From positions 1-39,908 of the forward strand of contig JBOHSQ010000028.1 of the NCBI GenBank assembly GCA_050733295.1: a DNA stretch of 39,908 nt. The letters run 5' to 3'. A program made the translations under genes and the position numbers. The notes beneath the pieces were generated by a model, which did no database searches, had not been told where the DNA came from, and was given only the letters and a program-made list of their open reading frames with translations. This stretch comes from Gemmatimonadales bacterium. Lineage in GTDB: Bacteria; Gemmatimonadota; Gemmatimonadetes; Gemmatimonadales; GWC2-71-9. Below are positions 1 through 39,908 of this stretch, one piece after another. Every line of letters begins with the position of its first letter. Positions within the stretch are counted from its first letter, which is position 1.

Positions 1-557
1 TGCTCGGGCATCACGGGCTGGAGGTGTTCGACGTCGAGGAGATCTGGACCCACGGCGGCTCGCTCCGGTACTTCGTTCGCCACGCAGGCGAGGACGGTCG
101 GGGCGGGCGGCTGGCCGTGACCCCCCGAGTGGCAGAGATGCGCGAGCGGGAACGGGCCGCGGGTGTCACCAGCCCGGCATGGTACGCGGGATTCGGCGAC
201 CGGGTGGAACGGAGCAAGTGGGCGCTGCTCGAATTTCTGATCGAGGCTCGCCGGGAGGGGAAGCGGGTCGTGGGATACGGCGCCCCGGGCAAGGGCAACA
301 CGCTCCTCAACTACTGCGGCATCCGGGCCGACCTGCTCGAATACACCGTGGACCGGAATCCGCACAAGCACGGGATGTACCTGCCCGGGACCAGAATCCC
401 CATCCACCCTCCGGAGCGGATCTTCGAGACCCGACCCGACTTCGTCCTGATCCTGCCGTGGAACCTGGCCGAGGAGATCATGGCACAAATGAGCGGCATC
501 CGGGAATGGGGCGGGCAGTTCGTGGTGCCGATCCCTGAGGCCCGGGTCATCGGGTAG
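1..557 (+). CDS. NDP-sugar C-methyltransferase-like protein, C-terminal part (5' end outside window)
   Basis: The frame is open from base 3 to TAG 555-557. The translation contains GKRVVGYGAPGKGNTLLNYCGI, VDRNPHKHGMYLPGTRIPI and PDFVLILPWNLAEEI, the block pattern of the C-terminal domain of sugar C-methyltransferases (recognised from memory, not searched). Confidence 0.7.
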   Translation, partial: LGHHGLEVFDVEEIWTHGGSLRYFVRHAGEDGRGGRLAVTPRVAEMRERERAAGVTSPAWYAGFGDRVERSKWALLEFLIEARREGKRVVGYGAPGKGNTLLNYCGIRADLLEYTVDRNPHKHGMYLPGTRIPIHPPERIFETRPDFVLILPWNLAEEIMAQMSGIREWGGQFVVPIPEARVIG

Positions 558-607
558 GCGGCCCTGCGCCAGGGGTCGGGCCAGCCCGACGAGGCGGAAA
601 ACACGAA

Positions 608-629
608 CCCCGGGCCGATTGGCCCGGGG
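608..629 (-). terminator. GC-rich hairpin between convergent genes, probable intrinsic terminator of the PEP-CTERM gene
   Basis: Perfect 9-bp stem: CCCCGGGCC (608-616), GATT loop, GGCCCGGGG (621-629). On the minus strand it is followed by TTCGTGTTTTCC. Confidence 0.5.
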
Positions 630-663
630 CTCGGTGTGTCCGATCAGGCGAGGGTCAGGCGTT

Positions 664-1341
664 TCAGACCAGCTCGTCTTCCTTCTTGCGCCGACGGATG
701 AAGCCCACGCCGCCCATCCCGGCAAGGCCGGTGGCGAGCAGGGTCATCGTGATCGGCTCAGGAATGACGGTTTCGGCGCACGCCGGATCAGGAGAGTCGC
801 CCGGCGGGCCAAACGTCGACGAACCCTCGTTCTCGATACCCAGCTTGGTGGAGCAGCCGTTAGGGCCGCTGATCCCGTGGATCGAGATGCCCAGGGCCGC
901 GAGTTCGGCGTCCGAGATCACGCCGGCGAAGGTGATCGTGAATGTCACCGACTCGCCGACCAGGAGGCCGTTGGTCGTCGGCGGGGCGACTGCCTCGGCG
1001 GCGATGTCGTGGCCGAGCGGGTTCAGCTCATTGCCGGGACCCTCGATCATGTCCGCGCCGGAGTTGTTCGAGGTGATGACCACGACGCCGCCGGCGGGCA
1101 GGTTGTAGACGCCCACGGCCGAGAAGATCGCGTCGGAGGTTCCGGGCAGCGCGCCGCCCAGGTTCACCACTGTGATGGTGATGACATTGGTGCCGCCGCC
1201 GGTCACCTCCACCGCGGCGCAGGTCGCGAACAACCCGCCGCCGCAGATCGGCGTGGTCAGGTCGCCCCAGTCCGCCCACGCGGGGGAGGCACTGGTGGCC
1301 GCGAGCACACCCGCCGCGGCCAGAGTCTTGAGGAGCTTCAT
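664..1341 (-). CDS. secreted PEP-CTERM sorting-domain protein
   Basis: Signal peptide MKLLKTLAAAGVLAATSASPAWA. The C-terminus VIPEPITMTLLATGLAGMGGVGFIRRRKK has a PEP motif, a hydrophobic helix and a basic cluster. GAGG lies about 10 nt upstream of the ATG. Confidence 0.85.
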   Translation of the reverse strand: MKLLKTLAAAGVLAATSASPAWADWGDLTTPICGGGLFATCAAVEVTGGGTNVITITVVNLGGALPGTSDAIFSAVGVYNLPAGGVVVITSNNSGADMIEGPGNELNPLGHDIAAEAVAPPTTNGLLVGESVTFTITFAGVISDAELAALGISIHGISGPNGCSTKLGIENEGSSTFGPPGDSPDPACAETVIPEPITMTLLATGLAGMGGVGFIRRRKKEDELV

Positions 1342-1360
1342 TGTGGTTTACCTCGCCTGT

Positions 1361-1921
1361 TCAGGGAACTGATTTCGTCATGGCGGTCGAATGCCGCCAC
1401 GCCTTCACGGACACAGTCACAAAAGCCAGTGGATACGCCACGGCCTGAAGCGCGGTTTTCGCGATGGCCTTCTTCAGCCCTCGCAGCACCACCGGGTCCT
1501 TCACCGCATTCAGTCCTTCGGCCGCACTCAACGCCCAGAACACCGCCAGGGCCAGGATCAGCGCGGTCAATACGATCAATACCCCCGCGACGAACTTCGG
1601 GATCCACCGGATGCCCCGGGCTATTCCTCCCGCGAGCATCAGCAGGAGGCCAAGCGCCGGCAACGGCATGAAGTTCAAGCTCTGCGAATAACTCGCGAAC
1701 TGGAACTCCGGCGAGTCGAAGTTGGCCGGGTACCAGGTCAGCGCGATGTCGAACAGACCCACCAGCGCGAAGACCGCCCCAGCCAAGCCCAACAGGTACC
1801 ATCCGAACTCGGGAGCGGGTGCCAGATACTTCTTCCGCTCCTCGGCCGTCTCCCGGACGAGAATCTGGGGACCGGTCATCGTGGATCCCCCGTCCGGGTG
1901 CAATTCACCGATGCTGGGCAA
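1361..1921 (-). CDS. hypothetical integral membrane protein (about four hydrophobic helices)
   Basis: Hydrophobic segments WYLLGLAGAVFALVGLF, LPALGLLLMLAGG, FVAGVLIVLTALILALAVFWAL and AVAYPLAFVTV. The longest ORF starts at TTG 1921. ATG 1879, preceded by GGGGGA, is the more likely start. The stop is 17 nt before the PEP-CTERM gene start, so the two look co-transcribed. Confidence 0.55.
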   Translation of the reverse strand: MPSIGELHPDGGSTMTGPQILVRETAEERKKYLAPAPEFGWYLLGLAGAVFALVGLFDIALTWYPANFDSPEFQFASYSQSLNFMPLPALGLLLMLAGGIARGIRWIPKFVAGVLIVLTALILALAVFWALSAAEGLNAVKDPVVLRGLKKAIAKTALQAVAYPLAFVTVSVKAWRHSTAMTKSVP

Positions 1922-1944
1922 GGCAGAATCCGGGCCACCTGCTA

Positions 1945-2153
1945 CCCCCTGGGTTCAACGGTATAAACCATTTTCCCACAATAACTTGGATGATCTCGAC
2001 AGTGGCCAGACAGCGCCTGTGTTGTAGCGCTGGTGCACCATCCGTTGAGGTACGGACCCCAAGTCGTCCACTCTGACCCGGGCGTGTGGCCGCAGCGCCA
2101 CGACACGGAACCACGTCGCGGCCAGCCGAGCGGGCACCTATATACTCCACGCA
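1945..2153. promoter_or_regulatory. divergent promoter region, locally AT-rich
   Basis: The only clearly AT-enriched stretch nearby is GGTATAAACCATTTTCCCACAATAACTTGGATGATC (about 1960-1995). TATACT sits at 2141-2146, 7 nt before ATG 2154, with no Shine-Dalgarno in between. Confidence 0.35.
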
Positions 2154-3422
2154 ATGTTCCAACGGAAGGCTGGACTCGCCGTCGCCCTGCTCGGAGCCGC
2201 CTTCGTCGGCGCACTCACCCTGGGTCCGCTTCCCGGTCGAGAAGCCCTGGTGCGGGCGACACCGCTGTGGTGCCTCGTGTGCGGGGAACTCGGCGGGGTC
2301 GACGTCCTCCTGAACGTCCTCCTCTTCGCTCCCCTGGGCATCGGGTTGGGGCTCCTCGGGGTGCGCCCGGGCCGGGCATTCCTGCTGGCCGCGGCGCTGA
2401 GCCTCTCGGTCGAGCTGCTGCAGCTGAAGGTCGTCGCGGGCCGTGACGCCAGCCTGAGCGACCTGCTCACCAACTCCGCCGGCGTCCTGCTCGGACATCG
2501 CCTGGGCCACAGCTGGCGGGGGTGGGTGCTTCCCGACCCCTCGACTGCCCGCCGGCTGGTGGCTGCCTGGGCAGTCACCTGGCTTGCGCTGGGGATGGGC
2601 ACCGCCGCGGCACTCCGCCCGGTTCCCACCCATGACCGGTGGTACGGCCAATGGGCGCCGGAGCTGGGGCACCTGGAAAAGTTCGAGGGCCGGGTGTGCG
2701 CCGTTCGCCTCGGTGATATCGCCCTTCCGTCCTGGCGGCTCACGGATTCGGTGGACTGGGCCCAGCGGCTGGTTTCGGACACCGTGCGGCTCCGCGCCGA
2801 TGCCAACCTCGGCCCTGCCACCCCCGGGCTCGCACCGATCGCGTCGATCTTCGACGAGCACCAGCGCGAGATCATGCTCCTGGGCCAATGGGGATCGGAT
2901 GCCGTCATCCGGGTGCGGATGACCCCCTCGCTCCTCCGCCTCCGGCCGTGGGCGATGCGCCTGCCGGGCGGTCTCGCCCAGCCCCCGGGCACCCCGGTGA
3001 GCATCGAGGCGGGAATCGAGGACCGCGCCTATGTGATCCGGGTCCATTCGGAAGGCGCCACGCGTGCGCGCGTGCTCCCCTTCTCTCCCCAGTGGACCTG
3101 GGCCGCGCTGCTCCCCGTGGACTACGCCTTCGGCCGCGAGACGGGCGTCGTCACCGCCCTCTGGCTGGCAGCGATGCTGTCACCCCTGGGCTGGTGGGCC
3201 GGGCGGGCTCGAGGGCGGATTCCGGTGCTGGCCGGTGTCGTGCTCGTCGCAGGCATTGCCGGCATCCGCATGTTGTTCGGGTTGAGCCCGGCGCCGCCGG
3301 CCGAGTGGATCGGGGCGCTCGGGGGACTTGGCGTGGGCCTGCTGCTGGCGCATGGCGTCCGGGTGCCCCACGTCGCAGCGATCGACCCGGCCGAGTTGAG
3401 AAACCCGGCAGTTGACCGTTAG
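2154..3422 (+). CDS. VanZ-like membrane protein with a long extra C-terminal region
   Basis: The N-terminal ~130 aa show the VanZ-like pattern (GGVDVLLNVLLFAPLGIGLGL ... SVELLQLKVVAGRDASLSDLLTNSAGVLLG). A ~190-aa non-hydrophobic middle region and C-terminal hydrophobic helices follow. TAG 3420-3422 lies 11 nt before the kinase start. Confidence 0.65.
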   Translation: MFQRKAGLAVALLGAAFVGALTLGPLPGREALVRATPLWCLVCGELGGVDVLLNVLLFAPLGIGLGLLGVRPGRAFLLAAALSLSVELLQLKVVAGRDASLSDLLTNSAGVLLGHRLGHSWRGWVLPDPSTARRLVAAWAVTWLALGMGTAAALRPVPTHDRWYGQWAPELGHLEKFEGRVCAVRLGDIALPSWRLTDSVDWAQRLVSDTVRLRADANLGPATPGLAPIASIFDEHQREIMLLGQWGSDAVIRVRMTPSLLRLRPWAMRLPGGLAQPPGTPVSIEAGIEDRAYVIRVHSEGATRARVLPFSPQWTWAALLPVDYAFGRETGVVTALWLAAMLSPLGWWAGRARGRIPVLAGVVLVAGIAGIRMLFGLSPAPPAEWIGALGGLGVGLLLAHGVRVPHVAAIDPAELRNPAVDR

Positions 3423-3433
3423 TTGCAGGCATC

Positions 3434-4636
3434 GTGCAGCCTTCCTCCCTCACGTTCCGCCAGCGAATCCTGCTCATCATCGTGCTCGTGGGTGCCGTGC
3501 CCACGGCGATCGCGATCGTGGGTTGGGCCATGACTCTCAAGGTCGGCAACCCGGCCGCCGCGACGCGTGCCGCCATCGAGCAGATCGGCAGTTCGGGCCG
3601 CACCTTGCTCGCCACGGTCGATACCACCGGGCTCACGGCGGCGGAGCGGGCCGCGCTCGACGCTCACGCGGCGCAGCTGAGCGAGGCCCTGGTCCGCTCC
3701 CGCCAGGCCGACACTTATGCGCAGTACTACTCGGCCGGCCTGACCATCACCGTGCTGGTGCTCGGTGCCCTGCTGGTCTATGCGTCGGTCCGCCTCGGCG
3801 GGCACCTCTCGCGGCAGCTGAGCCGGCCAATTGACGAGCTGGTGGGATGGACCAGGCACATCGAGCGGCACGAACCGCTTCCTCCCGACCTCCCACAGCG
3901 CGGCGCACCCGAATTCGCCGTGCTCCGGAGCGCGCTTCGGGACATGGCCTCGGGACTGGAGCAGGGCCGGGGCCGGGAGCTCGAAGCGGAGCGCCTGCGC
4001 GCGTTTCGTGAGATTGCGCGCCGGGTGGCGCATGAAATGAAGAATCCGCTCACTCCCATCCGGTTCGCGACTGTCGAGCTCGACCGAACCGCCACTTCCG
4101 GACAGCGCGAGGCGCTTGACGTGCTGCGTGCCGAGTCGCGAAGGCTCGAGGCCCTCGCACGCGACTTCACCGACCTCGGTCGGCTGCCCGAGGGGCCCGA
4201 ATCGGAAGTGGATGTGGGTGAGCTGCTGGCCGAGCTGGTGCGGACCTCGGTGCCCGCCGAGGTGGCGGCCAATGTGCGGGTAGAGCCCGGAGTGGCTCGC
4301 ATCACCGGACACTACGATCCCCTCCGGCGCGCGTTCTCCAACCTCCTGCGCAACGCGGTGGAGGCGATGAACGGCCGGGGCACGATCGACGTCCATGTCG
4401 CGCCCCGGCTGGCGGGCGGGGTCCGGATCCGGCTCCGGGACCACGGCCCCGGCATCCCGGCTGAGCTGGGCGACCGCGTGTTCGACCCCTACGTCACCAC
4501 CAAGGCCGAGGGCACCGGTCTCGGGCTGTCGCTCGTGCGCCAGACCTTCGATGCGCACGGCGGCAGGATCCGGCTCGAGCCGGCCCAGGGTGGCGGGGCC
4601 GCGTTCGTGATCGAGCTTCCGGCAAGGCGAGGCTGA
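3434..4636 (+). CDS. sensor histidine kinase (two TM helices, HAMP-like linker, HisKA, HATPase), NtrY/AtoS-like H-box
   Basis: GTG start. TM segments RILLIIVLVGAVPTAIAIVGWAM and LTITVLVLGALLVYASV. H-box FREIARRVAHEMKNPLTPIRF. N and G boxes LLRNAVEAM, RDHGPGIP and GTGLGLSLV. Confidence 0.9.
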   Translation: MQPSSLTFRQRILLIIVLVGAVPTAIAIVGWAMTLKVGNPAAATRAAIEQIGSSGRTLLATVDTTGLTAAERAALDAHAAQLSEALVRSRQADTYAQYYSAGLTITVLVLGALLVYASVRLGGHLSRQLSRPIDELVGWTRHIERHEPLPPDLPQRGAPEFAVLRSALRDMASGLEQGRGRELEAERLRAFREIARRVAHEMKNPLTPIRFATVELDRTATSGQREALDVLRAESRRLEALARDFTDLGRLPEGPESEVDVGELLAELVRTSVPAEVAANVRVEPGVARITGHYDPLRRAFSNLLRNAVEAMNGRGTIDVHVAPRLAGGVRIRLRDHGPGIPAELGDRVFDPYVTTKAEGTGLGLSLVRQTFDAHGGRIRLEPAQGGGAAFVIELPARRG

Positions 4637-4640
4637 ACGG

Positions 4641-6011
4641 ATGGCGGGAACCATCCTGATCGTCGACGATGAGCCCAACATCCGCCGCATGCTCGGCGCC
4701 CTGCTGCGCGCCGAGGGTTTCGCGGTACGTGAGGCGCCGTCCGGGCAGGCCGCGCTCCTCGAAGTGGACCGCGCAGAGCCTGACGCGATCTTCCTCGACC
4801 TCATGATGCCGCCTGGCCCGGATGGGCTCGCCACCCTCGGCTCCCTGGTCGAGCGCGGCGCCACCGTGCCGGTGATCATGATGAGCGGCCAGGCCCAGCT
4901 CGCCGATGCCGTCCAGGCCACCCGGCTGGGGGCGTTCCAGTTCATCGAGAAGCCGCTCACGCCCGAATCGGTGCTGGTGACGCTGAACGCCGCGCTCGAG
5001 CTCCAGCATGCCCGCGCCACCAGCCGCGCCCTGCACGAGCGGCTCAGCCCGCCTGCCGAGCTGGTGGGTCAGAGCGCCGCGATGAAGGCGGTGCGGGCTC
5101 TCGTGGCGCAGGTGGCCCCCACCGACGCGCGGGTGCTGGTGACCGGCGAGTCGGGGACCGGCAAGGAGCTGGTTGCCGCCGCCATCCACCGGGCCAGCCG
5201 ACGCGCCCGCGGTCCGTTCGTGGCGGTGAACTGCGCGGCGATCCCGCGCGACCTGGTGGAGAGCGAGCTGTTCGGCCACGAGCGCGGCGCCTTCACCGGC
5301 GCCACCGAGCGCCGGCTCGGCCGGCTCGACCTGGCCGACGGCGGCACCGCGCTTCTCGACGAGGTGGGCGACCTCGGCGCGGAGGCGCAGGCCAAGGTCC
5401 TGCGGGCCCTGGAGAGCGGCGAGATCCAGCGGGTCGGCGCCGAGACATCGCACCGGGTGGACGTGCGTGTCGTTGCGGCGACGAACCGGGACCTCGAGGC
5501 CGCAGTCCGCCAGGGCCAGTTCCGGGAGGATCTCTTCTACCGGCTGCACGTGTTCCCCATCCGGCTCCCGCCCTTGCGGGACCGCCTCGAAGACCTTCCC
5601 GGGCTCGCCGCCCACCTGGCCGGCCGTCTCCGACCGCGCCAGCCGCCGACATTCACGGCCTCGGCCCTGGTGGCGCTCGCCAGCTACCGCTGGCCCGGGA
5701 ACGTGCGAGAGCTGGCCAACGTGGTCGAGCGGCTGATGATCCTGGGCGGCGAGACGATCGACGAGGCGGACGTGGTCGGCGTTCTGCCCCGCACACGCGG
5801 CTCGCAGGACCACGCCGCGAGCCCGGTCGTCGACTTCTTCCCCGCCCTCGACGAGCGGTCGCTTCCCGAGGCGCTCGACGCCTACGAGCGGGACCTCATC
5901 GCCCGCGCCCTCGACCGGGCGCAGGGAAACGTGGCCGAAGCGGCGCGCTTCCTGAAGACCGACCGCGCCAACCTGTATCGGCGGATGCGCCGGCTCGGAA
6001 TCAGGCTGTGA
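4641..6011 (+). CDS. sigma54-dependent response regulator (receiver + AAA+ enhancer-binding domain + Fis-type HTH)
   Basis: Receiver ILIVDDEPNIR...IFLDLMMP...FIEKP. Walker A GESGTGKE, GAFTGA loop, LLDEVGDL, RWPGNVRELANVVER. C-terminal HTH GNVAEAARFLKTDRANLYRRMRRLGI. Confidence 0.93.
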   Translation: MAGTILIVDDEPNIRRMLGALLRAEGFAVREAPSGQAALLEVDRAEPDAIFLDLMMPPGPDGLATLGSLVERGATVPVIMMSGQAQLADAVQATRLGAFQFIEKPLTPESVLVTLNAALELQHARATSRALHERLSPPAELVGQSAAMKAVRALVAQVAPTDARVLVTGESGTGKELVAAAIHRASRRARGPFVAVNCAAIPRDLVESELFGHERGAFTGATERRLGRLDLADGGTALLDEVGDLGAEAQAKVLRALESGEIQRVGAETSHRVDVRVVAATNRDLEAAVRQGQFREDLFYRLHVFPIRLPPLRDRLEDLPGLAAHLAGRLRPRQPPTFTASALVALASYRWPGNVRELANVVERLMILGGETIDEADVVGVLPRTRGSQDHAASPVVDFFPALDERSLPEALDAYERDLIARALDRAQGNVAEAARFLKTDRANLYRRMRRLGIRL

Positions 6012-7756
6012 AACCGCGGTTCCTGCTTTCGCTGCGGGGCTTCGTCCTGGCAGGCACTGCTCCGCTTCACGGGCAGGACAGCCTCATCGTCCTCGATCCC
6101 GGGGCGCCGGCCGGCGACAGCGTGCTCGCCACCGGGCTTCCCGCGAACATCCTCCATGAGGTGCTCCTCCGCTTCAACGACTCGGCCACGACCCGGCTGA
6201 CCGGCGACTTCACCCTGCCGGCAGGTTCGCGGCTCGGGGGCGCTTTCGGTGCCCACCGTGGGACAATCCGGATCCATGGCACGGTGCAGGGACCCATCAC
6301 CGTCGTGAACGGGGATCTCGTGCTCGGCCCGACTGCGCGGGTAACGGGAGACATCCTGCTGGTCGGCGGCCGGCTCTCGCTCGCGGAGGGCGCGGTGGTG
6401 GAGCGCGGGACGCGGGAGTTCCCCGCCGAGGCGCCGGTCTCGCGGGGTTCCAACGGCACCCTCGTCGAGCGCGAGCCGGGGCGCTCGCTGGAGGACCTGG
6501 CCGCAGCGCAGGCGACATTCGCGAAGGGCGACACCCGCGCCACTCTGCGCCTCGCGACTGCGGGCACGTACAACCGGGTCGAGGGGCTGCCGATCGTGTT
6601 CGGCCCGCGGCTCGAATGGCAGCCCGCGCCCGACGTGTACACGCGATTCGACGCGATGGGCGTGCTCCGCACCGCAGGCAACGATGCCGACCTGCTCAGC
6701 GACCTCGGCTTCAACGGCCGGGCCGAGGCGCGCTTCGGCCGGCCCTGGCGGTTAAGGCTGGTGGGCGAGGGGTACAGCCGGGTCGAGTCGATTTCGGAGT
6801 ACGACCTCTCCGCCAGCGAAACCGGGTGGTACGCCATCCTGGCGCAGCGGGACTATCGCGACTACTTCGATGCCCGGGGCGGCGGGCTCACGGCGACCTT
6901 CGCGGTCGCACGCCAGCTCCGGATCGAGGCGGGGGGACGGCTGGAGCGGGAGCGCACGATTCTGGCCAACGATCCGTTCTCGCTCTTCAACAACGAGGAC
7001 AGCTGGCGGCCGAACCCGCTCATCGACGATGGCGAGTACCTCACCTGGCGGCTCGGCGTTGAAGTCGACACCCGTCCCAGCTCGGAGCTGCCGACGACCG
7101 GCGTCTTCGCCCGGGTGGGAGCCGAGTTCACCTCCGGGAGCGATGTGGCGCCGGTGGACCTGCCCACGACGGTCCGGGATCCGCTCCCCACCGATGGGTC
7201 GTACGCCTTCTCGCGTGCGAGCATGGACCTGCGCGGGTACTATCGCCTGGATCGGCGCCACACCCTGGGCGGCCGCTTCCTGGCCGACGGCTGGCTCGGG
7301 GGCGACCCGCTGTCCCTCCAGCGGCGTGTGGCACTGGGCGGCCCGGGGCTCCTGCCCGGGTATGCCTTCCGCGCCTTCGACTGCAGCGCAGAGAGCGGGC
7401 ACGTCGACCCGGCCAAACCCGCACTCTGCGACCGGATGATGCTCGCCCAGGGTGAGTTGAGGCGGCGATTCCGCCTCGGGCTCACGCATCGCATCGCGGA
7501 TGCGGAACGCGAGGGCGTGGACCGCGTGGTCGGCATCGAGGAAGCCGACTTCGTCGTCTTTGCCGACCTCGGCACGGCGTGGCTCGCCGGTGACGGCCCC
7601 GGACGAGTGCCGACCGACCGGGTCCCCAGCCTGTCCGACTGGCACGCCGACCTCGGCGTTGGTCTCGCGACGGGCGGCCTCGGGATCTACCTGGCGAAGG
7701 CGCTGGAGGAAGGCGAGCCGGTGCGGCTCAGCATCCGGCTCCGGCGCCGGTTCTAG
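6008..7756 (+). CDS. outer-membrane Omp85-type beta-barrel protein with N-terminal bactofilin-like repeat region
   Basis: The GTG start overlaps the regulator's stop (GTGA). Signal-like N-terminus MKPRFLLSLRGFVLAGTAPLHGQ. Repeat block GTIRIHGTVQGPITVVNGDLVLGPTARVTGDILLVGGRLSLAEGAVVERG. Barrel-type motifs ALGGPGLLPGYAFRAF and FADLGTAW. C-terminal ...SIRLRRRF. Confidence 0.72.
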   Translation: MKPRFLLSLRGFVLAGTAPLHGQDSLIVLDPGAPAGDSVLATGLPANILHEVLLRFNDSATTRLTGDFTLPAGSRLGGAFGAHRGTIRIHGTVQGPITVVNGDLVLGPTARVTGDILLVGGRLSLAEGAVVERGTREFPAEAPVSRGSNGTLVEREPGRSLEDLAAAQATFAKGDTRATLRLATAGTYNRVEGLPIVFGPRLEWQPAPDVYTRFDAMGVLRTAGNDADLLSDLGFNGRAEARFGRPWRLRLVGEGYSRVESISEYDLSASETGWYAILAQRDYRDYFDARGGGLTATFAVARQLRIEAGGRLERERTILANDPFSLFNNEDSWRPNPLIDDGEYLTWRLGVEVDTRPSSELPTTGVFARVGAEFTSGSDVAPVDLPTTVRDPLPTDGSYAFSRASMDLRGYYRLDRRHTLGGRFLADGWLGGDPLSLQRRVALGGPGLLPGYAFRAFDCSAESGHVDPAKPALCDRMMLAQGELRRRFRLGLTHRIADAEREGVDRVVGIEEADFVVFADLGTAWLAGDGPGRVPTDRVPSLSDWHADLGVGLATGGLGIYLAKALEEGEPVRLSIRLRRRF

Positions 7757-7761
7757 CAGCC

Positions 7762-8424
7762 GTGCGCGGCCTGCTGCTCCAGTCCACCACCGCGCTGCTA
7801 CTCGCCCTGGTTCCGGCAGCCGTCGGAAGGGCGGGGCTGGCGGCACAGGCCCGGCTCGAGGTCCGGCTCGCCCCGGATACCGGCGCCGTGGGCACCCGCG
7901 TTCCCGTCACCCGCGTGCGCGACCTCCTCGAGGACCCCCGCTGGCTCTCCGCCCTCGAATCGGGACTCCCGCTCCGGCTGCACTTCAGGCTGCAGCGCTG
8001 GCATTCGCGCGGGTCGTGGTTCGACGACGTGGAGCGGACGGTAGACTGGGACGTGGTGGTGCGGCGGGAGCCGCTTCGCGAGGAATACGTGGTGGAGACG
8101 ACACTCTCGGGGCGGCGGACCGTACGACGCTACCCCACCTCGGAGGCGCTCGAGGCGGCGCTCGGCTACTCCTACCTGGTGCGGATCGCCCCGCGCGAGC
8201 GCGGGACCTACTACTACCAGGTGTTGCTCGCGCTCACGACCCTATCGGATTCCGACCTGGCCGAGCTCGAGCGATTCCTTCGCGGGGACCTCGGTGGTGC
8301 GGCCGCCGGCCAGGACGGCGTGGGCGATGCGGTTGGCCGCGGTGCTCGGCGCCTGCTGCTTCGGCTGGCGGGATTGCCCAGCCTGAGGCTGGATGGAAGG
8401 AGCGCCAGGTTTGAAGTGAAGTGA
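7762..8424 (+). CDS. secreted hypothetical protein (possibly DUF4390-like, unverified)
   Basis: The GTG start lies 5 nt after the barrel gene's stop. Signal-like N-terminus MRGLLLQSTTALLLALVPAAVGRAGLAAQ. High GC3. No motif I can assign with confidence. Confidence 0.6.
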   Translation: MRGLLLQSTTALLLALVPAAVGRAGLAAQARLEVRLAPDTGAVGTRVPVTRVRDLLEDPRWLSALESGLPLRLHFRLQRWHSRGSWFDDVERTVDWDVVVRREPLREEYVVETTLSGRRTVRRYPTSEALEAALGYSYLVRIAPRERGTYYYQVLLALTTLSDSDLAELERFLRGDLGGAAAGQDGVGDAVGRGARRLLLRLAGLPSLRLDGRSARFEVK

Positions 8425-8469
8425 GGAGTGGAGGGTCGGAAGTGAGCAGGAAGGTGTGCAGTGTGCGAA

Positions 8470-8502
8470 GGGGGGCTCCGCGGATCACGGAGCCCCCCTT
8501 TT
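8470..8502. terminator. bidirectional intrinsic terminator between convergent operons
   Basis: GGGGGGCTCCG (8470-8480), loop CGGATCA, CGGAGCCCCCC (8488-8498), then TTTT (8499-8502). It lies between stop 8424 (+) and stop 8523 (-). Confidence 0.78.
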
Positions 8503-8522
8503 CGCTTCTCACTTCTCACCTT

Positions 8523-9071
8523 CTACCCGCCAAGGGCCCTCACTGCGGCGTGGCCGTAGAACAGCCGAATGTACTTGGCCTGGGTATCGGTCAGGCGCCG
8601 GACGGCCCAGGCGAGGTGCACGAAGTGCGGCTCGACTGGCTTCACCCGCGGATGCATCCCGCATTCCGCGGGCAGGTGGTTGCCCTTGCGCGTATTGCAG
8701 CTCGAGCAGGCGGTTACCACGTTGGACCACGCGTTTCCCCCGCCACGGCTCACCGGCACGAGGTGATCGCGCGTCAGGCATTCCCGCGTCCGCAGCTCGG
8801 CCTGATGCCGGCCGCAGTACTGGCAGCGGTACTCGTCCCGCGCGAAGAGGAAGGTGTTGGTGACCTGGCGGCGGAAGCGGCGGGGGACGTGCACGAAGCG
8901 GACGAGCCTGATGATGGCCGGTCTGGGTAGTGCCAGCCGCGCACTTCGGACCGTCTGGTCCCGCTCCGCCTCGACGATCTCCGCCTTCCCCTCGATGACG
9001 AGCCGCAGGGCGCGGCGCACCGGCACGAGGGTAAGCGGTTCAAACGAAGCGTTGAGTGCGAGGCAGCGCAC
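8523..9071 (-). CDS. HNH endonuclease (widespread LNASxEPL-type family)
   Basis: N-terminus MRCLALNASFEPLTLVPVRRAL. CQYCG ... LTRDHLVPVSRGG ... WSNVVTACSSCNTRKGN is a Cys4 / H-N-H core. Confidence 0.88.
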   Translation of the reverse strand: MRCLALNASFEPLTLVPVRRALRLVIEGKAEIVEAERDQTVRSARLALPRPAIIRLVRFVHVPRRFRRQVTNTFLFARDEYRCQYCGRHQAELRTRECLTRDHLVPVSRGGGNAWSNVVTACSSCNTRKGNHLPAECGMHPRVKPVEPHFVHLAWAVRRLTDTQAKYIRLFYGHAAVRALGG

Positions 9072-9152
9072 GCGGAGCCCCCGAATGGCCGTGACCGAAC
9101 TTGAGGAAGGCTAAGCCGGGAATGGACTTGCGGCAAGCGGGCGGAGGGGACG

Positions 9153-10415
9153 TCACCGGTTCGTGACGCCCGGGGCGGCCCAGGCTCGCCTGCCCCCGAT
9201 CCAGGTGCCGACGATGTCCGGCGGCCGGGACGAGAGCACCACCCCCTCCACCGACTCGGCGGCATCGCCACGAAAGCCGGGCGGCAAGCCGATCGCGGCC
9301 ACGTCGCCCCACCGACCCGGCGTGAGTGCACCGACCTCCTCCCCCAGCCCCAGCGCCACGGCGGCGCCGGCAGTGGCAAGGTGCAGGGCTTCACGCGCAT
9401 CGAGCGACGCCAGCTCCCTGGCGATCCGGGCCTCCGCAAGCAGGTCGAGCGCGCCCACGCTCGCCTCGGAATCGGTGCCGACCCCCACCGCGATCCCCGC
9501 GTCGAGGAGTGCCCGGAGCGGAGCGTCGCCGTGGCCGTGGCGCCGGTTGCTGAGCGGACAGTGAGCCACCGCCGCGCCGGCCGAGCGGATCGACTCGACG
9601 TCGGCCTCTCCGAGGCGCACGGCATGGATGCACAACGTGCGCGACCCGAGCGCGTCGTGCTCCGCGAGCCAGCCCACCGGTGTCCGCCCCGCGGCCGGCA
9701 GCGGAATCCCGCGCCTGCGCCACGCGTCGCCGAACCCGCCCGCGCCGTCGGCGAGCAACGCCGACTCCGCAGCCGATTCCGCGATGTGCACGGCGATCGG
9801 CAGGTCCCTCGAGCGCGCCAGGTCGGCGGTCGCGCGATAAAGCGCGCCTGATACGGTGTACGGGGCGTGGGGTGACACACCGAGCCGGGCGCGTGGAGTC
9901 TGGATCGGGAACTGCGCGTCCACCCGCGCGCACAGGGTCGCGAATTCGTCCCGGAGCTGGTCGGGGTGGGGACCGAACACCTCCTGGTAGGCGATCCCGC
10001 TGCCGCCCAGATCCGTCAGCGCGGCGAGGGTGGCGCCGCTGTCCCCCGTATCGGCCACGGTGGTGACGCCCGCCGCCCAGCACGCCCGCAGGCCCTCACG
10101 CGCGGCCGCGAGGAACTCCGCAGGCGACCGTTCGGCCTTGAGCCGGCGGATCACGGCGATCCAGGCGACGAAGTCCTGTTCCTCCGCCCGGCCCGCCATT
10201 CCGGTGAGCTCGAGGTGGGTGTGGGCATTCACCATGCCCGGGATGAGGGCGGTATTCGCGAACTGCAGCTCGGGCACCCCGGGCGGGTGCGGCACGTCCG
10301 CAGCGGCACCCGCCGCCTGGACTCGCCCATCCTCTCCGATGAGAATCGCGCCGCCCGCGATGGGCGGCGCGATCACCGGAACGAGCCAATCCGCGGTGAG
10401 GCGGAGTGAGGGCAT
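9153..10415 (-). CDS. amidohydrolase-family protein (chlorohydrolase/nucleobase deaminase-like)
   Basis: Metal-binding motifs [24 protein letters not shown] and GVGTDS. The ATG abuts the PBP1A stop (TAGATG at 10413-10418 on the minus strand). Confidence 0.85.
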
Positions 10416-12572
10416 CTAGTTCGTGGGCGGCAGCGGGGACGGCGTCCCGGCCCCGAGGAATGGCGAGTGGACCGGGCAGACCTCGATGGGCGCAGTGTTG
10501 GGCAGGAACCATTCGACCTGGCGAACGTCGCCCGGACAGAACGGGCCGGCGCGATAACCGGTCGAGGCGTCGGTCTCCTCGAACACCAGGCCTTCGGGCC
10601 GGGCCCAGCCACCGTGGACCGTCCGCCGCTCGTAGATCTCCTTCATCATCCTGGTCCAGGCCGGCGCGGCAAGCCGCCCGCCCTGCGCGTTGTTCATGAT
10701 CCGCTGGGGCTGGTCGAAGCCGATCCAGATCCCGCCCACCAGGTCGGGCGTGAACCCGATGAACCAGACGTCCTTGTAGTCGTTGGTGGTGCCGGTCTTG
10801 CCCCCAGCCGGCACCGTGAACCCCGCGCCGGTGACGGCCCGGTACGCCGTGCCCTTGCGCACGACGTCGCGAAGCGCGTCCCGGATGAGCCAGTTCTGGG
10901 CCGGGTCCATGACCAGCTCGGTCCGCACGTTCGGCTCCCAGAGGATCTTCCCGGTGCGGTCCTCGACCCGCGTCACGGAGTAGGGCTGGGCCCGGGTACC
11001 GTCGGTCGCGAATGCGGTGTAGCCCGCGATCATCTCGAGCGGGCTCACATCGACCGCGCCGATGTGGATCGAGGGCACCGGCGGGATCCGGGTGGCGGTG
11101 AGCCCGAACCGGATCGCTTCGCTGATGACCGACTGCTCGCCGATCTCCATCCCCAGCTTGATAGCCGGGATGTTCTGGGAGAGGTAGAGCGCCCTCCGCG
11201 CATTCATCGGGCCCTTGAACTCGAGGTCGTAGTTCTTGGGCTCCCAGGGCGGCTCGCCGGGCACCGCCTCGATGCTGATCGGCTCGTCCACCAGGATGTG
11301 GCTGAACGGCACTCCGGCGCGCAGGGCGGCCGAGTAGACGATCGGCTTGAAGGTCGAGCCCGCTTGCCGCCGGGCCTGCACCGCGCGGTTGAACTTGCTG
11401 TCGTTGAAGTCCCGGCCGCCCACCATGGCCAGGACCGCGCCGGTGCGCGCGTCAATCACCACCGCGAGGCCCTGGAGATACGGGCTCCGGCCGGTCTCGT
11501 CGGTGCGCTGGGCGTCCTCGCCGAGGCTGTCGATGTACTGCCGGAAGCTGCGATGGGGGAACGGGCCGTAATCCTTGCCCGCCTCGATGGCCTGGAGCTG
11601 CGCTTCCAGCGCGCGCTCCGCTGCCTGTTGCATGTCGAGGTCGATCGTGGTGTAGATCCGGTAGCCGCTCCGGTACAGGTCGCGGCCGAACCGCGCCTCG
11701 AGCTGCTGTCGCACGTATTCGACGAAGTACTCCGCCACCCCGGTGTAGTCGGACCGCGAGGACAGGGTGAGGGGGCGCGCCTTCCACCGTTCGGCATCCG
11801 CCTCAGTCAGGTATCCGGCGTCGGCGAGCAGCTCGAGGACGACGTTCCGCCGCCGGATGGCCCGCTGGGGATAGCGGCGCGGGTTGTAATAGGAGGGAGC
11901 CTTCGGCAGTGCCGCGAGAACTGCAGCTTCGGCAACGTCCAGGTCGCGCACCGACTTCCCGAAGTAGCGCTGGCTGGCGGCCTCGACCCCGAATGCCCGG
12001 TTGCCCAGGTCGATCTGGTTCAGGTACAGCTCGAGGATCTTTTGCTTGGGGTACCGGCGCTCGATGGCCCGGGCGACCTTGGCCTCGCGCAGCTTCCGGC
12101 CGATGGTGCGCTCCCGCCGGTTGATATCCTCCGGCCAGAGATTCCCGGCGAGCTGCATGGTGATGGTGGAGAACCCCTCCTCGAGGCCGAACGCCATCAC
12201 ATTGGCCTTCACGGCGCCGAGCACCCGCACCCAGTCCACCCCGCCGTGTTCGTAGAAGCGCTTGTCCTCGGTGGCGAGGAAGGCGGCAATGACCGCGGGA
12301 GACATTTCGCCGAGCGGCACTACCGTGCGCCGCTCGAGCCCCAGCTCCGTGATGAGGCGCCCGTCGGCGGCGTAGACCTTGGAGGTCTGGTCGGGGTCGT
12401 GCTCGTCGAGGCCGCCGATCCCGGGGCAGCGGCTGCCCGCGCAGGCGAAGGCCCAGGCCCCGCCGAGCAGCGCGAGTCCGAAGACGGCACAGGCAGCGAA
12501 AGCGATGAGGATGATGCGGCGGTGAGACGCACCTGCCCACCACTGGCGCAGGCGGTCGAGACGATCGGCCAT
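10416..12572 (-). CDS. mrcA: penicillin-binding protein 1A (bifunctional glycosyltransferase/transpeptidase)
   Basis: N-terminal TM anchor. GT51 motifs [23 protein letters not shown] and RKLREAKVA. Transpeptidase motifs GSTFKP and GKTGTTND. Confidence 0.93.
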
Positions 12573-12656
12573 CGCGGGAAACTAGCGGCGTCACCCGGCC
12601 CGGGGCCAGCCGCCGAGCTTGCCGGGCCGCCCGACGGGCACGTACGATTCGCCGCG
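12573..12656. promoter_or_regulatory. divergent promoter region PBP1A / tyrS with -10-like hexamers next to both start codons
   Basis: TACGAT (12643-12648) lies 8 nt before the tyrS ATG, with TTGCCG 18 nt upstream. On the minus strand, TAGTTT (12584-12579) lies 6 nt before the PBP1A ATG. Neither gene has a Shine-Dalgarno. Confidence 0.4.
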
Positions 12657-13925
12657 ATGACAACCCTCCTCGAAGTGTTGACCGAGCGCCGCCTGGTGCA
12701 GGAGGCAACCCCGGGTCTCGCCGCGAGGCTCGCGCGCGGCCCGATCACGGGGTATGCCGGCTTCGACCCGACGGCCGACTCGCTCCACGTGGGCAACCTG
12801 GTGCCCGTGATGGCGCTGGCCTGGCTCCAGCGCACCGGCGGGAGCCCGATCGCGCTGGTGGGAGGGGCAACCGGGCTGGTGGGGGATCCCAGCGGAAAGC
12901 GGAGTGAGCGCCCGCTGCTCGATCCCGCGACTGTCGCGGCCAATGCCGCTGCCATCCGCACGCAGCTGTCGCGATTCCTCGACTTCGACGGGCCCTCGCC
13001 CGCGATGATGGCCAACAATGCGGAGTGGCTGGGTGGGCTGGGGCTGCTCGATTTCCTCCGCGACGCGGGGAAGCACTTCACGATCGGCTGGATGCTGCAG
13101 AAGGAATCGGTGCGAAGCCGGCTGGAGGGCGGCATCTCGCTCACCGAGTTCGTGTACATGGCGCTGCAGGCCTACGACTTCGCCCACCTGCGCCGGACGA
13201 GGGGATGCGAGCTTCAGGTCGGCGGCAGCGACCAGTGGGGCAACATCACGGCGGGCATCGAGCTGATCGGGAAGCGGGACGGCGGAGAGGCGCACGGCCT
13301 GGTGCTGCCGCTGCTGACCACCGCCTCCGGCACCAAGTTCGGCAAGACCGAGGCGGGCAACATCTGGCTGGACCCCGCCCGGACGAGTCCCTACCAGTTC
13401 TACCAGTTCTGGCTGAACGCCGACGACCGTGACGCCGATCGACTGCTCCGGACGTTCACGTTCCTGCCCCTGCCGGAGATCGCCGGGACGATGCGGGCCC
13501 AGGCGGCGGATCCGGCCGCCCGTTCGGCCCAGCGCCTCCTCGCCGACGAGCTGACGGCCCGGGTGCACGGGACGGAGGTCCTGCGACGGGTACGCGAAGC
13601 GAGCCGCCTGCTCTTCGGTGCGGATGACATCGCCGGCGCCACCGCCGAGGTCCTGGAAGTGATCGCGGGCGAGGTGCCTACCAGCGCGCTCGACCCCGAG
13701 GCCCTGGCCCGGGGCCTGCCGATCGCCGACGCCCTCGTCTCGGCCGGACTGGCGACGTCCAAGGCCGATGCCCGGCGGGGCATCCAGCAGCAGGGGTTCT
13801 CGGTGAACGGGATCCGGCTCGCCGAAGCCGACCGGCGGCTTACCGCGGGCGACCTGTTGCACGGGCGGTACGTGGTGCTGCAGAAGGGCCGGAAGAACTA
13901 CGCGATGTTGGAGGTGAGGAAATAG
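12657..13925 (+). CDS. tyrS: tyrosine--tRNA ligase
   Basis: ATG 12657 is in frame inside the 1152-aa artefactual ORF. Motifs [15 protein letters not shown] (HIGH), KFGKTE (KMSKS-like) and a C-terminal S4-like domain. Confidence 0.95.
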
Positions 13926-13929
13926 GGCG

Positions 13930-15465
13930 TCACCGCCTTCTCCTCGTTGATCGCGGCGGCTTCGCGCCGAGCAATCCGAACAACCCCCGCACAACCTCCC
14001 GGCCGATGGTGCGACCGAATGCGCCCGCGAGCGCGCCCGCGGTGGCGGCGGCGATGGTCTTCCCTGCCCCCCCGCGCCTCGGTTCCTCCCGCTCCGGAGC
14101 GGGCACGGGCGGCGCCTCTGCCCGTTCCATCCTTCGCGACAGCATCTCGTAGGCACTCTCCCGGTCCATCGCCTGTCCGTACTCCTTCGCCAGGTCCGAT
14201 TCGGCGAGCTCCCGGGCCATCTCTTCGGCCGTGAGCGGCGCCATCCGACTCGCGGGCGGACCCAGACGAGTCGCGACGACCGGAGTAGGTACGCCGCGTG
14301 GATCAAGCACCGTCACGATGGCCTCTCCGATCCCGAGCGTCGTGAGCGTCTCGCCGAGGTCGTAGAAGGTCGTCTTCGGGAAGGTTCGCACCGTGGCGCG
14401 TATCGCCGCGTCGTCGTCCGGAGTGTGGGCCCGGAGTGCGTGCTGCACTCGATTCCCCAGCTGGCCGAGCACGCTGGCGGGCACGTCCTTCGGGGTCTGG
14501 GTAACGAAGAAAACGCCAACGCCTTTCGACCGGACCAGGCGGACCACCTGCTCGACCTGCTCCAGGAACGGCTTCGGCGCATCGTTGAAGAGGAGGTGCG
14601 CCTCGTCGAAGTAGAAGACCAGCTTCGGTTGCTCCAGGTCGCCCACCTCGGGCAGCGCCTGGTAAAGCTCCGCGAGCAGCCACATCAGGAAGGTGGAGTA
14701 CAGGCGGGGCCGGTCCTGCACGTCGGCCAGTTCGAGGCAGGTGACCACGCCCTTTCCTTCCGCCGTCACGTGGAGCAGGTCGCGCACGTCGAACTCGGGC
14801 TCGCCGAAGAACCGCTCCGCCCCCTGGGCCTCGAGTTCCACCAGCTTGCGGAGGAGCACGCCGAGCGTGGGCCGTGATACTCCACCGACGCGCTCGATGT
14901 CGGCCTTCCCCTCGTCCGAGGTCAGGTGCTGCAGGACGGCGCGCAGGTCCTTGAAGTCGAGCAGGGGCAGGCCCGCATCGTCGCAGTACCTGAAGACCAG
15001 CGTGAGCACGCTGGTCTGGGTGTCGTTGAGGTCGAGGACCTTGGCGAGGAGCAGCGGCCCGAAGGAACTCACCGTGGCCCGGAGCTGGGCACCAAGTGTT
15101 CCCGACAGGCTGACGAACTCGACGGGTGAGCCGGCAGGCGTCCAGGTCCATCCGATGGTGCCCGCACGCTCGGTGAGCTTGGGGCTGCCGACGCCGGGGC
15201 GTGCGATGCCGCCCAGGTCGCCCTTCACGTCCGCGGCGAAGACCGGGATCCCCGCGGCGGAACACTGCTCGGCGAGCAGCTGCAGGGTGCGCGTCTTGCC
15301 AGTCCCCGTAGCGCCCGCCACGAGGCCGTGCCGGTTGAGCATGGCCAGCGGCACGCGCACCTGTGGGGCGGGATGAGGCTGTCCCTCGTGCAGGGCGGCG
15401 CCCAGTGTCAGCGACCGCGCATCGAATTCGTAACCGGCCCTGAGGTGCTCGGCGAAAGAGGTCAT
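13930..15465 (-). CDS. DUF853 / HerA-like helicase-domain ATPase
   Basis: Start taken at MTSFAEHLRAGYEF (ATG 15465), not the upstream Arg/Pro-rich extension. Walker A GATGTGKT, Walker B-like VFYFDEAHLLF. The overall pattern matches YjgR-type proteins. Confidence 0.85.
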   Translation of the reverse strand: MTSFAEHLRAGYEFDARSLTLGAALHEGQPHPAPQVRVPLAMLNRHGLVAGATGTGKTRTLQLLAEQCSAAGIPVFAADVKGDLGGIARPGVGSPKLTERAGTIGWTWTPAGSPVEFVSLSGTLGAQLRATVSSFGPLLLAKVLDLNDTQTSVLTLVFRYCDDAGLPLLDFKDLRAVLQHLTSDEGKADIERVGGVSRPTLGVLLRKLVELEAQGAERFFGEPEFDVRDLLHVTAEGKGVVTCLELADVQDRPRLYSTFLMWLLAELYQALPEVGDLEQPKLVFYFDEAHLLFNDAPKPFLEQVEQVVRLVRSKGVGVFFVTQTPKDVPASVLGQLGNRVQHALRAHTPDDDAAIRATVRTFPKTTFYDLGETLTTLGIGEAIVTVLDPRGVPTPVVATRLGPPASRMAPLTAEEMARELAESDLAKEYGQAMDRESAYEMLSRRMERAEAPPVPAPEREEPRRGGAGKTIAAATAGALAGAFGRTIGREVVRGLFGLLGAKPPRSTRRRR

Positions 15466-15692
15466 CGGGATGATTCCGCGAGGCGTGCCGGTTGCCCGGC
15501 TGCCGCTTCCTGGTAAAGTCGGCCGAGCCGGTCGTTCAGCCGGTCGATGTCGAATTCCTGCTCCACCCTTACCCTCGCGGCGGCGGTGACTGGCGCCCAC
15601 CGGATGGGAGACTCCAGCAAGGCGAAGACGCCGTGGACCAGGCCGGCAACGTCCCGCTCCCGGGCATGGAAGCCGCTCTCGCCGTCGCGCAT
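15462..15692 (-). pseudogene. relic of the C-terminal ~75 aa of a GT1/GT4 glycosyltransferase (76-codon ORF)
   Basis: The translation MRDGESGFHARERDVAGLVHGVFALLESP...ARVRVEQEFDIDRLNDRLGRLYQEA parallels the C-terminus of the intact GT4 at 18842-20029 (VREGETGFLVEPTDVEAATAAIAALLDDP...). No catalytic N-terminal part is present. The stop overlaps the ATPase's ATG (ATGA). Confidence 0.5.
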
Positions 15693-15704
15693 CCGATGCG
15701 CATG

Positions 15705-16877
15705 TCAGAGCGCGCGGTCTAGCAGCCTGGCGACGCGCTCGAGTTCCTCCACCGTGTTGTACAGGTGCGGCGAGAGCCGGATGGCACCCTCCCGGAGGCT
15801 CGTGACGACGCCGGCATCGTTCAGCGCCTGCCAGGCGCGCTCGGCATCCGGCGGACGGATGCAGAGGATACCCGATCCGCTTCCGCCCAGGGGAGAGGTC
15901 ACCGGAACGCCGCGCCGCCTCGCCCATTCAACCACCGGCACGCGAAGTGAACGAAGGTGGGCCGCGATGGCCTCGGCAGGGATCTCTGCGAAGAGTGAGA
16001 GCGACGCCACCATCCCGCAGAAATCCTGGAACGGCAGGGTGACCATCTCGAACCGGCGGGCGTCGTGCCGGAGGTCCGGATTGTAGGCGCACAGCCGGCT
16101 CAGGTCGTCGGTGCCCTGGAACGCCATCCAGCCGGCCCAGGGCGGTTCGATCCGGTCGAGCAGGCTCCGCCGCACGTAGGTGAACCCCGAGCCCCAGGGG
16201 CCGAGCAGCCACTTCTGCGCACCGCACGAAAGCATGTCCACCGGCGTCGCGGCGACGTCCACCGGCAGCTGTCCGCAGGCCTGAATCGCGTCGACCACGA
16301 GCAGGATGCCGCGGGCGCGCGTTTCGCGGGACAGGCGTGCGAGATCGAGCGTGTAGCCGGTGCTGAACTGGGTCAGCGAAACTGCCAGGCACCTGACCCT
16401 GGGGTCGTCGAGGCGCGCGAGCAATGCCCCCTCGTCCGGCCACCCCTCCGGCGTGAGCGGCAGCAGCTCGAATCGGAACGCGCCGTGTACGGCCCGGTGC
16501 AGGAACGGGTACACCAGCGCCGGAAATTCCTTGTCGCTGGCCAGCACCACGTCCTCCGGGCCGAGCGGCAGGGCCAGGGCCGCGAGGTTGATGCCGTAGC
16601 TGGTGTTGGGGGCGAGCGCGATTTCCGCCGGGTCGGCGTTGATGAGCCTGGCGGCTGCGGCGCGGGCGGCCTCGAAGATGGGGAAGAAATCCCCTTCACC
16701 GAGCCTGTGAGGGGCACTTCGCCGCTCGTGGTACTCGGCCAGCGCCCTGCGGGTCCGCTCCGGGTGCGGGCCGATGCTCGCGTGGTTGAGGTAGGTCGTC
16801 TCCTCCGCCCAGGGGAATTCCTCCCGGCGGATCGATTCGACGTCGAGGCTCGAAGGCGCAGCGGGTTCAGCCGTCAC
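15705..16877 (-). CDS. class-V aminotransferase-fold PLP-dependent enzyme (cysteine desulfurase / epimerase-like)
   Basis: YLNHASIGP, LVVDAIQACG and SCGAQKWLLGPWGSGF (PLP lysine context). Start placed at in-frame GTG 16877, because the longer ORF would overlap the upstream permease by about 100 nt. Confidence 0.85.
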   Translation of the reverse strand: MTAEPAAPSSLDVESIRREEFPWAEETTYLNHASIGPHPERTRRALAEYHERRSAPHRLGEGDFFPIFEAARAAAARLINADPAEIALAPNTSYGINLAALALPLGPEDVVLASDKEFPALVYPFLHRAVHGAFRFELLPLTPEGWPDEGALLARLDDPRVRCLAVSLTQFSTGYTLDLARLSRETRARGILLVVDAIQACGQLPVDVAATPVDMLSCGAQKWLLGPWGSGFTYVRRSLLDRIEPPWAGWMAFQGTDDLSRLCAYNPDLRHDARRFEMVTLPFQDFCGMVASLSLFAEIPAEAIAAHLRSLRVPVVEWARRRGVPVTSPLGGSGSGILCIRPPDAERAWQALNDAGVVTSLREGAIRLSPHLYNTVEELERVARLLDRAL

Positions 16878-17712
16878 GGGTGAGCCTCGGATCGTAGGCC
16901 TCGCGGAGTCCGTCGCCGACCAGGTTGAAGCCGAGGACCGCCAGCCCGATGGCGACGCCGGGCGCAAAGGAGACCCAGGGCGCGGTCCTCAGGAGGTCGC
17001 GGCCATCTGCGACCATCGCACCCCAGCTCGGCGTCGGCGGCTGGGTGCCAAGTCCCACGAACGAGAGCGCCGCCTCGGCCATGATGGCGGCGGCCATGCC
17101 CAGGCTGGCGGCGATGATCACCTGGGCGCGGACGTTGGGCAGGAGATGACGCAGCAGGATCCGGCGGTCGGGGGCGCCGAGCGCGCGGGACGCGAGCACG
17201 AATTCACCTTCACGGAGCGAGAGCACCTGGCCCCTGACCAGTCGCGCCATCCCGGCCCACCCCACGGCGCCGATCACCACGAACACCACGAGCAGCGAGG
17301 GCCGCACCGCGGCGGCAACTGCGATCAGCAGGAGCAGGGTCGGGAACGCCAGGGTGATGTCGGCAAGCCGCATGACCAGCGCGTCCACCCAGCGGCCGTA
17401 CCAGCCAGCGATCAGGCCCAGCGTCACGCCGAGGAGCGCGGCGACGGTCTGTGACACGAGCCCGACGGCGAGCGAAATCCTGGCCCCGTACAGCACCCGG
17501 CTCAGGACATCGCGGCCCTGGGTGTCGGTGCCGAGGGGATAGCTACCCCCGGGCTTGAGCAGGTAGGCACCCCGCAGGTCGCCGGTCAGCGGGTCGTGCG
17601 GCGACAGCCACGGCGCCAGCAGGGCGGCAAGGACCACCACCACGACGAGCACCACGCCGAGCTGGAGGAAGCGGTCGGCACGGAGTCGGCGCACGAACGG
17701 GGAAGCAGCCAA
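16867..17712 (-). CDS. ABC transporter permease, DppC/OppC type
   Basis: OppC_N-like N-terminus (LLAPWLSPHDPL ... PLGTDTQGRDVLSRVLYGARISL). EAA-type loop SRALGAPDRRILLRHLLPN. Six hydrophobic segments. Confidence 0.88.
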   Translation of the reverse strand: MAASPFVRRLRADRFLQLGVVLVVVVVLAALLAPWLSPHDPLTGDLRGAYLLKPGGSYPLGTDTQGRDVLSRVLYGARISLAVGLVSQTVAALLGVTLGLIAGWYGRWVDALVMRLADITLAFPTLLLLIAVAAAVRPSLLVVFVVIGAVGWAGMARLVRGQVLSLREGEFVLASRALGAPDRRILLRHLLPNVRAQVIIAASLGMAAAIMAEAALSFVGLGTQPPTPSWGAMVADGRDLLRTAPWVSFAPGVAIGLAVLGFNLVGDGLREAYDPRLTRDG

Positions 17713-17726
17713 GCCGGGCTCCGGCC

Positions 17727-18845
17727 TTGCGGAAACGTGGGGGAACGCGCCTTACGTTATTCCCATCGCGTCCGGCAGAGCAACCCGTGGATTCCAGCCA
17801 GCGCTTCTCGCTCGTTCTCGGTGGAGGCGGCCTCAAGGGGCTCGCCCACATCGGCGTGCTGCGCGCCCTGGAGGAGCGGGGGCGTTCTCCCGACGCCCTG
17901 GTGGGCACGAGCATCGGCGCGCTGGTGGCCGCGGGCTACGCGGCCGGCGTGCCGGTGGACGAGCTCTGGGAGCGCGCGCTTCTGGTGGAGCGCCGGCATG
18001 TCTTCCAGATCGCCCACGTCGACATGGCCTTCCGGCGGATGCTCTCCCCCGCCGTCTACCGCCGGGAGCCGCTCGAGTCGCTGGTCACGAGCCTGGTGGG
18101 GTCGCGCACCTTCAAGGAACTCGGCCGCCAGCTGGTGGTGAATACCGCGGACCTCAACTCGGGCATGCAGGTGCTCTGGGGCATGCCCGGCCTCGACGAC
18201 GTGGGCGTGGCCGACGCCGTGATCGCCTCGTGTGCGCTGCCGGGCATCTTCCCGCCGCGGGAGATCCGGGGTCGCTGGTACATGGACGGCGCCGTCATCG
18301 AGAGCCTGCCGATCCGCGCCGCGGGGGTCCTGACCGACGGCCCCGTCGTGGCGGTGGACCTCGGGGGCGGCGGGGCGCTGCGGGAGGGAATCGAACGGCA
18401 GGGGTTCGCGGCCACCTACGCCCGCGGATTCGAGATCGTCATGGGAACCCGGCTCGAGCTGCAGGCACTGACCTATCGCCGCCCGCCGGTCCTGCTGGTG
18501 GCCCCCCGCCTGGCCCACCTCTCGATGTTCGCCTTCGACGATACCGCCAACCTGCTGCAGGAGGGTTATCGCGCGACCCTGGAGGCGCTGGATCACTTCG
18601 ACGAACTGTTCGAACCGGGCGCCATCGGGCTCTACCCGCGCCGCCGCGTGATCCTGAGCGTGGACCGCGAGCACTGCATCGGGTGCCGCGCCTGCGTCGC
18701 CCGTGCGCCCGACATCTTCCAGATGGATTCGAGCGGCAAGGCGGTCGTGATCTCGCCCGAGCAGGTGTGGTCGCCGTTCGACGGCAGCTACGTCCGCAAC
18801 TGCCCGACCTGGGCCATCAAGGCGAAGCCGGCCCCGCCCCGCTAG
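17727..18845 (+). CDS. patatin-like phospholipase fused to a C-terminal single-cluster ferredoxin domain
   Basis: Patatin motifs LVLGGGGLKG (oxyanion), GTSIGA (GxSxG) and MDGAV (DGA/G Asp). The C-terminal VDREHCIGCRACVARAPDIF...VRNCPTWAI is CxxCxxC...CP. The start is uncertain: TTG 17727 or in-frame GTG 17787. Confidence 0.85.
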   Translation: MRKRGGTRLTLFPSRPAEQPVDSSQRFSLVLGGGGLKGLAHIGVLRALEERGRSPDALVGTSIGALVAAGYAAGVPVDELWERALLVERRHVFQIAHVDMAFRRMLSPAVYRREPLESLVTSLVGSRTFKELGRQLVVNTADLNSGMQVLWGMPGLDDVGVADAVIASCALPGIFPPREIRGRWYMDGAVIESLPIRAAGVLTDGPVVAVDLGGGGALREGIERQGFAATYARGFEIVMGTRLELQALTYRRPPVLLVAPRLAHLSMFAFDDTANLLQEGYRATLEALDHFDELFEPGAIGLYPRRRVILSVDREHCIGCRACVARAPDIFQMDSSGKAVVISPEQVWSPFDGSYVRNCPTWAIKAKPAPPR

Positions 18846-20029
18846 CTCCTGGCGGCGTGCGCCTCCCCCAACCGCCACAGCGCACGGGCCACCCGCTCCC
18901 AGTGGTACATCGTCTCCGCCGCCCGCCGGCCGGTGGCGGCCATGCGCCCAGCACGCGCCGGGTCGTCGAGCAGGGCAGCGATGGCCGCCGTGGCCGCCTC
19001 GACGTCGGTCGGCTCGACCAGGAATCCCGTCTCGCCCTCACGGACGGCATCGGGCACGCCACCGGCGCGCCCGGCGACCACTGGCAACCCGGAGGCGGAT
19101 GCCTCGACGAAGGAGATTCCGAAGCCCTCGACCTCGCGTCCCTCCTCGCGGGACAGGCCAACATACACGTCCGCCGCGGCGTAGAGCGGCGGCAACAGCT
19201 CCTCCGGCACCAGCCCCAGGAATCGCACCCGGTCGGCGACGCCATGCTCGGCAGCGCACCGTGCCAGGCGCTCGCGATCCGGCCCGTCGCCGGCAATCGC
19301 GTAGCGCAGGTCGGGGTGGCGCGCCGCGAGACGTGCCAGTACCTCGAGGGCGACGTCCATCCCCTTGTGGGGGACCAGCCGCGCCACCGTCAGCATCCAG
19401 GGCCCGCCATCGAGGCCGTACCGGGCGCGGACCGGCGTCAGGTCGAGATCGGGACGGAACCGCGCCGGATCGGTGCCGAGAGGGACCACTTCGACCAGCG
19501 GGCCCCCGTCGGGCAGGTTGAGGTCGGAGGCGAGTTCGCGGACGCGGTCGCTGGTCCAGCGGCTGTTGGCCACCACCACGTCCGCGTCGCCGAGCAGCGC
19601 GCGCGCGACCCGTCGCTTGCGCGAGCTCTTGCCGACCTGGTCACGAGCGGTGAGCACGTCACCGCCGTGGACCATGACCCCGTACGGCACCCGCCGCCGC
19701 GACCGGAGCCAGCGGGCAGGATACGCGGCAGGCCGAAGGTTGCCGCACCAGGCGAACCGCACCCGGTGCCGATCGGCCAGCTCGACCACCCGCCTGCTCC
19801 AGCTCCAGAGACCGGGAAGGGTTCGGAGCCGGCCGCTCGGCACCGGGACGCGATCGACGGTCACGGGCAGAGCCGCATCCACGGCTTCCGCCCCCGGGAC
19901 CGTCCCGGTCGAGACGAGCAGCGCGTGCTCCGGGTACTTGTAGGCCAGCTCCGCCATCCAGCGCGAGATGCCGCCGCCGATGGGCGGGAAGTCGTAGGTC
20001 AGGAGCAGGTGCGGCGGCGATGATGTCAT
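18842..20029 (-). CDS. glycosyltransferase family 4 (GT-B, GT1 domain)
   Basis: YDFPPIGGGISRW at the N-terminus. EGFGISFVEASASGLPVVAGRAGGVPDAV...GETGFLV is the E-x7-E-type C-terminal motif. Confidence 0.88.
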   Translation of the reverse strand: MTSSPPHLLLTYDFPPIGGGISRWMAELAYKYPEHALLVSTGTVPGAEAVDAALPVTVDRVPVPSGRLRTLPGLWSWSRRVVELADRHRVRFAWCGNLRPAAYPARWLRSRRRVPYGVMVHGGDVLTARDQVGKSSRKRRVARALLGDADVVVANSRWTSDRVRELASDLNLPDGGPLVEVVPLGTDPARFRPDLDLTPVRARYGLDGGPWMLTVARLVPHKGMDVALEVLARLAARHPDLRYAIAGDGPDRERLARCAAEHGVADRVRFLGLVPEELLPPLYAAADVYVGLSREEGREVEGFGISFVEASASGLPVVAGRAGGVPDAVREGETGFLVEPTDVEAATAAIAALLDDPARAGRMAATGRRAAETMYHWERVARALWRLGEAHAARS

Positions 20030-20053
20030 CGGGCCTGTATACTACCTCCCTCG
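20030..20053. promoter_or_regulatory. 24-nt divergent intergenic region with palindromic GTATAC read as a -10-like element on both strands
   Basis: On plus, TATACT (20038-20043) lies 10 nt before ATG 20054. On minus, TAGTAT (20044-20039) and TATACA (20041-20036) lie 9 and 6 nt before ATG 20029. Confidence 0.35.
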
Positions 20054-21028
20054 ATGCCCGCGACGACGACCACCCCCAGGCGCCTCCTCGTGCTCGGCGC
20101 AGCGGGCCGCCACAAGACCGAGGACTCGATCGTCCGCGCGGCGCGCACTCTCGGGCAGGTGGCAACGGTGGTGGACGTGCCCGGACTCCGCCGCCGACTG
20201 GGGTCCGCCGGGCTCATGCTCGCGGCGCGGCGCGCCGAGGCATTCGAGCCCGACATCGTGCTCTGTACCCGGCATGCACACCTTCTGGGCGAGCGGCGCC
20301 TCCGGGCGCTCTTCACGGGACGCCGGGCCTGCGTCTGGTACTTCGACTTCCCGGTCCGGGACGAGGTCGTCGCGCTCGGGCGGCTGGCCGGTGAGCTGTA
20401 CCTGACCTACCTCGGGCTGGTCGCCGATTACGAGGCCCGGGGCGTCCCGGCCGTGAAGTTCCTGCCGCAGGCGCTCGACCCCGACGAGGACCGCCCCGCA
20501 GCACGCATTTCGGCGCGCTACCGCTGCGACGCCTCCTTCGTGGGATCGGGACCGTATCCCCACCGGTGGCCGCTGCTTCGCGCCATCGCCGGCATGTGCC
20601 GGCTACAGATCCGCGGTCCCGGCTGGCGCGACGCGCCTCGCGACCTGCCGGTGGCGGGGGGCGAGGTCCGGGGCAGGACCTTCGCCGAGGTCATCGGCGG
20701 CGCGGCGGTGTCACTCGGCGCCAGCGCCCTCGCGGCCCAGGACCAGGACCGCGCCTCCGCCTCGAACCGGATGTGGAAGGTGCTCGGCTGCGGGGGATTC
20801 TTCCTCGGCCCGCGCATTCCCGGCATCAAGCACTTCGCGCGCGACGGCGAGCACTGTCGCTGGTTCGGGAACATCGAGGAGGCGGTGGCAATCACGCGAT
20901 GGGCGCTCGAGCACCCGACGGAGCGGGAAGCGGTGGCGCGGCGCGGGCGGGAGCATGCGCTCGCGAACCACACCTACGCGCGGAGGTTGGAGCTGCTGCT
21001 GGCCGGGCGGAGTTACCCGATTGCCTGA
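20054..21028 (+). CDS. CgeB-like glycosyltransferase (DUF3880 / Glyco_trans_1_2 type)
   Basis: The C-terminal pattern SNRMWKVLGCGGFFLG...FGNIEEAVAITRWALEHPTEREAVARRGREHALANHTYARRLELL is typical of the CgeB-type domain. Family call from memory. Confidence 0.72.
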   Translation: MPATTTTPRRLLVLGAAGRHKTEDSIVRAARTLGQVATVVDVPGLRRRLGSAGLMLAARRAEAFEPDIVLCTRHAHLLGERRLRALFTGRRACVWYFDFPVRDEVVALGRLAGELYLTYLGLVADYEARGVPAVKFLPQALDPDEDRPAARISARYRCDASFVGSGPYPHRWPLLRAIAGMCRLQIRGPGWRDAPRDLPVAGGEVRGRTFAEVIGGAAVSLGASALAAQDQDRASASNRMWKVLGCGGFFLGPRIPGIKHFARDGEHCRWFGNIEEAVAITRWALEHPTEREAVARRGREHALANHTYARRLELLLAGRSYPIA

Positions 21029-21072
21029 ACCGGAGCGGTGCCCTTCCCGTCGTCCGCTGCCCGTGCCCCCGC

Positions 21073-21933
21073 TCAGACGATCTCGTAATTCCTGAACTCG
21101 AACACCCGCGCACCCGTCGTCCGCTCGATGAGCCCGGAAATCCAGTAGCGCAGGAACGCGGGCTTGAAGCGCCGCGGCCCGACCGGTGCGGTCTTCCCCC
21201 GCCATCGCGCGACGTACCCGCTCGCGGCCTGCGGGTGCGTGCCGGTGAATCGCTCGAGACCCGGGATCCACGGGACCAGGGGCCGCTCTTCGCCGACGGG
21301 ACGCCATGGGTACATCGACTTCCCGACCTCGCGCTTCCGCTCCAACGCGATCGTCGGACGCGACCAGCCGTAGTGGAACATCTCGGCATCGGTGAGACGA
21401 GCGCGGATCTTCCTGTGCTCCGGCCCGACCCGGAAGCCCTGGGCGCCCTGATAGGGACGGATATCGAGTGCGGGGTCGAGGCGCACTGCACGGACTTCGC
21501 GCCGGTACCAGCGACGGTGGGTCGCCAGCGTGTCGAAGTCGCCATAAAAGTGACGGTAGTGGACCAGCAGCCCCTCGACCGCCGGATCGCCGTCGCAGGC
21601 CTGGATGGCAGTGGCCAGGATGTGCGCGCCCCGTTCGTGCAGCACCTCGTCGGCCTGGATATAGATCCCCCACGGATGCGCGCACGCGCGCATCGCCTTG
21701 AGGGTCTCCTCGCCAAGCATGTAGTTGCGCTTGGAGAGGTCCCAGGTGCTCTCGATGATTCGCACCTTCGGGTTCGCCATGCTCCGCACCACCTCGAGCG
21801 TGTCGTCCTCCGACTGCCCCACGTTCACGACCACTTCGTCGCATGCGTCGAGCAGTGAGGCGATGCTGGCCTCGAGCGGGAAGCAGAGCTTCACCGCGTT
21901 CCGCGCTATGGTGAATCCGGAGATCTTCGTCAC
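21073..21933 (-). CDS. glycosyltransferase, family 2-like
   Basis: Start at GTG 21933 (VTKISGFTIARNAVKLCFPLEASIASLLDACDEVVVNVGQSEDDT), with GAGGA upstream. The Arg/Pro-rich upstream extension of the 398-aa ORF is not coding-like. Confidence 0.68.
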   Translation of the reverse strand: MTKISGFTIARNAVKLCFPLEASIASLLDACDEVVVNVGQSEDDTLEVVRSMANPKVRIIESTWDLSKRNYMLGEETLKAMRACAHPWGIYIQADEVLHERGAHILATAIQACDGDPAVEGLLVHYRHFYGDFDTLATHRRWYRREVRAVRLDPALDIRPYQGAQGFRVGPEHRKIRARLTDAEMFHYGWSRPTIALERKREVGKSMYPWRPVGEERPLVPWIPGLERFTGTHPQAASGYVARWRGKTAPVGPRRFKPAFLRYWISGLIERTTGARVFEFRNYEIV

Positions 21934-22042
21934 GGTGGGGTCCTCTGGCCGGGGCTGAATCTGCGCCGGCCCCGGGACGCGCCGCAAGCCGACCGTGGCG
22001 CGGGTACATTGCGGGCGTCGCCGCCAGCCGGGAGCCGGGCCG

Positions 22043-22972
22043 ATGACTTCATCCACTCCGACCCCGCCAGCAGCGTCCGCTCTCACTGACCGTCGCGTCC
22101 TCGTCACCGGCGCCACCGGCTTCCTGGGAGCGCACCTGGTCCGGGCACTGGCGGGGGGAGGGGCTCGCGTGTTTGCGGTCGCCCGGCGGCGGTCGCCCGA
22201 TGTGCCCGACGCCATCCAGGCCGACTTCGCCGACCCCGCCGCGGTCCGCGAAGTGCTCGCCACCTCCACACCCGACCTGGTCTACCATCTCGCGGCGCAC
22301 GCGTGGGCGCCCCCGCGGCTCGACCTGGTGCAGCCGACCTTCCGGAGCGGCCCGGTCACCCTGGTGAACCTGCTCGTGACGCTGGCGGAGTCGGGGCGGC
22401 GCATCCGCGTCGTGGTACCGGGATCGCAGAACCAGCCGTTGCCGGGCTCCGGCGACACCCCGGCGTCACCATACGCGGCAGCGAAGGCGGCCGAAGGACT
22501 CTACTGCGACCTCTTCGAGCGGGTCTTCGGCCTGCCGTTCGTGCAGCTCCGGCTCTTTCCCGCCTACGGTCCGGGCCAGCATCCCGACAAGCTCATTCCG
22601 TCCGTCGCGCTCGCCCTGCTCCGTGGCGATTCTCCGGTCATCGGCAACCCGGACCTTGCCCTCGACTGGCTGTATGTGGACGACGCCGTGGAGGCGCTGG
22701 TCGCGGCGGGGACGTCCGACGCCGAAGCAGCAGGGCCGATCGATGTGGGGACGGGGGCGGCGACCGAACTCCGCGTGGTGGCCGGGATGCTCGCCGATCT
22801 GGTGGGCGGCCCGGGACGCCCGAGGTTCGCGGCGACTGCCGAGCGGCCCCTCGAGCGCAGCCAGGCCGCCGATACCGACGCCGCGGAGCGGCTGCTGGGC
22901 TGGCGGGCGAGGGTGTCGATCCGCGAGGGACTCGCCCGCACGGTGGCGGGCCTGAGGGAGCCGAAGGCCTAG
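22043..22972 (+). CDS. NAD-dependent epimerase/dehydratase (SDR family)
   Basis: VLVTGATGFLGAHLV Rossmann motif and YAAAKAAEG (YxxxK). ATG 22043 chosen over the upstream alternative start. Confidence 0.88.
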   Translation: MTSSTPTPPAASALTDRRVLVTGATGFLGAHLVRALAGGGARVFAVARRRSPDVPDAIQADFADPAAVREVLATSTPDLVYHLAAHAWAPPRLDLVQPTFRSGPVTLVNLLVTLAESGRRIRVVVPGSQNQPLPGSGDTPASPYAAAKAAEGLYCDLFERVFGLPFVQLRLFPAYGPGQHPDKLIPSVALALLRGDSPVIGNPDLALDWLYVDDAVEALVAAGTSDAEAAGPIDVGTGAATELRVVAGMLADLVGGPGRPRFAATAERPLERSQAADTDAAERLLGWRARVSIREGLARTVAGLREPKA

Positions 22973-22997
22973 GCAACAGGTCCGTCCGACGGGCTGC

Positions 22998-23500
22998 TCA
23001 CGAGGCGAACCCGACCATACGGACCAGGTGCCGCAGCCGGTGCATGTAGGTGTGCTCCTGCATCGCCCGGCGGCGCGGGGCCGCCGCCCAGCGCCTCCGC
23101 GGCGGGAAGGTCGTGCAGCAGCTCCTCGACATACGCGCGGAGCTTCTGGGCCGAGCGGAAGGTGCGGACCTCCTCGCCTGGGGTGAAGCACGCGTGCAGG
23201 TCGCCCCGGTCGTCCACCACCTGGGCGGCGCCAATGGCGGCCAGCTCGAGCAGCCGCCGGTTGCAGCCGACATCGCGGCCGGCCAGGACCCCCTCCGCCG
23301 TGTGATGGATGTTCACCGCAACCGACGCGCCACCGTAGGCCCGCAGGAAGTCGTCCATGACCATCCGTTCCCCGCGGCAGCAGTCGCGCAGCGAGGTGCG
23401 GCGCCACCCCGGTCCCCACGGGGCCAGCCCGAACTCGACCAGCTGCGCCAGCAGGGCCTCACGCCGGGCGGTCGCCCGCCCCGCGAAGACCACGTTCGCG
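22998..23500 (-). pseudogene. truncated, frameshifted copy of the 3' half of the CgeB-like gene at 24825-25817
   Basis: The translation VVFAGRATARREALLAQLVEFGLAPWGPGWRRTSLRD... is near-identical to residues of the intact paralogue. Between 23064 and 23100 the copy has 37 nt where the intact gene has 36 (24891-24926). The conserved C-terminus RRRAMQEHTYMHRLRHLVRMVGFAS therefore falls in another frame. Confidence 0.78.
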
Positions 23501-23502
23501 CG

Positions 23503-23584
23503 GCAGCGAGGTGATGCTGGCCTGGAGCGGGAAGCAGAGCTTGACCGCGTTCCGCGCGATGGTGAACCCCGAGATTCGCGTCAC
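23503..23584 (-). pseudogene. duplicated 5' fragment (first ~27 codons) of the GT2-like gene at 21073-21933
   Basis: Manual alignment of 23503-23584 to 21852-21933 gives 72 of 82 identical positions. It starts with a GTG overlapping the upstream stop (GTGA) and runs into TGA after about 41 codons, out of frame with the adjoining CgeB-like remnant. Confidence 0.72.
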
Positions 23585-24828
23585 GCCACCGCCTCCCGGA
23601 AGCCATGCTTCCCGGCGGGCGCGGGCAGCGCCCGGAGTGCGAGCCAGAGCATCGCCCCGAGGAGGGCGAGCAGGAGCCAGGTATAGAAACTGTAGCCGCC
23701 CAGCAGGCGATGGGCCTCACGGCCGAGGACGTCGCGCCCGGCGAAGCCGCTCGCCACGCACAGTACGCCGAGCCCGCGCACCAGCCACCGCTGGGCCGGG
23801 GGCATGCCCGACACCGGCGTGGCGAGCAGCACGAAGAAGACGAAGAGCATGCTCACGAGGTGCGCCTTCCAGGTGAGCGGGGAGACCAGGTGCATCGCCG
23901 CGAATGCGGCCGCGAGCTCGTGCACGTTGACCGGGCTCCCGGCCAGGGCCAGGCGCAGCAGCACCAGCACGAATGCCGCGAGGACCGCCAGCGAGGCGAC
24001 CTGCGTCGCACGCGTGGCCGCGGCGCGCCCGGCCGGGACCAGCACGTACGATCGGCCGCCCGGAGCCTCCGGGGCAACCAACGCGCGATCGATGGCGGCG
24101 GCCAGGCCCTGGTTGGTGACCTCCCGCGCGACGCGACCCTGGGCGAAATCGGCGAGGAATGTCGCGTAGTACTCCCGGTAGTCGGCCAGCCCGCGGGCGG
24201 GGCCCCGCTGGAGCAGGGGGCTCACGAGGAGGAGGGGCACGAGTGCGGCGGCGAATGCAAGGGTGCGGCGCCGTCCCCGGACCAGGAGCCAGAGGAGGAA
24301 GATGCCGGCCGTGAGCTTGACCAGCGTCGGGATGACCAGGAGCGCCGCCGCCCCCGCGCTCCGGCCCCGCAGCTCCGCCAGGAGTCCGCCTAGGCAGAGC
24401 GCGAGGAGCGCCAGGTTGACCTGGTTGAGCTTGAGGTTGTTGAGGAGTAGGTGGAACGAGCCGGCCAGTGCGAGCGCGAGCGGCCACCGCCAGGACCCGA
24501 GTCCGGGAAGCGCCAGCTCGGCGAGGCGGACCGACTGGATGGCGACGACGCCGATGAGGCCCACGCTGAGGGCATGGAACGCCACGGCAGACAGCGGCAG
24601 CGGGAACAGGCCGAGGACCTGGAAGACCATGGCCGCGAAAGGGGGATAGATGAAGCTCCTCGCGCCGGGCGTAGGCTGGTAGAGCGGACGCCCGTCGAGG
24701 AAGTCCCGGCCCGCCTGCCAGAAGACGTGGAAGTCGGTCCCGACCCGCTGGTCCAGCTGCCACAGCGACACGCCGACCGCCATCGCCACCGCCGCGGCCC
24801 ACGCCAGCCGGCGGCCGGACTCGGTCAC
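23581..24828 (-). CDS. DUF2029 / glycosyltransferase family 87-like polytopic membrane protein
   Basis: TDFHVFWQAGRDFLDGRPLYQP...FIYPPFAAMVF near the N-terminus, followed by about 9-10 hydrophobic helices. The GTG start overlaps the upstream stop. Confidence 0.75.
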   Translation of the reverse strand: MTESGRRLAWAAAVAMAVGVSLWQLDQRVGTDFHVFWQAGRDFLDGRPLYQPTPGARSFIYPPFAAMVFQVLGLFPLPLSAVAFHALSVGLIGVVAIQSVRLAELALPGLGSWRWPLALALAGSFHLLLNNLKLNQVNLALLALCLGGLLAELRGRSAGAAALLVIPTLVKLTAGIFLLWLLVRGRRRTLAFAAALVPLLLVSPLLQRGPARGLADYREYYATFLADFAQGRVAREVTNQGLAAAIDRALVAPEAPGGRSYVLVPAGRAAATRATQVASLAVLAAFVLVLLRLALAGSPVNVHELAAAFAAMHLVSPLTWKAHLVSMLFVFFVLLATPVSGMPPAQRWLVRGLGVLCVASGFAGRDVLGREAHRLLGGYSFYTWLLLALLGAMLWLALRALPAPAGKHGFREAVA

Positions 24829-25817
24829 GAGCCGAACCCGATCGAGCGGACCAGCTGCCGGAGTCGGTGCATGTAGGTGTGCTCGCGCATGGCCCGACGG
24901 CGGGCCGCCTCGCCCATCGCCTCCGCGGCGGGGAGATCGTGCAACAGCCCTTCGACGTGCGCGCGGAGTTCCTGCGCCGAGCGGAAGACCCGAATCTCCT
25001 CCCCGGCGGTGAAGCAGCCGTGCAGGTCGGCGCGATCGTCGACCACCTGGGCGGAGCCGATGGCGGCCAGCTCGAAGAGCCGACGGTTGCAGCCGGTGTC
25101 GCGCCCTGCCAGCACTCCTTCAGCCGTGTGATGGATGTTCACCGCCACCGACGCCCCACCGTAGGCGCGCAGGAAGTCGTCCATCACCATGCGCTCGCCG
25201 CGGCAGTAGTCGCGCAGCGAGGTGCGCCGCCACCCCGGTCCCCAGAGCGCGAGCCCGAACTCCACCAACTGCGCCAGCAGGGCCTCACGGCGCGCGGTCG
25301 CGCGCCCCGCGAACACCACGTTCGCCCGGAACTCGCCTCCTGCGCGCCGGGGGCGGTGAACCGAAGGGTCGCAGGCCGGGGCCAGCCACTCCGGCACCTC
25401 CCGCAGCCGGTCACCGAGCACCCCGGCCACGTCGGATCCGCTCGCGAAGACACGGTCGTAAGCCTGCGCCTCTTCCCACAGCGAGTCGGCGGCCTCGAGT
25501 CCGTGGGGAAACCAGGCCACCCATCGCGCGCTGCTTCGTGAACGGAGGCCGGCCAGGAGGTCATGCCCGAGCGGGTCCTCCCCGGAGACGAGCACCAGGT
25601 CCGGATTGGTCGAGTCAAGCGCCCGCGCCACCCGGGTGCGCAGGTCCCGAGCCCCTGTGAGCCGGCCGAGCAGGCCGCCGTTGCGGGCAGAGTTGACATG
25701 GTGGACCGTCCAGCCGAGCCGCTCCAGCGCGCGGCGCCGCAAGGCGGCGTGCGCGTGCAGGCCGGCGTCGGCGGGCTCGAGCAGGAGTACGGAGCGGCCG
25801 CCTGCCGGGGCCGTCAC
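24825..25817 (-). CDS. CgeB-like glycosyltransferase (DUF3880 / Glyco_trans_1_2 type), intact paralogue
   Basis: CNRRLFELAAIGSAQVVDDRADLHGCFTAGEEIRVFRSAQELRAHVEGLLHDLPAAEAMGEAARRRAMREHTYMHRLRQL. There are 4-nt overlaps with both neighbouring genes. Confidence 0.78.
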   Translation of the reverse strand: MTAPAGGRSVLLLEPADAGLHAHAALRRRALERLGWTVHHVNSARNGGLLGRLTGARDLRTRVARALDSTNPDLVLVSGEDPLGHDLLAGLRSRSSARWVAWFPHGLEAADSLWEEAQAYDRVFASGSDVAGVLGDRLREVPEWLAPACDPSVHRPRRAGGEFRANVVFAGRATARREALLAQLVEFGLALWGPGWRRTSLRDYCRGERMVMDDFLRAYGGASVAVNIHHTAEGVLAGRDTGCNRRLFELAAIGSAQVVDDRADLHGCFTAGEEIRVFRSAQELRAHVEGLLHDLPAAEAMGEAARRRAMREHTYMHRLRQLVRSIGFGS

Positions 25818-27640
25818 GTCGCTGCCTCCTCGGCAAGGGGCTCCTGGAACTGGAGGTCGTACAGGCGCCGGTATGTGCCGCCCCGCGCGTAGAGCTGGTC
25901 GTGTGGGCCCTGTTCGGTGAGCCGGCCTTCCTCGAGCACGAGGATCTCGTCCGCGTTCCGCACCGTGGCGAGCCGGTGGGCGATGACCAGGACCGTGCGG
26001 TCCGCCATCAGCCGGTCGATCGCCTGCTGCACCAGCCGCTCCGACTCCGTGTCGAGCGCGCTGGTGGCCTCGTCGAGGATGAGGATGGGCGAGTCGCGGA
26101 GGAGTGCGCGCGCGATCGCGATGCGCTGCCGCTGCCCTCCGGAGAGCCGTGTTCCCCGTTCACCCAGCATCGTGTCGTATCCCTCGGGAAGCTGCCGGAT
26201 GAAGTCGTCGGCATTGGCGGCCTTCGCAGCCGCCTCCACCTCGGCCCGGGTGGCCTCGGGCGAGCCGTACGCGATGTTCACGTGTACCGTGTCGTTGAGC
26301 AGGACCGTCTCCTGGCCCACGATGCCCATCAGGTCACGGATGGACCCGCGCGACAGCCGGGTGAGCGGCACTCCGTCCATGGCAATGCGGCCCCCCGTCG
26401 GGTCGTAGAACCGGGGCAGCAGGTCCGCGAGCGTGGTCTTTCCCGCCCCGGACGGGCCGACCAGCGCCGCCACGCGACCCCTCGGGAGGGTGAAGCTCAC
26501 GTCCCTGAGGACTGGCTGCTCGCCGTCGTAGCTGAACCCGACCCCTTCGAAGGCGAGCTCGCGCTGGAATCGCGCCGTCCCCTCGCCGGGCGCCGGCGCC
26601 TCGCCGGCCGCGGTGTCGAGCAGGCTGAAGACCTGCTCGGCGCTGCCCAGCGCCAGCGCGAGCGCGGCGGGGAACTGGCTCAGCGCCTTGAGCGGGCGCA
26701 TCAGCCGAAGGGCGGCAACCAGGAACACGATCGTCGCCTCGGCCGTCAGCGGCGGGCCGCCAACCAGCCCCGGCTTCGTGGCGGCCCAGATCACCAGGAT
26801 CAGCATCAGCCCGCCAAACACCTCGCTCACGGGGCTGGTGAGCGAGGAGTAGCGCTGGGTGCGGATCACCCGCTTGCGGTAGGTGTCCGCCTGCGAATCG
26901 AAGGAGGCCGACTCCCGCTCCTCCTCGCCGTAGCCGCGGATCAGCTTGATCGCGCCCATGCGCTCGGCCAGGTAGGCGGTGATGGAGCCACGTTCCTTGG
27001 CGCGGGCCCGGGAGTGGCGACGGAGACGCTGGAGCAGCGCCTGGATTCCGATGACCAGGATCGGGGCCGCGGCGAGGAAGACCAGCGTGAGCCGCCACGA
27101 GGTGAGGCCGAGGACCACCAGCGTCACGGCGATGACGACGAGGTTCTCGAAGAAGGCCGTGAGGGATGCGGTGACCACGCCCTTGGCCTGGTCCACCTCG
27201 GTGATCACGGTGGACACGATCTGCCCGCCGCGGGTGCGCTGGAAGAAGCCCAGGGGAAGCACCAGCAGGTGCCGGAAGAGGTCCACCCGGATGTCGCGGA
27301 CCAGCCCCTCCTGGATGCGCACCCTGAGCTGGGTGGTCGCGTAGGCCATGGCGTTCTTGAGCAGCAGGCCCACCACCAGGATGACCACGATGCGGGCCAC
27401 CGCCTGGTCCGGCGATGCACCCGAGAGCAGCGGGCCGATCACCCGGTCCATCAGCTCCTCGAGCTGGGTGGAACCGGTGCGCAGCACGCCCGCCGTGCCG
27501 AAGAGGTGCTTGAGGAGCGGGACCAGCACGACCACCGTGAAGCCGTCCAGAACGGAGGCCAGCAGGGTGGTGACGACACTCAGGGCGAACAGGCCGCGAT
27601 AGGGCCGGAGGTACGGCAGCAGCCGCCGCAGCGTCTCCAC
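25814..27640 (-). CDS. ABC exporter, fused permease/ATPase, MsbA-like lipid/glycolipid flippase type
   Basis: Six-helix TMD, Walker A GPSGAGKTT, signature LSGGQRQRIAIARA, Walker B ILILDEATSALD. GTG start 3 nt after the upstream stop. Confidence 0.92.
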   Translation of the reverse strand: METLRRLLPYLRPYRGLFALSVVTTLLASVLDGFTVVVLVPLLKHLFGTAGVLRTGSTQLEELMDRVIGPLLSGASPDQAVARIVVILVVGLLLKNAMAYATTQLRVRIQEGLVRDIRVDLFRHLLVLPLGFFQRTRGGQIVSTVITEVDQAKGVVTASLTAFFENLVVIAVTLVVLGLTSWRLTLVFLAAAPILVIGIQALLQRLRRHSRARAKERGSITAYLAERMGAIKLIRGYGEEERESASFDSQADTYRKRVIRTQRYSSLTSPVSEVFGGLMLILVIWAATKPGLVGGPPLTAEATIVFLVAALRLMRPLKALSQFPAALALALGSAEQVFSLLDTAAGEAPAPGEGTARFQRELAFEGVGFSYDGEQPVLRDVSFTLPRGRVAALVGPSGAGKTTLADLLPRFYDPTGGRIAMDGVPLTRLSRGSIRDLMGIVGQETVLLNDTVHVNIAYGSPEATRAEVEAAAKAANADDFIRQLPEGYDTMLGERGTRLSGGQRQRIAIARALLRDSPILILDEATSALDTESERLVQQAIDRLMADRTVLVIAHRLATVRNADEILVLEEGRLTEQGPHDQLYARGGTYRRLYDLQFQEPLAEEAAT

Positions 27641-27643
27641 TCC

Positions 27644-29209
27644 TCAACTCCTCCGTGGCGTGAGGAGTGCGATCGGCAGGATGACCTCCTCGGGGGAAAC
27701 GCCCCCGTGCAGGAATGCCCCGCGATACCGGGCCTGGTATTCCCGGAGCTTGGTGGGATAGACGAAGAAGCGGTCACCCGTGGCGAGCGCGAGGCGGGTC
27801 GTGGGAGTCCTGGCCGGGAGGCCGTACCCGCGCAGGTCGTCGACCACGATGGCGGCCTCGGGATCCTCGGGCCGCAGGTCCTCGCCGAACTTGTAGCGGA
27901 GATGGGAGGTCGCGTCGCGCCGGGCGTAGAGCGTCGCCGGCGTGTGGCAGTGGATCGAGCCGTGATCGGTGGTGAGGAGCACCGGGACGCGGCGCCGTTC
28001 GGCCTCACGCAGCGCCTGGCGCAACGGCGAGCGCTCGTACCATGTGCGGGTCAGGTTGCGAAGGGCCGAGGCGTCGCGCGCCACTTCGTACAGCGTGGAG
28101 TTCTCCGTGCGGCCGTGGGTGAGCTGGTCCACGAAGTTGAAGACAAGCGCGGTCACTCCGTTCCGGGCCAGATGCCCCGGCAGCCGGCGCAGCAGCTGTT
28201 CCCCGTCCGCCGAGGTGAAGACCTTCTCGTAGTGGACGGGAATGTCGCGCCCCGTGAGCTCCCGCAACTGCTCCGTCAGCAGCTCCGCCTCGAAGGCGTT
28301 GAGCCCGCCCTCCTCCTGGCCCCGCCACACTTCCGGCCGCCGCTCCGCCAGTTCCACCGGGAACCAGCCGCTGAAGATCGCATTCCGCGCGTAGGGCGTG
28401 GCGGTCGGAAGAATCGAGAGGTAGTGAGCGGTCTCGAGGTCGAACTGGCCGCCCACCAGCGGGCGAAGCATGGCCCACTGGTCGAGGCGGAGGCAGTCGA
28501 CCACGATGAGCAGCGCGCGGCCCTCGGCCTCGAGCACGGGACGGAGGAACTCGGCCCCGACGTCCACCGACAGTGGCGGGCGGTCGCCCCCGCTTGACCC
28601 CAGCCAGCGCGGGTAGTTCGCGGCGAGGAACCGGGCGAAATCCTGACGCAGTGAGACCTGCAGGGTCGCGAGCGCATCCTGGAGGCCCGGCTCGTCTGCG
28701 TGGCCGAGCCGCACCTCCCATTCGGCGAGCTCGCTCACGAGGTCGATCCATTCCCGCCAGCCGAGATCCCCGCCGCGCCGCGCCTCGAGATCGCGGAAGC
28801 GGGTCGCGAAGTCGCGCGAGAGCCGCTGCTGCCGGATCCGGTCTCCCTCCAGCAGCCTGGTGACGACTGACAGGATCTGCCGAGGGTTGACCGGCTTGAT
28901 GAGGTAGTCGGAGACCTCGACCCCGATGGCGTCGCGGAGTGTCGCGACCTCCTCGCTCTTCGTCACCATCACCACGGGGAGGGATTGGTCCGACTCGCGG
29001 ATCGCCCGGAAGATCTCGAGCCCCCGCCGCCCGGGCATGTGCTCGTCCAGCAGCACGATGCCGTAGGGCTGGCGCTGCAGCAGTGCCAGGGCGTCATCGC
29101 CGTTGGTGGCGCGCTCGACCGTGAAGCCCTGTTCCTCCAGGAAGAGGATCTGGGAGGTGAGGCTCTCGATCTCGTCATCGACCCAGAGAATGCTCTTCGG
29201 GCGGGGCAT
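27644..29209 (-). CDS. PorX-type response regulator: CheY-like receiver fused to a PglZ (alkaline-phosphatase superfamily) domain
   Basis: Receiver ILWVDDEIESL...IVLLDEHMPGRRG...VVMVTKSEE...DYLIKP. PglZ-type motifs LLIVVDCLRLDQW, LPTATPYARNAIFSG and LLTTDHGS. Confidence 0.88.
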   Translation of the reverse strand: MPRPKSILWVDDEIESLTSQILFLEEQGFTVERATNGDDALALLQRQPYGIVLLDEHMPGRRGLEIFRAIRESDQSLPVVMVTKSEEVATLRDAIGVEVSDYLIKPVNPRQILSVVTRLLEGDRIRQQRLSRDFATRFRDLEARRGGDLGWREWIDLVSELAEWEVRLGHADEPGLQDALATLQVSLRQDFARFLAANYPRWLGSSGGDRPPLSVDVGAEFLRPVLEAEGRALLIVVDCLRLDQWAMLRPLVGGQFDLETAHYLSILPTATPYARNAIFSGWFPVELAERRPEVWRGQEEGGLNAFEAELLTEQLRELTGRDIPVHYEKVFTSADGEQLLRRLPGHLARNGVTALVFNFVDQLTHGRTENSTLYEVARDASALRNLTRTWYERSPLRQALREAERRRVPVLLTTDHGSIHCHTPATLYARRDATSHLRYKFGEDLRPEDPEAAIVVDDLRGYGLPARTPTTRLALATGDRFFVYPTKLREYQARYRGAFLHGGVSPEEVILPIALLTPRRS

Positions 29210-29271
29210 GACTGAAAGGTAAGCGGGGAGCGGGGAGCGGAAAGCAGGGGCGGCGCCCAGCTTACCGCCTG

Positions 29272-30318
29272 TTGCCCGGCGGGATACCTTGTTCCCCAGT
29301 GCCTGCGGCTCCGCTTCGCATCCTGCTCGTCCGGTTCAGCGCCATCGGCGACGTGCTGCTCACGACGCCGCTCATTCGCGCGCTCAGGAGCCGGTACCCG
29401 TGGGCCTATCTCGCGGCGGCCACCAAGCGTCCACTGGCGCCGCTGCTGACCCACAACCCGCACCTCGACGCGGTCCTGGCCCTCGAGCCTTCCGAGGACC
29501 TCCGGGACCTCGCCGACCGGATCCGGAAAACGCGCTTCACCCACCTGCTCGACCTCCACGGCAACCTGCGAACGGCGGCCCTGCGCCTCATGGTTCCAGG
29601 ACAGTGGAGAGGCTACCCCCACTTCCGCGCGGCGAGGCGTCGGCTGGTGCGCCGCAAGGAGGATCGATACCCCGCCGGCACGCCACCCGTCGCCGAGCGC
29701 TACTTCCAGGCCGCGGCCGGCCTGGATATCGTGCCGGACGGCGGGCCTCCCGAGTTCGGGCTCGACGCGCGGGAGATCGCGTGGGCGCGGACCTGGCTCG
29801 GCATCCGCCACCTCGGGATGCGCAGGAGGCTGGTCGTGGTGGCGCCGGGAGCGACCCACGCCACCAAGCGCTGGCCGATCGAGGCGTGGAAGGCGCTGGT
29901 GGCAGACCTGACCGCTCGCGACCGCGACGTCGTCGTGCTGGGCGGACCGGAGGACCGAGACCTGGCCCAGGCGATCTCGGCGGTTGGTGGAGAGCGCGCG
30001 GCCTCGGCGGCGGGCGAGGCCAGTCTCCAGGGAACCGGCGGACTGCTGTCCGCGAGCACCGTGGCGGCCGCGGGCGATACGGGGGTGATGCACATGGCGA
30101 CCGGGGTGGGGATCCCGGTGGTCGCGCTCTTCGGGCCCACAGTCAGGCACTTCGGCTTCACCCCCTACCGTGCCCGGGCGATCATCCTCGAGCGGGAGCT
30201 CGACTGCAGGCCCTGCAGCTACCACGGAGGTCCCGACTGCCCGTTGGGCCACCACCGCTGCCTGCGCGACATCCTGCCCACGGAGGTCGCGGCCGCGCTC
30301 GAGTCGCTGGGGGGCTGA
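29272..30318 (+). CDS. glycosyltransferase family 9 (ADP-heptose:LPS heptosyltransferase-like)
   Basis: ILLVRFSAIGDVLLTTPLIRALR, PGATHATKRWP, GDTGVMHMATGVGIPVVALFGPT. The start is TTG 29272 or in-frame GTG 29299. Confidence 0.85.
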   Translation: MPGGIPCSPVPAAPLRILLVRFSAIGDVLLTTPLIRALRSRYPWAYLAAATKRPLAPLLTHNPHLDAVLALEPSEDLRDLADRIRKTRFTHLLDLHGNLRTAALRLMVPGQWRGYPHFRAARRRLVRRKEDRYPAGTPPVAERYFQAAAGLDIVPDGGPPEFGLDAREIAWARTWLGIRHLGMRRRLVVVAPGATHATKRWPIEAWKALVADLTARDRDVVVLGGPEDRDLAQAISAVGGERAASAAGEASLQGTGGLLSASTVAAAGDTGVMHMATGVGIPVVALFGPTVRHFGFTPYRARAIILERELDCRPCSYHGGPDCPLGHHRCLRDILPTEVAAALESLGG

Positions 30319-30322
30319 GGCG

Positions 30323-30700
30323 GTGACCCCCACGGAGACCCGGCTGCTCGACCTGCTGTCCGAGGCCGTCCGCGGACCCCGGCGTGAGGGGTTGTTCGCC
30401 CTCTGGCTGGTCTGCCGCGTCGCCGAGGGGCTGCTGCTCGAGCCTCCCATCGGCGAGCGTGCTCACCGCCGGCGCGTCGCCGCCCTGGAGCACCGACTCT
30501 CCAGCCTGACGCTTCCGACCCCCCTCCGGCGGGCGGTCTCGGCGGCGCTCACAGAACTGCGGGAGCCCCGCCCTTCCTCCGCTGCCACCGCACTCGCCCA
30601 ACTGGTAGCCCCCGCCCGGGAAGGAGCCGGCGTGGAGGCCGCCCAGGCGGTGGCCAGCGCCGCCCAGCGCGCCAGAACAGTTGCCGCGGGCAACCCCTGA
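30323..30700 (+). CDS. hypothetical Ala/Arg/Leu-rich protein (125 aa)
   Basis: GTG 30323 lies 4 nt after the heptosyltransferase stop. Third-codon positions are strongly G/C-biased in this frame. No recognisable motif. Confidence 0.45.
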   Translation: MTPTETRLLDLLSEAVRGPRREGLFALWLVCRVAEGLLLEPPIGERAHRRRVAALEHRLSSLTLPTPLRRAVSAALTELREPRPSSAATALAQLVAPAREGAGVEAAQAVASAAQRARTVAAGNP

Positions 30701-30745
30701 GGGCGGCCCGCGGCGGTCCAAGCGGAGGGAATCCGGCCGGCGAGT

Positions 30746-31189
30746 TTAGTGCGCGGCCGAGTCTGCCGGCGGGGTGTCAGCTGGCTCAGCGCTGCCCGCC
30801 CGGGGACCCGGCTTCGCGGCCGCACCGGTCAGCTCGACGTGAGTGTGGGAGTCACCGTCGGGGCGGAGCCGCACCCAGATCGGCCGGCCGGCGCGCTCGG
30901 CGTAGAGCACCGTCCCCCCGCTCGGATCCTTCGCCTCATTCCTCAGCGCCCACGGCGCAGCCTTGAAAATGCCGAGATAGTACCCCCGGACCAGATCGTA
31001 CGGCGCCGCCGAGCGGAGCCGGATGGTGAGCGCATCGGCTCCCCCGCCGCGGGAGACATAGGACGGATTCGGCGGCAGCGGAAGTTCGGGGAACGCGGCT
31101 GCAACCGAGGGCGGCACGGGCGGCGCCTCATCCTGGCAGGCGGCGAGCCCGGCGAGCGTGAGCGTGAGGAGGACCACGGGACGGGGCAT
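30746..31189 (-). CDS. hypothetical lipoprotein
   Basis: The signal peptide carries a lipobox: MPRPVVLLTLTLAGLAAC. Confidence 0.65.
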   Translation of the reverse strand: MPRPVVLLTLTLAGLAACQDEAPPVPPSVAAAFPELPLPPNPSYVSRGGGADALTIRLRSAAPYDLVRGYYLGIFKAAPWALRNEAKDPSGGTVLYAERAGRPIWVRLRPDGDSHTHVELTGAAAKPGPRAGSAEPADTPPADSAAH

Positions 31190-31198
31190 AGGGCGCGG

Positions 31199-31227
31199 AG
31201 ACTAGCCGGGCTGGGAGGAGCGGTCAA
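31199..31227 (-). promoter_or_regulatory. sigma70-type promoter positioned for a leaderless lipoprotein mRNA
   Basis: On the minus strand: TTGACC (31227-31222), 17-nt spacer, TAGTCT (31204-31199), then 9 nt to ATG 31189 with no Shine-Dalgarno. Confidence 0.45.
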
Positions 31228-31297
31228 GCGGCGCGCCCTGCCGCCGCACCCGTGCGGGCCCTAGATTTCGCCGTTCGCGACGCATTGGAGAAGGACG

Positions 31298-32044
31298 ATG
31301 GCCGGCCACAGCAAGTGGAAGCAGATCAAGCACAAGAAGGCCGCGACCGACGCGAAGCGCGCCTCCGCGTGGACCAAGGTCATCCGGGAGATCACTGTGG
31401 CCGCGAAGGCCGGCGGCGGCGACCCGGCGGGCAACCCACGGCTCCGGACGGCGATCGACGCGGCGCGGGCGGTCAACATGCCCAACGACAACATCGACCG
31501 GGCCATCAAGAAGGGCACCGGTGAACTCGAGGGCGCCATCTATGAAGAGGTAGCGTACGAAGGATATGGCCCGGGCGGCGCAGCCATCTTCGTCGAAGCG
31601 ACCACCGACAATGCAAACCGGACCGTGGCCGAGGTCCGGCACGCGTTCAGCCGCAACGGCGGCAACCTGGGGGCGTCCAACTCCGTGGCCTGGATGTTCG
31701 AGCGCAAGGGACACCTGACGCTCGACGCCACCCAGTACCCCGAGGACCGCGCCCTGGAGGACGCACTCGACGCGGGGGCCGAGGACTTCACGCCAGAGGG
31801 TGAGGAGTACCTCGTCACGACCGCTCCCAACGATCTGAACGCGGTGCAGGACGCGTTGCGCGCACGCGGCTACCGGTTCGTCGAGGCGGGCCTCGCGATG
31901 ATGCCGAAGACTGCGGTCAAGCTCGAGGGGAAGGATGCGAGCCAGCTGCTGCGGCTGCTGGAGGTCCTCGAGGAGCTGGACGATGTCTCGAAGGTCTTCT
32001 CCAACTTCGATATTGACGCCTCGATGATCGAGGCGTCCGCCTGA
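31298..32044 (+). CDS. yebC: YebC/PmpR-family DNA-binding transcriptional regulator
   Basis: MAGHSKWKQIKHKKAATDAKRA... is the canonical N-terminus. GGAGAAGGA Shine-Dalgarno. Confidence 0.95.
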   Translation: MAGHSKWKQIKHKKAATDAKRASAWTKVIREITVAAKAGGGDPAGNPRLRTAIDAARAVNMPNDNIDRAIKKGTGELEGAIYEEVAYEGYGPGGAAIFVEATTDNANRTVAEVRHAFSRNGGNLGASNSVAWMFERKGHLTLDATQYPEDRALEDALDAGAEDFTPEGEEYLVTTAPNDLNAVQDALRARGYRFVEAGLAMMPKTAVKLEGKDASQLLRLLEVLEELDDVSKVFSNFDIDASMIEASA

Positions 32045-32057
32045 GCGGTCGTCCCAC

Positions 32058-32576
32058 GTGAAAGTGCTCGGCATCGACCCCGGCTCCGCCGTCACCGGCT
32101 ACGGGGTAGTCGAGGGCGTTCCCGCCCGCCTGGGATCGGCACGACTGGTCGAGTGCGGGGTCGTGCGGGCCGGAGATGGCCCGCTCTCGGGCAGGCTCCT
32201 GGCCATCCATCGCGACCTCGGCGCGCTGCTGGCGCGCCATCGGCCCGACGTCGTCTCGGTCGAAGGCATCTTCTTCGGGCGGAACGCCCGCAGCACCGTC
32301 GTGCTGGGTCACGCCCGCGGGGTGGTGATTCTGACCGCGGCGGAAGCTGGACTCGACGTGTTCGAGTACGCCCCGCGCCTGGTGAAGCAGGCCGTCGTTG
32401 GACGGGGTGAGGCCACCAAGGCGCAGGTGGGGTGGATGGTGGCCAAGCTGCTCCGATTGGAGCGCGCGCCGTCGCCTCCCGACGCCGCGGACGGTGTCGC
32501 ACTGGCGCTGGCGCACCTCGTCCTCGCGGCGCGGCCCGCGGTGGTGCGGCGAGTGATGCGGGCTTCCGGGAAGTGA
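32058..32576 (+). CDS. ruvC: crossover junction endodeoxyribonuclease RuvC
   Basis: VLGIDPGSAVTGYGVV and the acidic catalytic pattern. GTG start. Confidence 0.94.
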   Translation: MKVLGIDPGSAVTGYGVVEGVPARLGSARLVECGVVRAGDGPLSGRLLAIHRDLGALLARHRPDVVSVEGIFFGRNARSTVVLGHARGVVILTAAEAGLDVFEYAPRLVKQAVVGRGEATKAQVGWMVAKLLRLERAPSPPDAADGVALALAHLVLAARPAVVRRVMRASGK

Positions 32577-33163
32577 TCGCGAGCCTCACGGGCACGCTCG
32601 CGGCCCTCGACGGGGAGGAGGCCCTGCTGCACACCGACGGCGGCGTGGGCTACGTGGTGCACGTGCCGCTCGGCGTCGCGGCCCGGCTGCCGGCGCCGGG
32701 CGGGAGGGTGAGCCTGCACACCGAGCTGGTGGTGCGCGAGGACGGCTGGCTGCTCTTCGGCTTCGACCAGCCGGAAGAGCGCGCGGTGTTCCGGCGGCTG
32801 CTCGAGGCCGCGGGCTTCGGCCCCAAGCTGGCCCTGGCGATGCTGTCCACCCTCGGTCCCGAGCGGACGGTGCGCAGCATCCGGGATCGTGACCTCGCTG
32901 CCTTGAGCACGGTGTCCGGGGTAGGCAGGAAGAAGGCCGAGCGACTCGTCCTCGAGCTGCGGGACCGATTCGCCGAGGTCACGCTGGCCCCGAGGCCCGC
33001 TGGCGGCGCCGAAGAAGCGGCGCGCGCGCTGGTTTCGCTGGGCTTTTCCGCGCAGGAGGCCGACGACGCCGTGCGCCGCGCGCTCGCCGACGGACACGTT
33101 GCCGAGAGCGCTGCGCTGGTGCGGCGTGCGCTCCAGTCCCTGGCCCCGAAGGGAGGGCGTTGA
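32573..33163 (+). CDS. ruvA: Holliday junction branch migration complex subunit RuvA
   Basis: The GTG 32573 start overlaps the ruvC stop. IASLTGTL...GVGYVVHVP... and the helix-hairpin-helix LSTVSGVGRKKAERLVLEL. Confidence 0.92.
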   Translation: MIASLTGTLAALDGEEALLHTDGGVGYVVHVPLGVAARLPAPGGRVSLHTELVVREDGWLLFGFDQPEERAVFRRLLEAAGFGPKLALAMLSTLGPERTVRSIRDRDLAALSTVSGVGRKKAERLVLELRDRFAEVTLAPRPAGGAEEAARALVSLGFSAQEADDAVRRALADGHVAESAALVRRALQSLAPKGGR

Positions 33164-33336
33164 TGCCCGTGCTTGCCCGAACCGCCGAGTGGAACTGCAC
33201 CCGCTGCGGCGTGACCAATCGCAAGCTCGTCCCGATGAATGCCACGCAGGTGGCGGATCGCTGCGTCGCCTGCCACGCGAAGCACCTGGTGGCGCCAACC
33301 ACCAGGCCGGTGAGGTGGGACGCCAAGGCCACCTGA
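33163..33336 (+). CDS. 57-codon zinc-ribbon ORF (not in the supplied track, below its size cut-off)
   Basis: The ATG overlaps the ruvA stop (ATGA). Translation [57 protein letters not shown] has CxxC-N18-CxxC. Third-codon positions are mostly G/C. The TGA 33334-33336 overlaps the GAGG Shine-Dalgarno of ruvB. Confidence 0.5.
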
Positions 33337-33346
33337 GGCGCAGTCC

Positions 33347-34364
33347 ATGTCCAGCCGTCTCGAGATCACGACCCCCGACGTCCTTCCCGACGACTCCGCA
33401 CCGGAGGCGGCGCTCAGGCCATCCCGGCTGGAGGAGTTCGTGGGGCAGGAGCAGGTCCGGGCCTCGCTCCGGATCGCCATCGACGCGGCGCGTCAGCGCG
33501 GCGAGGCCCTCGATCACGTCCTGTTCTTCGGTCCGCCAGGCCTGGGGAAGACCACCCTCGCCGCCCTCGTGGCGCGGGAAATGGGCACCCAGTTCCGCTC
33601 CACGTCGGGGCCGGTGCTGGAGCGGCCCGGCGATCTGGTGGGGATGCTGACGGGCCTGGGCCCCGGAGACATCCTGTTCATCGACGAGGTGCACCGGCTG
33701 CGCCCGGCGATCGAGGAATACCTCTACCCGGCGATGGAAGACTTCCGGGTCGACGTCCGGATCGCCGACGGCCCGAATGCCCAGACGATCCCGATGTCGT
33801 TGGAGCCGTTCACGCTGGTGGGAGCCACCACCCGCTTCGGCCTGCTCACGCCCCCGATGCGGGCGCGATTCGGCATGGTGGAGCGGCTCGGGTTCTATCC
33901 GCCGGAAGACCTCGCCCGGATCGTCACCCGTTCGGCCCGGCTGCTCCAGGTGCCCATCGAAGAAGAAGCCACACTCGAGATCGCACGCAGGAGCCGCGGC
34001 ACGCCCCGGGTGGCCAATCGGCTCCTCCGCCGGGTCCGTGACTACGTCCAGGTGCGGGCCGACGGGCGCATCAGTACCGACCTCGCCCGGGAGTCCCTCG
34101 CCCGCCTCAACGTGGACGAATTCGGGCTCGACGACATGGACGCACGCATCCTCACGACGATCATCGAGAAGTTCGGCGGGGGCCCGGTGGGACTCAACAC
34201 CGTCGCCGCCGCCGTGGGTGAGGACGCAGGCACGCTCGAGGAGGTGTACGAGCCCTACCTCCTCCAGCAGGGGTTCCTGGAACGCACGCCTCGCGGGCGC
34301 CAGGCCACCGCACTCGCATACCGGCGATTCGGCTTCACTCCGCCCGCGAGCCAGAACACCCTCT

Positions 34365-34375
<11 letters not shown>
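33347..34375 (+). CDS. ruvB: Holliday junction branch migration DNA helicase RuvB
   Basis: [15 protein letters not shown], Walker [10 protein letters not shown], Walker [29 protein letters not shown]. Confidence 0.97.
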
Positions 34376-36863
<2,488 letters not shown>

Positions 36864-36864
<1 letters not shown>

Positions 36865-37400
36865 TGACCATCCGCCCGATCCACCTCCTCGGCTCCCCGG
36901 TGCTTCGCGAGCGGAGCGCCGAGGCTCCCGTCGTGGATGACGAGCTCCGGCGCTTGATCGACGACCTGTTCGAGACGATGGATGCGGCCGAGGGCGTGGG
37001 GCTCGCAGCCAACCAGGTCGGGGTGGCGACGCGGGTGGCCGTGGTCGACGCGGATGGCGAGCGCTTCGTCCTGGTGAACCCGGTGATCGTCGAGGCCAGC
37101 GGCCGGTCCTCGGCCGAGGAGGGATGCCTCAGCATTCCCGACACCTACGCCGACGTGACCCGCCCCGAGCGTGTCGTCGTCGAGGCGCTCGACCGGGAGG
37201 GGCGGCCCTTCCGGATGGAGGCCACTGGCCTCAAGGCCCGCGCGATCCAGCACGAGGTGGACCACCTCGACGGGGTGCTCTTCCTCGACCGCGTCAGCGT
37301 CATGAAGCGCTCCCTCCTCCTCGCGAAGTACCGCAAGGCCCACCGCGACGACAAGTCGCTGACGACGCTCCCAGAGCCCAAGTCCAGCCGGCCGGCCTGA
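36864..37400 (+). CDS. def: peptide deformylase
   Basis: GVGLAANQVG, EGCLSIPD and HEVDHLDG, the three canonical motifs. Confidence 0.95.
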
Positions 37401-38323
37401 TGCGGGTGCTGTTCTTCGGCACGCCGGCCTTCGCGGTGCCGACCCTCCGATCACTGCTCGACGCCGGCCACGACGTCGCGGCGGTGGTGACTCAGCCCGA
37501 CAGGCCCCAGGGCCGCTCTCGCTCGATCCTCGTGCCGTCGCCGGTGAAGGAAGTCGCGCGGTCGCACCGTATCCCAGTCCATCAACCCGACCGGCCGGTG
37601 GGCGACCTCTTTGCCGAGACGCTCCGCCGCGCCCAGGCGGACCTGGGCGTGGTCGTCGCCTACGGGCACATCCTCCGGCCGGAGATCCTGGCGATCCCCC
37701 CGAAGGGGATGATCAACGTGCACGCCTCGCTTCTGCCCCGGTGGCGCGGTGCGGGACCGATCCAGGCGACGATTCTCGCCGGCGACACACTCGCCGGCAT
37801 CAGCGTGATGCAGATGGAGGCAGGCCTCGACTCGGGCCCGGTGCTGCTCCGCGAGCCGACACCGGTTGGCAAAGAGGAAACCGCAGGCGAACTGGCCGAT
37901 CGGCTCGCCCAGCTCGGGGCGCAGGCCCTGCTCGAGTCGGTTGAGTTGATCGCCAAGGGTGAGGCATACTTCGAGCCGCAGGACGGTTCGGCCGCGACGC
38001 TCGCGCCCAAGATCTCCCGCGAGGTCGCCCGGCTCGACTGGCGGACTCCAGCCACGAGCCTGGCGCGCGCGATCCGCGCGTTCGACCCCGTGCCGGGCGC
38101 GTGGGCCCCGCTCGACGGGCAGACGGTCAAGTTCCACCGGGCGCGTCCGGTGGCGGGTTCGGGCAGCCCCGGAACCGTGCTCGCGGCCGGGGACACGCTC
38201 AGGGTCGCCACGGGAGAGGGGGCCGTGGAGATCCGCGAGGTCCAGCCCGCGGGCAAGCGGAGGATGCCCGTCGCCGAATGGGTGCGCGGGCGCGGCGTGG
38301 CGGAGGGGGGCCGTTTCGCGTGA
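37400..38323 (+). CDS. fmt: methionyl-tRNA formyltransferase
   Basis: ATG 37400 overlaps the def stop (TGATG). MRVLFFGTPAFAVPTL, VVTQPDRPQGR, NVHASLLPRWRGAGPI. Confidence 0.95.
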   Translation: MRVLFFGTPAFAVPTLRSLLDAGHDVAAVVTQPDRPQGRSRSILVPSPVKEVARSHRIPVHQPDRPVGDLFAETLRRAQADLGVVVAYGHILRPEILAIPPKGMINVHASLLPRWRGAGPIQATILAGDTLAGISVMQMEAGLDSGPVLLREPTPVGKEETAGELADRLAQLGAQALLESVELIAKGEAYFEPQDGSAATLAPKISREVARLDWRTPATSLARAIRAFDPVPGAWAPLDGQTVKFHRARPVAGSGSPGTVLAAGDTLRVATGEGAVEIREVQPAGKRRMPVAEWVRGRGVAEGGRFA

Positions 38324-38940
38324 GGCCGCTCCCCCGCCTGCACGCCGTCACGGACGAACGCATCGCAATGCTGCCCGACCTCGGCGTGCGGGCTGCTGCG
38401 ATCGCGGCCGCGGGACCGCCGGTCGCCCTTCACGCGCGAGGGCGCGTGCTCGGAGGCGAGGCGCTCAGCCGCCTTGCCGCCAGGTTCCTCTCGCTCGCCA
38501 CGCCGCCGGAAGCAGCGGTATTCGTGAACGCTCGGCCCGACATCGCGGCAGCGCTCGGGGCCCACGGCGTCATGCTCGGTACCGACGATCTCGACCCGGG
38601 CGACGCGCGCAGGGTCTTCTCCCGCGGATGGCTCGGCAGGTCGGTGCATGACAGGGACGAGGCCCGCCGAGCCATCGACGACGGCGCAGACTTCCTCATG
38701 GTGGGATCGGTGTTCGAATCCGTCTCGCATCCAGGCCGGCCGGCCGTCGGGCTGCCGTTGCTGGAGTGGTCGGCGGGCCTCGGAAAGCCGGTGGTCGCCA
38801 TCGGCGGCATGACTCCCGGCCGGGCCGTCGCGGCACGCGAGGCCGGTGCCTGGGGCGTCGCCGCCATCAGCGCACTCTGGGGTTCGGACGATCCCTACGC
38901 CGCAGCGGTCGCGTTTCTCGAGCCCTGGAGCGAGACGTGA
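38320..38940 (+). CDS. thiE: thiamine-phosphate synthase
   Basis: GTG 38320 overlaps the fmt stop. LHAVTDE..., VNARPDIAAALGAHGVMLG, ADFLMVGSVFES and VVAIGGM, in context with thiS and thiG. Confidence 0.82.
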   Translation: MRPLPRLHAVTDERIAMLPDLGVRAAAIAAAGPPVALHARGRVLGGEALSRLAARFLSLATPPEAAVFVNARPDIAAALGAHGVMLGTDDLDPGDARRVFSRGWLGRSVHDRDEARRAIDDGADFLMVGSVFESVSHPGRPAVGLPLLEWSAGLGKPVVAIGGMTPGRAVAAREAGAWGVAAISALWGSDDPYAAAVAFLEPWSET

Positions 38941-39146
38941 GCGACATCCGCATCACGCTGAACGGCGAGGCCCGGAGCCTTCCCCGCCCCGCCTCGCTCA
39001 CAGGGCTCATCGAGTCGCTCGGACTCGACCCGCGCATGATCGTCGTGGAGCGGAATCGAGAGATCGTCCGGCGCCCCGACCTGGACCGGACCCCGGTCGA
39101 AGACGGCGACGTGCTGGAACTGGTACATTTCGTGGGTGGCGGCTGA
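38937..39146 (+). CDS. thiS: sulfur carrier protein ThiS
   Basis: 69 aa, ITLNGE... ending in VGGG (C-terminal Gly-Gly). GTGA overlap with thiE. Confidence 0.85.
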   Translation: MSDIRITLNGEARSLPRPASLTGLIESLGLDPRMIVVERNREIVRRPDLDRTPVEDGDVLELVHFVGGG

Positions 39147-39159
39147 AGGACGGTAACGC

Positions 39160-39908
39160 ATGGCGACTGCAATCCGGACATCGACTGACCTTCCCCTGGT
39201 CATCGACGGGCGCGAGTTCCGCTCGCGGCTCCTCGTCGGCACGGGGAAGTACCGCTCCTCCGCGGAAATGGTCGCCGCGATCGAGGCGTCGGGCGCCGAG
39301 GTCGTGACCGTCGCGGTGCGGCGGGTGGACCTGAACCGCGCCAATGCCGAGGGGCTGCTGCATCACCTCGACCCGGATCACTTCTTCCTCCTGGCCAACA
39401 CCGCCGGTTGTTACGACGCGGGCGAGGCGGTGCGCTATGTACGGCTGGCCCGCGAGGCCGGATTCAACGAGTTCGTGAAGCTCGAGGTGATCGGCGATCG
39501 CGAGACCCTGCTCCCCGACGTGGACGGCCTGCTGGCAGCCACGCGGACGCTGGTCGCCGAGGGCTTCAAGGTGATGGCCTACACCAACGACGACCTGATC
39601 ACCGCGCTGCGGCTGGAGGCGGCGGGAGCGGTGGCGGTGATGCCGCTGGCTTCGCCCATCGGCAGCGGCCTCGGGCTCCTCAATCCGTACTCCATTCGCA
39701 CCATCAAGAAGCGGCTCAAGGTCCCGGTAATCGTGGATGCCGGAGTCGGCACCGCGTCCGACGCGTGCCTCACGATGGAGCAGGGCGTAGACGGGATCCT
39801 GATGAACACCGCGCTGGCCGAGGCGGCGGACCCGGTGAGGATGGCGACGGCGATGCGCCATGCCGTCGAGGCCGGCCGGTTCGCCTTCCTCGCAGGCCGG
39901 ATGCCGCG
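39160..39908 (+). CDS. thiG: thiazole synthase ThiG (3' end outside window)
   Basis: ATG 39160 follows [61 protein letters not shown]. The frame is open to the window end and is not in the ORF track because no stop is reached. Confidence 0.93.

Follow-up and report, generated by a model that had tools for sequence, protein, structure and literature searches.

Proteins of the Omp85 superfamily (BamA, TamA, TpsB, and Sam50) are typically insertases or translocators, and in the Rcs pathway, outer-membrane status is relayed by RcsF, which is held by BamA/OMPs. The only DUF4390 protein that has been studied, Bordetella PlrP, is known from genetic evidence to be a third, periplasmic component of the NtrYX-type PlrSR system, and it acts on the kinase, not in export (Wolber et al. 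2026, PMC13001219). PlrP restrains the phosphatase activity of PlrS, a kinase with an HEIKN motif, and is thought to work via the PDC domain of PlrS; across the Proteobacteria, the DUF4390 gene lies beside a kinase/regulator pair in 99 to 100% of cases (PMC13001219). In the same phylum, PEP-CTERM genes are sigma-54 dependent and under a dedicated kinase/regulator pair (PMC1569441, PMC9850573), with pepA being RpoN dependent (PMC9850573) and the PEP-CTERM upstream motif having been found in Proteobacteria only (Haft et al. 2006, PMC1569441).

Our data support the existence of a conserved, operon-like, and envelope-spanning gene set in a 39,908-nucleotide stretch of DNA from a Gemmatimonadales bacterium (contig JBOHSQ010000028.1, hereafter the window), where g1 to g5 (Table 1) form the set and four of the five genes are its conserved part. 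The initial annotation had linked five same-strand open reading frames through two spacers (11 and 4 nt), a GTGA stop/start overlap (6008-6011), and a third spacer of 5 nt, and the coordinates agree at all four junctions. Each gene has the codon bias typical of true genes (GC3 of 0.85 to 0.91 and GC2 of 0.49 to 0.54, in DNA of 71% G+C), and the domain calls made for the five proteins were borne out by Pfam profiles, three of them borderline. The terminator-like hairpin reported after the last gene folds with -33.9 kcal/mol (z = -5.2; none of 200 shuffles was equally stable), and the sequence 3' of it reads TTTTCGCTTCT. This hairpin was absent from the list produced by a consensus terminator scan, the sole match of which was one weak, chance-level site within g4.

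Table 1. Positions of the gene module, the divergent operon, and associated elements in the window.
Feature	Position	Strand	Description
g1	2154-3422	+	VanZ-domain inner-membrane protein; accessory gene outside the conserved core
g2	3434-4636	+	Sensor histidine kinase
g3	4641-6011	+	Sigma-54-dependent response regulator
g4	6008-7756	+	Outer-membrane Omp85-superfamily barrel
g5	7762-8424	+	Exported DUF4390 protein
Terminator-like hairpin	8470-8502	+	Between convergent g5 and HNH genes; closes the module
PEP-CTERM gene	664-1341	-	PEP-CTERM-sorted (exosortase substrate) protein; second gene of divergent operon
HpsJ-like gene	1361-1879	-	Small membrane protein, 172 aa from ATG at 1879 (start codon picked from homologue alignment); first gene of divergent operon
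Sigma-54 type -24/-12 element	1923-1937	-	TGGCCCGGATTCTGC; 57 nt upstream of hpsJ-like ATG
Candidate upstream activator site	2020-2040	-	TGGTGCACCAGCGCTACAACA; ends 82 nt upstream of -24/-12 element

Comparison of gene neighborhoods identified the conserved unit as kinase, regulator, barrel, and DUF4390 gene, four genes rather than five. A search with g4 gave 1486 homologues; at least 557 GTDB species genomes contain a relative of the barrel, and all those that are named belong to the Gemmatimonadota. The best 80 loci were all from Gemmatimonadales and kept this gene order wherever the contig extends, but because the whole neighborhood is syntenic in close relatives, with the flanking HNH, amidohydrolase, and PBP1A genes equally so, synteny there is weak evidence alone. 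In distant lineages, the four-gene order was intact in L089, L090, L091, and L118 to L120, with flanks unrelated to those of the window. In L087/L088, efflux genes rather than DUF4390 lie downstream of the barrel. In 81 of 85 loci, no more than 20 nt separated g4 from g5, and in 50 the two overlapped by 1 or 4 nt; g2 and g3 overlapped by 4 nt in 46 of 75. The barrel was retained beside the two-component system even where no PEP-CTERM or HpsJ genes were nearby. The module is real, phylum-wide in the Gemmatimonadota, and specific to that phylum.

The VanZ gene, which had been counted as part of a five-gene module, does not share this distribution. It was found in 49 loci; of about 63 close loci that could be evaluated, about 14 lack it and about three quarters carry it, and it was absent from all eight distant loci with sufficient upstream sequence. 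Its product (Pfam VanZ, 42.8 bits; cut-off, 30.1) is polytopic by hydropathy: the VanZ domain at the N terminus is followed by ~170 central residues that probably lie outside the cytoplasm and then by transmembrane segments toward the C terminus. The gene adjoins hpsJ in L004, L092, L093, L095, and L114, and elsewhere, the VanZ gene accompanies HpsJ/PEP-CTERM genes; g1 is an accessory gene, probably lineage specific and associated with such genes.

The kinase g2 consists of a transmembrane segment (residues 12 to 30), a periplasmic loop of ~70 aa, a second transmembrane segment (101 to 119), and HAMP, DHp, and catalytic ATP-binding domains, with Pfam matches to HAMP (weak), HisKA, and HATPase_c. 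Of its description as NtrY-like, the HExxN H-box stands, as the translation contains HEMKNPLTPI along with the ATP-binding domain, whereas no PAS or NtrY_N domain was detected by Pfam and no PDC-sized periplasmic domain by hydropathy. The regulator g3 matched Response_reg, Sigma54_activat, AAA_lid_14, and HTH_8, so that the receiver, AAA+ domain, intact GAFTGA, and Fis-type helix-turn-helix reported for it are all present, as are the Walker A sequence GESGTGKE and the receiver Asp. In a full-length alignment with Brucella NtrX, the GAFTGA motif was kept in g3 but deleted in NtrX; since it retains this motif, g3 is a true sigma-54 activator, and a Pfam scan of window proteins found no other. 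Paralogous sigma-54 regulators exist in the Gemmatimonadota (L091 and L114).

Alone, g4 scored just under the Pfam cut-off for Omp85 (23.5 bits; cut-off, 24) and further below that for Bactofilin (20.7; 27.9), but Omp85 was matched by 37 and Bactofilin by 10 of 39 homologues. Likewise, g5 scored 24 bits against DUF4390 (cut-off, 27), while 39 of 40 homologues match, and the early suspicion that gene 5 belongs to this family proved correct. All three borderline calls thus hold up at the family level, the Bactofilin call on its 10 homologues. In g4, a signal peptide and a conserved N-terminal peptide precede a beta-helix (about aa 61 to 154) and a barrel (aa 166 to 578) that ends in Phe. An AlphaFold2 model (pLDDT, 71.5) had BamA, TamA, and Sam50 as its top Foldseek matches (E of ~1e-8). 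As had been proposed, g4 is a barrel of the Omp85 type; its beta-helix is bactofilin-like, and the protein does not belong to the characterized BAM/TAM machinery. The barrel fold and C-terminal aromatic residue are shared with the superfamily, but neither Pfam nor the model revealed a POTRA domain, whose place is taken by the beta-helix in the model and by the conserved N-terminal peptide. A long loop carries GG...PGY at the position of the superfamily's GG...(V/I)RG(Y/F), a further resemblance, but the VRGY/F Arg is substituted (LPGY) and the loop holds two invariant Cys; the gene also sits inside a signaling operon. For g5, an N terminus resembling a signal peptide and a highly conserved C-terminal two-helix extension were recognized, and its predicted model (pLDDT, 83.4) had no analogue among solved structures.

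The initial annotation found no sigma-54 promoter in the window and placed the regulon elsewhere, a view overturned by a conserved -24/-12 element and a dyad in the g1/hpsJ intergenic region. The strict -24/-12 pattern had 45 matches in 2.73 Mb of related DNA, 20 of them upstream of hpsJ-like genes, at a constant position; it thus precedes 20 of 36 such genes, against a chance expectation of ~0.06, and is unique or nearly so within the window. The upstream sites share the consensus dyad TGTTGTGG-N5-CCACAACA, which occurs once in the window (0.01 expected). All 23 dyad matches in the 2.73 Mb, a count that includes opposite-strand readings of palindromic sites and uses a pattern derived from these same upstream regions, sit 82 to 94 nt upstream of an hpsJ -24/-12 element, with none elsewhere, and the dyad was not found in distant-lineage loci. 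The one tie between dyad and g3 is proximity, making theirs a candidate pairing.

Downstream of this promoter, the HpsJ-like protein has three hydrophobic segments and matched the NCBIfam HpsJ_fam and cyanoexosortase-A-associated HpsJ-like models weakly, below their cut-offs; for its homologues in L004 and L001, the precomputed Pfam annotation includes HpsJ. The second protein ends in VIPEPITMTLLATGLAGMGGVGFIRRRKK and scored 18 bits against TIGR02595 PEP_CTERM (cut-off, 16), and its gene is a candidate output of the module. The same gene pair occurs in L001, L003, L004, L092 to L094, L096, L098, and L114, and an hpsJ unit adjoins the module or lies no more than 5 kb away from it in the window, L001, L003, L004, L092, L093, L095, and L113. 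The HpsJ-like/PEP-CTERM operon is the likely target of the module.

How the barrel and DUF4390 protein relate to this circuit can be read in more than one way. They could be outputs, an envelope assembly or export device (e.g., for PEP-CTERM proteins or polysaccharide) that the two-component system just induces. Sigma-54-type elements ~40 to 47 nt upstream of the barrel gene agree with such a role (a perfect TGGCAC-N5-TTGC at 46 nt in L118 and weaker GG-N10-GC elements similarly placed in L086, L089, and L090), as do the long palindrome that separates the regulator gene from the barrel gene in L001 and suggests separate transcripts, the typical activity of Omp85 proteins, and neighboring genes rich in polysaccharide and PEP-CTERM functions. 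We nevertheless consider it unlikely, if worth keeping in mind: the sole studied DUF4390 protein acts on a kinase (PMC13001219), the GTGA overlap leaves the barrel gene in the window's lineage without its own promoter region, g4 has no POTRA domains for substrate handling, and the barrel stays beside the two-component system in loci without nearby PEP-CTERM/HpsJ genes. That the adjacency is inherited synteny between functionally unlinked pairs seems very improbable; among Gemmatimonadales, synteny extends equally to the HNH, amidohydrolase, and PBP1A genes, but the four genes stay together where all flanking genes changed, their junctions overlap or are very short, and proteobacterial DUF4390 genes show the near-invariable kinase/regulator linkage described above.

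The module could also be the Gemmatimonadota NtrYX/PlrSR-PlrP orthologue, with the same role in redox, nitrogen, or micro-oxic adaptation and the barrel an unrelated passenger. Both systems encode an exported DUF4390 protein beside an HExxN membrane kinase and an NtrC-family regulator at overlapping or nearly overlapping junctions, and g3 aligns with Brucella NtrX over its full length. Yet its NCBIfam NtrX score of 391.7 bits falls below the cut-off of 600, its NtrC score is likewise below the cut-off of 558.6, GAFTGA is retained, and the kinase lacks NtrY_N, PAS, and PDC domains. The order also differs from rsmB, DUF4390, kinase, regulator, with rsmB absent; the Omp85-type barrel gene always intervenes between the regulator and DUF4390 genes and is translationally coupled to the latter in nearly all loci; g5 carries its two-helix extension; and the host phylum is Gemmatimonadota rather than Proteobacteria. 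Orthology with unchanged function is thus doubtful, with only a slim chance of being right. Since DUF4390 is the third component of PlrSR, the earlier statement that no characterized system has this composition no longer applies to the kinase-regulator-DUF4390 core, but it stands for the barrel partner. Membership in the PrsK/PrsR/PrsT system, for which a sigma-54 two-component system near exosortase-substrate genes with a -24/-12 element and conserved upstream motif might argue (cf. Haft et al.), is hardly credible. PrsK/PrsR membership fails the curated family thresholds (g3, 368.3 bits against a TIGR02915 cut-off of 502.6; g2, 85.1 against 300 for TIGR02916), no PrsT-like TPR lipoprotein gene is present, the dyad differs from the proteobacterial motif, which contains TTTACA, and the promoter here lies before the HpsJ-like gene, which the PEP-CTERM gene follows.

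Around the four-gene core, whose composition and conservation are established, we infer a mechanism to which we give an even chance, in which envelope sensing by the DUF4390 protein and the barrel feeds g2/g3, which in turn activates the HpsJ-like/PEP-CTERM operon. By analogy with PlrP/PlrS, the DUF4390 protein may act on the kinase from the periplasmic side and set its kinase/phosphatase balance, although the PlrP mechanism is not transferable unchanged because the g2 loop is only ~70 aa and not a PDC domain. Adjacency and translational coupling suggest that the barrel could bind or sequester the DUF4390 protein through the beta-helix and N-terminal peptide that it exposes to the periplasm. 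Outer-membrane status would thereby be passed on to the kinase, much as it is by RcsF in Rcs. The likeness is conceptual only, in that the access of a periplasmic or outer-membrane signaling protein to its inner-membrane partner would depend on an Omp85/OMP barrel; there is no homology, no lipobox was found in the g5-family alignment, and the circuit is a classical kinase plus sigma-54 activator rather than a phosphorelay. Phosphorylated g3 would bind the dyad and, given its position, activate the sigma-54 promoter that drives the divergent operon for exosortase-linked cell-surface proteins. In some lineages, the barrel-DUF4390 pair is probably under a g3-type regulator as well.

The five plus-strand ORFs of the module, encoding a VanZ-like protein (g1), a histidine kinase (g2), a sigma-54 regulator (g3), an Omp85-type barrel (g4), and a DUF4390 protein (g5), lie exactly where the initial annotation placed them, with the four junctions it described (spacers of 11 and 4 nt, then a GTGA overlap, then a spacer of 5 nt), and Pfam searches of the five proteins recovered every domain it had named. 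Spurious ORFs are numerous in the 71% G+C DNA of the window, but base composition by codon position marks all five as real genes (GC3 0.85-0.91, GC2 about 0.5). Folding also bore out the terminator-like hairpin after the last gene; a consensus terminator scan of 1300-9200 missed it, returning one chance-level site inside g4 instead. No sigma-70 sites appeared in an E. coli-type promoter scan of the same region, and Rfam and tRNA scans of the window gave no matches. At 2139-2153, the g1 ATG is preceded at 8 nt by TATATAC (at 7 nt in locus L004, with the same motif near the g1 start of L092), suggesting a -10 box and a leaderless g1 transcript. Elsewhere in the window, a response-regulator receiver is fused to a PglZ domain (27644-29209, minus strand) in a gene flanked by those of an ABC exporter and several glycosyltransferases (GT4, GT9, GT87), and one ORF as called (17727-18845, plus strand) combines, unusually, a patatin-like phospholipase domain with a single-cluster 4Fe-4S ferredoxin domain at the C terminus.

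Features of the five-gene module and of the divergent hpsJ unit
Feature	Position	Strand	Description
PEP-CTERM protein gene	664-1341	-	20 nt downstream of the HpsJ-like gene
HpsJ-like membrane protein gene	1361-1879	-	divergent from g1
-24/-12 element	1923-1937	-	TGGCCCGGATTCTGC; 57 nt upstream of hpsJ ATG
Dyad	2020-2040	-	TGGTGCACCAGCGCTACAACA; family consensus TGTTGTGG-N5-CCACAACA
g1, VanZ-like	2154-3422	+	ORF
g2, histidine kinase	3434-4636	+	ORF
g3, sigma-54 regulator	4641-6011	+	ORF
g4, Omp85-type barrel	6008-7756	+	ORF
g5, DUF4390 protein	7762-8424	+	ORF
Hairpin	8470-8502		GGGGGGCTCCG-N7-CGGAGCCCCCC, then TTTTCGCTTCT; folding -33.9 kcal/mol, z = -5.2

A relative of the barrel is encoded in at least 557 GTDB species genomes; its family holds 1486 close homologues and, at 50% clustering, 301 representatives at E <= 1e-30, and all named members are from Gemmatimonadota, a Gemmatirosa sp. 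among them. Among the related loci retrieved for comparison (those with L numbers), the best 80 are all from Gemmatimonadales, and every one of these that reaches far enough has the order kinase, regulator, barrel, DUF4390. In close relatives, synteny extends just as well to the HNH, amidohydrolase, and PBP1A genes downstream, so that gene order there would count for little by itself. The question is decided by the distant loci L089, L090, L091, L118, L119, and L120, where the four genes stay together amid unrelated neighbors (those of L118 to L120 are a T2SS-type ATPase gene on the upstream side and, downstream, genes for a racemase or acetyltransferase). Junction lengths point in the same direction: in a survey with heuristic gene starts, which left out the unreliable g1-g2 distances, the barrel-DUF4390 junction was <=20 nt in 81 of 85 loci, with an overlap in 50, and the kinase-regulator junction was a 4-nt overlap in 46 of 75. 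We regard a conserved unit of kinase, regulator, barrel, and DUF4390 genes as near certain. The exception is L087/L088, in which RND efflux genes follow the barrel in place of DUF4390.

The fifth gene that the initial annotation had joined to these four does not share their conservation. A VanZ gene occurs in 49 loci; about 14 loci with enough upstream sequence have unrelated genes in its place, and all distant lineages lack it. The match of g1 to Pfam VanZ (PF04892; 42.8 bits, cut-off 30.1) covers only aa 51-115, within the N-terminal 120 aa, and the remaining ~300 aa have no Pfam match. This gene probably belongs to the HpsJ/PEP-CTERM unit rather than to the core.

Several local variants were also seen. 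In L089 (5674-6407; 94 and 150 aa) and L090 (5135-6450; 228 and 210 aa), the kinase gene is separated from the regulator gene by two small extra genes, all without a family match, and in L087 (81-8608) and L088 an 84-aa ORF and an RND efflux operon lie 3' of the barrel gene, at which the contig starts. The most conserved gene of the neighborhood is the HNH endonuclease gene convergent with g5 (8523-9071, minus strand), at 78-95% identity across loci whose barrels share only ~50%; in 8 of 80 loci it is preceded, at a distance of 73-107 nt, by a sigma-54-like motif. Regulator and barrel share a single in-frame ORF in two Gemmatimonadaceae assemblies that are independent of each other (P0335, L091 8001-10865, 954 aa; P0321, 910 aa), and these barrels have no beta-helix domain. 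A working regulator-barrel fusion is unlikely, given that the RRM(R/K)RLG motif at the end of the regulator contains a Met with which a typical signal peptide begins; this Met is probably an internal start.

Taken singly, g4 and g5 gave borderline profile matches: g4 scored 23.5 bits against Omp85, just under the cut-off, and 20.7 bits against Bactofilin (cut-off 27.9), and g5 scored 24.0 bits against DUF4390 (PF14334), just under the 27-bit cut-off. Judged from the profile matches of their homologues, these calls hold at the family level. The Omp85 profile is matched by 37 of 39 g4 homologues and the Bactofilin profile by 10 of 39 at E <= 0.001; DUF4390 is matched by 39 of 40 aligned g5 family members (E <= 0.001, best 3e-10), which upholds the earlier suggestion that gene 5 is the DUF4390 partner, and precomputed DUF4390 matches exist for the neighbor genes in L001, L003, L089, and L118. 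A histidine kinase/response regulator pair lies within 5 kb of the DUF4390 gene in every locus reaching far enough.

An AlphaFold2 model of g4 of moderate quality (pLDDT 71.5) has a signal helix, an N-terminal peptide that is disordered in the model yet sequence-invariant, a beta-helix at about aa 61-154, and a large barrel at aa 166-578. Foldseek returned 115 PDB matches at E <= 0.001, led by BamA, TamA, and Sam50 (E ~1e-8), with TM-scores up to 0.66 on barrel-only targets, and g4 is thus predicted to be a membrane beta-barrel of the Omp85 fold. Its C-terminal residue is Phe, and a long loop carries LGG...LPGY and two invariant Cys residues. Neither g4 nor its homologues have a POTRA-family Pfam match, the modeled beta-helix standing in that place, and this lack of POTRA domains rules out a BamA/TamA identity. 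Coming after a signal peptide, the bactofilin-like domain is probably periplasmic; it would have the fold in common with bactofilin but not the cytoplasmic polymer-forming role. A literature search combining Omp85 and bactofilin returned nothing, and tblastn of g4 and g5 against plasmids gave zero matches. All g5 homologues have a hydrophobic N terminus followed by an A-x-A/AQ-type site, signal-peptide-like by sequence features. In the g5 model (pLDDT 83.4), a curved beta-sheet leads into two conserved helices at the C terminus; for this model Foldseek found no structural analogue in the PDB, only meaningless low-TM matches (FMO protein, LolA; TM < 0.25).

The kinase g2 matches only HAMP (weakly), HisKA, and HATPase_c in Pfam, and in NCBIfam it aligns best with the C-terminal halves of AtoS and ZraS. 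Its periplasmic loop of ~70 aa is bounded by transmembrane segments at 12-30 and 101-119, and the HAMP, DHp, and catalytic domains come after the second of these. In translation its H-box reads HEMKNPLTPI, and the HExxN form is of the type found in bifunctional kinase/phosphatases. The regulator g3 matches Response_reg (PF00072, 92.3 bits), Sigma54_activat (PF00158, 233.5 bits), AAA_lid_14, and HTH_8 (PF02954, 37.7 bits), and its translation shows GAFTGA, GESGTGKE, and the Walker B sequence LLDEVG, completing the set of receiver, AAA+ domain with GAFTGA and Walker A/B motifs, and HTH that defines sigma-54 enhancer-binding proteins. With GAFTGA at its sigma-54 contact loop, g3 is therefore a genuine sigma-54 activator.

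The pair was compared with two known families. Kinases of the NtrY/NtrX type combine NtrY_N or PDC, HAMP, PAS, HisKA, and HATPase_c, and neither Pfam search nor hydropathy found a PAS, NtrY_N, or PDC-sized domain in g2. The top-scoring models for g3 are NtrC, AtoC, and NtrX, each below its equivalog cut-off (391.7 bits against 600 for NtrX); the alignment with Brucella NtrX is full length, with GAFTGA in g3 and a deletion at the aligned position in NtrX. Curated cut-offs and architecture together rule out NtrY/NtrX membership. The PrsK/PrsR system invites comparison through its targets, proteobacterial PEP-CTERM genes, which carry a sigma-54 promoter with a motif upstream of it and require PrsK/PrsR and RpoN (PMC1569441, PMC9850573). 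Here too the curated cut-offs rule out membership (g2 against TIGR02916, PrsK, 85.1 bits, cut-off 300; g3 against TIGR02915, PrsR, 368.3 bits, cut-off 502.6), making the pair an analogue of PrsK/PrsR; a PrsT-like TPR lipoprotein gene is absent from the module. The output logic resembles PrsKR, and the core relates to the three-component system PlrSRP.

The initial annotation knew of no characterized system of this composition. For the barrel partner, on which we found no publications, this stands, but the kinase-regulator-DUF4390 triad has a relative in PlrSRP. In Bordetella, the DUF4390 protein PlrP was shown genetically to be the periplasmic third component of the NtrYX-type PlrSR; it restrains the phosphatase activity of PlrS, whose H-box is HEIKN, probably via the PDC domain, and DUF4390 genes co-locate with kinase/regulator pairs in 99-100% of the beta- and gammaproteobacterial genomes examined (Wolber et al. 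2026; PMC13001219). The module differs in the input domain of its kinase, its GAFTGA-positive regulator, its gene order, and the Omp85 barrel gene that invariably separates regulator from DUF4390. It is real and not ordinary, yet not a categorically new system. What is new is the obligate, phylum-wide pairing of a sigma-54 two-component system with a POTRA-less Omp85 barrel, along with a pair of cis elements upstream of HpsJ-like/PEP-CTERM genes.

The initial annotation had found no sigma-54 promoter in the window, a claim contradicted by the conserved -24/-12 element and dyad in front of the HpsJ-like gene. A plain consensus search is uninformative by itself (TGGCAC-N5-TTGC with <=2 mismatches gave 22 matches against 35 expected), and the site emerged only from comparison across loci. 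The HpsJ-like protein matches the HpsJ family and a cyanoexosortase-A-associated HpsJ-like model weakly, and the literature on HpsJ yielded only passing mentions. The PEP-CTERM product scores 18 bits against TIGR02595 (cut-off 16) and has the C-terminal PEP motif, transmembrane helix, and basic tail of an exosortase substrate; none of the window proteins scanned was identified as an exosortase. TGGCCCR-N5-TGC recurs at the same distance from the hpsJ start in L001, L003, L004, and most of 26 metagenomic hpsJ loci, in flanking sequence that is not alignable. The strict pattern occurs 45 times in 2.73 Mb, and 20 of these occurrences are at the hpsJ position (20 of 36 hpsJ-like genes, with ~0.06 expected). 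The dyad block ends 82-94 nt upstream of the -24/-12 element across loci, and TGNTG-N9-HACAACA, a pattern derived from the same upstream regions, has 23 matches in 2.73 Mb, all of them dyad sites upstream of the hpsJ promoter; within the window the dyad is unique (0.01 expected). The two putative elements have the classical layout of an enhancer-dependent promoter.

Only one sigma-54 activator, g3, is present among the window proteins scanned, and the hpsJ unit lies beside the module or <=5 kb away in the window, L001, L003, L004, L092, L093, L095, and L113; by proximity alone, we infer that the dyad belongs to g3. In L114 a VanZ/HpsJ/PEP-CTERM trio adjoins a paralogous sigma-54 regulator and the upstream sequence differs, which fits regulator-specific sites and also shows that paralogous sigma-54 regulators exist. 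A paralogous set of kinase, sigma-54 regulator, and REC-GGDEF protein recurs, beside this trio and without a barrel or DUF4390 gene in L114 (4718-12339) and just downstream of the module in L091 (11673-15212). Tandem HpsJ-like paralogues are often seen (L001 291-1489; L103, L104, L107-L111, L113); the dyad and sigma-54 promoter are situated between the two copies and thus belong to the downstream one only.

The mechanism we propose builds on what was observed: the composition of the module, the topology classes of its proteins, its conservation as a unit, and the conserved promoter and dyad. By homology to PlrP, the DUF4390 protein would tune the g2 kinase/phosphatase balance from the periplasm. 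The invariant, translationally coupled adjacency of their genes suggests that the periplasmic N-terminal peptide and beta-helix of g4 would partner with it, tying signaling to outer-membrane state by a logic like that of Rcs/RcsF, and the position of the dyad suggests that phosphorylated g3 would switch on the hpsJ/PEP-CTERM operon through it. We give this scheme as a whole an even chance; its individual protein contacts and its target assignment each range from even down to somewhat doubtful. A sharper version, in which the barrel is an outer-membrane sensor that holds DUF4390, with release or capture setting the kinase/phosphatase balance and then sigma-54-dependent HpsJ-like/PEP-CTERM expression, is a tentative idea, less likely than not. 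The data are also compatible with the barrel-DUF4390 pair being an output of the two-component system. Agreeing with that view, in loci with a gap between regulator and barrel genes a GG-N10-GC element precedes the barrel start by ~40-47 nt, as a perfect sigma-54 consensus in L118 (TGGCACATTTCTTGC, 8940-8954, 46 nt upstream) and in weaker versions in L086, L089, and L090. Together with a 46-nt perfect palindrome between the two genes in L001 (9890-9940), the L118 site indicates that operon structure differs between lineages, and in some of them the pair may itself be sigma-54-controlled, which is compatible with feedback.

If the barrel does act as a sensor, the pathway would be a non-proteobacterial counterpart of both PlrSRP and PrsKRT. 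The link between DUF4390 and two-component systems dates from 2026 and was confined to beta- and gammaproteobacteria; the module extends this partnership to another phylum, and its different kinase input domain and true sigma-54 activator widen the question of what DUF4390 contacts. In hundreds of species a POTRA-less Omp85 barrel is fixed in a signaling operon, a role for the fold that had not been described, and for Gemmatimonadota, an abundant but little-studied soil phylum, the module offers a concrete model for outer-membrane monitoring. Outside Proteobacteria, the candidate promoter and dyad are the first cis-regulatory element of exosortase-linked genes that can be put to the test; Haft et al. 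2006 (PMC1569441) had named this as a gap.

Follow-up and report, generated by a model that had tools for sequence, protein, structure and literature searches.

Gene organization of the locus

What is a regulator of protein secretion doing at the head of a set of lipid-export and glycan-assembly genes? To our knowledge, PorX is the sole dedicated regulator of type IX secretion (T9SS), and we are aware of hardly any description of this system in the Gemmatimonadota. The question is raised by the window analyzed here, the whole stretch of 39,908 nucleotides (70% GC) from a soil/cave Gemmatimonadales bacterium, which carries the following features:

27644..29209, minus strand: porX orthologue, 521 aa, ATG start (Pfam Response_reg and PglZ; NCBIfam NF052313)
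25814..27640, minus strand: MsbA-like ABC half-transporter, 608 aa, GTG start (Pfam ABC_membrane and ABC_tran)
24825..25817, minus strand: CgeB-like glycosyltransferase (Glyco_trans_1_2), 330 aa (Pfam PF13524, 95.3 bits)
23581..24828, minus strand: GT87/DUF2029 membrane glycosyltransferase, 415 aa (Pfam PF09594, 93.8 bits against a gathering score of 25)
29272..30318, plus strand: GT9 (heptosyltransferase-family) LPS-core glycosyltransferase (Pfam Glyco_transf_9, 107.6 bits against a threshold of 22)
29210..29271, no strand: divergent intergenic stretch between porX and the GT9 gene, 62 nt, presumed promoter region (read from the sequence)
27648..27654, minus strand: Shine-Dalgarno-like GGAGGAG within the last porX codons (read from the sequence)

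A sequence-only reading of this DNA had described a compact operon divergent from the GT9 gene, and the layout of the open reading frames is exactly as claimed. By the ORF coordinates, porX and the exporter gene are 3 nt apart, and the two following junctions are overlaps of 4 nt each, exporter with CgeB-like gene and CgeB-like with GT87 gene. The GTG of the exporter begins 3 nt past the porX stop, and the GGAGGAG lies 7 nt upstream of this GTG (27640), an arrangement consistent with translational coupling of the two genes. The porX, exporter, GT87, and GT9 frames are backed as real genes by their codon-position GC pattern. The Glyco_trans_1_2 frame failed this filter and was retained as a gene because it has a Pfam match and an orthologue at the same position in related loci. 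No sigma-70 consensus was detected in the 62-nt intergenic region and no terminator-like site across 7.6 kb, both scans being uninformative for this phylum. A search for RNA runs containing this sequence gave none. The intergenic region would presumably serve as the promoter, and porX is probably co-transcribed with the msbA-like and glycosyltransferase genes.

The receiver-PglZ protein

Judged by its sequence, the 521-aa protein is a true PorX orthologue. The call of a PorX-type receiver-PglZ architecture was borne out by the HMM search that had been proposed for it, with the N-terminal domain matching Pfam Response_reg (85.9 bits) and the C-terminal domain Pfam PglZ (62.4 bits). The equivalog model NF052313 (T9SS_RR_PorX) scored 509.2 bits against a cutoff of 300, with residues 6–519 aligned to model positions 2–513 of 513, that is, over the full length; the Longimicrobiales (555 bits) and Gemmatimonas (528 bits) orthologues passed it as well. 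Full-length matches were also found to the solved PorX structures of Flavobacterium johnsoniae (PDB 8ted, E about 3e-108) and Porphyromonas gingivalis (PDB 7pv7, E about 8e-103). The protein shares its two-domain architecture with both of these (P. gingivalis PGN_1019, 7pv7; F. johnsoniae Fjoh_2906, 8ted and 8p6f), is about 36% identical to the latter, and at 521 aa is close to their length of about 520 and inside the PorX range of 500–530 aa (PMC9757075). In the alignment to solved PorX no membrane segment was evident, as for a soluble protein of the cytoplasmic type.

The residues on which PorX function depends are also retained. In the PorX alignment (A1), the receiver residues D11, D12, T83, K105, and the phospho-acceptor D55, which corresponds to D58 of P. 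gingivalis, are invariant, as are D238, T271, R275, N358, D361, H365, D415, H416, and H501 of the PglZ domain. The metal ligands and Thr nucleophile of P. gingivalis PorX are D239, T272, D361, H365, D415, H416, and H500 (PMC9757075), and all are matched in the window protein (D238, T271, D361, H365, D415, H416, and H501), while R275 and N358 are the counterparts of the nucleotide-phosphate contacts in the pGpG complex. At the known functional sites the window PorX is therefore no different from the Bacteroidota proteins, the phospho-acceptor, metal-binding, nucleophile, and phosphate-contacting residues being identical to those of P. gingivalis and F. johnsoniae. From this conservation of the active site, its PglZ domain is predicted to be a phosphodiesterase of the alkaline-phosphatase type. 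PorX proteins are further characterized by such activity on cyclic and linear oligonucleotides and by binding to PorL/GldL. The position of Tyr79, the UbK1 target in P. gingivalis PorX, is occupied by Ser76 in the window protein and by Ala in F. johnsoniae; a further difference from both is the host phylum, the Gemmatimonadota, in which T9SS is barely documented.

T9SS and kinase genes

The absence of a T9SS or kinase gene nearby had been considered unusual. The observation itself holds: no T9SS gene was recognized among the scanned ORFs of the window, and its only histidine kinase (3434–4636) lies 22 kb away, paired with its own sigma-54 regulator. The weight given to it does not, as such isolation is normal for PorX. 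P. gingivalis porX and porY are unlinked orphans (PMC10951265), and the window porX, like those of P. gingivalis and F. johnsoniae, stands away from the kinase and the T9SS core genes. Among 39 PorX loci of other FCB phyla, sprA was adjacent in two and a kinase in nine. Outside the Bacteroidota, several phyla have a histidine kinase gene immediately next to porX, and these kinases are candidates for the cognate sensor.

Evidence for the secretion system in the phylum comes from SprA, the T9SS translocon. Two SprA proteins scored 467 and 584 bits with TIGR04189 (cutoff 200); they are assigned to a Longimicrobiales MAG and, by way of a 90% cluster, a Gemmatimonadales MAG, and lie on contigs of 70–71% GC. 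Of the T9SS core components, the search of the phylum covered SprA, which was found only in MAGs. Because the PorX equivalog model is passed, the catalytic residues are kept, and SprA occurs in Gemmatimonadales and Longimicrobiales MAGs, a role in T9SS is the default for the window PorX and would presumably apply in this organism. On the same grounds, the different PorX output suggested by the sequence-only reading is unsupported.

The MsbA-like exporter

The best NCBIfam model for the exporter is TIGR02203 (MsbA_lipidA), with 508.8 bits, under the equivalog cutoff of 602; because this model scores best yet falls below its cutoff, we call the protein MsbA-like. Models of HepA-type glycolipid exporters come close to this score. 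The architecture is that of a half-transporter, with one six-helix ABC_membrane domain and one ABC ATPase (Pfam), and among bacterial PDB structures the protein matches MsbA best (E=2e-107). For the orthologous exporters of Longimicrobiales, Gemmatimonas, and Gemmatimonadaceae the best model is also MsbA (481–527 bits). In five loci (L031, L032, L036, L038, and L039) a gene of the LpxL family directly follows the msbA-like gene, an order seen in Longimicrobiales and some other, deeper lineages of the phylum. Best model and linkage to LPS genes together suggest an MsbA-type flippase for lipid A-core or glycolipid.

The E. coli-type msbA-lpxK operon offers a useful comparison. Both have a half-size ABC exporter, for which MsbA is the best model and the best bacterial structural match, and in the deeper Gemmatimonadota msbA is directly followed by a gene for a lipid A enzyme of the LpxL family. 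In place of lpxK, however, the partner in the Gemmatimonadota is an acyltransferase or glycosyltransferases, the operon is headed by a response-regulator gene, and the window exporter stays under the cutoff of the curated MsbA model.

Conservation of the porX neighborhood

The window was compared with 83 related loci, 44 from Gemmatimonadota and 39 from other FCB phyla. In the window and in every one of the 39 informative Gemmatimonadota loci, porX is immediately followed by an msbA-like gene of the same orientation, at PorX identities of 52–79% and MsbA identities of 30–68% (the 30% is a contig-end fragment, the others being 40–68%). The estimated gap between the two genes is at most 62 nt in 35 of these 39. 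None of the 38 informative loci of the other FCB phyla has an msbA-like gene beside porX, and the sole same-strand ABC match among them is weak (27% identity) and 6.8 kb from porX. In those phyla, the gene directly after porX is tsaE/ubK in 25–30 of the 39 loci. This neighborhood, typical of PorX without defining it, is not that of the window, and tsaE is absent within 10 kb of porX in all 45 Gemmatimonadota loci (window included). In P. gingivalis, the downstream ubK1 (tsaE/yjeE family) is a functional partner of porX, and the adjacency guided its study (PMC13241743). The Gemmatimonadota porX likewise has a conserved same-strand gene immediately downstream, with the difference that this gene encodes an ABC lipid flippase instead of a P-loop kinase.

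Beyond msbA, the genes vary among the Gemmatimonadota relatives (LpxL, GT4, or CgeB-like glycosyltransferase). Across the phylum, synteny of the operon holds for porX-msbA alone. An orthologue of the CgeB-like gene in this place was confined to the closest clade (L001–L003 and L005–L008, 44–50% identity), and the GT87 gene had no tblastn match in any of the 83 related loci, so that it appears as a variable, window-specific end of the operon among the loci compared. For neither glycosyltransferase was a PDB relative found by sequence. The GT9 gene, which scored 115.3 bits with the heptosyltransferase II model TIGR02195 (cutoff 134.6), is likewise confined, in its position next to porX, to the closest clade (PorX identity at least about 67%). 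As far as gene order tells, the porX-msbA pair is the sole conserved part of the operon, phylum-wide in the Gemmatimonadota, and this gene order is the new point.

A possible link between secretion control and LPS supply

With porX placed directly before msbA, there is a hint that the cell coordinates its control of secretion with outer-membrane lipid export. A possible link between T9SS and the biogenesis of surface glycolipid (LPS) had been rightly anticipated, and other gene arrangements agree: lpxD-lpxC/fabZ-lpxA is divergent from porX in 11–13 Bacteroidota loci, and lptF/G is divergent from sprA, Gemmatimonadota included. T9SS cargo is anchored to A-LPS, and a lipid A 1-phosphatase depends on T9SS (PMC8545088, PMC12704123). 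The reading we prefer, with a probability of roughly 0.55, is that PorX is an ordinary one, expressed along with the proteins of LPS export. By homology, an unlinked kinase would phosphorylate it at Asp55, after which it would signal by way of its PglZ phosphodiesterase domain and of protein contacts with the secretion motor, as has been shown for the P. gingivalis and F. johnsoniae proteins. In the Gemmatimonadota, porX would have come to head a transcription unit, with the gene of an MsbA-type lipid A-core flippase second and variable LPS genes after it (LpxL-type acyltransferase, GT4, or CgeB-like/GT87 glycosyltransferases). PorX would be produced together with the machinery of LPS export and assembly, and secretion could plausibly be controlled in step with the supply of LPS, given that T9SS cargo is LPS-anchored and T9SS function affects lipid A. 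A functional coupling of PorX and MsbA may accordingly exist, and the conserved adjacency is by itself no proof of it. We regard as unlikely a broader version, in which PorX coordinates LPS biogenesis with T9SS throughout the FCB group, hard-wired here as porX-msbA(-lpxL/GT), and PorX, or the oligonucleotide signal that it degrades, directly tunes either lipid A-core export or the LPS operon.

The adjacency might instead be an inherited accident of an ancestral rearrangement, with PorX doing its usual T9SS job and no functional link to MsbA. We find this a somewhat doubtful account, though a serious one: PorX and MsbA identities drop in parallel across the phylum, as plain vertical co-inheritance predicts, and both the changing genes after msbA and the Bacteroidota-like functional sites of PorX fit it. 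Yet the pair has outlasted divergence to 52% (PorX) and about 40% (MsbA) while nearly all other neighbors changed, and its very short or overlapping junctions were kept. Moreover, tsaE/ubK, the other conserved neighbor of PorX, has in P. gingivalis proved to be its functional partner (PMC13241743), and T9SS genes adjoin LPS genes in further arrangements too.

More far-reaching is the idea, the first alternative of the sequence-only reading, of a repurposed PorX that acts on an envelope glycolipid independently of T9SS, by controlling it or by modifying it enzymatically; examples would be hydrolysis of a phosphodiester or pyrophosphate bond in a lipid-linked sugar, or regulation of the LPS operon. 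Its position at the head of an LPS export/assembly operon in every Gemmatimonadota member examined, the absence of the customary tsaE/ubK partner from the surrounding 10 kb, and a 2026 study proposing PorX roles beyond T9SS output (PMC13241743) speak for such a change. We hold it to be improbable, since the protein scores well above the NF052313 cutoff, keeps the pGpG phosphate contacts R275 and N358 with all metal ligands, and is of the soluble, cytoplasmic type, and SprA is found in the same taxonomic order. That the PglZ domain marks a component of BREX/Pgl-type phage defense has a negligible chance. BREX PglZ phosphatases do share the PglZ fold and the metal-ligand set with PorX (PMC9757075), and two of their models match weakly (NF033449, 78.8 bits; NF033446, 47.9 bits), but these scores are far under the cutoffs of 250 and 200. 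BREX PglZ proteins are also longer (at least 600 aa, against 521 aa in the PorX range; PMC9757075), have no receiver domain, which the window protein has, and stand among other neighbors, no BREX partner genes being present among the annotated neighbors in the window and 44 related loci. With scores, length, receiver, and neighbors all against it, a BREX identity is effectively refuted.

Were the adjacency neutral, what is left would be a PorX orthologue, annotated as a matter of routine. A further outcome is the record of PorX and SprA for the Gemmatimonadota. For the ordinary, co-expressed PorX that we favor, the phylum-wide porX-msbA operon points to LPS supply as a possible partner of PorX signaling. 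The placement of porX beside lpxD-lpxC/fabZ-lpxA in Bacteroidota and of sprA beside lptF/G points the same way, and the idea agrees with the hints from P. gingivalis, where cargo is anchored to A-LPS and lipid A dephosphorylation depends on T9SS.

Identity of the regulator

By every sequence criterion, the 521-aa receiver-PglZ protein of the window is PorX, the response regulator of type IX secretion (T9SS); it adds a member to a family already described. The protein matched NF052313 (T9SS response regulator signal transducer PorX) end to end at 509 bits, against a cutoff of 300. The PorX-type, receiver-PglZ assignment made in the sequence-only reading is supported. Full-length alignments were also obtained with the solved PorX of F. 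johnsoniae (8ted/8p6f, E=3e-108; about 36% identity) and with that of P. gingivalis (7pv7, E=8e-103). When the protein was aligned with its Flavobacterium counterpart and two relatives, the receiver residues D11, D12, T83, and K105 and the phospho-acceptor D55 were invariant. The same was observed for the metal ligands and Thr nucleophile of the PglZ domain (D238, T271, D361, H365, D415, H416, and H501, the set listed for P. gingivalis PorX) and for the phosphate-contacting R275 and N358.

Organization of the porX region

The window is a chromosomal fragment with a GC content of about 70%. The four minus-strand ORFs between 23581 and 29209 are tightly packed, and the operon layout claimed from the sequence alone held as written in its ORF coordinates, gaps, and Pfam domains.

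Genes of the porX region (all Pfam matches above the gathering score)
27644-29209, minus strand: porX, receiver and PglZ domains (Response_reg and PglZ), 521 aa
25814-27640, minus strand: msbA-like ABC exporter (ABC_membrane and ABC_tran), 608 aa; GTG start 3 nt past the porX stop
24825-25817, minus strand: glycosyltransferase (Glyco_trans_1_2), 330 aa; 4-nt overlap with the exporter gene
23581-24828, minus strand: GT87 glycosyltransferase, 415 aa; 4-nt overlap with the Glyco_trans_1_2 gene
29272-30318, plus strand: GT9 glycosyltransferase (Glyco_transf_9), 348 aa; 62 nt from porX, on the opposite strand

Codon-position GC backed the frames of PorX, the exporter, GT87, and GT9. It did not back that of Glyco_trans_1_2, which was accepted because of its Pfam match and because relatives have an orthologue in the same place. 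The final codons of porX contain the sequence GGAGGAG, 7 nt ahead of the msbA-like start. Promoter and terminator scans, which are uninformative for Gemmatimonadota, found no sigma-70 consensus between porX and the GT9 gene and no terminator-like site in the 7.6 kb of the operon region. porX and the msbA-like gene are presumably co-transcribed. For the exporter of the window, MsbA structures were the best bacterial PDB matches. A PDB sequence search with the Glyco_trans_1_2 and GT87 glycosyltransferases returned no match for either.

The rest of the window is ordinary chromosome, with further LPS-type glycosyltransferases and a sugar epimerase at 18.8-23 kb, a class A PBP, a HerA-like NTPase (13930-15927, minus strand; PF05872, 623 bits), yebC-ruvCAB, tgt, and def. 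A small HNH endonuclease gene (8523-9110, minus strand) is separate from that of the NTPase. The gene at 17727-18845 (plus strand) encodes a fusion of a patatin-like phospholipase with a 4Fe-4S ferredoxin-type domain; it borders the glycosyltransferase cluster and is conserved there in the related Gemmatimonadales loci L002, L005, L008, and L010. Some mechanically called ORFs overlap, namely 21073-22269 (minus) with 21995-22972 (plus), and 22466-23419 (minus). The true start of the epimerase/dehydratase is probably later than 21995, since its Pfam match starts only at residue 35, and the 317-aa ORF at 22466-23419 shows a codon-GC pattern typical of antisense artefacts.

The closest homologues (74-97% identity) were from Gemmatimonadales MAGs and soil metagenomes. 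The window DNA itself was almost complete in one cave-metagenome run (95% of words) and weak in soil metagenomes; in the sequencing-run search, it was matched in no RNA run.

Conservation of the porX-msbA pair

A pattern scan, with one genome taken per species, gave 80 PorX loci. Of these, 41 were from Gemmatimonadota (52-79% identity) and 39 from members of other FCB phyla (36-42%), namely Balneolaceae, Latescibacteria, KSB1, Zixibacteria, Ignavibacteriales, Eisenbacteria, Calditrichaeota, Chlorobiaceae, and Bacteroidota. Synteny was evaluated by tblastn of the window proteins against all loci. Immediately after porX, and in the same orientation, an MsbA-like gene was present in the window and in all 39 Gemmatimonadota loci with enough sequence, spanning Gemmatimonadales, Gemmatimonadaceae, Gemmatimonas (including the MAG loci L018 and L024), and Longimicrobiales. 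The estimated gaps were at most 62 nt in 35 loci, 134-348 nt in three, and 2.3 kb in one. No msbA-like gene adjoined porX in the 38 informative loci of other phyla, where the sole same-strand ABC match was weak (27% identity) and 6.8 kb away. In every lineage tested, the best family model for the exporter was MsbA_lipidA, at 481-527 bits and always below its strict cutoff of 602, followed by HepA-type glycolipid exporter models.

The gene beyond msbA depends on the lineage: it is a GT4 in Gemmatimonadaceae, a CgeB-like glycosyltransferase in the clade of the window, and an LpxL-family lipid A acyltransferase in lineages that include Longimicrobiales. By tblastn, the GT87 gene had no counterpart in any related locus, and the divergent GT9 gene was limited to the closest clade of the window.

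In the other phyla, porX was followed in 25-30 of the 39 loci by tsaE/yjeE (UbK kinase family), with both genes on one strand, and tsaB and rimI often came next (for example, L061:11434-11865 and L056:2109-2795). The porX-ubK1 neighborhood of P. gingivalis thus extends more widely, and it was seen in Bacteroidota, Ignavibacteriales, Balneolaceae, Latescibacteria, KSB1, Calditrichaeota, and Chlorobiaceae. In the Gemmatimonadota loci, tsaE was absent within 10 kb of porX. Judged by synteny, the porX-msbA organization is a conserved variant specific to this phylum, where it takes the place of the usual porX-ubK pair; no link between porX and msbA by gene context was found in the literature searched.

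Type IX secretion genes in Gemmatimonadota

The literature on T9SS in this phylum is thin: a 2016 survey found no T9SS outside Bacteroidetes, and one sentence of a review states that it "may be present" (PMC11285876). The translocon SprA was searched for with proteins adjoining porX in two loci (TIGR04189) as queries. Metagenomes were scanned with a GC-rich DNA pattern of the invariant SprA motif YIDDFEG, and then with a profile made from the divergent high-GC matches. The high-GC matches of the pattern were mostly from Rhodothermales or Eisenbacteria, 18 matches were unrelated proteins, and Gemmatimonadota SprA emerged only among the weaker profile matches. These included a Longimicrobiales MAG protein of 2019 aa that bears the name SprA, along with a set of comparable proteins about 2020-2070 aa long. 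Two of them passed the SprA equivalog model (467 and 584 bits; cutoff 200). Their contigs have 70-71% GC and a common order, lptG-lptF divergent from sprA-M28 peptidase-comEA-pilBTC, and the 90% cluster of one includes HTT68087.1, annotated as SprA of a Gemmatimonadales bacterium. Given these scores and the MAG assignments, the translocon exists in the order of the window and in one further order of Gemmatimonadota, with the proviso that MAG-based labels are not infallible. One partial member of a Gemmatimonadota-type SprA 90% cluster (that of P0338), for example, comes from a MAG and bears the label Geminicoccaceae (Alphaproteobacteria), probably a binning error.

The lack of T9SS or kinase genes near porX had been regarded as an anomaly, which the comparison did not bear out. 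In P. gingivalis, porX and porY, the gene for its kinase, are unlinked (PMC10951265). Among the 39 loci of other phyla, sprA was directly upstream of porX in just two (a Chitinophagaceae MAG and a Chlorobiaceae MAG; L049:2276-9793 and L075:3395-9874) and a histidine kinase in nine, all outside Bacteroidota proper. The latter (L047, L058, L059, L061-L065, and L080; for example, L065:2159-3502) are from Ignavibacteriales, Zixibacteria, Latescibacteria, Eisenbacteria, and unclassified MAGs, and show the order serS-HK-porX-tsaE-tsaB. Their sensor histidine kinases of about 420 aa are candidates for non-orphaned, PorY-type cognate kinases.

The apparent kinases in the Gemmatimonadota loci were hybrid-kinase receiver domains matching PorX itself. 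The only histidine kinase/sigma-54 regulator pair of the window, 22 kb from porX, consists of a HAMP kinase and an NtrC-type regulator separated by 4 nt, on the plus strand. The kinase (3434-4636) grouped by BLAST with the PorX-adjacent kinases, but that cluster includes generic and hybrid kinases; for this reason, and because of its NtrC-type partner, the grouping was rejected as evidence for a PorY candidate. An overlapping 582-aa ORF with only sub-threshold Omp85 and bactofilin matches follows the pair (3434-7756 for all three genes), and a comparable trio lies downstream of sprA in the sprA-bearing locus L166.

Association with lipopolysaccharide genes

In 11-13 Bacteroidota loci (Flavobacteriia/Chitinophagia), porX is divergent from genes for an HD-domain protein, lpxD, bifunctional lpxC/fabZ, and lpxA (for example, L076:143-3819 and L078:3683-4612), and thus abuts a lipid A biosynthesis operon. 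Genes for lptF/lptG-like LPS-export permeases are divergent from sprA in 8 of the 29 informative sprA loci (for example, L165:3306-10945 and L166:7281-16159), Gemmatimonadota contigs included. Lipid A/LPS genes are thus repeated neighbors of T9SS genes, and the arrangements are several and independent. The link to surface glycans suggested by the sequence-only reading is supported.

Most likely, the regulator is an ordinary PorX whose expression is tied, in this phylum, to that of a lipid A-core flippase and LPS assembly genes. An unlinked kinase would phosphorylate it at D55, and phosphorylated PorX would act on the secretion machinery, which presumably operates in this organism, through its phosphodiesterase domain and protein contacts; in Gemmatimonadota, porX would be expressed together with the flippase and assembly genes. 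Such coordination is plausible, since T9SS cargo is anchored to A-LPS (PMC8545088) and lipid A 1-dephosphorylation needs a working T9SS (PMC12704123), and the coupling may be a real, functional one.

That the adjacency of porX and msbA is neutral, inherited synteny seems to us rather unlikely. A 2026 study in P. gingivalis, using the porX-ubK1 neighborhood, showed that UbK1 phosphorylates PorX on Tyr79 (PMC13241743), so a conserved PorX neighbor has proved functionally informative once already; the equivalent residue is Ser76 in the PorX of the window and Ala in F. johnsoniae. A PorX repurposed to control or modify LPS independently of T9SS is improbable. A BREX-type role is effectively excluded; the BREX PglZ models scored far under their cutoffs. 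From comparative genomics, the porX-msbA operon would offer a concrete and testable lead on what PorX signaling is coordinated with.
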